A stretch of 34,298 nt of DNA, from NCBI GenBank assembly GCA_003990765.1, contig RBNJ01000279.1:1-34298 (forward strand), read 5' to 3'. Positions within the stretch are counted from its first letter, which is position 1; each line of letters opens with the position of its first letter. The notes beneath the pieces are model-generated. The model searched no databases. It saw only the letters and a program-made list of their open reading frames with translations, and had not been told where the DNA came from. This DNA is from Jimgerdemannia flammicorona. Lineage: Eukaryota. The translations under genes and the position numbers were made by a program. This document shows positions 1 through 34,298 of the stretch, piece after piece.

Positions 1-2625
1 AAAAAGGCAATGCAGCCTCTTAGGAAAATACACTAGACCTAGCCCTCCCTAAATCACTAGAGTTGTAAGGGTGTCCTAATTGATCTGAGACTACCTCTTT
101 GCCCAAATCTAATCTCTAGTTAGTTTTATCAGTCTCTTCACCACCTAAGCTAGAAAGTCTAAATAGTAAGTAATATACCACAGCTTGGGGAACCAGTAGA
201 TATTCTGAATTGATACCTGGCCTACTAGGGAGATATAATGACCTCCTCAACCTCTAAGAGCCTCCCCCCAAATAGCCACCCTCCTCTCCCACCACTCCCT
301 TGACAAGACTGAACTATATATAGAAAGGAAGATGTTCAAATACCTCACCATCTCTCCTGTAGAGACAATTGTTCCAATGACATCCCCTCCCACCAGCCCA
401 TTCTCCAGCACTATTATCTCACACTTATGCCAGTTGAGTTTCACCCCAGAGTGTGCCTCATACCATTCTACTGTCTTCTTAAGTACCTCAACATCTACCA
501 CTGAGCTAAGTCCAACTACCATATCATCTGCAAAGGCCCCCACCTTCTACACTACACCATATATAGAGAGCCCTGCCACCTTCTGCTGTATCCTATCTAT
601 CAGAGGTTCTAATGAAAGAATATAGAGAATAGGAGACAATGGATCCCCCTGAGGAACTTCTCTTTCCAAGGGAAATACTATACTCCAGTAATCATTACAC
701 ATCAATGCTGCTCTACTCCCCTCTAACAGATTCAACATAGAAGCTCGAAATCTTGGGAGAACACCAATTCTATCTAGTACCTCACCCAGCCACACCTGCT
801 GAACATGGTCATAGGCCTTTTTCTGATCCAAAAAGACCAGTCTTCCATCTAATCTACAAGCCTGTGCTCCTTCAATAATGCCATAAACCCAGACAGTCCT
901 ATCTCTGATAAGCCTGCCTCCAACAAAGCCCTGCTGCTCCTCACCCAGCATCTGTTAGGCAATCTTCTATAGCCTTGCAATAATCACCTTAGTTACCATC
1001 TTCCTGTCCATATCCAGGAGCATGATCAGCCTCCAGTTCTTCCAATCCTCCCTCCTTTCTTTATCTTTATACAACAATGCCACCAGCCCTAAGTTCTGCT
1101 CTCCAACCCACCTACCATATAAAAGAACATAGTCACAGAGGGCTGCCATTTCCCCTAATACTCCAGGGACCTCTGCTATCTTCTTCCAGAAGTCCCAAGG
1201 TAACCCATCTTCTTCTGGTGCTGTCTCAAGCTTAGTTGCAGCCAGGACTCCCTGGACCTCTTCCTCTCGAACTGGTAGTATCAAGTCTCCAAGACCCTCT
1301 ACCTGCAGTGGATCCCACTCCTCCAGTATATTACTAATCACCTCCTCATCTATACCCCCTTCCTCACTCCACAGACCCCTCTACCTCTCCTTCAGTACTC
1401 TCAAGATCTGTTACATTATGTATTATTTTCCCCTCAGCATCAATGACCCTATCCCAACAATGTCATACCCTCTTAGCTTAGAGGAGCCTTGACAAGTACT
1501 GTGTAGGCCACTCACTCTCCTCAAGCCCCTGCCACCATAGTCTAGTAGCTATTTCTTTCAAATGAATCTCCTCCTCCTCTCTCAATATCTGTTATAGCTC
1601 CACTATCTTCAATTTCACTCACTCTAATCTCCAATTATCCACCCCTTCAGAAGAAATCAAATCAGCCCATTCCATCTGCAATCTAATCAATCTATTAGAA
1701 GTACACCTTACTTTCTTCCTTCTCTGCCTCCCAGCCTCCCTCCTAATAAACCCTTGCTGTCTCCTTCAATCTCATCCACCAGGCATCTACTGATGAGCTC
1801 ATATATCCAGCTAGTAATCTTCACCTGTATGACCTCTACCCATAGATTCCACAACACCTTCTCAGCCAGCAGGGAGAAGTTAAGGCACTAATATCTAGGT
1901 CTATCTCTACTCCCCCCAAACTGCCCCTATCCTAATAGCCCCCAGTGATTGGACTACAGGCACTACTTCACCTCCAGAGTCCTCCAAACATCCTCACCCC
2001 AGTATTTGGCTGTCAGCATCCAATTAATCCTCATACCCAGTCCATTCACTCAGTGTGTGTAGACTCTCTTTTTGCCCCATTGTGTTCTGTCTATATCTCC
2101 TAAGGAGCTAAGGTTCTCCACCTCCTCCCATATATCCAGACCATCACTTCTCCCACCTACACTCCTTCCTCCATCAGTTCTATCTAACTGTGGATTCTGT
2201 ACCATATTAAAGTCACCTTTCAGAACATCTACCCCTTTTTCCAAGAAAACTCCCTCCTCTAAAAGATTTCTAATCTACACAATCTGCTCATCCCTAGCTG
2301 TAGGGCAGTAGCAGGAGCCAACCCTTACTGGTTCCCACCCAGGTCAATGCCATTCTCTCCAGACCAAATGGCCACCCCAGCTCCTGATACCACCCAAATC
2401 TCCTCTACCCCTCCTCACCAGAATTACCACTTTGTCTATTCAAGCAGTAGCTCCTCTCCATTCTCTAGTCCACTCTATCTGATTCTCCTCATCCTCACAT
2501 CATACATTCTGTAGTAAAAAGAGATTGGCCTCCAATCTCTTAAGCCAAGTAAAAATATTCTTATGCTGCCCAGATCCCTGTAACCTATTCACATTTAGAG
2601 AGAAAATATTAGTTATATTATTTAT
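1..2625 (-). pseudogene. LINE-A ORF2 (APE endonuclease + reverse transcriptase), multiple stops
   Basis: NIFSLNVNRL..LFLLQN (APE N-terminus, ~2625-2510), KGDFN (ORF 2050-2244), degenerate SDH (SNH) near 1945. RT motifs WKNWRLIMLLDMDRK, FLDQKKAYDHV, PQGDPLSPILY, GAFADD. Confidence 0.92.
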
Positions 2626-2639
2626 AAGGAATAATATTA

Positions 2640-4650
2640 ATTATCAGTCTCATCCTCTATAAGTCTGCATTCAACTCCTCCTACACTAAGTCCAAGTTAT
2701 GTTCAGCAGTCAGTACCTTCTCTTCTGCTGCCCATATCTCTAGCCTAACTAGAAGTTCAGCCATCTCCCCATTCTCTTTTTTCTTAAAGTCCTCATAATA
2801 CTCCAGGCATGCCTCCTGCCAGAGTTGCAAACCGTGATGCTCTGCCCAACAGTAGACAGCTCACTCACCAGCAACAACTGCCAGCTCAGCCTCTCTTTCC
2901 TTATCAACCTCATAACCCTCCTCTTCTAGGAAAATCACAAGTATCTCTGCCTTCAGTGCCTCCACCACCCTATCTCTATACAGAATCTGTGCCCAATACT
3001 CCTCACTCATCACTCATAGGTTCACTTCCCCCAACTCCTTAGCTATGAAGTTATCCATCATCTTGCTTATCTACAGCAGGTTCCCCACCTCCTTCCCTCC
3101 AGGCATCTCTGGCCTTCCTGCATCCAGCATCATAGTATCTGCCCCTACACTGGCAGTCTCATCTCATCTCTCCTCTGGGACATCCACCAGCTCATCCTCA
3201 CCAACTGCCACCACCTATCCTCCTTTTGTTACATCAGAAAGTCCAAAGTATACCGACTGAGTGCTCCTCATCAGCTCAACCTCTGCCACCCAACCCCTTG
3301 CAGCTGAACTCTGCCTGACTAGTAGGGGAGTATCATCTATGACTGGTTCCCAGACTTTGAATATACCATTAGCAAAAGGGTTCTTATGAAGTATCTTTCC
3401 AGCTCCTTCCAGGTCCTCCTCTACATCCCCTCCTCTCTTACTAGCTCAGACACTTGCCTCCACATCCTCAGACTTCTCAGTACCCCTAGCCATCATCTTT
3501 GTCTCTCCTTTCATACTCACCAGCAGCTCCCTCTGTCTCCAGCACCCTTGAGCCCTCTTCCACTATCTCTTATCAGTGCAAATATGCTTCCCATCAATAA
3601 TCTCCAGATATATTGACTCTACATATAACTTCCAGGCCTTTACTCTCTGCTCAACAGTACCACTCAACTCCTCCAGAGCCTCCAACAAGTTCTCCTCCTC
3701 CTCTTCACTCTCTTTTACTCTTGACATCTTACAGACAAAAGCCCCTCACATCAACACCATGGCCTCCCTCCCAGCCAGTCTAATTCTGACATTCATATCA
3801 CCTATCCTGAAGGTAGTCTCCTCCTATATCTGGAAACCAATATCAACCACATCACCATACTCTACCATCACCTCCTCCACTCTCCTCCTAGTCTTATCCT
3901 TCATCACTATAGGCACCCCCTTCATCAGTAACTGCACTACTCTGGGGTCCCACCTCAAGCACTTCATCATAGAGACTACCACCTCCCCTATAACTACTTC
4001 AGACTTCATAGCCTCCTCCAATGGGCCCATCTCCTTGAAGCCTATCTCCACCCTCTCCAATCTCTTCAGAAACTTTACTGAGGCTGCTCCAGCCACCTAC
4101 TCTGATATAAGCCCCAGAACCATTCTTATCATCACTGCCAAGCCCCTGAAAGACAAGGTCACTGTAAACTCCAAGATTGACTTCTTGAGTAATGGTGCCA
4201 CTGTCAGCCCTGTTACATCATTAGCCAGATCTCTCTTCCACTTTGGGTCCATCTGCCCAGCCCTATTATCAACAATTATATCTGGATTTTTTTCCAGATT
4301 CCCCATTATGCTGCCATCAGCAGTCCCACTGCTACTCTCAGCAGCTACTATATTAGCCCTACCTCTCACTGGCTGAGGTCCAGGACCATCTATATTCCCA
4401 ACCTTCTGCTTCTCCTTCCCTCCTGCCTGCCCACTGTGAGCTTCAACCAACCACCCTCCAGCCCACAGCATATCCACAAAGTTTCTTCTCTTCTCCTCTC
4501 CAGCCCCACCACTAGTACTACTTCCACTGCTTGAGCTGCTCTACCCACTTAGGTCACTGAAAAATCCCATCCTCATCTGACATACTGTCAGTTGAAGGTC
4601 TCAGGTCCACCCAACCTAGTATGTGTATCTGCTTGCTTGCTGATTGCCAT
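2640..4650 (-). pseudogene. LINE-A ORF1 (putative RNA-binding protein), fragmented
   Basis: ORF pieces 4097-4477 and 3824-4096 align with LINE-B ORF1 (EKNPD, EFT.TL.FRGL, VKFLKR..VEIGFK, EY..VVDI.F). Lies upstream of ORF2. Boundaries approximate. Confidence 0.75.
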
Positions 4651-4693
4651 TGTCTTAGTACCTTTCTCCAATAAATAATTTGGAAGTATATTG

Positions 4694-4899
4694 TAAAAGT
4701 GTGTGTAACATGAATTGTAGCAGAGAAAGATGGTATTTTGAAGTGTCCTTGAGAGTACATCAGCATTGGCATTAATTCTTTCTGAGTAGTGCTTAACAGT
4801 ACAGTCATACTCTTGTAGCCTATAGATCTATCTAGTATATATTCCTTTGGGGTTCAGAGTGTAAAATAGCCAGGTGAGAGCAGAATAGTCTATTTGAAT
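4694..4899 (-). pseudogene. Element C RNase H C-terminal remnant
   Basis: Minus-strand IQIDYSALTWL..PKGIYTR*I..LQEYD..NANADVLSR. Joins in frame to ..YYLVRKHFT at 17751 once element A and one 5-bp TSD copy are removed. Confidence 0.88.
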
Positions 4900-4904
4900 A
4901 GTAA

Positions 4905-5293
4905 TGTAACAGTTTCACAGTCATATTTAGTCTTAGTATATTTTCATGTCTTTTAGTTAGTCTTTTCTTGTCATTTCTTGAATATTCTACTATGTTCTGC
5001 CATCTTCTACTTACTTAGAAACCTTCTCTCAGTGCCCAGACACTACTTGTCTTTTCTTGGTACTAAGTATCTTATCTTAGCTAGTCATGGAACCTTTCAG
5101 AACATTATAGAATAGTATTAGTCAGCTTTGCTGAGAATCTATTTCTTGATATTTCTCTTTCTTTCCAAGATCCTTCTGGATCTTTCTTTCAGATCATATA
5201 TAAATATCCTTGTTCTCTGCCTGAATAAAGCTTGGAATATTTTCTCTCAAAAATTCTCTAAGAATACTTGAACCATTAAAATATCACTTTAAG
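4905..5293 (+). repeat. Element A 5' LTR, part 1 (up to the LINE-B insertion)
   Basis: Colinear with 17286-~17684. TATATAAA at 5197 and AATAAA at 5224. Confidence 0.93.
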
Positions 5294-5339
5294 CAGATAA
5301 TACTTTCTATAGTATTTTTGGTGAAAAGCAACTAGCAAT

Positions 5340-6845
5340 ATGGACAGCAATGAACATACTAGTGAGTATGTCAGCCAGGGGGGGGGCAGCAGTGCCTTTG
5401 ACTGGCAGTATGTAGGGAGGAGGAGTGGGGATGGTTTGGGAATGCCAGGGCCTTCTATGGCTAGCCATGGTACTAGTGGAGGAAAAAGAGATGGATTGAG
5501 GCAATGTGGAGGAGAGAGGATGACCTTTGTAGACAAAGCTAAGATAGGGAGAATGGCTTCTGGTCTGAATAGTTGGCTGGGCCTAGAGAAGGTATCAATA
5601 GCCACTGTTGAGGGATAGGGAGGGGTCTCCATGGGAGAGTTGGACAGTAGGGGAGAGGGGGGAGTAGGGGCTGGAGATGTGACTGCTGATAGAGTTGTGA
5701 CTGGGGATCTAGAAAAAAATCCAGATGTGATAGTAGTAGATAGTTCAGGACAGGGGGTAGGTACAAGGCCCAGGGACCTGGCAGATGGTGTGATGGATAT
5801 GGTGTCAACACTATTACTCAAGAAATTAAGGTTGGAGTTTACCATCACATTGTGTTTTAGGGGCTTAGCAGTGACTGCAAGGATGATCTTAGGGCTGATG
5901 GTGCAGGAGGCAAAGGGGGCAGCTTTGGCGAGGGTTCTGGTGGGGCATTGTGGAAGCTTGGCTGGCAATGGGCCTCACAGGTCTAGAGCTGGGTGAAGAG
6001 AAGGACATGGAACAGAGATGGTGGTAACTTGGCGATATTCATATTAGTGGCCACCAGTTGGTGGAATACTCTCTGTCTGGGACAATAGAATGGATTTGGA
6101 TGGGTCCACTTGAGAGATGGCCAGTTGGTTGGTAGAAGGCTGGATTTGGAGAGGATTGGGAGTGGGGTCTGGTTTGGGGATGGGGGACCTCATTGCTCAA
6201 GGTTGTACCACCTAAGTTCTGGGTGGTATGGTGGAGATTTTTGCAGAGGAATGTCATGCTGGGGTACAGGACAGAGTGGATGGAGGTGGAAGGTATGAGG
6301 GTTTGCAAGTGGTGTTGTGAGCTGGATAGAGGTGTGGTACAGATGCCGGAGCATATTGTGGTAGTATGCCCAGGGATGGAGGGATTTTGACAGATATTGG
6401 AAAGCTATTAGAGTGGCGAAAGTGAGTATGCAGGGGGTCCCACTAGTTGGGTGGTCAAGCAGTGACTGGTGGGAGAGATTGGGGACATTTGGGGGGGCCT
6501 AGGCCAGATTATTGGTATCTGGGTCCTGATGGTGATATACTGGCAATGGGTGTTCAAGAAGGATCCTTGGATGGAGATTGGTGAATTGGTGGAGTGGTGG
6601 AAGGGATTGCTTCTGGAAGTAGTGCAAGGGTGGTGGTATCAGGGGAAGAGGCACCAGTTGGGAGCCATGAGAAAGGTACTAGACATTGTTTGGAAAAGTC
6701 AAGAGCACCTAGTGCTTAGTGAAAAGGAGGTACAGTGGAAAGAAGGAGTTGGCTGAGAGACCCTTCTTTATATTTATATTTATAGTAGTTATCAGATAGA
6801 GTCTTGTTCTATTAGATAGTTCTGTAATAAAGGAGTCTAAGTGAC

Positions 6846-6887
<42 letters not shown>

Positions 6888-8220
6888 AGGCAGCTTTGGT
6901 GAAGTTCTTGAAGAGGAAAGAAGGAGTTGAGATTGGGTTCAAGCAAGAGGCAGCATTGTTGGCAGCTATGGAGAAGGGGGTAACAGTAGGTGGAGTGGTG
7001 ATCTCTATAGCCAGATGTATGTGCTGGAACCCTTGAGTAGTGTAGTTGATGGTATTGGATCTTTCTACAGTATCAAGAGAGAGGGCTAGAGAGTTGATTG
7101 TAGAGGTGGTCAAGGAGTATGAGGAGATTGTGGACATCAGGTTCAAAGTCTGGGAGGGTACAGAGCTCTGGACTGATTATATTGACATCCAGGTGAGGCT
7201 GGCTAAAAAGGAGAACATAGGGAAGATGAGGGACTAACCAGCAACTCTGAAGTTGAGACCAGTGGAGTGCAAGGTCTTGAGGGTGAAAAGGACTCAGAAA
7301 GAGGAGGAGGATTTACTGGAGGCTCTTGAGGATCTGGTAGGAGTGGTCAAGAGGAGGAGATTGGCTTGGAAGGAGCATGAGGCCAAGATAGTGATAGAAA
7401 TGGTAGATGGGAAGAGGATCAGAATAGAACAAGTGACCTAGGAGAAGATACAGGAGAGGTGAATCCAGAAGGAACTGCTGGAGAAGTTGGGTAGCAGTGG
7501 GGCTAACAGAAGTGCAGAGAAAGGGGGGGCAGGACTGTGAGAGAGTGCCTGGACAGGGGAATACAGGATGGCCCAAGGTGAGGCCCAGGGTAGATCGAGG
7601 GAGGAGGGACAGAGTGGTATAGAGACAGATGTAGAAATGGGTGAGAAAGTACACTCTCAGTATAGTGTCCTGAGTGGGGCAGAGGGTGAGGAGGAACTAC
7701 TAGATATATCAGAAGAGGAGTGGGATAAGTCAGTGAGGAGGAGCACTTTGATAGACCCAGAGGTGGGAGTTGAACAGATTGCTGGAGGTGGTGGATGAGA
7801 AGAAGTGGCTGTGGAAGACTCTAGAGGGGATAGCAGCAGAGGAGCTGGGGAAGAGGACTTCCAGGTTATGGAAGAGAGGGATTGGGAGGAAATTCTTTAT
7901 AGTGAGGAGGTACTGAGGAAGGTTAGGAATGAGATCCTGGTGGTTCTCTTGAAATCAGTTGAATATCAAGTAGATGATCAGAGGGAGGAGGAACTTTGGA
8001 TAATTGTAAATAAATGGTCAGTATACTTGTGAGGATTGAGGAAGAGGTTGGAGAAGTGGAGAGTGGTCTGTACAGATTATTTGGGCAGAGATAGAAGTGG
8101 TGAATGGGGTGGAATGTTAAGAAATTTTGGAGGCATTGGATGCTCAGGCTGTAATAGAAGGTGATCTGGAAGCAGAGTGGTACTTAGATCTGGCTAGGGA
8201 TGAGATGAGTATGGAATACT
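5340..8220 (+). pseudogene. LINE-B ORF1, interrupted by a nested LINE fragment
   Basis: 5340-5618 and 5631-5931 are in the same frame; coding resumes at ~6903 (VKFLKRKEGVEIGFK). Homologous to LINE-A ORF1. 3' end approximate. Confidence 0.75.
5932..6885 (+). mobile_element. 5'-truncated L1-clade LINE (ORF2 C-terminal zinc-finger region + 3' tail) nested in LINE-B ORF1
   Basis: TSD aaagggggcagctttggcga (5912-5931)/aaaggaggcagctttggtga (6883-6902). PPKFWVVWWRFL..LGY..CKWC..EHIVVVC. AATAAA at 6826 and pure A37 tail at 6849-6885. Confidence 0.93.
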
Positions 8221-8253
8221 AGGCTGGGTTCTCAAATTAAAACATTATTCAAT

Positions 8254-11200
8254 ATAAACAGTACAACTAGAATATTCTCTTTGAATATGAATGAGTTAAG
8301 AGAGATAGCTTGGTGAAAGTACATATTTGGTTAGCTCAAGAGATTAGATGCAGATCTCTTCTTACTATAGAATGTATGTTATGAGGTAGATATGGACTTA
8401 CCAAATTGGACTAGGGAAAGAGGGGGGGCAGTAGTTTGGACTAGGCAGGTGGATATCCTAGTTCAAAAGAGGATGGGGGATATTGGTAATATTGGACATT
8501 GGGGGAGTCAGTTAGTGTGAAGAGTGTGAAAGAGGCCTGAATAGAGCCCTTTAACAGTTGGGTCATATTATTACCCAGCAGAGAGAGGGGAATAGATAGT
8601 TTGGATCAGAGATTTGAGAGAAGCCAGTATCATGGGTGAGGTGAGGATTGACTGCCTGGGGGGTAATTTCAACATAGTATGGGATAATGTGGTGGACAAG
8701 ACTGATGGTGGGAGAGGAATGAGGAGCAGAAGTAGCAAATTGGATGATTGGATGGAGATAGAGAGGTTGAGTTCTTTGGTTGATTCAGAGAGACAGTTCT
8801 GAGAAGATTGTCAAATTTATACTCACTGGGCAGCAGGGCTGGGCTCTAGGATCAACTGGATATTGATGGCAGAGTGCTGGGGAGCAGATGTCTGGGCTGT
8901 ACTGGAGGTGATTTGGTACCCATGGTCTGATCACTGGGGTCTGTTAGGGAGAGGGAGGTTTGGGGAAAGTGGAGATGGGCCTGGACATTGGTAACTGAAT
9001 TCCTCTTTGTTAGAGGATGGTACTTTATGGACAGACTGAGAGGAGGAAGTTATTGGGAAAATTAGTAGATGGTGAGAACAGTGCCTGGTGATTGAGAATC
9101 ACTGGAGGAGGCTGAAATCAAGTGCTCAGGGGTACTGGAGGGAAGCAGAGAAAGGAAGGAGTATTCAGCAGTAGCAGAAAGTACTATGGGTTTCACAGAG
9201 ATTGGCAGTGCTCCTGGGGAGATGGGTGGGGGCACTAGAGAATTGGGAGGCAGCCAACTGGTATATTGTGTGAATTCAAAAAGAAGTTGAGGAGCTTAAG
9301 AAAGTGATACAAATGGAGGAAGAGGTTAAGCTGAAGGGGATGGTGGAAAGGCTGAGGTAGCAAGAGTTAGAGGAGAGAGAGAGACCCACTAGGTTTTTAT
9401 CATGGTTGTTATAAGCACAAAGAACTAAACAGCAGTGGGATGGTCTCTTGGATGAGGATGGGGAGATAGTGGTGGGGACTCTGGCAATTCTGGAATCACT
9501 AAGGACCTGCTGGGAGGATTTGTAGAGTGAGGAAGAAGAGGGTGAGAATGTCTTGAACATTGAAAGGCAGTTGGAGGATTGGCATCCAGACCCAGCAATG
9601 GGCCTGGAGACTCTGGGGGACCCAGTGAGGGGGGAGGAAATTTGCAAGGTTTTGGCTTCAACAAGCAAAAGGATGGCTCTGAGAGAGAATGGGCTTCCCT
9701 GGGATTTTTGGAAGAAGATGGCTGGGGTAGAGGTGGTATTGGAAGAGATGACAGCAATGTATAGTGAGGTTTTTTGGTCTGGAACTTGGATTGGAGACCA
9801 GCACCTAGGGCTGGTCTCCTTGCTCTATAAGGATAAGAGGAGAAGGGAAGATTGGAAGAACTAGCAACCAATCATACTTCTCAATATGGACTACAAACTA
9901 GTGATAAAGGTCTTGGTGACTAGACTGCAGGAGATCACTCAGCAAGTACTAGGAGCAGAGCAAAGAGAATTTGTTAGTGGTTGGTTAATCCAAGATGGAA
10001 TGGCCTGGGTCCATAGAATGATTGAAGAGGCTTGGACTGCTGGGGTTGATGGCAGATTAGTATTTCTGAATCAGGAGAAGACATATGACAGAGTGAGGAG
10101 GATCTGGCTAGAGAGAGTGCTGAAAAGGGTTGATATTCCTCCAGGGTTCAGGAGGTCATTGATCAGTCTTTTGAAAAACAGTCAGAGAGTATTGGTAGTC
10201 AATGGATACAGGAGTGTAACTTTTCCACTTAGTCATAGGGTACCACAAGGAGATCCTTTGTCACCCATCTTATATGCCCTTTCCTTGGAGCCTCTATTGG
10301 ACAGGATCAGGTACAAAATTGGAGGCTTGGACATTCTGGAGATTAATTGGAAAGTTGGGGCCTTTGTAGATAATATGGTGATTAGACTGATTTTGTTGGA
10401 GAACATGGAGAAATTAAGGAGATCTGTGGAATAGTATGAGAGAGGCTCAGATGCTAATCTCAACTGGCACAAATGTGAGACTCTGGTGCTAGGTGGCAGA
10501 ATAGTTAGCAGTAATATGATTGGAATGGTGATACCAGCAGGAGATCCAGTTCATTATCTGAGAATCTACTTCTTGGTATATGGGTCTCTTCTGCCCTATA
10601 CTTGGTGGGAACAGTGACTCCTAGTATGGGGAAATGTGCTCTTACAGTAGAGTGGTCAGTATATTTTCTTGGCAGAAAGAGTGATGGTGCTGAATGTGTA
10701 TTGGCTGCTGAAGCTGTAGTATGTGGGATATCATCTGGACTTCCTAGCATGGATGGTCAGGTGACTTCTAAAGATGGCAAGATCATAGATCTGGACTGGG
10801 TGGCAAAGTTAGATAGGATGGGAGGTTCTGACCCTACCTGTAAACAAAGGTGGGCTAGACTTGGTGGACTTTACCAAATACCTTTATTGCTTGAGAGCAT
10901 GGTGGCTGAAGAGAGCAAGTGAGTTAAGGGGCCAGGAGTGGATACCACTCATGCAACAGATGTGGGAGGCCTGGTATTCTCCCTGTGAAGTATCTGGTGA
11001 TCTGCTTATGATGGTGGCTCTGGATGGGAGCAAGAGGATGTGGTATAAGGGCTTTTGGTGGGGAGTGGTAGATGGTGCAAGGAGAATTGGACTTTAGTGG
11101 CAGAGTAATGAGGGAGAGGAAGATTGGGGACTGCAGATATAGAGATGGGACAGGTTACTGCTGGGTGGTACTTTGGTGGAGGATTTTCAGCTTGGTGATG

Positions 11201-11900
11201 AAATGGATTGTTTGCAGGGCTTAGGGGGGGACCTGTGGCCTGAAGCATAGCAGAGGGTGGGGATTAGTGAGGAGTGGGACTGGAATAATATTTTGCCATA
11301 GAGCAAGCAGGTGATGTGGTGGCTTCTCCCCAAGTTCTGGGTGGTTTGGTGGCAGTTTCTGAGGTGGAATATGATATTGAACTATTGGTCTGAGCACTTG
11401 GTAGCAGATGGTACATTGGAGTGTGAGGAATGTATAGATATTGAACAGAAGGGGGGAGTGATGCAAACACCTGAACATTGGCTCGGTGAGTGTGATGTTT
11501 TGGGGGAATTTTGGTGCCATATTGCAGACCAGTTAGGGCTATGAGCCCTGGTGGAAGGGGAAGAAAGGATATGGAGAGACCTCCACCAATGGCTAGTGAG
11601 AGGGGTTGGGGATAAATGACTGACCCTAGGTTGGGCTCTGGCAATTTGGGTTGGACTGGCTGGATATTGGCTATATGTATTTAAGGAGAACTAGTAGGTT
11701 GGGGTTGGGGCTAGGGTGGTATGATGGAAATAGCTATTACTGGACATTTTGAACAGCTGGTGGAGAGGGTAGGGACTGGGTGGGGGGAGCCACTGGAGTT
11801 TGGTAAATTGTATTTGTCAGAAAAGTGAAGGGAGAATTTGAGTAATAAGTGACTGGATTATTTTCCAACAGGGAGGGTTGAAGGGTGGAGAGGGAGATCT
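8254..11900 (+). pseudogene. LINE-B ORF2 (APE-RT-CCHC zinc finger), multiple stops
   Basis: RIFSLNMNEL, GGNFN, PWSDH (~8921), FLNQEKTYDRV, PQGDPLSPILY, GAFVDN (degenerate ADD), CEEC..EHWLGEC. End approximate. Confidence 0.92.
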
Positions 11901-11990
11901 GAGGGGTATCAGTTGAGAGAATGTGGGTAAAATTGTATTATTATTTATAGATTGAAGTAATAAAGAGAAGTCTAAGTAACTATAAAAAAA

Positions 11991-12030
<40 letters not shown>

Positions 12031-12033
<3 letters not shown>

Positions 12034-12109
12034 TCTCTTTAAGCTACTTTAGACTAACTAGAACTTCCAGATTTAGCCACTTTTTCTTAAAGAAACTAGA
12101 ATCATTATA
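12031..12109 (+). repeat. Element A 5' LTR, part 2 (3' end)
   Basis: Matches 17672-17750 and ends in ttata before the PBS. Confidence 0.9.
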
Positions 12110-12111
12110 CT

Positions 12112-12125
12112 TGGTAGCAATGGTG
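12112..12125 (+). promoter_or_regulatory. Primer-binding site of element A, probably tRNA-iMet
   Basis: TGGTAGC 2 nt after the LTR end; the same start as the initiator-Met PBS of Ty1/Ty3. Confidence 0.7.
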
Positions 12126-13178
12126 TCATTATATCTTATCTTATTAAGAAACCTCACACAAATTCAGAAACCAGTCACAACTAGTTACATAAACCTAAAA
12201 TGAGCCATAAAGAGTCAGCCTACTAGCCAGACCCCTCTGCTATAGAAGAAGCAGAAGGACTGTAAGTTGATATAGAGGATATGATCACTGCTATAGCCCA
12301 TCAAATCTAAGAACTTCAAGCACAACTAGAACAATAAAGAATAAGAACTGTGAGTATATTATATTCTGCTATAGTACTAGTTAGTTTCAAGCCACTCAAG
12401 CCAGATATCTTTGATAGTTATTGAGGAAGACTATCTATATATACATAGACCTTCCAGTTGAATCAATACTCTGAGCTCACAAGAATGGAAGAAGACATAT
12501 ACATAAGTCCAATTTGCTGCTATACTTCTCTAAGAAAATGCAGCCATCTGGTGGTATAATCATATTATGACTATATCTATATACTCATATATATGAATCA
12601 GAGACTGGGAAGCTTTCAAGAGAGCCCTTCACAAGCAGTTCAAGCCTATTAATACTACTAAGCTAGTCAGAGACAAGTTAGTGAACATCAAGCAACTCAA
12701 GTCTGTACAAAGTTATAATATATAATTCTTATCAATTCTACTTAAGCTATCAGCAATATCTGAGAATGAAAAGATAGACCACTATGTCCAAGATCTGAAG
12801 GGAAACATATAAGTCAAGGTTGAGCTAGAAGAGCCTAAAAATCTTAATGAAGCTATGATAATTGTCAATAGGTTTGATGTTATTATCTTTGGTAACTACT
12901 TTGAACCAGAATACTACAAGAAGAACCACTTTGAGAACCACTACAGAAACTAACCAAGAACAGTTGGCCCAGCACCAATAGACTTAGATACTATGAAAAA
13001 AAAGAACACCAAGCTTACCCCCGAAGAAAAAGACTATCTGAAGAAATCTGGAGCCTATTTCTTCTATTATCAAACAGGATACATTGCAACCAAATGTCCT
13101 AAAAAGACTAGTAAACCCTCAAGACCAGTCACCATATTGTTCAAAGACATACCTGCCAACTCTACTACTAGTCAATCT

Positions 13179-13589
13179 AAGCTCAAAATCAAGAAGCTTC
13201 ATCTGAAGGCCCAGACCCCTCAATATCAAACAGAAGAAGCTATTGGTCTTGACCTATACTCTGTCAAACAAGTCACCATTTCAGCTAAGAGCTGAACTCT
13301 GGTACCTACTAGAATTGCAGTTCAATATCCTGAAGGACATTATGCCCGAATTGTACTATGATCAGGACTCAGTGTCAAACATCATTTAGATGTAGGTACT
13401 GGTATCATTGACCCAGACTTTTGAGGACAAGTCTAAGTTCTGCTTATCAACCAGAAGGATCAAGACTACACAGTCAAGGAAGGAGACCAAGTTGCACAAA
13501 TGATCCTAGAAAAAGCCAGTCAACTTAAGATTTCAGAAGTCCAAGAACTCTCTGAAACCAAATGAAACTAAAAAGGATTTAGCAGCACC
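13179..13589 (+). pseudogene. dut: dUTPase domain of element A (between gag knuckle and protease)
   Basis: Recognisable trimeric dUTPase motifs: AIGLDL, (R)SGLS, VGTGIIDPDF(R)G, GDQVAQ, (R)..KGFSST. In frame with both knuckle and protease. Confidence 0.9.
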
Positions 13590-16500
13590 AATCAAGCAGC
13601 AAGTCTTACTGAAAATTGAGCTCAAACTATGCTCATTTTCAAAGGCTTAGTGAAAGGAAAAGAAGTTCAAGTACTTATAGACAGCAGAGCTACAGAGAAC
13701 TTCATCAATCAGAATCTCATCAAAAGCCTCAAGATTCTCACTAAGTCTGCACCCAAGAATAACAGTATAGTCTCTATAGATAGTACTCTATACCCCATTA
13801 AGTCAATTACTGCCAAACTATCCATCAAGATCCAAATATTGAGAATGAGTAGACTTTGAGTTTGCTCTACTAAGAGATCATGACCTGATCCTAGAAAAAC
13901 TCTGGCTTATAAAATATAATTCAGATATTGATTAATGTAAGAATAAAGTCACCTTACTTTAAAATGGAGCCAACATCACTATCAAGACAGACAAGACCAT
14001 GAGCAAGACCCAGATTGTAATACTATCAGCTATACAATACAAGAGAGCACTCAAGAAGATAATACATACCTTTATTGTAATAGTCTGTTCTAAGAAATAA
14101 GACAAGAGACTGTCAGTCAATAAAAGTGTCAAGTTACTACTAGAAGAATTCAAGGATGTCTTTCCAGATAAGCTACCTGGTCTACTGCCTACATGAGAAG
14201 TTGATTATGAAATTGAACTGATCCCAGGAGCTGTACTATCCAAGAAACACATGTACCATATGTCACCACTTGAAATTGAAGCAGTCAAGAAAGAATTAGA
14301 AGAACTACTTATACAAGGAGCCATTCAGTCAGTAAATCTCCTTATGGCTCACTAGTTCTATTCATCAAGAAGAAGGATAGTCCTTTGTGAATATATATAG
14401 ACTACCATATACTCAACAAGCTTACTGTCAAGAACTACTATCTACTACCCTTGATTGATCAAATCTTTAATGCTCTCAAGAATATCAAGTACTTCACTAA
14501 GTTAGACCTTATGTCAGAATACCACCAGATCCAAATCAAGCCAGAAGACATTCCCAAGACTGTATACCCTCTTTGGACTCTATGAATTCTTGGTCTTAGT
14601 ATTTGGTCTCACTAATATACCCACCATATTCCTGACCCTGATGAACAAGATATTCAAGGACCAACTATTTAGTTTTCTATTAATATATCTTGATAATATC
14701 CTGATCTTTAGCACAACTAAAGAAGAATATCTCAAATATATTTAAATAGTTCTGGAGATCCTGTAAAAATATAAGCTTTACACTAAGCTCAAGAAGTATA
14801 AATTCTTCAAGAAATAAGTCAAATATCTTAACCATATTGTCTCTGTATAAGGAATTCAAGTAGACCTATATAAGATAGAAGCAATTGAAGAATGACCCAG
14901 TACATTGAACCTCACAGAACTCTGATCCTTCCTTGGTCTAGCTGGCTACTACTGCTACTTTGTCAGAAACTTCTCTAGTATTGCTGAGCTACTGAGGAAG
15001 GCCCTATACTCAGATCACTATATACTCTATACCTGAGATATCTTTTGTCAACAAAGTTTTCAAAAACTCAAGAACTATCTGACTCATGCTCTAGTCCTGC
15101 ATAATGCAGATCAAGGCCTAAAATTCACAGTTACTACTGATGTATCAAATTTTACCATTAGAGTAGCCCTGTTACAAGATGATAATAAAGAATACTGTTC
15201 TATTACTTTTGAGTCACACAAATTAGCCCTGGTTGAAGAAAAGCTAGCCACTTATGAGAAGGAACTACTGACAATAATACATGCACTAGACCACTAGTGA
15301 TACTATCTAGAAAGTATTGAGTTTGATATCATTACTAATCATCAATCTCTCAAGTACATCAACACCCAACCTACTCTATTATATCTATAAGCCAAATAGA
15401 GCCTCAAGCTTCAAACCTTCAACCCAATGATCATCTACAAGTCTAGTAAGACACTTATAGTATCAGATATCTTATCAAGATACTCTGATCTTACTACAAT
15501 CATGCAAGTCACCTTGGAATCAGAATTTCTGGACCAAATCAGATAAGCTTACAAAGAAGATATAGTCATTACTAGAGTTTTTTTAAATGAGCTCAAGGAT
15601 ACATATACTGTTAAGAACAATCTGATCTATTATTATGACTAAGTCTACTTACCTGGAAACATAAACCTATACTATAAGGTTTTGCAAGAACACTATGACT
15701 CCCCTCTTGTCAGTTATATGAGAATTGAGAAAACTATCAAAAATATCCAACACTGCTATTATTGATCAAGCATGGTCAAGAAAATCAAGAACTATGTTGC
15801 CAGCTGTAATCTATACTAGTACAATAAGTCTACTAACCAAGTATCTACCAGTTTGCTACAACCACTGCCAATTCCTACTAAGAAATTCAAATAAGTTACT
15901 ATGAACTTCATAACTCAACTACCATGAACTCAATCTGGTACTGATACTATCATTATATTTATTGACCATCTGATCAAGACTATGGTTGCTAAACCAATCA
16001 CTACCAATACTACTATATCTGAGATTACAAGAATCTTCTTCAAGTTCATCTTCTGTCACTATGGCCTACCATGAGTAATTGTCAGTAATTGTGACTCTAA
16101 GTTTACTAGTTACTTCTAACAAACTCTCTTCAAGCTCCTGGAAATCCAATTGGCTATATCTACTGCCATTCACCCCCAAACTGATGGACAAACTGAGCAT
16201 ATGAATAGAACTCTAGAATAAAATACTTAGAAACTATGTTTCTTATAAGTAAGATGATTGGAACCACTATCTGACTTATGTGGAGTTCACATATAACAAT
16301 ACTGTCCAATCATCTACTGGTCTTTCCCCTTTCCAGTTACTATATGGTCAAGATTCTGAGACTCCTGCAAGTCTATTCTCTTTCAAGAAAAGCAGTCAAA
16401 TACAAGTCTCTACTACTAAGAGTCTTATAGACAAAATGGATGAACTACTCAAGATTGTTACCATGAATCTTCAGAAAGCTCAACAACATCAAGCCAAGTA

Positions 16501-16801
16501 TACTGACAAGAAATACTGCAATGTTACTTATACTATTAGAGATCAAGTTCTACTGTCTACCAAGAACCTTAAGATATAATCTCAAGTCAACTACCCTTTG
16601 AATAAGTTCCAACTCAAGTATATTGGACTTTTTGAGATTACTGAATAAGTCTCTGCATCCTCCTACTACCTCAAACTACCTGAAGCAATGAGAGTATACC
16701 CAGTCTTTCATATATTACACCTCAAGATCTGAAACCAGTTACCACTCTACTCTGGTCAAATTCCTAAGCCATCTGCCCTTATAATTATTGAGGACCATAT
16801 T

Positions 16802-16950
16802 GAGTATGAAGCTGAGAAAATTCTTGACAAATAAATCTACTACTGCTGTCCTAAATATCTAGTCAAGTAGATAGACTACCCTGAATATAATACTACCTGA
16901 GAACTACTGATCAATCTCAAGAACTCTCAAGATCTAGTTCAAGACTTCAA
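16802..16950 (+). pseudogene. Chromodomain at the integrase C-terminus of element A
   Basis: EYEAEKILDK..YLVK(W)IDYPEYNTT(W)E..NLKNSQDLVQDF. Confidence 0.88.
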
Positions 16951-17272
16951 GATAAAATACATTACCCAATCCCTATAGTGACTTTCTTGGATTATTGATA
17001 ACTTATAGCAATGACTAGTGCTTTATACATCAGAAGTTTACTTTGGGATCCAAGAACCAGCAGAATATTTAATGAATAAGAATTCCACTGAAATGAAGCT
17101 ACTAGCTGGGTTTAAACCCCTCTTAGTTGGTTAGTCTAGTAATAGTAATAGACTCTCTGCCCTATATAAGGATGACCAATCTCTGCCAATATACTCATAC
17201 AAGTTTGAGAAATTTTGGTTAAGTATATCTAGTCTTATATTACCTTAAAACTCAATAAGGATATTAGTTCTT

Positions 17273-17285
17273 AAGGAGGGAGGGA
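17273..17285 (+). promoter_or_regulatory. Polypurine tract of element A
   Basis: aaggagggaggga immediately before the TG of the 3' LTR. Confidence 0.85.
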
Positions 17286-17750
17286 TGTAATAGTTTTACA
17301 GTCATATTTAGTCTTAGTATATTTTCACATCTTTTAGTTAGTCTTTTCTTATTATTTCTTAAATATTCTACTATATTCCACTACCTTCTACTTGCTTAGA
17401 AACCTTCTCTCAGTGCTCAGACACTACTAGAATATTCTTATCTTTCCTTAGCACCAAGTATCTTATCTTAGCTAGTCATAGAACCTTTCAGAATATTATA
17501 GAATAGTATTAGTCAGCTTTGTCAAGAACTTATTTCTTAGCATTTCTCTTTCTTTCCAAGATCCTTCTGGATCTTTCTTTTAAATCATATATAAATATCC
17601 TTATTCTCTACCTGAATAAAGCTCAGAATATTTTCTCTCAGAAATTCTTCAAGAATACTTAAACCTTTAAAGTATCTCTTTAAGTTACTTTAGGCCAACT
17701 AAAGCTTCCAGATTTAGCTGCTTCCTCTTAAAGAAACTAGAACTATTATA
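17286..17750 (+). repeat. Element A 3' LTR (465 bp)
   Basis: Direct repeat of 4905-5293 + 12031-12109. TATATAAA at 17588 and AATAAA at 17615. Confidence 0.93.
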
Positions 17751-17755
17751 AGTGA

Positions 17756-18490
17756 AGTGTTTTCTGACTAAGTAGTAGTAGAACTTATCTACTGCTCAAA
17801 CTACTGCTAAGTATTCAAGCTTACATGACTTGTAGTTCTGTCCTACTCTGCAGGTACCTTGGCTTGTATAGGAGATAATATATTCATATCCATCTTTCTT
17901 CTGAACTAGAACTGCTTTAAGTCCTATAGTACTTATATCTGTCTGCAGGATGAACTCTAGGTTCCAATCTGGTCTTCTGAGGATGAGTGCTTGGGTTAAT
18001 CTGATCTTGAGTTTATTGAAGATTTCTTGATATTTCTTAGTCCATTCAAATTTGGTCTCCTTCTTCAGTAGCTTGTAGATAGGTGCTGCAATATTGGAGT
18101 ATTTTTTGATGAATCTTCTATAGTAAGAGGTCAGTCCAAGAAAGGTGTGGACTTCTGTAGTTGTTCTGGGTCTTGAGTAGACTGCAACAGCCTCAATTTT
18201 CATAAAGTCTATGTGAATTCCAGTCTGGTTGATGATGTGTCCTAGGTAGGCAATTTTCTAAGCTATAAACTTGTATTTCTTAAGCTTGATGTAGAGGCCA
18301 TACTTCTTGAGCTTCTCGAGAGCTAGCTGTATATAGTTGATATATTTCTATGTAGTATTGCTGAAGATGATCACATTATCAATATAGACAAAGAGCCATT
18401 TTACAATTATTACTGAAGACTCTATTCATTATTTGCTGAAAACTTGCTGGGAAATTACATATTCTAAATAGAATTTGCAGGTAGATATAG
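17756..18490 (-). pseudogene. Element C RT C-terminus/connection/RNase H segment
   Basis: YIYLQILFRM, VYIDNV (degenerate YIDD), FLGLTSYYRRFI, FILQTDIS, KLEYLAVV. Joins in frame to SAFIIPDT at 25232 after removing element B. Confidence 0.9.
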
Positions 18491-18494
18491 GTGA

Positions 18495-18970
18495 TGTAAC
18501 ATAGTGGATGCTTACTCTTAAAAGTACATCAGATTTCTGTATCTTGAAAACTTGACTATTCTGACTCTTGCAGAGTCTCTTGAAGTTGTAGGGGAGGGTG
18601 GGTGAGTTTGAAGTGTATCTGCCCGCAGGCTTACTAGTTCCTTTGCTATCTCTTTGCTTTGAACTATTTCGATCTGAGGTTTATTCACTTGAAGATACTG
18701 GGTTATTTATACAAGTTTGCTAGCTATGAGAGGGTGGCTAAGTAATAAATGAGTCATTTGGACTTTGTCGAAACATTTGGACAATATCTAAATGCTATAC
18801 TAAATCGGGGTATTCGATTTGGATAATGTCTAAAATTTAGACAATGTCTAAGGATTTAGACAATGTCGAAATTGAGGACTGCTAACTATAAGGTTATACT
18901 ACTTTGGGACTGGGTACGATCAAGTGTCTATTCCCTATTTCCTTCTTCCAAATTTGGCTGTACTGTTACA
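18495..18970 (-). repeat. Element B 3' LTR
   Basis: TG..CA termini; about 23 mismatches versus 24756-25231 by manual alignment. Minus-strand TATAAA at 18706-18711 and AATAAA at 18680-18685. Confidence 0.95.
18757..18871. repeat. Five copies of a 17-bp palindromic motif TTTRGACAATGTCYAAA in LTR U3
   Basis: Copies start at 18757, 18776, 18818, 18836 and 18855; the same array is in the 5' LTR (~25018-25132). Confidence 0.8.
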
Positions 18971-19034
18971 ACTTCCTCCTGAATGGATGGTCTTGTCCCT
19001 GAGGCATCTATTCAAACTCCCAGGCTTCAACGGT

Positions 19035-19469
19035 CTATATGGTCTTGTACTGTGCAATTTGCTGTATGACTGTTTCCCAATGATGTCTCTTCACTTTCTC
19101 AAAGTCAGTGAGAGTTACTCCTCTTAGGTAGTCTATTGCTGCTTCATCTTCTCAGAATAACTTGTGGATCCTTTTGGCAATAGTGATCTGTGAGTGAGAG
19201 AGTTGACACTCAGCAATCCAGTCCTCCTTGGTCTTTACTGGATCCTGATTGAGCACCTGTCCAAGCTTGAAGTACTCTTGGAATTCTATGTGATACTGAT
19301 AGGCTCTAAAGTGCAAGATCTGAGAGAGATGAGTCTGCACGATACTCTGAATATCCTCATAGTATACCTCTATGGTCGGAGGCTCAGTGGTGTGCCATTG
19401 TCTTTCGATGGCTCTTTGGGCAGCACTAGTGATCTTAAGTGCCATTATGGTACTTTTGTTACTGGCCAT
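19035..19469 (-). CDS. Uncharacterised accessory ORF (ORF3) in the env position of element B, one internal TGA (likely from CGA)
   Basis: ATG at 19469 overlaps the pol stop (19459-19461). MASNKS..IAKRIHKLF(*)EDEAAIDYLRGVTLTDFEKV..; similar to the ORF inside family C LTRs. Confidence 0.65.
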
Positions 19470-22400
19470 GATATTTCTTGAGTCAGTTTCAGTGAATGGT
19501 GGTGGGGATTATTGTGCCTGAGGGTTTTCGTAGCCAAAAGGTAGTCCCTTTTATATCTTACACAAGGTAAGGTCCTTCCTACTTGGGCTCCAGTTTTCAT
19601 GACCATGAAGCTTCTACCATGTTCCAATACACCAGGACCTTGTCTCCTATCTTGATAATCTCCAAGGGCTTGTGGATCTTTTCTGCATTCCTCTGTTGTA
19701 GTGTCTGTGTCTTGGTTATATAATTCTCAGCCTTTTTCCTGATTTGGTGTAGTCTCTGTATTTCCATGTCCACATGTTTCCATACAGTATCTCCATTGGA
19801 TGATAGGGTTCCTTGAGAACATTCTTCTCCAAACAGCATTTCTCAAGGGGTAAAGTGGATGCTTTGTGATTGGATATCCCAGAGAGCAGATAATGCTATT
19901 GGCAGATAGTGATCCCAGTTCTTGTAGTTATCACAGATCTTGGCGATAACATTCTTGAGGGTTTTGTTGGTCCTTTCTACTTATCTGTTTCCTTGGGGGT
20001 GATAGGCTGTGGTCTGAATGTGCTGGATCTTGTACTTCTTGTAGAGAACCTCAAAGAGCTGGTTCACGAATTCTGTTCCTCTATCTGTAGTTACTTGTGT
20101 TGGGGTCTTGAACTGGCAGATGATTTTCTTGTGGAAGAAATCGGCGATTAACTGTGCATTGGCTTCCTTGAGGGGTCCTGCTTCTATCTACATATTTTGT
20201 AAAAAGGTCTACAATGACAATGATGTATTGATTACCAGTCAGGGTCAAGGGTAGAGGGCCGATTACATCCATTGCTATATGGGCAAATGGTACTGGTTCT
20301 ATGTGTGCTGATCCTGGGACTTGATTCCGTTGGTCTTGTTTCTGTTTCTGGCATTTGTCACATGTTTTGATGAATTGTCTGATATCTTCCTCCATCCCTG
20401 GCTACCATATTGTTCTTCTTGCTTTATCATGTGTATTCATTCCTCCTAGGTGGCCAAGTTCATGTACTGATTTCATCACTTGCTCCTTCTTGTATTCTGG
20501 TATGACCAGTAGTTTTTCTTTCTTCAGTGTTTCTCCATCGGTTTCAAATTGTTTCCATATCCTGTTGATAATCGTTTGTGTCTATTCTTCCAGATGTTGG
20601 GGCATCTTTCGCTATCCCAGGTATGTGATGATTCCATAGTAAAACTCCTTATTCATGATTGATTTGTTGGTTGGAGGTAGTTTGAGGTGTCTGTGAGAGA
20701 GCATCTGCATTGAAATTTGTTCTTCTAGGGCAGTGCACGATGGTTACATCATAGGCTTGTAACTTCATTATCCATCTGGCATAGATTCCCTTGGGTTGTC
20801 CGGTTGTCAGTAGCCAGGTGAGAGCTGAGTGATCTGTCTGGATGGTGAAGTGTCTTCCGGCCAGATAGTAGTGGAACTTTTCCACAGCCCAGATGACTGT
20901 AAGGCATTCCAACTTGTAGGACTCATATTCTTTTTCAGCCCCTCGGGTTCCATGGCTAAGATATGCAATGATATACTCTTTTTTGTCTTCTTTTTGAGCC
21001 AGGACTGCTCCTAGTTCCTGTGCGCTTGCATCTGTCTGAAGGATAAATTCTTGGGTCCAATTGGGTCATCTGAGGATGGGTGCCTGAGTTAGTCTGATCT
21101 TGAGTTCATCAAATGCTTTTTGTTGTCTGCCAGTCTACTGGAACTTGGCATCCTTCTTGTTGAGTTCATAGATTGGACCTGCGATGTTGGAGAATCCTCT
21201 AATGAATCTGCAATAGTAGGAGGCAAGTTCCATGAAGACTTGGGCTTCTGTGACAGTAGTGGGCCTTGGGTATGCTGCTACCGCTTATATTTTGAGGGGG
21301 TCCATGTGTGTTCCATCTCGATTGATAATATGGCCAAGATAGGAGATCTTGATTTCTGCAAACTTGCACTTCTTGGGTTTGATATAAAGGCCATGTTGTC
21401 TTAGTTTCTCCATTATCTGCTGTATGTACTGCAGATGTTCCTCAGGTGTCTTGCTGTAGATGATTACATAATCGACATAGACCATCATCCATCTTCCCAT
21501 ATCATAGCAGAAGATTTTGTTCATCATTCGCTGAAAGCTTGCTGGTGCATTGCACATTCCAAATGGCATTCGTAGATAGATGTAGGTTCCATCTGGGGTG
21601 ATGAAGGCTGACTTTTCACTTGCCATTTCTGTGAGTCCAATTTGGTGGAATCCTGAGTATAAGTCCAGGGTGCTGTAATACTGTGCTTCATCTCCCAGTA
21701 TTATAAGGATGTCACTGATGAGTGGCAGTGGTTGACAATCCTTCTTAGTAACTGCATTGAGCTTTCTGTAGTCGACACAGAGCCTTGGGGAAAATTCTCC
21801 AGATTTGCTTCCTTTTTTCGGAGCTAGTATAACTGGTGAAGACCAGGGGCTACTGGCTTCTTTGATGATGCCGGCTTCTTCCATCTGCTTGATTTCTTCT
21901 CTGAGCCATTCTCGGTAGGCTGGTGGGACAGGTCTTGCCTTCTGGTAAATTGGTTCGGTGTCTCCAGTATCTACCTCATGATAGTAGTGTGGGGTCTTTC
22001 CCTTGATATCCTTGAAATCCGTGACAAGGACATCCTCAAATTTGTGGAGTATTTTCTTGAGTTCTTCCTTGAGTGGGAATTTGTCTCCAATGGTGTAACT
22101 GTGCTTGCTCATGTTTTTCTCCTTCTTATGCTCAAGTTCGGTGATCTTGGTGCTGGCAAACACTCCTCTTCCTGTGGATCCGAATCCTTTCTTTCCTCTT
22201 TTCATTTCCTCCAGATTCTTGACTTCTATGATCCTTGGCTATATCATTGGGAAGATCAACATCTGTGCCAATTAGTCCTTCTTCTTGACTGAGAATGGAA
22301 TTGTAGGATTGTGGTTCCTAGCAATGAGTAGAATTTCTCCCATATAGTCTGAATCAATGACTCCTCCTTCGATTGTGATTTCACTTCTAGCCAGGCTGCT

Positions 22401-24641
22401 TCTTATCTTGAGAATCCTGACATGATCCTTTGGGATGGTCATCTCTAGTCCAGTTGCAAGTAGCGTGGTTGTCTGGGGTTCGAGTATAGTTTCTTCTACT
22501 GTAGTGATGTCCATTCCAGCTGCATTTTCTGACTTATATTCTGGCAAGACTGCATCAGGGTGGATCTTTCGAATCTTGACCTTGATTTCTTCTTCATCAT
22601 CACTGTCCTCCAGGAGGGCTGGTGGTTCATCATCTTCCTCCTTCTCTTCTTCCCTGATCTGTTTCTTGAGAGTTTTCTGGCTTCTTTCCTAGTAGATCTT
22701 CCTGGTTTCATTAGTGCACTGGTAGCAATCATTGACATGCTCCATACAGTACATCTTGATTCCATGAGGACAGACTCCTTGTGGGGCATAACCTTCTGCG
22801 ATCTTCTTGCACTATTCTTCTTCACTCATCCATCTAACTTTCTTCTTCTTTGGGGTAGTCACCATATAAGCTTCCTCTTGCTCGCTCTCTTCTTCCTCCA
22901 TATCAGGCAGAACTCCTTTATTGACATTGATGGGAATTCATATCTTCTGTCCCTGGTAGGTGATCTGCATCTTCTGAGCATTGAGATCGATTACTGCCTT
23001 GGCTTTGTGAAGCCATTGATTGCCGATGAGGATGTCATAGTTGGTGGCATTGGTTACAATTATATCTACTGGGATTGTTGCTCCTCCAATCTTAATGGGA
23101 ACATCTTGGATCTTTCCCAGAGGTGTGGCTCTTGTGCCATCAGCTGTGACAAATATTAGCTTAGTTGCTTCTTCCACATCCCAACCTAGGTGGTCTGCTG
23201 CCCTCTTACTAAGGAGACATCCTCCTGCTCCTGTGTCAATGATGGCTTCAAAGACTCAATCCTCAATTTGGCATGTTGCATAAGCAGAGGTTTTGCGATT
23301 GTCCTCACTTTCTTCTCCTGAGTCCTCTTGAACATTATTGGCCTCGGTTATCTTCCATCCTTATTCCTTGGTTGTTTCAGTAAGTCCAAACCTCATTTGC
23401 TGTCTGAATGTTGGGATTTCTGCAAGCTGACCAAAGGTTGCATTGACCTTTTGTTGACTGAGATCCTTGAAGATATTATACTTGAAGGTCTTGGTCTTGC
23501 GAAGCTTCTTTTCTTTTTCTCCTTCACTGGCTGGAGTGGTTCCTTGGATGATATCTTGAACTGCTTGCTCCAGCTCGATATTCTGGTCCATCTCTTCAGC
23601 TTGGCTTTCTGTATCAGTTTTCATCCACTTTTCCACTGGGTTCTTCTTGGGTCTTCCTGGCAGTCTCTTGTAGGGTTCTTTGCGAGCATCCTTCTTAGTG
23701 GTCTGAGCAGGATAGGCCTCCCATTCCTCTTCATCGGATTCTCTGATTTCTTCAAAGGTGATTGTATTGGCCTGCTCCTTGTTTCATGTAGCATTGCTTG
23801 ATTGAGCCTTGCATTTGGTTTCACTCATACATTCATAGGAGTAGTGGCCTTCTTCTCCACAGCTGTAGCAGGTACCTTTCTTATTGTCTGAGGTGGTGGC
23901 AAACTTCTGAACAGGGCAGCAATCTCTTCCTCAGATTTCCTTTACCACATCTCCCAGGTGGGTGGTCATTTCAGCAAATCTTTTGGCGAGTTCCTCCATA
24001 GGGTCACTGTTCTTTTGCTGCTCTATAGCTTTTGGCTGAGGTGTGTTTCGATTGATCATTGTGGTGGAGATCACACTGGTTGCCTTGGGTGCCTCAATTC
24101 TGACTTTTGTAACTCTCTCCATTATATGGTCTTGTGGGTGTCTGGCTATCCAGTATTGCTGAGCATAGGTGACCTTTTGTGGCAGATCCAGAATTACTGG
24201 TGATGAGCAGATGGCCATGGCTATTTCTGGATGAACTCCTTTCATAAAGGTTGCTTCGGCTACTTGATCTCGGATAGCAGCAGCATAATCTGCAAGGATT
24301 ATCTAATATCAAATTCTGGTATAGAATGTGTTTGGATCCTTACTTATTTCTTGGCACGTTATGTTGAGCTGATCCTTCAGGGCTTGCTTGATCTCATCTG
24401 TGTAATATGTGTTTCGGAGCCAGGTCTTCTGTGCCGTCAGTATGGCATCACCATCATTTCCTGCATGGGTTGCAGCTGTGAATGCTGCTCTGGCAGGGCC
24501 TCATAGGCTAAAGGGCATGAGGGCTACTTGCTGTACTGCTATCAGAGTCCTTACAGCAGCATACTGCTTGAAATCATCAATGAAGGTGATGATTGATTCA
24601 TCTGAGGTATATCCATGGAATACTGGTGGTCTCATATCCAT
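19459..24641 (-). pseudogene. gag-pol: Element B gag-pol polyprotein
   Basis: CYSCGEEGHYSYEC knuckle (23829-23870), AIIDTGAG protease (~23235), dUTPase, RLCVDYRKLN/DLYSGFHQI/YVDY (RT), TDHSAL (RH), CDKC + IAMDVIGPLP (IN), GPY motif. Several stops and frameshifts; start approximate. Confidence 0.93.
22170..22586 (-). pseudogene. dut: dUTPase domain of element B (between protease and RT)
   Basis: AAGMDI, RSSLA, GGVIDSDYMGE, KKD(*)LAQ, RGKKGFGSTG. Confidence 0.92.
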
Positions 24642-24734
24642 CTTGTCTGGGTATTGGGGCTTGGTTTGTATTGTTGTTCGGGTGGTGGTGGTTGTTCATT
24701 GTTTAGCTTGAAAGTGAGGGATTCATCTTGAATC

Positions 24735-24752
24735 ACCAGCCAATGGGTACCA
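24735..24752 (-). promoter_or_regulatory. Primer-binding site of element B (TGGTACCCATTGGCTGG; cognate tRNA not identified)
   Basis: TGG begins 3 nt (ACT) after the 5' LTR. The same PBS, decayed, is in element C at 28421-28438. Confidence 0.7.
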
Positions 24753-24755
24753 AGT

Positions 24756-25231
24756 TGTAACATAGCAGACACTTACTCTTGAAAGTACATCAGATTTCTG
24801 TATTTTGAAAACTTGACTGTTCTGACTCTTACAGAGTCTCTTGAAGTTGTAGGGGAGGATGGGTGAGTTCGAAGTGTATCTGCCCATAGGCTTACTAGTT
24901 TCTTTGCTATCTCTTTGCTTTGAACTATTTCGATCTGAGGTTTATTCACTCGAAGATACTGGGTTATTTATACAAGTTTGCTAGCTATGAGAGGGTGGCT
25001 AAGTAATAAATGAGTTATTTGGACTTTGTCGAAACATTTGGACAATATCTAAATGCTATACTAAATTGGGGTATTCAATTTGGATAATGTCTAAAATTTA
25101 GACAATATCTAAGGATTTAGACAATGTCGAAATTGAGGACTGCTAACTATAAGGTTATACTACTTTGAGACTGGGTGCAATCAAGTGTCTATTCCCTATT
25201 TCCTTCTTCCAAATTTGGCTGTACCATTACA
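24756..25231 (-). repeat. Element B 5' LTR
   Basis: 476-bp direct repeat of 18495-18970. Confidence 0.95.
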
Positions 25232-25235
25232 GTGG

Positions 25236-28200
25236 TATCAGGTATAATGAAGGCTGATTTCTCACTGAAATCTTGAGTAAGACCAATCTGATAGAAGCCT
25301 AAGAACAGATCCAAGGTAGTATAGTATTTGGCTTTACTTCCAAGGATAGTAAGGATTTCTTGAATATTTGACAAGGGCTGCCTATTCTTCTTAGTAATTA
25401 CATTGAGCTTTCTGTAATCAATGTAGAGTCTTGAAGCAAACTCTTCAGACTTTTTTCCTTTCTTTGGGACAAGGATAATAGATGAAGCCCAGAAGCTGAT
25501 AGCTTGCTTAATAATTCCAGCTTCTTTCATTTTCTTGAGTTTTGCTTGCAGCCATTCTCTGTAGGCAGATGGTATAGGTCTGGCTTTCTGGTAGATGGAC
25601 TTGGTATCACTAGTGTCAACTTCATGATAGTACTTGGGTTCTTAATTGTAGATGTCCCTGAAGTCTATGGCAAGTATTTCTTCATTCTGGTGCAGAATCT
25701 TGAGAAGTTGTTCTTCTAGGAGAAGGTTTTCTCCAATGGTATATATGTACTTGTTCTGATCTGTGTCTTTCTTATGCTTGAGTTTGATAATCTTGGTGGC
25801 AGTATAGGCTTCTCTTCCAGTAAATTCAAAGTCTTGTTCTCTTCTCTTAGTCTTGATGAGTTCAATAGCTTCAGCAATCTTGAACTTCTTGATCTCATGA
25901 ATCAGTATTAGGCCAATTCTGTCATGCTTCTTGACTTTGAATAGGGTGGTGGGGTTGTGATTCCTGACTATGAGGAAGATCTCACTAGTGTAATCAGGGT
26001 CAATTACTCCTCCTTTAACTGAGATTTCACTTTTGGCCAGACTGCTCCTGGTCTTGATAATTCTGGCATAGTTCTCTGGCAACTTGACTCTAATTTCAGT
26101 ACCAAGTAGAGTAGTGGTCTATAGTTCAAGGATAGCATCTTGAATGTTGGTAAGATCTATTCCTATAGCTTCTTCAGTCTTGTATTCTGGGATCTTAGCT
26201 TCAGGATGAAACTTCTTAACCTTGAGAGTGATGTCTGATTCTTGTTCCTCCTCATTATTGCTATCAGATTGAAGTTCTGGGGGTTGGTCATCTTCTTCAG
26301 CTTACCTTTTTGTTTTAGCAGCTTCTTGCTCATACTTTTGTTGGTGAATTTTCCTGACTTTACTGATATAGGTAAGATAGTTATTCAGGTATTCAGAGCA
26401 GTACATTCTAGTACCATGGAGGCATCTTTCTTAAGGAGCATAGTTATTGATGATCTTGTTGTACTACTGCTCATCTGTGAGCTTGGGTGTCTTGCTCTTA
26501 TTCTTATATACTGAGTGTATGAAAACTTCTATATCTTTTTCATCTCCTTTCTTCATATCTGGTAGTACTTCTTTGTGGATATTGATAGAGACTCATACCT
26601 TTCTTCCTCTATAGTTGATCTGTATCTTCTGGACATTAAGATCAATGACAGTCTTGGTCTTGTGAAGCCATTGATTGCTAATAAAGATGTCATGGTTGGT
26701 GGTACTTGTAACAATCATATCTACTGGGACAGTAGCTCCTCCTATCTTGATAGGGACTTCTCAGATCTTGTCTAGAGGGGTAGCTTATATACCATCTTCT
26801 GTAATATAGACTATTTTGGTAGACTCTTCAATGTCCCAGCCTAGGCAGTCAATTATCTTCTTGCTCATAAGGTATCCTTCAGTACCAGTATCAATAATGG
26901 CATTAAAGATATACTCTTCAATCTGATATAAGATATAGGCTGATATCTTACACTGGTCTTCAGATTCTTCATCTGAGTCTTCTTGTTCATCTTCTTATAT
27001 ATTATGAGCATCTATGATCTTATACTCTTGGTTCTTGACAGTGATTATAAGTTCTACTCTCAACTGCTGTCTGAAGGCAGAGACTTCAACTAGTTGTTCA
27101 AAAGTAGCATTGACCTTCTATTTCTTAAGGTCCTTATAGATATTATAAGTGAATCTTAGTCTTGCACAGCTTTTGTTCTTTCTTGCTTTTACTTTCTCCT
27201 GAGACTGGAGTAGTGCCTTCAATAATTTGGTAGACAGCTTCATCTAACTCAATGTCTTGATCAATCTTCTTAGGTTGGATCTTACTTTGAATAGTAATAG
27301 CTAGGGTCTTCTTTGGTCTTCCAACTGGCTTGCTGTTACTCTTCTTGTCATAGAGCTTGGACTGGGTTCTGGTACCTTCAGTAACAGGGTAGAATTTAGT
27401 CTCCTCATAGTATTCTTTATTGTCAGTGTCACCAATCTCCTCAATGACCACTGTATTGATTTGTTCTCTAGTTCTGATAATATTGCTTGATTGGGCTTTA
27501 TATCTTATTTTGGTTATATAACTCTTTACATAGTGGCCTTCTTCTCTATATCTGAAGTATATGATATTGCATTCTTCTATAGTAACTGAAAATCTCTATA
27601 CTGGTCTCCTGTTGATACTTCAGACTTCTCTAATAACATCACTAAGGTGTGCAGTCATCTTGGTAAACTGCTTGGTAAGTTCCTCTATTGGATCAGTGTT
27701 GGCTATCTTGGGAGTAGGTGGGGATGGTTATCTGTTTACAACTATGATAGGTATGATACTGGTTGACTTTTGTAACTCTATCTTGATGCCAGTTATTTTT
27801 TCCATTGAGTGTTCAGTGGAATGTCTAGCAGTCCAATATCTCTATGCAAAGACTACTTTCTGATCAAGAGTCAGAGCAGCTGGAGTAGACTGGATTGCTA
27901 GGGCAATTTCAGGGTGGACTTCTTTGAGAAAGGTTGAATCAGCTATTTATTCTTTGAGGGTATCATCATAGCCAACCAAGATAATCTGATAGCAGATTCA
28001 GATATAGAATGAGTTGAGATCTTCACTGAGTCTCTGGCAGATAGTGTTGAGTTGATTCTTGAGAGCTTGCTTGATCTCTTCAGTATAGTATATAGTTCTG
28101 AGAAAGTTCTTCATATTGGCAAGTTTGGCTGCACTAGCATCAGCAATGGTGGCTATATTGAACTTGTCTCTGGCAGATTCTCTGAGGCTGACAGATAGGA

Positions 28201-28330
28201 GGGCTAATTGTATATCCACAACAAGGACTTATATAGTGGCAAATTGTTCAAAGTCTTCAATAAAGGTCAGAATTAACTCTTCAGTAGTATATCTATAGAA
28301 TGTGAGGGAATATATTTCTATCTTATCTTG
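25236..28330 (-). pseudogene. gag-pol: Element C gag-PR-dUTPase-RT(N-terminal) segment
   Basis: Colinear with B: YYTEEIKQALK, degenerate knuckle YFRYREEGHYVKSY, AIIDTGT (~26890), dUTPase, RLYIDYRKLN, DLFLGFYQI. Confidence 0.9.
25816..26229 (-). pseudogene. dut: dUTPase domain of element C
   Basis: AIGIDL, RSSLA, GGVIDPDYTSE, HDRIG, RREQDFEFTG (degenerate RG..GFGSTG). Confidence 0.88.
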
Positions 28331-28441
28331 AATTCTTATAGGGATGACTCTTGTAGTCAGAGTAGTTGTTGTGGTAGTTGTTTATTTTTCAGCTTAAATG
28401 TGAGAGATTCATCTTGAATTACTAGCCAATGAGTATCAAGT

Positions 28442-29975
28442 TGTTATGTAGTAGTCACTGAGTCCTTCAAATATATCAGATTCTCTTCAAGGTACATAAG
28501 TTTGTTATAAGCAAGTTCTTATTGGAGTATCTTCCTAAGATCTTATAGTCCTCAAACTTCTTATCTTTAAACTGTCTTACATATTATCTCTTATATTGCT
28601 TGTATGGAATTGAGTATAAGTAAACTAGACCGACTTTATTTTAAAGGAAATAAGAGGGATATTTATATAAAATATAATTTAATAGTTGCTAAGTTATAAA
28701 GCTAAATATAAATTCCAATAACCAAATAAAATACTGAAATACAAAAAACTATAGTTATAAGTGTAAATTCAAGTATCTGTACAAATGATTGCACAAGTTC
28801 AAGATGCTAGTAGATTTTGATAGTATAGAAAAAGAGTACTGATAGAATTCAGTTATATAGAAAAAGAATGCCAGAAGATTTCAGTATTACTAAGAACTTA
28901 GAGCAGAATGTTTAGGACTATGGGGGCTTCATCTTCATCACTACCAGAGGTCAGGATACTCTCAAAGAAAATGAGGTCTATAAACATTTTGTCCATTTCA
29001 CATATTTCATATGTATCATATGGGATGACATCATCATGAGTAATGTCATCTCATTTGGTGGCAGGGAAAGTAAGGAGATCTGGGGCTCTCCAATCTATAA
29101 GGTTCTCTTCTACAAAATAAGAGACAAATGTGGGATCTTGGGGAGGTCTAATCTGGATGCTGGGGTCTTGGAATACTGAGATCAATCCTTATAGGAATTG
29201 ATCAGAATTGTCCTCAAGGATGGGATTCCAGAACTCTCCTATCTCATCACTATTGAGAATGATAGTGGACTGAGCTTCCGTGGCCACTATAATCTCTAGT
29301 ACATTGGTATGGCAGGCTGATAGTTTCTTGAAGTCTGAGATTCTAGTATACTCCAAGTTGGGGATTGACTATAGTGTATGTCTGAAGATCTGATAAATCT
29401 TCTTTGCTATCCTTATTTTATATATATCCATAGAGATGGCATCTTGAATCTCTTGGGAACTGATCTGAGGGAATTTCCAGTAGAGAAGGTTTCCTATTTC
29501 ATACTTCTACTATATTCAGAAGTATTTGATATTAATGGTGATCTTTGTTTCCATTTCACAGTGATAGAGGATATAATGATAAGAGTTACTAATACATAGG
29601 TTGAGGCTAGGAGTCCTTCTTGTGTGAGTTCTCATAGCTCTTCTGATGTCTTGGAATATTCTTTCCTGGACTGAGAGATCTTGATAGTTTCTGAATCTTG
29701 AGGTTTGGTAAGTGGTAGATATTTGTTTATAATAAAGTCTTTTGAACTATTTCTGTGAGTCTTGTTTGGGTTACTGCTATTGCAGTTTCTTGATCTTTCT
29801 TTTATATTCCTCAAGATATCTATCTTGTGGTCATAATAACTCACAGTTAGTCATTATTACTCATCTTATAGCCTGGGTGAGTCATACTATATGATCTTCT
29901 TATGCTATGATCTGGTGACTTATAAGAAAAGACTATCTTCTATAATAATGTCATTATTCTGAGATTACTATTATA
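28442..29975 (-). repeat. Element C 5' LTR (1534 bp) containing an ORF
   Basis: Reverse-complement homology to 30902-32510 at both ends and internally. Adjacent ACT+PBS. Minus-strand TATATAAAT at ~28661-28669 and AATAAA at 28635-28640. Confidence 0.9.
28898..29854 (-). pseudogene. LTR-embedded ORF3 homologue (319 codons, single frame, transition-type stops)
   Basis: ..RIFQDIRRAMRTH..YEIGNLL..IRIAKKIYQIFR..IPNLEYTRISDFKKL..EFWNPILED..DWRAPDLL..; one frame by my translation, conserved in the solo LTR. Confidence 0.7.
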
Positions 29976-30472
29976 ATATATATCTTATGCTAAAAATAAG
30001 GTCTAATATATTATATACTATAAATAAGATGGTATAGTATTTCTTCTTCTATAATAATTTGCATTAAAGTATCATTAAGAGAAATTTTAGATATCTTAAG
30101 AGTATGATATACTATATACTCACTCTTAGTAGATTAAGTAAGAGTAATAATAATAACATTATTATTATATAGCTATCTGGTATATATAATACTAATTGAA
30201 TAGATAATTTAGATAACTACTAATCTATAACTAGATATCTTTTCCATATTAATAACTAAGGGTCTATTATCTCATAACAAATATATAAACAATTTCCTAT
30301 TACAATATCATCTATAGAAGCTAAATATCAGATATTATTATTGATAATAAAGAAATCTATATAGCTTCATCAATTTATTAAAGAGCTTGACTTCATCTAG
30401 AAGTATAACTCTATACTTATTCTATAAGATAATTAATTAATAATTATATTGGCAAAAAATCTAATATATTAT
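29976..30472 (+). pseudogene. Ty1/copia RT C-terminus and RNase H relic, hypermutated
   Basis: YLMLKIRSNI (=TRPDI), KRNFRYLK, YNTN* (=DADW), SITRYLF, S*QIYKQ (=SWQ..KQ), SSIEAKY (=SSTEAEY), DN*LII.LAKN (=DNQSAI.LAKNP). Confidence 0.85.
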
Positions 30473-30901
30473 AAACTCTATGTATAACTTAGCAAATGTG
30501 AATTTTTACTTAAGAAAATTTAATTTTTAGATTATATTATTACTTCTAATAAAATTAAAGTTAACTTAAATAAGATTTCAATAATTAAAATAATTAAGAA
30601 ATAGCTTTAATCTAAGAAGATTTATAATCTTAACTCATTCTTAAAACTGATTAACTACTATTGAAAATTTATTAAAAAATTTACCAAAATAACTACTATA
30701 ATTATCCAGTTACTCAAAAGTGATAAAAAATATAAAAAAACAGACTTTATTAATCTTATAAAATAGAAATCCAAATGTTATAAAATATTTTAAATATTAA
30801 ATAATACTCTGATCACTACTTCTGTTCTTTAAGTATCTAACTCTATACTATTTTATAAGATGACTACTGATATCTTAGACTGAGTTCTTAAAGCTATATA
30901 T
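30473..30901 (+). pseudogene. Ty3/gypsy RT/connection relic, part 1, hypermutated
   Basis: KLYV*LSKCEF, FLDYII, SFLKLINYY*KFI, TTDILD*VLKA (=TTDASD..LGA). Confidence 0.82.
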
Positions 30902-31019
30902 TGTAATAGTGATCTCAGAATAGTGGTATCATTACAGAAGATAGTCTTTTCTTACAAGCCACTAGATTAAAGTATAAGAAGATCATATAGTATAACTCAC
31001 CCAGACTATAAGATAAGTA

Positions 31020-32049
31020 ATGATAACTAACTATAAGTCATGATGACTATAAGATAGATATCTCAAGGAATATAAAAGAAGAACTAAAGAACTACAGCAG
31101 CAGTAACTCAAACAAGACTTACAAAATCCTGAAATAGTTCAAAGACTCACTATAAATAAAATATCTACTGCTTATCAAACTGCAAGGTCCAGGAACTACC
31201 AAGGGATTCTCAGTCCAAGAAAAGATATTTCAAGACATTAGAAGAGCTATGAGAGTCTATACCAGAAGGATTCCTAGCCTTAACCTAGGTACTAGTGACC
31301 CTTACTACTTTATTCTCTACTGGAGATAAGGATTACTATTACTACTGAATGTCTTTAGATATGGTAGGAATATAAAATAAGAAATCTCCTCTGCTAGAAA
31401 TTTCCTCAGGCCTATCTCCAAGAGATACAAGATATTACCTCTATAGATCTATATGAATTGAGGATAGCTAAAAAGATCCATCAGGTCTTCAGGTATGTAT
31501 CTTGATCAATCCCCAACTTGGAGTATACCAGAGTCTCAGACTTCAACCTACTATACAGATACACTAGAGATCATGGTGGTTACAAAAGTTCAATCCATCA
31601 TTACTCTTAAAGAAGAGTTCTGGAATCCCATTCTCAAGGACAACCCAGATCAATTTCTATAAGAATTAATCTCAGTATTCTAAGATCCCAGTATCCAGAT
31701 TAGACCCTCTCAAGATTCCACCTTTATCTCCTACTTTGTGGAGAAAAATATCATAGACTAGAGAGCCTCTGATCTCCTTACTCTCTCTGCTACCAAACAT
31801 GATGATATTATCCTGCTAATCAAAATACATGAAAAATGTGAAACATGTAAAATATATAAAACACATAAAACACACAAAATATACAAAATATACAAAATAT
31901 GTAAAATATGTGAAATATACAAAATAGATGAGATACTTATAGAAATATTCACTGACCTTATTTCCTTCAAAGACATCCTGTCTCTGACCTCTAGTCTTGA
32001 TGACAGTGATGAAGATAAAGTTCTCAGTATTCTGAACATTCTGCTCTAA
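31020..32049 (+). pseudogene. LTR-embedded ORF3 homologue in the solo LTR (frameshifted)
   Basis: LRIAKKIHQVFR..SIPNLEYTRVSDF..EFWNPILKD..LNILL*; same terminal stop as the copy at 28898. Confidence 0.65.
31822..31920 (+). repeat. 9-bp tandem repeat (~11 units, RAAAYAYRY) in frame within the LTR ORF
   Basis: aaaatacat gaaaaatgt gaaacatgt aaaatatat aaaacacat aaaacacac aaaatatac..; only ~2 units at the equivalent place in 28442-29975. Confidence 0.8.
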
Positions 32050-32514
32050 GTTATTTATATAACTGTCAGAAATTATTCCAGCATTCTGATCTTGTACAAC
32101 TAATTGTATAGATACTAGAATTTGTAAAATTTCTGTATTCAAATATCTTATTTGATTATTAGAATTTATATTTAGTTTTATAACTTAGCAATTATTGAAT
32201 TATATTTTGTATAAATATCTCTCTTATTTCCTTTGAATTAAACTCAGTATTCTAATACTTAGTATTCAAACACTCAAGCATTCAAGTACTCAACTACTCT
32301 GAAGTACAGAAGTTTCAGTCCTCTACTCAATTCCAAGCAAGCAAATCCAAGAGATAATAGAATAGTTTAAAGATAAGAAGTTTGAGAACTATAAGATCTT
32401 AGAAAGGTACTCTAATAGAACTTGCTTATAAGAAACTTATAGTTGGTCTAAGAGATACATCTTAAAGATAATCTGACATACTTGAAGAACTTAGTACTCA
32501 CTATATGACAATAT

Positions 32515-32999
32515 ATATAAGAAGGATACCCAATTGTCTACTATATCTGAAGTTCAATAAAACTAAAATCAACTATATAATTTATAAATATATATAAATA
32601 TATATATATTAATTATTATAAATACTCTAATTAGATAGCAATCTTATCTTAAAGAAGTATACTTCATAATTATCATAGATTATAAGTCTCTGACTAATTT
32701 TAAGATACATATAAGCTACTCTTTCTCAAAAATAAGTCTATTGGATAAAAATTCTTATCAACTTTGAATATAAGATTTAGTATTACTCTAGTAAGAAAAA
32801 TACTATAGTTAATACTATTTCTAAATTATTAATTAAAGATATTATCAAGACTCTCACTCTTATAACAAACTCTGTTATATTATATATATCTAATATTATT
32901 ATATTATTATATTATTATTTAATAATATTTTTTACTATTTGATCTCTTTAAGATTATTATTAGTAATTAAGATTTGAAGTTTACTAATTATTTATATAT
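32515..32999 (+). pseudogene. Ty3/gypsy RNase H relic, part 2, hypermutated
   Basis: EGYPIVY, KFNKTKINY, FIIIIDYKSL (=F.V.TDHKSL), YYSSKKNTIVNTISK (=YRPGK.N.VADA.S). Confidence 0.75.
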
Positions 33000-33126
33000 T
33001 GTAACAGTGATCCCAGAATGATGACATCAGTACAGGAGACAGTCTTTCCTTGCAAGTCACCAGATCGGAGCACAAGAAGATTATACAGTATATGAGATGA
33101 ACAATGATGATCAACTGTGAGTCATC
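33000..33126 (+). repeat. 5' fragment of another family C LTR
   Basis: tgtaacagtgatcccagaatgatgacatcagtacaggagacagtc.. matches the 30902 start; preceded by atat; broken at ~33126. Confidence 0.85.
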
Positions 33127-34298
33127 AGCTCCTTTCTCTGCTACCTTACTAGTCACAAGGTTTGGTAGGCAACCTTCTGAGTCCCCTTTCCCCTATTATT
33201 ACCCTCTCTACCTCGGATTGGTTTGCTATGCCTGCAGGGGCATGGTGGGAGGAGGGCAATGGTGATGAGTTGCCCCTTTATCGGTGTCAGATCGGTGCTT
33301 CCTCCACTTTTTTGCAGATTCTGGTGCCTTCAGCTGCATCTGGGGTATATCTGTTTTGGTGTGGCACCTTCTTCCTTTTGCCATTATCAACAAGATATTG
33401 TCTCAGTGTGTCTTGGGCTATGTAGGAAGTCGGCTGACCTTGGGCATCAAGTACTCAGTGTAGGTTACCTGCAGGTCCTCAGTGCCTGTAGTGGAGCCCT
33501 CTGGCTTTGGCAAGCTTCCCGGCAAGCATAGTTCTGGTGTAGGTGACTGCTTTTCAGGTGTTGTCGGGATGGGAGGGGAGATGGCTGTCACAGATAGGAG
33601 GAAGGGCAATAACGGTGAACCAGTAGGGTGCCAGGCTGGGGGTGGTCATTGGGGCTGGGGCAGGTGCTGCTTTGATGGGACCTTTTGATTGGTGCAGTAT
33701 AGTTAGGTGGTAGGTATCACTATCGGCTTCTTTTGGTAGTCAGCGGGGTTGGGCCCCAGTCATCAGGGGGGGTCAGGAGGCCTGAGGCTACCCATTTCAG
33801 ATATCTTGGCTATACTCAACTAGAACCAGGAGCTGATATAGCAATGTGATCAAGACCCACAGGCTTGAGTAGTGGGGTATTGGGGGTTTCCTCCCACCTC
33901 ATGTGTAAGTCCTTTACTCACCTTGACTGGGAGAACCAGGCCCTACCCACTGTATTGTACTTTGATGAGAGTTTTTTCTTTACCTGTCATTCTCTTTGGG
34001 GTGGCAGGAGCTATTCTATTCAGCTCGGGCATGGCCTTGTACATATGTTGGGTTCTCAGGTGTGCACTTTCGGTCATTGGCATATAGTTGGGTTTCCCCT
34101 GGTGGTAGGGAGAGCATGGTGTGCAGAATGAGGTACAGGCCTAATCGGCCCTGCTGCACCTGGTATGGTCGAGCTGCTGGATAATAGCTAGCCTAGGTTA
34201 ATGGGGGGGCAGTGCTTGGTGGGTAGTGGGGGAGGTTTTTGGCCTATATAGTCTAGGTTCCCTTCCAATAAAAATCTGTGGAACATAAGTCTGTTAAA
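33127..34298 (+). mobile_element. Probable 5'-truncated L1-like LINE (third family), ORF2 C-terminus plus long 3' region
   Basis: VLPPLFCRFW..LHLGY resembles the PPKFW..LGY block of the other LINEs. CLGLC-x7-H-x4-C (33409-33461, needs a 1-nt indel). G-rich plus strand; AATAAA at 34267. Poly(A) and TSD are not visible in the window. Confidence 0.5.

Follow-up and report, generated by a model that had tools for sequence, protein, structure and literature searches.

The locus considered here raises the question of what a dUTPase-bearing LTR retrotransposon encodes between the end of its integrase and its 3' LTR. In a stretch of Jimgerdemannia flammicorona DNA (the window; the whole 34,298 nt analysed, contig RBNJ01000279.1), a first-pass annotation had placed an accessory gene in this env position of an element termed B. 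Our analysis indicates, with a probability of roughly 0.85, that the ORF concerned (ORF3) is a genuine third gene, maintained under purifying selection in a dUTPase-bearing Ty3/gypsy lineage whose integrase carries no chromodomain.

Element B, which is read from the minus strand, sits inside the RT of an element of a second family, family C. LTR comparison placed its 5' LTR at 24756..25231 (boundaries 25231->24756) and its 3' LTR, TGTAACAG...GTTACA, at 18495..18970 (boundaries 18970->18495), and the pair are 95% identical when measured over a 300-nt reference copy. A PBS-like sequence, TGGTACCCATTGG (TGG..., 24752-24740), directly follows the 5' LTR, and a polypurine tract, AGGAGGAAG (18972..18980), abuts the 3' LTR. 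By eye, GGTGATT in the leader (within 24741-24730) is a candidate 5' splice donor. The gag contains a CCHC knuckle, and Pfam recognised, in the order PR, dUTPase, RVT_1, RT_RNaseH, Integrase_H2C2 and rve, the protease (22941-23255, E 2.7e-11), dUTPase (22275-22688, E 1.3e-15), RT (21288-22238, E 1.5e-31) and RNase H (20652-21065, E 2.5e-34), which together span 20652..23255, followed by an integrase (19459..20581) with zinc-binding domain, core and a C-terminal ...GPY..LKKYHGQ* module. Stop codons and one or more frameshifts interrupt the integrase, whose frame ends ...IH*N*LKKYHGQ* at TAA 19461-19459. Element B is thus a Ty3/gypsy (Metaviridae) LTR retrotransposon with a dUTPase, as the first-pass annotation had it. 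It is not a chromovirus: the integrase ends at ...LKKYHGQ* and Pfam detected no chromodomain after it in the segments scanned. The U3 region of B holds three tandem palindromic units of 18-19 nt (18816-18871) upstream of the TATA box, TATAAATA (18711-18704).

ORF3 occupies 19008..19469 on the minus strand, as defined by its reading frame and by alignment with nine database relatives (P0001-P0009), and consists of 153 codons followed by the stop TAG 19010-19008, about 30 nt ahead of the polypurine tract. Its ATG (19469-19467) stands 5 nt before the integrase stop, so that the overlap of the two reading frames described previously is real and measures 11 nt in B from the ATG through the integrase stop. 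The initiation context, with A at -3 and G at +4 both in B and in a related element, L001, appears strong. The sequence CTCAG lies closely 5' of this ATG (within 19524-19511), an observation made by eye. The length of 145, or up to about 167, codons given in the first-pass annotation has to be corrected: the former end is the second in-frame stop, the latter reading overruns the real one, and all three full-length relatives (P0001, P0006 and the ORF3 of L001) share the end at the 153-codon stop, which in B reads ...EAWEFE*.

The same annotation had described a single internal TGA arising by C>T change. The TGA (19154-19152, codon 106) is indeed a private C>T mutation, but a second in-frame stop, TAG 19037-19035 (codon 145), is also present. 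Both positions were compared with sequencing runs X1-X4, which consist of assembled contigs and are recorded as DNA or are of a kind not stated; the best-matching runs, from soil metagenomes and from a coded 'organism A', shared only 0.05-0.17 of sampled words, and no RNA run was among those listed as matching. The contigs contain no joints, which is uninformative as to splicing, since assembled contigs do not reveal how an RNA is processed. At 19154, all covering contigs in X1 (four), X3 (one) and X4 (one) read G on the plus strand, and in X2, at a depth of 2.4, the other letter occurs in no contig; at 19037, G is found in five X1 contigs (depth 69.1 of 72.2) and in one contig each of X3 and X4. 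The proteins of relatives have R, K, Q or H at the codon of the TGA and Q at that of the TAG. With two private C>T stops in ORF3 and a broken integrase in the same element, the copy in the window is dead.

That a dead copy nevertheless represents a selected gene is indicated by comparison with L001, which was the sole locus among 317 pattern matches in a metagenome scan. L001 is a near-intact element in which an intact ORF3 (153 aa) occupies the same place after the integrase and is followed by the identical polypurine tract. Over 151 codons the two ORF3 sequences (73% nucleotide identity) gave a pN of 0.215 and a pS of 0.841, values similar to those of gag CA from the same pair (0.217 and 0.758), whereas the off-frames of ORF3 gave pN of 0.35-0.37 and pS of 0.28-0.29. 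Synonymous sites are saturated between B and L001, and we therefore report pN/pS and not a true dN/dS. In contigs from soil metagenomes, codon position 3 holds 15 of the 25 listed ORF3 variants (binomial p 0.0056), a count that rests on the 40 of 134 variant places that were listed. The evidence for selection thus comprises one DNA pair together with contig variants. Together with the intact relatives in the position seen in L001 and the profile and shuffle tests described below, it bears out the earlier proposal of a real, selected retrotransposon protein common to two diverged families.

The family of the ORF3 protein counts at least 35 members in the databases, 49-169 aa in length, which fall into two subfamilies, alpha and beta. 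Nine of 11 candidates proved to be relatives, at 59-76% identity; 11 of 38 candidates were assigned to the second subfamily, and cluster look-ups supplied further members. The subfamilies are homologous to one another (hhalign probability 97.3%, E 2.4e-11, 109 columns), and an identical start, MA(N/S)N, is present in all seven relatives with a complete N-terminus. The full protein is about 150-170 aa long and acidic to neutral (pI 4.7-6.8 in eight proteins checked). Among 1.84 billion representatives there were no cellular or longer homologues, the four matches all being small ORFs; viral contigs gave no match to either subfamily, and the ESM Atlas yielded no usable lead. Thus, as judged from sequence, the family appears to be without detectable relatives outside these elements. 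A published description was not found in the literature, where papers are not sequence-searchable and the family may stand unnamed in repeat libraries or supplements.

The view that the protein is of unrecognised family was upheld. Pfam had no family for it in ten members scanned, its only signal being HTH_Tnp_Mu_2 in two of the ten at E 0.031, below any threshold; there was no sequence match in the PDB (best E 1.4), and Foldseek searches of the PDB and BFVD returned nothing at E <= 0.001. The best VIA Z scores for the two models, 4.1 and 3.3, lie well within the noise range for helical models. The DNA-binding domains of KorB, Spo0J, VirB and SopB were among the matches, at Z 3.8, 3.5, 3.2 and 3.1, respectively, with all 50 matches listed below Z 4.2, and the beta-subfamily model gave no ParB/KorB-type HTH match. 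In both AlphaFold models the core is helical (pLDDT 81 and 72), but the cores disagree, one model showing a helical hairpin at residues 40-75 where the other has one long helix spanning 35-76, and pLDDT was only 43-54 in four of five alpha-subfamily models. The protein is accordingly best described as predicted to be all-helical and soluble-looking. A helix-hairpin-helix-like pattern perceived by eye in the conserved block TIAxRIYxLF...AL.HL.GI.P.DF was dropped, as neither profile nor fold searches supported it.

No membrane segment was detected in the eight members checked, whose highest Kyte-Doolittle 19-residue means were 0.19-0.74 against a usual threshold for transmembrane segments of about 1.6. 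This, with the soluble-looking models, agrees with the earlier judgement that ORF3 does not encode an env glycoprotein. An env identity of the errantivirus or Athila type, which calls for a signal peptide and a transmembrane segment, was likewise considered and rejected. The most distinctive part of the protein is its C-terminus, where a conserved Trp-acidic motif, [LV]-[ED]-[AE]-W-[ED]-[FLV], aligns between the subfamilies. The beta tail (residues 138-167), which leads up to this motif, is predicted to be disordered yet is conserved, and is acidic and aromatic-rich, with 11-12 D/E and no K/R in the last 30 residues of all six proteins checked; the acidic tail of the alpha subfamily is short, with five D/E and three K/R in the last 30 residues of both proteins checked. 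By eye, the alpha C-terminus, I-QT-V-EA-W-E-F, fits what we take to be the spacing of an export signal, as the beta tail does in part. Because the protein is acidic and the ORF3 proteins examined contain no arginine-rich stretch, direct binding of nucleic acid is not favoured.

A third diverged lineage with an ORF3 homologue is represented in the window by family C, whose LTR begins at TGTAAYAGT (29982, 30901 and a third near 32999). One copy, C1 (28420..29982, minus strand, about 1.56 kb), forms the 5' LTR of the element that received the B insertion; it ends ...ACA and is followed by a PBS and leader homologous to those of B. The U3 of C1 contains a decayed ORF3 homologue with four in-frame stops (29294..29665, minus strand; HMM i-E 1.3e-5, profile positions 7-131). 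A second copy, C2 (30901..32500, plus strand), is 75-80% identical to C1, is solo or truncated with no PBS after it, and carries a decayed and frameshifted homologue (31228..31559, plus strand) that gave an HMM match (second half, i-E 0.07). The sequence blocks which the first reading had found common to the B ORF and the family C LTR ORF are real and collinear. BLASTP aligned the two over 37 aa (E 2e-4), and their Smith-Waterman score of 63 was reached by none of 2000 shuffles (mean 30.2, sd 5.1, max 58). A 26-sequence profile matched the C1 translation in hhalign (probability 85%, E 6.2e-6, 116 columns), and an HMM built from the beta subfamily only, containing no sequence from the window, scored C1 at 13.5, which none of 1000 shuffles reached. 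Between C1 and C2, pN/pS was 0.40 in frame as against 0.84 and 0.60 off frame, and at three of the four C1 stop positions either C2 has a different stop codon or one of the copies has a sense codon.

The homologue lies wholly in the LTR, some 300 nt inside its 5' boundary and ahead of the promoter-proximal portion that is homologous to the LTR of B; at the nucleotide level, the similarity between ORF3 and LTR of B and the C LTR is confined to short collinear stretches close to the TATA box and to the end of the LTR. A simple upstream shift of the polypurine tract is one possible origin of the arrangement in C. Family C is a sister family with a decayed ORF3 homologue in the U3 of a long LTR, and it is the only family here with a U3-encoded ORF, the copies seen all being decayed. 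ORFs located in or overlapping the U3 of the LTR are known from MMTV (sag) and lentiviruses (nef). Since the C homologue is entirely within the LTR it is duplicated along with it, as sag is; the proteins themselves are unrelated to sag and nef and, unlike these, the family C form in the window is decayed, by four stops in C1 and a frameshift in C2.

As to function, the first-pass annotation suggested a transcriptional regulator or an anti-silencing factor, both of which would be conceivable roles. We tentatively favour the view that ORF3 encodes an adaptor or regulator that acts in trans. With the ATG some 5.3 kb from the start of the genomic RNA, the protein would probably be translated from a subgenomic RNA, most likely a spliced one. 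It would influence, in trans, how the element is expressed or how its RNA is handled, its helical core binding a component of the element (RNA, LTR DNA, or Gag/IN) and its C-terminal Trp-acidic peptide recruiting a host factor in the style of Rev/Rex/CERV or of Tas; the palindromic 18-nt U3 repeats would be candidate response elements. Consistent with such an adaptor are the helical core, the conserved disordered acidic tail of the beta subfamily, the W motif aligned between subfamilies and the tandem 18-nt repeats, which occupy the same place in the U3 of B and L001. Tandem repeats are, however, common in the U3 of LTRs and need no element-encoded factor, which counts against their being response elements.

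Small non-structural proteins encoded by the element itself, such as Rev, Rex and Rem, are familiar from retroviruses. Among retrotransposons, CERV of the Caenorhabditis elegans element Cer1 is produced from a spliced mRNA and is needed to export the unspliced genomic RNA (Sun et al., 2023, PMC10309623). The ORF3 product resembles these proteins in being small, novel, element-encoded and non-structural, and export of the CERV type is what a retrotransposon that makes a subgenomic RNA would require, a likeness of logic only. Unlike the Rev/Rex/CERV adaptors, the ORF3 protein is acidic and has no arginine-rich motif. Foamy-virus Tas/Bel1 and HTLV Tax offer a different model, being transactivators whose genes follow the structural genes on the 3' side and whose response elements are repeated in U3. 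ORF3 likewise stands 3' of pol, its beta-subfamily product has an acidic disordered tail, and palindromic repeats precede the TATA box in U3; in contrast, there is no homology to Tas or Tax, and resemblance to an HTH of the ParB/KorB type is seen only at Z 3.1-3.8.

Other roles were weighed against that of a trans-acting adaptor. Related chromoviruses have a chromodomain at the position where ORF3 stands, and ORF3 begins just where a chromodomain would come after the ...LKKYHGQ end of the B integrase; the protein might therefore be a cofactor of integration or targeting that binds integrase or the pre-integration complex and, through its Trp-acidic C-terminus, anchors it to a chromatin or transport factor of the host, replacing the function of a chromodomain. 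In keeping with this, a third element of the window, A, has a chromodomain-like extension, recognised by eye, past the SH3-like module of its integrase and has no ORF3 match. The gag linker of both B and L001 carries a short acidic peptide, EEWEAY, which resembles the EEWE-type peptide of ORF3, so that Gag and the ORF3 protein may have a host partner in common; ORF3 shows no homology to the element's own gag as such (hhalign probability 0.3%). We nevertheless consider a targeting function unlikely, since neither Pfam nor fold searches revealed similarity of ORF3 to chromodomains or chromatin readers, the chromodomain of element A is below Pfam significance, and the mutual exclusion of chromodomain and ORF3 is seen in three elements only. 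We hold it equally improbable that ORF3 is a counter-defence factor which, like accessory proteins of complex retroviruses, blocks a restriction factor or host silencing by small RNA, chromatin or DNA methylation. The repeats are heavily mutated and presumably methylated by the host (CpG observed/expected 0.00-0.05 in the older elements and 0.22 in B), and a small, acidic, helical, fast-evolving protein without cellular relatives is what many viral antagonists look like, but the pN of ORF3 is no higher than that of gag and the single available pair thus shows no sign of an arms race.

Two further explanations would deny ORF3 a role as a separate protein or any role at all. In B as in L001 its reading frame is +1 with respect to that of integrase and stays open over the 13 codons that precede the ATG, as would be expected of an integrase C-terminal extension reached by +1 frameshifting or of a former integrase domain that has split off. 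The overlap, however, measures 11 nt in B but 41 nt in L001 and differs in sequence (AAG AAA TAT as against AAG AGG TAC), so that it offers no conserved slippery site; the Met start is the same in every relative whose N-terminus is complete, and the scoring of 7999 candidates of 297-2000 aa brought up no longer or fused form (weak evidence). Such an arrangement is, in our judgement, very improbable. Scarcely credible is the notion of a passenger, a captured fragment of a host gene or a chance ORF without a role for the element, even though the function is conjectural and the window copy is dead: purifying selection acts in this frame only, the ORF keeps its place in two elements of 73% identity, three diverged lineages have homologues, and the search of representatives brought up small ORFs in place of a cellular or longer source.

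Third ORFs are not without precedent in related elements. A dUTPase between PR and RT has been reported for the basidiomycete element PosPlaTy3-5, and an 'add. ORF' of unknown function, which ORF3 resembles in position, is drawn in Gypsy elements of fungi (Novikova et al., 2010, PMC2864245). The dUTPase-bearing Juno, Vesta and TelKA elements of bdelloid rotifers contain varied ORF3s, including env-like fusion proteins, small transmembrane ORFs, a GDSL esterase/lipase and a DEDDy exonuclease (Rodriguez et al., 2017, PMC5408684). Element B matches the bdelloid families in having a third ORF between integrase and 3' LTR, a dUTPase between PR and RT, an integrase end of the GPY/F type and no chromodomain, and departs from them in that the protein of its own family has neither a transmembrane segment nor a Pfam domain. 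Element B thus leads to a clear instance of a selected non-env protein family spread over at least three diverged lineages, with a terminal peptide motif and, in one lineage, its gene inside the LTR.

For annotation, the lesson is that the stretch from integrase to polypurine tract in these elements is coding. To our knowledge, very few non-env accessory proteins of LTR retrotransposons have been characterized, and additional genes of this kind show simple elements gaining virus-like regulation or host interaction; in ORF3 there is a concrete candidate, accessible to experiment, for a regulator or adaptor that a retrotransposon encodes. A more elaborate proposal, which we regard as slightly more doubtful than the adaptor role itself, is that these are 'complex' LTR retrotransposons, in which an ORF3 trans-regulator made from spliced RNA would activate the LTR via the U3 repeats or license export of unspliced RNA, with the Trp-acidic peptide hooking a host factor, the gene having been relocated to U3 in their sister family. 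If true, these elements would possess a Rev/Tas-like regulatory layer that evolved independently of retroviruses.

Element B, a minus-strand dUTPase-bearing Ty3/gypsy retrotransposon, lies among nested retroelements in the window, and its insertion point is the RT of a family C element, itself dUTPase-bearing. The 5' LTR (25231->24756, minus strand) is followed by TGGTACCCATTGG, and the 3' LTR (18970->18495, minus strand) is directly preceded by the polypurine tract AGGAGGAAG (18980-18972, minus strand); the LTR pair is 95% identical over a 300-nt reference copy. Pfam confirmed the domain order as protease (22941-23255), dUTPase (22275-22688), RT (21288-22238), RNase H (20652-21065) and integrase (pieces at 19984-20581), all on the minus strand. 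Stops and one or more frameshifts disrupt the integrase, whose C-terminal end reads ...IH*N*LKKYHGQ* with TAA at 19461-19459. The sequences at the junctions 25231/25232 and 18494/18495, ...CCAC|TG and CA|TCAC..., point to a target duplication of 4 nt, one position of which later underwent C>T.

The extra gene 3' of the integrase, ORF3, starts at ATG 19469-19467 (minus strand), in the +1 frame relative to the integrase, and its translation begins MASNK.... Three full-length relatives, namely the database proteins P0001 and P0006 and the ORF3 of L001 (a near-intact metagenomic relative of B), read through TAG 19037-19035 with Gln and end ...EAWEFE, so that the true ORF3 has 153 codons and stops at TAG 19010-19008. 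The 145 codons of the first-pass annotation therefore end at an internal stop, and its alternative of 167 codons overshoots the real one. Its reading of TGA 19154-19152 as C>T decay holds, the change being private to this copy, but this is not the single internal stop, since the TAG at codon 145 is also a private C>T change. On the plus strand, position 19154 is G in all covering contigs of sequencing runs X1 (4), X3 (1) and X4 (1), and position 19037 is G in five X1 contigs (depth 69.1 of 72.2), one of X3 and one of X4; relatives have R/K/Q/H at the TGA site and Q at the TAG site. As had been claimed, the product is not an env or other membrane glycoprotein, because the Kyte-Doolittle mean stays at or below 0.74 in every 19-residue window of the eight family members examined.

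The central proposal, that ORF3 encodes a real, selected retrotransposon protein, was upheld by comparison with L001, the single locus from a metagenome scan (1 of 317 pattern matches), which is 73.5% identical to B across 5.6 kb. In L001, gag-PR-dUTPase-RT-RNase H form one 1274-codon frame, the integrase has one interruption, and an intact ORF3 of 153 codons (5001-5459), which shares 41 nt with the end of the integrase, lies before a polypurine tract identical to that of B. Codon-wise comparison of B with L001 gave pN 0.215 and pS 0.841 for ORF3 (151 codons), against 0.217 and 0.758 for gag CA, 0.145 and 0.730 for RT and 0.089 and 0.488 for the integrase core, values from which dN/dS is not meaningful because synonymous sites are saturated. 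The silent-change excess is confined to the ORF3 frame, the other two frames of the same stretch giving pN 0.35-0.37 and pS 0.28-0.29. Among the best 40 of 134 variant places in the aligned contigs, 25 fall within ORF3, and 15 of these occupy third codon positions (p 0.0056). On one DNA pair and these contig variants, the case for ORF3 as a gene under selection is solid.

A word-index search across 5.8 billion proteins gave 11 candidates, nine of them ORF3 relatives (59-76% identity, 83-153 aa) and none of the nine with a Pfam domain. When 1.84 billion representative proteins were searched with a profile, only four reached E <= 0.001; one, P0011 (165 aa, E 9e-4), led to a second subfamily, beta, to which 11 of 38 candidates and further cluster members belong. 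It is homologous to the alpha subfamily of B and L001 (hhalign probability 97.3%, E 2.4e-11, 109 columns) and aligns with it end to end; the two have in common an N-terminal helix, an E-P-P-x-I-E-E linker, an EFQxY..G...N block, a T-I-A-x-R-I-Y-x-L-F-R-D...A-L-x-H-L-x-G-I-x-P-x-D-F block and a C-terminal [LV]-[ED]-[AE]-W-[ED]-[FLV] (VEAWEFE in alpha, LDEWDL in beta). Members of the family have a pI of 4.7-6.8, acidic to neutral, and the disordered tail of the beta proteins is both conserved and highly acidic. The family was likewise not recognized here: Pfam gave only HTH_Tnp_Mu_2 at E 0.031 in two of ten members, a PDB sequence search gave a best E of 1.4, and Foldseek found nothing at E <= 0.001 in PDB or BFVD. 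AlphaFold predicts an all-helical protein, with pLDDT 81 for one alpha model, 43-54 for four others and 72 for the beta model, and the pLDDT-81 alpha model and the beta model have different cores. The best VIA fold matches (Z 4.1 and 3.3) are within noise for helical models; ParB/KorB-type DNA-binding domains (Z 3.1-3.8) were matched by the alpha model only.

A decayed, collinear ORF3 homologue lies about 300 nt inside the family C LTR. The 1.56-kb repeat C1 (29982->28420, minus strand) and the inverted C2 (30901->32500, plus strand) are 75-80% identical, and a truncated third copy (32993-33092) starts near 32999. The repeats are LTRs, since all copies start TGTAAYAGT, as the B LTR does, and homologues of the primer-binding site and leader of B follow C1, which ends ...ACA; the C2 end has no primer-binding site. 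Short collinear matches join the B LTR to the last ~300 nt of the family C LTRs. TATATAT precedes each family C LTR start, very AT-rich spacers (18-19% G+C) separate the copies at 30000-30890 and 32500-32990, and the region downstream of the truncated start, 33100-34298, is 50% G+C, with no Pfam match in its ORFs. The blocks that the first-pass annotation had seen in both B and C proved significant (hhalign E 6.2e-6 over 116 columns; hmmsearch i-E 1.3e-5, HMM positions 7-131): the pairwise score (z 6.4) was reached by 0 of 2000 shuffles, and the score against an HMM built without any window sequence by 0 of 1000. Of the four in-frame stops of C1 in this stretch, two are matched in C2 by a different stop (TGA vs TAG), one by a sense codon and one by the same stop, so most arose independently in each copy. 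The C1-C2 pN/pS is 0.40 in frame, against 0.84 and 0.60 in the other two frames, a hint that coding capacity once existed in the U3-borne form. Relocation of ORF3 into U3 would be unusual; the sag gene of MMTV is likewise an ORF inside U3, duplicated with the LTR, as are the decayed family C copies.

Element A (4904-17750, plus strand), another LTR retrotransposon, has its dUTPase upstream of protease (13200-13700, Pfam E 6e-32) and, by hmmsearch, no ORF3 homologue; after its integrase SH3-like module a chromodomain-like stretch is visible by eye only, with no Pfam hit. A LINE-like element (5294-12027, plus strand; RVT_1 at 9865-10431; A-run near 12000) is inserted in its 5' LTR, 4904-5293 and 12028-12109 jointly matching 17285-17750, and a second copy occupies 1-4900 (minus strand). 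On the coding strand of the LINE-like copies G is extremely abundant and C scarce (GC skew about +0.5 and -0.5), and CpG observed/expected is 0.02. This ratio is 0.00-0.05 in the older repeats and 0.22 in B, where 126 aligned L001 CpG sites read CA 34 times, TG 33 and CG 20; evidently the host deaminates or methylates CpG within repeats. B shows no surplus of TpA, and the CpG loss therefore does not have the form of classic RIP. The heavy loss of CpG, the relatives in soil metagenomes and the chromodomain-like element would fit a fungal host, perhaps a basidiomycete.

Third ORFs in Ty3/gypsy elements are of a known kind. Published drawings of fungal Gypsy elements show a dUTPase between PR and RT as well as an 'add. 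ORF' without known function (PMC2864245), and bdelloid rotifer families share the architecture of B (PR-dUTPase-RT...IN(GPY/F), no chromodomain, varied ORF3s), but the ORF3 types named for them are env-like, TM, GDSL lipase or DEDDy exonuclease (PMC5408684). CERV, which Cer1 encodes, is a novel protein translated from a spliced RNA and required for export of genomic RNA (PMC10309623). As far as these sources extend, no test run matched the window ORF3 to any of them, and we found no description of the family in the literature, which is not searchable by sequence.

Both B and L001 have A at -3 and G at +4 around the start codon of ORF3. Some 5.3 kb of genomic RNA precede this codon, so expression would most likely proceed through a subgenomic, probably spliced RNA. 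An integrase extension reached by frameshifting is very improbable; a search for longer or fused ORF3 proteins found none, which is weak evidence. A passenger without function is the least probable reading of all. We also consider it unlikely that ORF3 is an integrase or targeting cofactor replacing the missing chromodomain, and doubt to the same degree that it is a counter-silencing factor.

Our tentative preference (probability roughly 0.3) is for an adaptor or regulator that would act in trans on expression of the element itself or on the handling of its RNA. An acidic EEWEAY peptide occurs in the gag-protease linker of B (23700-23760, minus strand) and L001 (about 720-770); since it resembles the conserved Trp-acidic ORF3 C-terminus, both may carry a common host-binding motif. 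U3 tandem repeats stand at the same place in both elements, though these are only 73% identical: B has three copies of an 18-19-nt near-perfect palindrome (TTTAGACA A TGTCTAAA) at 18816-18871 (minus strand), upstream of TATAAATA, and L001 an 18-nt array of 4.5 copies (5605-5685) continuing past the contig end. As an adaptor or regulator, ORF3 would recruit a host factor through its C-terminal Trp-acidic peptide, with the U3 repeats of B and L001 as candidate response elements.

Follow-up and report, generated by a model that had tools for sequence, protein, structure and literature searches.

The window analyzed here is a stretch of 34,298 nucleotides and contains, on the minus strand, an interrupted retroelement of a family that we designate C, with an element of a second family (B) inserted into it. 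The following features make up the long terminal repeat (LTR) copy C1 and the remainder of its element:

28442..29975, minus strand: 5' LTR of a family C Ty3/gypsy element (copy C1), 1,534 bp, with TG(A)...CA ends
29845..29975, minus strand: conserved LTR 5' end (att side), approximately 130 nt, common to C1, C2 and variant D
29799..29809, minus strand: TATA1, GAATATAAAAG, candidate promoter for the gene in the LTR, situated 77 nt before the start codon position of the relic
28898..29722, minus strand: accessory gene relic, 274 codons plus TAA, start codon lost, six internal stops, no frameshift
28660..28669, minus strand: TATA2, TATATAAATA, putative LTR promoter for genomic RNA
28635..28640, minus strand: putative AATAAA polyadenylation signal, 29 nt past the TATA2 start
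28416..28441, minus strand: PBS region common to B and C, by homology to B
25232..28415, minus strand: C internal region with gag, PR, dUTPase and the start of RT, interrupted by the B insertion (Pfam dUTPase 9.9e-18, RVP_2, RVT_1; collinear with B)
17751..18494, minus strand: continuation of C (RT-RNase H) past B (Pfam)
4732..4902, minus strand: last piece of C in the window (RNase H), past element A and next to a minus-strand LINE
18495..25231, minus strand: family B element inserted into C, with 476-bp LTRs and gag-PR-dUTPase-RT-RH-IN
18972..18980, minus strand: B polypurine tract (PPT) AGGAGGAAG, directly before the 3' LTR start TGTAACAGT

The edges of C1 were determined by self-blastn against C2 and B and by alignment. 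The 5' edge, at 29975, is a transition-mutated form of TGTAACAGTGATC, which occurs unmutated at 33000 (the start of variant D), and the initial TG of C1 is now TA. C1 and C2 share both LTR ends, and the upstream flanks of the two copies are unrelated to each other. The 1,534-bp unit is a genuine LTR. An earlier sequence-only reading of the window had given the same boundaries, and they are correct: the unit runs from TATAATAGTAATC at 29975 to ...CATAACA at 28442, where a PBS/gag region homologous to B directly adjoins. The same reading had assigned the extra length of the C LTR to the part upstream of the TATA/AATAAA block, and we indeed located it in U3, before TATATAAATA (28669-28660) and AATAAA (28640-28635). 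In the alignment, B, C1, C2 and L001 all retain this TATA2/AATAAA block (L001 and L002 denote two loci with intact relatives of the gene). Only one LTR belonging to the C element itself lies within the window, its 3' end being located beyond the nested insertions and off the window, and the LTR status of family C is read from one 5' LTR and one solo LTR.

The C reading frame resumes across the 4-bp duplication of B, CCAC/TCAC. Pfam domains identified in C are PR, dUTPase, RVT_1 and RNase H, the IN of C being located outside the window; those of B are zf-CCHC, PR, dUTPase, RVT_1, RNase H and integrase. The gag-PR-dUTPase-RT order that had been described as common to both families is borne out by these domains, as are the 476-bp LTRs of B (18495-18970 and 24756-25231), which are 95% identical and have the ends TGTAA...GTTACA. 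Both families have the features of Ty3/gypsy (Metaviridae) LTR retrotransposons, with TG...CA LTR ends, the corresponding domain order and a short target-site duplication, which is 4 bp long in B (CCAC/TCAC) and of equal length around the solo LTR C2 (ATAT/ATAT, inside a (TA)n tract). Rfam and tRNA scans of the window returned nothing.

Within C1, the relic (29722-28898) sits between the LTR start (29975) and TATA2 (28669), which places a coding sequence in U3, and the solo LTR C2 has the same arrangement. The sequence-only reading had proposed a 957-nt open sense-strand ORF at 29854-28898. The gene itself stands: it lies in sense orientation in the U3 of a 5' LTR and is kept in a solo LTR. 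It is decayed rather than open, however, and its start had been misplaced. Under the standard code the proposed frame is closed by 10 internal stops plus the terminal one, and the ORF list contains no ORF of at least 150 aa at 29854-28898. The assigned start lies 132 nt too far upstream, as the relic begins at 29722; these 132 nt contain four of the 10 stops as well as the TATA box of the gene. The 11 stops in the 319 codons of this longer frame compare with 23.6 expected from Markov-1 simulations (P = 0.031 for the best of six frames doing this well).

That the gene is real beyond such frame statistics is settled by database homologues. Aligned in a single frame with the intact homologue P0009, the C1 relic is identical at 177 of 270 residues, and all six of its internal stops fall at positions occupied in P0009 by W, W, Q, W, Q and R. 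The HMM covers the relic with a single domain, without a change of frame (E 5e-106). Differences between C1 and L001 fall mostly at third codon positions (95/73/155 at positions 1/2/3, p = 5e-8), and those between L001 and L002 are distributed as 125/100/169. The relic has six internal stops in 274 codons, compared with 35 in 1,069 for the C gag-pol frame. Judged from its intact homologues, the positions of its stops and the codon-position pattern, the sequence is a real protein-coding gene that has decayed in C1, as the claim of a gene in the LTR had implied.

Both gene copies in the window are dead, having lost their start codons and acquired stops through C-to-T and G-to-A transitions. An alternative genetic code was considered as a cause of the stops; no stop reassignment opens the frames across the window, and the stops are therefore attributed to decay and not to a code change. 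We also considered classic RIP as the main cause and rejected it on account of a high CpA+TpG index and a CpG observed/expected ratio of approximately 0. The index is 1.06-1.46 in the retroelement bodies and the C LTRs, and falls below 1 only in the 3' LTR of element A and in AT-rich spacers. Nearly all CpG has been lost from old repeats of the source genome. The high index together with the near-absence of CpG is what would be expected if methylated CpG had been deaminated on top of a general drift from GC to AT.

A phmmer search of 1,835,955,588 proteins yielded five matches at E<=0.001, of which four are relatives: P0001 (1.6e-89), P0002 (3.5e-41), P0003 (4.9e-37) and P0004 (1.5e-26). The fifth (E 5.7e-4) is a repetitive bacterial protein and was discounted. 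The intact relatives in this range of E values (1.6e-89 to 1.5e-26) are 214-342 aa long. A profile search gave nine near-length matches, all of them jgi/ena entries. Among 5,385 longer candidates there were no fused forms, which is weak evidence. In a metagenome scan, 60 pattern matches resolved to two loci; neither the 41 pattern matches in viral contigs nor the 33 in prokaryote genome contigs included a relative. Every homologue lies on a short metagenome contig (600-4,848 bp, the longest being that of P0004); the contigs of P0001/P0006 measure 1,625 and 2,375 bp. The intact ORFs of L001 and L002 span 69-1040 and 376-1251, respectively. The L001 contig reaches neither LTR end, and thus provides no proof of a U3 position in a second family.

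None of the 11 family members reached any Pfam cut-off (best E 0.026), and a PDB sequence search gave no matches at E<=1. The ESM Atlas gave nothing above chance level (highest feature score 0.83, highest TM 0.33). The AlphaFold2 model, based on an 11-sequence alignment, had a mean pLDDT of 39.5 and a pTM of 0.35, and is too poor for fold comparison. Members of the family have a pI of 4.5-4.9 and lack a hydrophobic segment (maximum Kyte-Doolittle 0.74). Their C-terminal tails contain 18-28 D/E against 2-4 K/R, and the variable acidic-hydrophobic tail ends in P-x-[ILV]-L-N-F; DLIxF is a further motif of the protein. The arginine-rich N-terminus is not kept in P0004. The product of an intact copy would thus be a soluble acidic protein of approximately 270-340 aa that falls outside known families, with a basic N-terminus and a predicted conserved helical core. 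As the structural model is poor and Pfam, PDB and the Atlas offer no lead, a guess at function has to be drawn from composition only. The basic N-terminus and the acidic-hydrophobic tail suggest a nuclear regulator; that the protein boosts expression of its own element in the manner of a transactivator is a tentative proposal, one that we consider more doubtful than probable.

TATA1 and the leader downstream of it are conserved in all four sequences that reach that far (C1, C2, L001 and L002; alignment), so that the accessory gene appears to have its own promoter. With a conserved TATA box and leader before the ATG, and the TATA/AATAAA of the LTR after the stop, each LTR looks like a self-contained gene; promoter, poly(A) site and expression are deduced here from conserved motifs. 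The U3 is laid out as approximately 170 nt of LTR 5' end, the TATA box, a leader of approximately 77 nt, the 274-codon ORF, and a spacer of approximately 230 nt leading to the LTR TATA and AATAAA. From an intact copy, a transcript would start at TATA1, run through the ORF and be polyadenylated at the signal of the LTR. The resulting mRNA, approximately 1.2 kb long, could come from either LTR as well as from a solo LTR. Transcription of genomic RNA would begin from TATA2, at or just past the AATAAA, and so this RNA would escape the signal in the 5' LTR. Since the gene lies in U3, reverse transcription would copy it into both LTRs. In L002, a 33-nt motif is found twice, upstream of the promoter of the gene and again in the putative U3, with a score that none of 500 shuffles reaches. 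The same comparison gave no motif common to both promoters for B, C1 and C2, where 52, 406 and 500 of 500 shuffles, respectively, reach the observed score. Taken together, we consider it likely that 28442-29975 is the 5' LTR of an old and decayed Ty3/gypsy element whose U3 holds a complete small gene with TATA box and leader.

Two further LTRs related to C1 are present on the plus strand of the window:

30902..32510, plus strand: copy C2, a family C solo LTR of 1,609 bp in inverted orientation, 76.1% identical to C1, with no PBS after it
31161..32049, plus strand: relic in C2 of the accessory gene of C1, start codon lost, stops present, frame changes twice
33000..34298, plus strand: LTR variant D, running off the window, with the first approximately 130 nt of C followed by approximately 1.1 kb of unrelated G-rich cargo

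The relic in C2 is covered by HMM pieces in two frames and has an AT-rich repetitive insertion near 31822-31920. In D, TATATAG...AATAAAA is found near 34249-34280, and its cargo resembles nothing else in the window. For C1, C2 and D, Pfam searches in every frame of either strand gave no family; the single row returned, Med31 (E 0.032), was under its cut-off.

These copies bear on whether the 1.5-kb unit is one LTR, or instead a short LTR with an unrelated insertion, or a local duplicate of such a composite. C1 and C2 are inverted and only 0.9 kb apart, which makes a local inverted duplication conceivable, and the ATAT flanks of C2 (30898-30901 and 32511-32514) are of low complexity, lying within a (TA)n tract where a match comes cheap. 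Against a composite unit, C2 begins and ends exactly where C1 does, at the TG..CA termini, D has the same starting nucleotide although it lies in yet another context, and neither C1 nor C2 has a TGTAAC-type start or PPT approximately 265 nt before TATA2. As relatives of the gene are in addition spread over many separate contigs, we regard such an origin as very improbable and treat the unit as a single LTR carrying a gene in U3.

The internal region of B contains two features that resemble parts of the C LTR:

19008..19445, minus strand: accessory gene homologue of B (probable, truncated), located between IN and PPT, with two internal stops
19548..19556, minus strand: TATA1-like ATATAAAAG in B, approximately 100 nt before the relic ATG, in the IN C-terminal coding region

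The homologue was detected with the HMM at E 0.0011 over 19424-19050, the sole match below 0.01 outside C1 and C2 among 228 six-frame chunks of the window, and with hhalign at P 3.6e-4. It spans HMM positions 25-148, that is, the N-terminal half only, and the similarity is of moderate significance. At the DNA level, the 3' internal region of B and the C LTR share nothing beyond the TATA block and the U5 end, and tblastx at 1e-3 gave no match between them. A single-sequence Smith-Waterman comparison of B and C had z = 5, yet one of 200 shuffles equals its score. Support for the homology in B comes from profile methods only, which indicate that B probably carries a truncated copy of the accessory gene between IN and PPT. 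In L002, the intact ORF is followed by AAGGAGGGAGGAT and then by TGTAATAAG, i.e., a PPT and then a TGTAA LTR start. The earlier suggestion that both positions of the gene occur in this one window holds in part: a homologue upstream of the PPT of B is probable from the HMM, hhalign and the TATA1-like box, but it is a half-length copy. By these comparisons the gene is found both in U3 (family C) and upstream of the PPT (probable and truncated in B, intact in L002), and since B and L002 carry it upstream of the PPT, it would have crossed the LTR boundary one or more times.

One way in which this could have happened is the shift proposed in the sequence-only reading, by which the priming site of the plus strand, located downstream of the gene in the state of B and L002, was relocated to its upstream side, or the reverse. 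Both positions relative to the PPT/TGTAA junction exist for what is apparently one TATA1-leader-ORF unit, and the distances are compatible, with 265 nt from the LTR start of B to TATA2 and 229 nt from the ORF stop of C. No fossil PPT or TGTAAC is found behind the ORF in C1 or C2, however, and the 3' junction of C lies outside the window, within which a PPT is seen in B only. Nor does a moved priming site predict that D has other cargo behind the same 5' end. We consider this route possible but rather doubtful.

The structure of D points to another explanation, in which the U3 of this lineage has an exchangeable segment between a fixed end of approximately 130 nt and TATA2/AATAAA, and a cassette of TATA1 and ORF was inserted there by recombination or template switching during reverse transcription. 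D has the first approximately 130 nt of C and the TATA..AATAAA arrangement, with approximately 1.1 kb of unrelated sequence in place of the gene. B, C and D all begin with TGTAACAGT, and this common start implies that the att end was kept and not newly made. The 170 nt before TATA1 in C are also unlike the IN C-terminal region of B, the site of its TATA1-like box. A precedent exists in the fungal element crapaud, for which variation confined to U3 ahead of the TATA box is described and ascribed in part to recombination (PMC10787394). On the other side, no recombination junction was identified, D is incomplete with its internal part outside the window, and a sequence close to the 3' terminus of the L001 ORF that may be a fossil LTR start (10 of 13 bases), although weak, would favour a PPT shift. 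The unrelated cargo of D fits an exchange of U3 cargo at least as well as a moved PPT, and we put forward cargo exchange as a credible if tentative account, a little short of an even chance.

Whether the gene serves the element at all is a separate question. Accessory ORFs of LTR retrotransposons are often captured, as described for the ORF3s of bdelloid rotifers (PMC5408684). The gene could accordingly have been captured from a host or foreign source and be carried as a passenger that contributes nothing to the life cycle of the element. No cellular homologue was found: there is no named protein among the nine near-length matches, none among longer proteins, and Pfam is blank. The gene, together with TATA box and leader, has persisted in element families that share no more than 34-63% identity at the protein level, and its flanks are of LTR type wherever they are visible. 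A passenger gene is therefore improbable, and the reading of a gene that belongs to the element is retained.

In its most far-reaching form, this reading would make every LTR of one dUTPase-bearing Ty3/gypsy lineage an autonomous Pol II gene for a new element-specific nuclear regulator, acting like the transactivators of complex retroviruses, a proposition that we consider unlikely at present. If true, each transposition would add two copies of the gene, each solo LTR left by recombination would be a free-standing copy, and the element would disperse its own regulator across the genome. The sister lineages with an internal gene would then record a retrotransposon moving a gene across the LTR boundary. 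What sets the case apart is the combination of a conserved and so far unannotated protein family, an apparent promoter of its own, and relatives with the gene across the PPT. If upheld, it would provide a natural series for the evolution of LTR boundaries and U3 cargo and for how simple retroelements gain regulatory genes, as well as a test case for solo LTRs as dispersed protein-coding genes. Genes of this kind would be missed by annotation pipelines in which LTRs are masked as non-coding.

Genes inside LTRs are a textbook trait of a few complex retroviruses. Mouse mammary tumor virus (MMTV) sag and the 3' part of HIV/SIV nef are retroviral genes located in or overlapping U3; nef only overlaps U3, and its product is made from a spliced, LTR-driven mRNA. 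Like sag and nef, the gene in C lies on the sense strand in U3, upstream of the LTR core promoter and poly(A) signals, a position from which it would be copied into both LTRs. It differs in having no sequence relation to either (Pfam blank; no PDB sequence match at E<=1) and in residing in a Ty3/gypsy retrotransposon without env. Unlike nef, it is located wholly inside the LTR, apparently with its own TATA box.

The tas/bet genes of foamy viruses are accessory genes with an internal promoter. The gene described here resembles them in its location at the 3' end of the element and in a promoter, here putative, that is separate from the LTR promoter. The 33-nt motif at both putative promoters of L002 recalls shared transactivator response elements, and the acidic, hydrophobic C-terminal tail of the protein resembles an activation domain. 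In contrast to tas/bet, there is no homology, and B, C1 and C2 have no motif common to both promoters.

A search of open-access papers and bioRxiv found no description of an LTR-located gene in a Ty3/gypsy retrotransposon. Among retrotransposons, the Vesta, Juno and TelKA elements of bdelloid rotifers, which also bear a dUTPase, have extra ORFs (ORF3/aORF), and these ORF3s are described as typically separate transcription units (PMC5408684). They are internal and enzymatic or env-like (GDSL, DEDDy, TM), and the available text of the paper contains no occurrence of the wording 'within the LTR' (PMC5408684). The likeness, as far as that text goes, is in an extra gene downstream of pol in a dUTPase-bearing gypsy-like element, which matches the internal state of B and L002; the difference is that the gene described here has no known domain and is located inside the LTR in family C. 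Subfamilies of crapaud are distinguished chiefly by the 5' portion of the LTR, its half before the TATA box, and their LTR types recombine (PMC10787394). The variable part of crapaud is <200 bp and non-coding (PMC10787394). C and D likewise differ in U3 upstream of TATA, but in contrast to what is described for crapaud, the variable segment here is approximately 1.1 kb long and, in C, protein-coding.

We mapped the elements of the window by self-comparison and Pfam scans. It consists of retroelements nested in one another, among which the gypsy-type family C is interrupted twice:

29975-28442, minus strand: 5' LTR of family C (self-comparison)
28441-25232, minus strand: gag-PR-dUTPase-RT region of family C (self-comparison and Pfam)
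25231-18495: family B element, interrupting C, in the order gag-PR-dUTPase-RT-RH-IN (self-comparison and Pfam)
18494-17751: family C resumes with RT-RNase H (self-comparison and Pfam)
4904-17750, plus strand: element A, a third gypsy element and second interruption of C, with gag, dUTPase, RT, RH, IN and SH3
5294-12027, plus strand: G-rich LINE with a poly(A) tail, splitting the 5' LTR of element A
4902-4732: last piece of family C in the window (RNase H), then cut by another LINE running past the window edge

Family C is thereby covered from its 5' LTR to RNase H; its IN, 3' region, PPT and 3' LTR lie outside, because the LINE that cuts it runs off the window. The LTRs of family B measure 476 bp each, are 95% identical to one another and are flanked by a 4-bp duplication (CCAC/TCAC). 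Its RT matches a metagenome protein (75% identity), and the nearest named proteins belong to Glomeromycotina (Entrophospora, Dentiscutata, Rhizophagus; 42-45%), which makes a fungal host possible. Both LINE-type elements (1-4731, minus; 5294-12027, plus, with its poly(A) tail at about 11990-12027) contain RVT_1 and are extremely strand-asymmetric, with a sense-strand GC skew of about 0.5 and a CpG observed/expected ratio of 0.02; their RT regions share 65% identity over about 800 nt. In element A (12110-17284, plus) the dUTPase (Pfam 3.8e-30) directly follows gag, ahead of a protease-like LIDSRA motif that was spotted by eye and has no Pfam match, and the coding part ends in an SH3_Tf2-1 domain and, by eye, a chromodomain-like stretch. 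Unlike in element A, the dUTPase comes after PR in families B and C, so that gypsy families with differing dUTPase positions share one genome.

The sequence-only reading had described a family C LTR of about 1.5 kb with an accessory gene in its U3. Its boundaries hold: on the minus strand the unit (C1) starts at 29975 with TATAATAGTAATC and ends at 28442 with ...CATAACA, and the PBS/gag region that comes directly after it is homologous to its counterpart in family B. Since the PBS in C1 comes after the complete unit with its gene, the accessory gene is inside the LTR, as had been proposed. A second copy (C2; 30902-32510, plus), inverted relative to C1 and 0.9 kb away, has the same ends on both sides, in unrelated flanks, and no PBS was found after it. 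The copies are 76.1% identical (1,162 of 1,526 aligned positions), with 270 transitions and 94 transversions. C2 is bracketed by ATAT/ATAT, which has the size of the duplication around B but sits in a (TA)n tract, where such a match is cheap. A short LTR within the 1.5-kb unit would require a TGTAAC-type start or a polypurine run upstream of the LTR promoter at the spacing of family B, whose LTR start and promoter are about 265 nt apart; neither was found in the unit. As judged from the two copies, C1 and C2, 28442-29975 is an LTR.

A third LTR-like start, variant D (33000-34298, plus), shows the unmutated form TGTAACAGTGATC at 33000 and has about 130 nt in common with C from the identical first nucleotide. 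Beyond these lies about 1.1 kb of G-rich cargo, unrelated to the rest of the window and with neither a long ORF nor a Pfam match, and TATATAG..AATAAAA stands near 34249-34280. Variant D looks like an LTR frame of the C type with different U3 cargo. TATATAT precedes all three C/D-type copies (29976-29982, 30895-30901 and 32993-32999) and ATATAT also follows C2, which suggests that these LTRs inserted into (TA)n tracts. GC content in the spacers surrounding the copies is 17-19%.

The 957-nt open frame claimed for 29854-28898 does not survive translation, which under the standard code runs into 10 stops before the terminal one, and no ORF of at least 150 aa was listed there. An alternative genetic code was rejected, since the frames of the window stay closed with every subset of stop codons. 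The frame nevertheless holds 11 stops in 319 codons vs 23.6 expected from Markov-1 simulations, in 3.1% of which the best of six frames matches this low count. Nor is the proposed start correct: the first 132 nt are non-coding and hold four stops and the TATA box of the gene.

With the stop-masked translation of the C1 frame as query, phmmer found five matches at E<=0.001 among 1,835,955,588 representative proteins, four of them true relatives, namely P0001 (247 aa, 62% identity to the query, E 1.6e-89), P0002 (138 aa, 68%, E 3.5e-41), P0003 (214 aa, 38%, E 4.9e-37) and P0004 (342 aa, 34%, E 1.5e-26). The fifth (E 5.7e-4), a repetitive bacterial protein, was discounted. A profile search added P0009-P0014; all nine matches come from jgi/ena metagenomes, with no named protein among them. 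Both metagenome contigs that we read carry intact ORFs (L001, 69-1040; L002, 376-1251). Against full-length P0009 (271 aa) the C1 relic runs from 29722 to 28898 in one frame, with 177 of 270 residues identical and indels of whole codons only; its start codon is lost, and its six internal stops stand at W, W, Q, W, Q and R of P0009. Differences by codon position 1/2/3 number 95/73/155 between C1 and L001 (p = 5e-8) and 125/100/169 between the intact L001 and L002, counts in which the protein-guided alignment slightly favours a third-position excess. The stop density of the relic (6 in 274 codons) is no higher than that of C's gag-pol frame (35 in 1,069). The C1 relic is the remnant of a real gene. 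In C2 the relic (31161-32049) changes reading frame twice, and the family C copies of the gene in the window are dead. An AT-rich, imperfectly repetitive insertion of about 60-100 nt at 31822-31920 (plus), made of AAAATA/CATG-type units, falls in the C-terminal part of the C2 relic and is absent from C1.

The old elements have a CpG observed/expected ratio of 0.00-0.05, compared with 0.22 for B, the youngest, and 0.18 for D. Because CpG is near-absent, the CpA+TpG index is high and transitions predominate between element copies, the decay points to methylation-driven deamination of CpG; classic RIP is disfavoured by the same index and the scarcity of CpG.

The gene appears to have its own promoter. 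The putative TATA1 (GAATATAAAAG, 29809-29799) lies 77 nt ahead of the relic start in C1; both this box and the leader ...AAGACTCACTACAAACAAA-ATG are kept in C1, C2, L001 and L002, whose proteins are only 38-66% identical. The gene stop is followed, after about 230 nt, by the LTR's own TATA2 (TATATAAATA, 28669-28660) and, only 29 nt on, AATAAA (28640-28635). The block recurs in conserved form in the B LTR and in L001, a second family with visible flanks, whose contig lacks the LTR ends; a ATTACTTAGCCA box upstream of it is common to B and L001. TATA1 would drive a monocistronic mRNA ending at the poly(A) signal of the LTR itself, and TATA2 would start genomic RNA at or past AATAAA.

In the six frames of the whole window (228 chunks), the family HMM matched C1 (5e-106), C2 and family B at 19424-19050 (E 0.0011, HMM positions 25-148), with nothing further below 0.01; hhalign supports the family B match (P 3.6e-4, 74 columns). 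This probable homologue begins with an ATG at 19445, almost directly after the end of pol, and lies between IN and the PPT AGGAGGAAG, which is followed by TGTAACAGT; it is truncated because PPT and LTR take the place of its C-terminal ~110 residues. A TATA1-like box (ATATAAAAG, 19548-19556, minus) stands about 100 nt upstream of the ATG within the C-terminal (SH3-like) integrase coding region, so that in the internal state the promoter overlaps pol. L002 has AAGGAGGGAGGAT and TGTAATAAG, a PPT and B-type LTR start, immediately after its intact ORF. Set against C, where the gene is inside the LTR, its place before the PPT in L002 and in the probable B homologue shows that it can stand on either side of the LTR boundary, in agreement with the sequence-only reading.

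A movement of the gene cassette, as cargo of an exchangeable U3 segment, fits somewhat better than a PPT shift, by which the LTR boundary would have moved past the gene. Exchange is favoured by variant D, which has C's 130-nt end yet unrelated cargo, by the start TGTAACAGT common to B, C and D, and by C's 170 nt before TATA1, which show no similarity to B's IN region. A PPT shift is weakly suggested by the end of the L001 ORF, where 10 of 13 bases agree with TGTAACAGTGAT.

Pfam, PDB-sequence and Atlas searches gave no lead on the protein, and its AlphaFold2 model was unusable (pLDDT 39.5). With a pI of 4.5-4.9 the proteins are acidic, and they lack a membrane segment. Their N-terminal 60 residues are basic in the C clade (13 K/R in P0009). 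The conserved core of the family carries W-EYEIG, AKKIHQVFRH, FWNPILQDNPDQFLQGL and IDWR, and a tail of varying length (56-126 aa; 18-28 acidic vs 2-4 basic residues) is rich in F/W/Y/L and terminates in P-x-[ILV]-L-N-F. General knowledge of acidic activation domains makes a nuclear, transactivator-like regulator the most likely role, albeit a tentative one; the protein might instead be an adaptor for RNA export or packaging, or counteract host silencing. A 33-nt motif in L002 (GTCAGGCGGAAC...) occurs at 170-202, about 95 nt upstream of TATA1, and at 1481-1513, downstream of the PPT/TGTAAT junction in the putative U3. Its two copies are 82% identical, none of 500 shuffles reached their score, and they may be a shared regulatory site; no such pair was found in B, C1 or C2.

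Genes located in U3 are known from MMTV and lentiviruses, and foamy viruses have accessory genes with separate promoters. Searches of open-access full text and bioRxiv brought up no retrotransposon with a protein gene in its LTR. Gypsy elements bearing a dUTPase are on record from basidiomycetes, Tuber and bdelloid rotifers (PMC2864245, PMC5408684), and their extra ORFs are described as internal. In crapaud, LTR variation is confined to U3 and is short and non-coding (PMC10787394), whereas the U3 of family C holds the relic of a protein gene.
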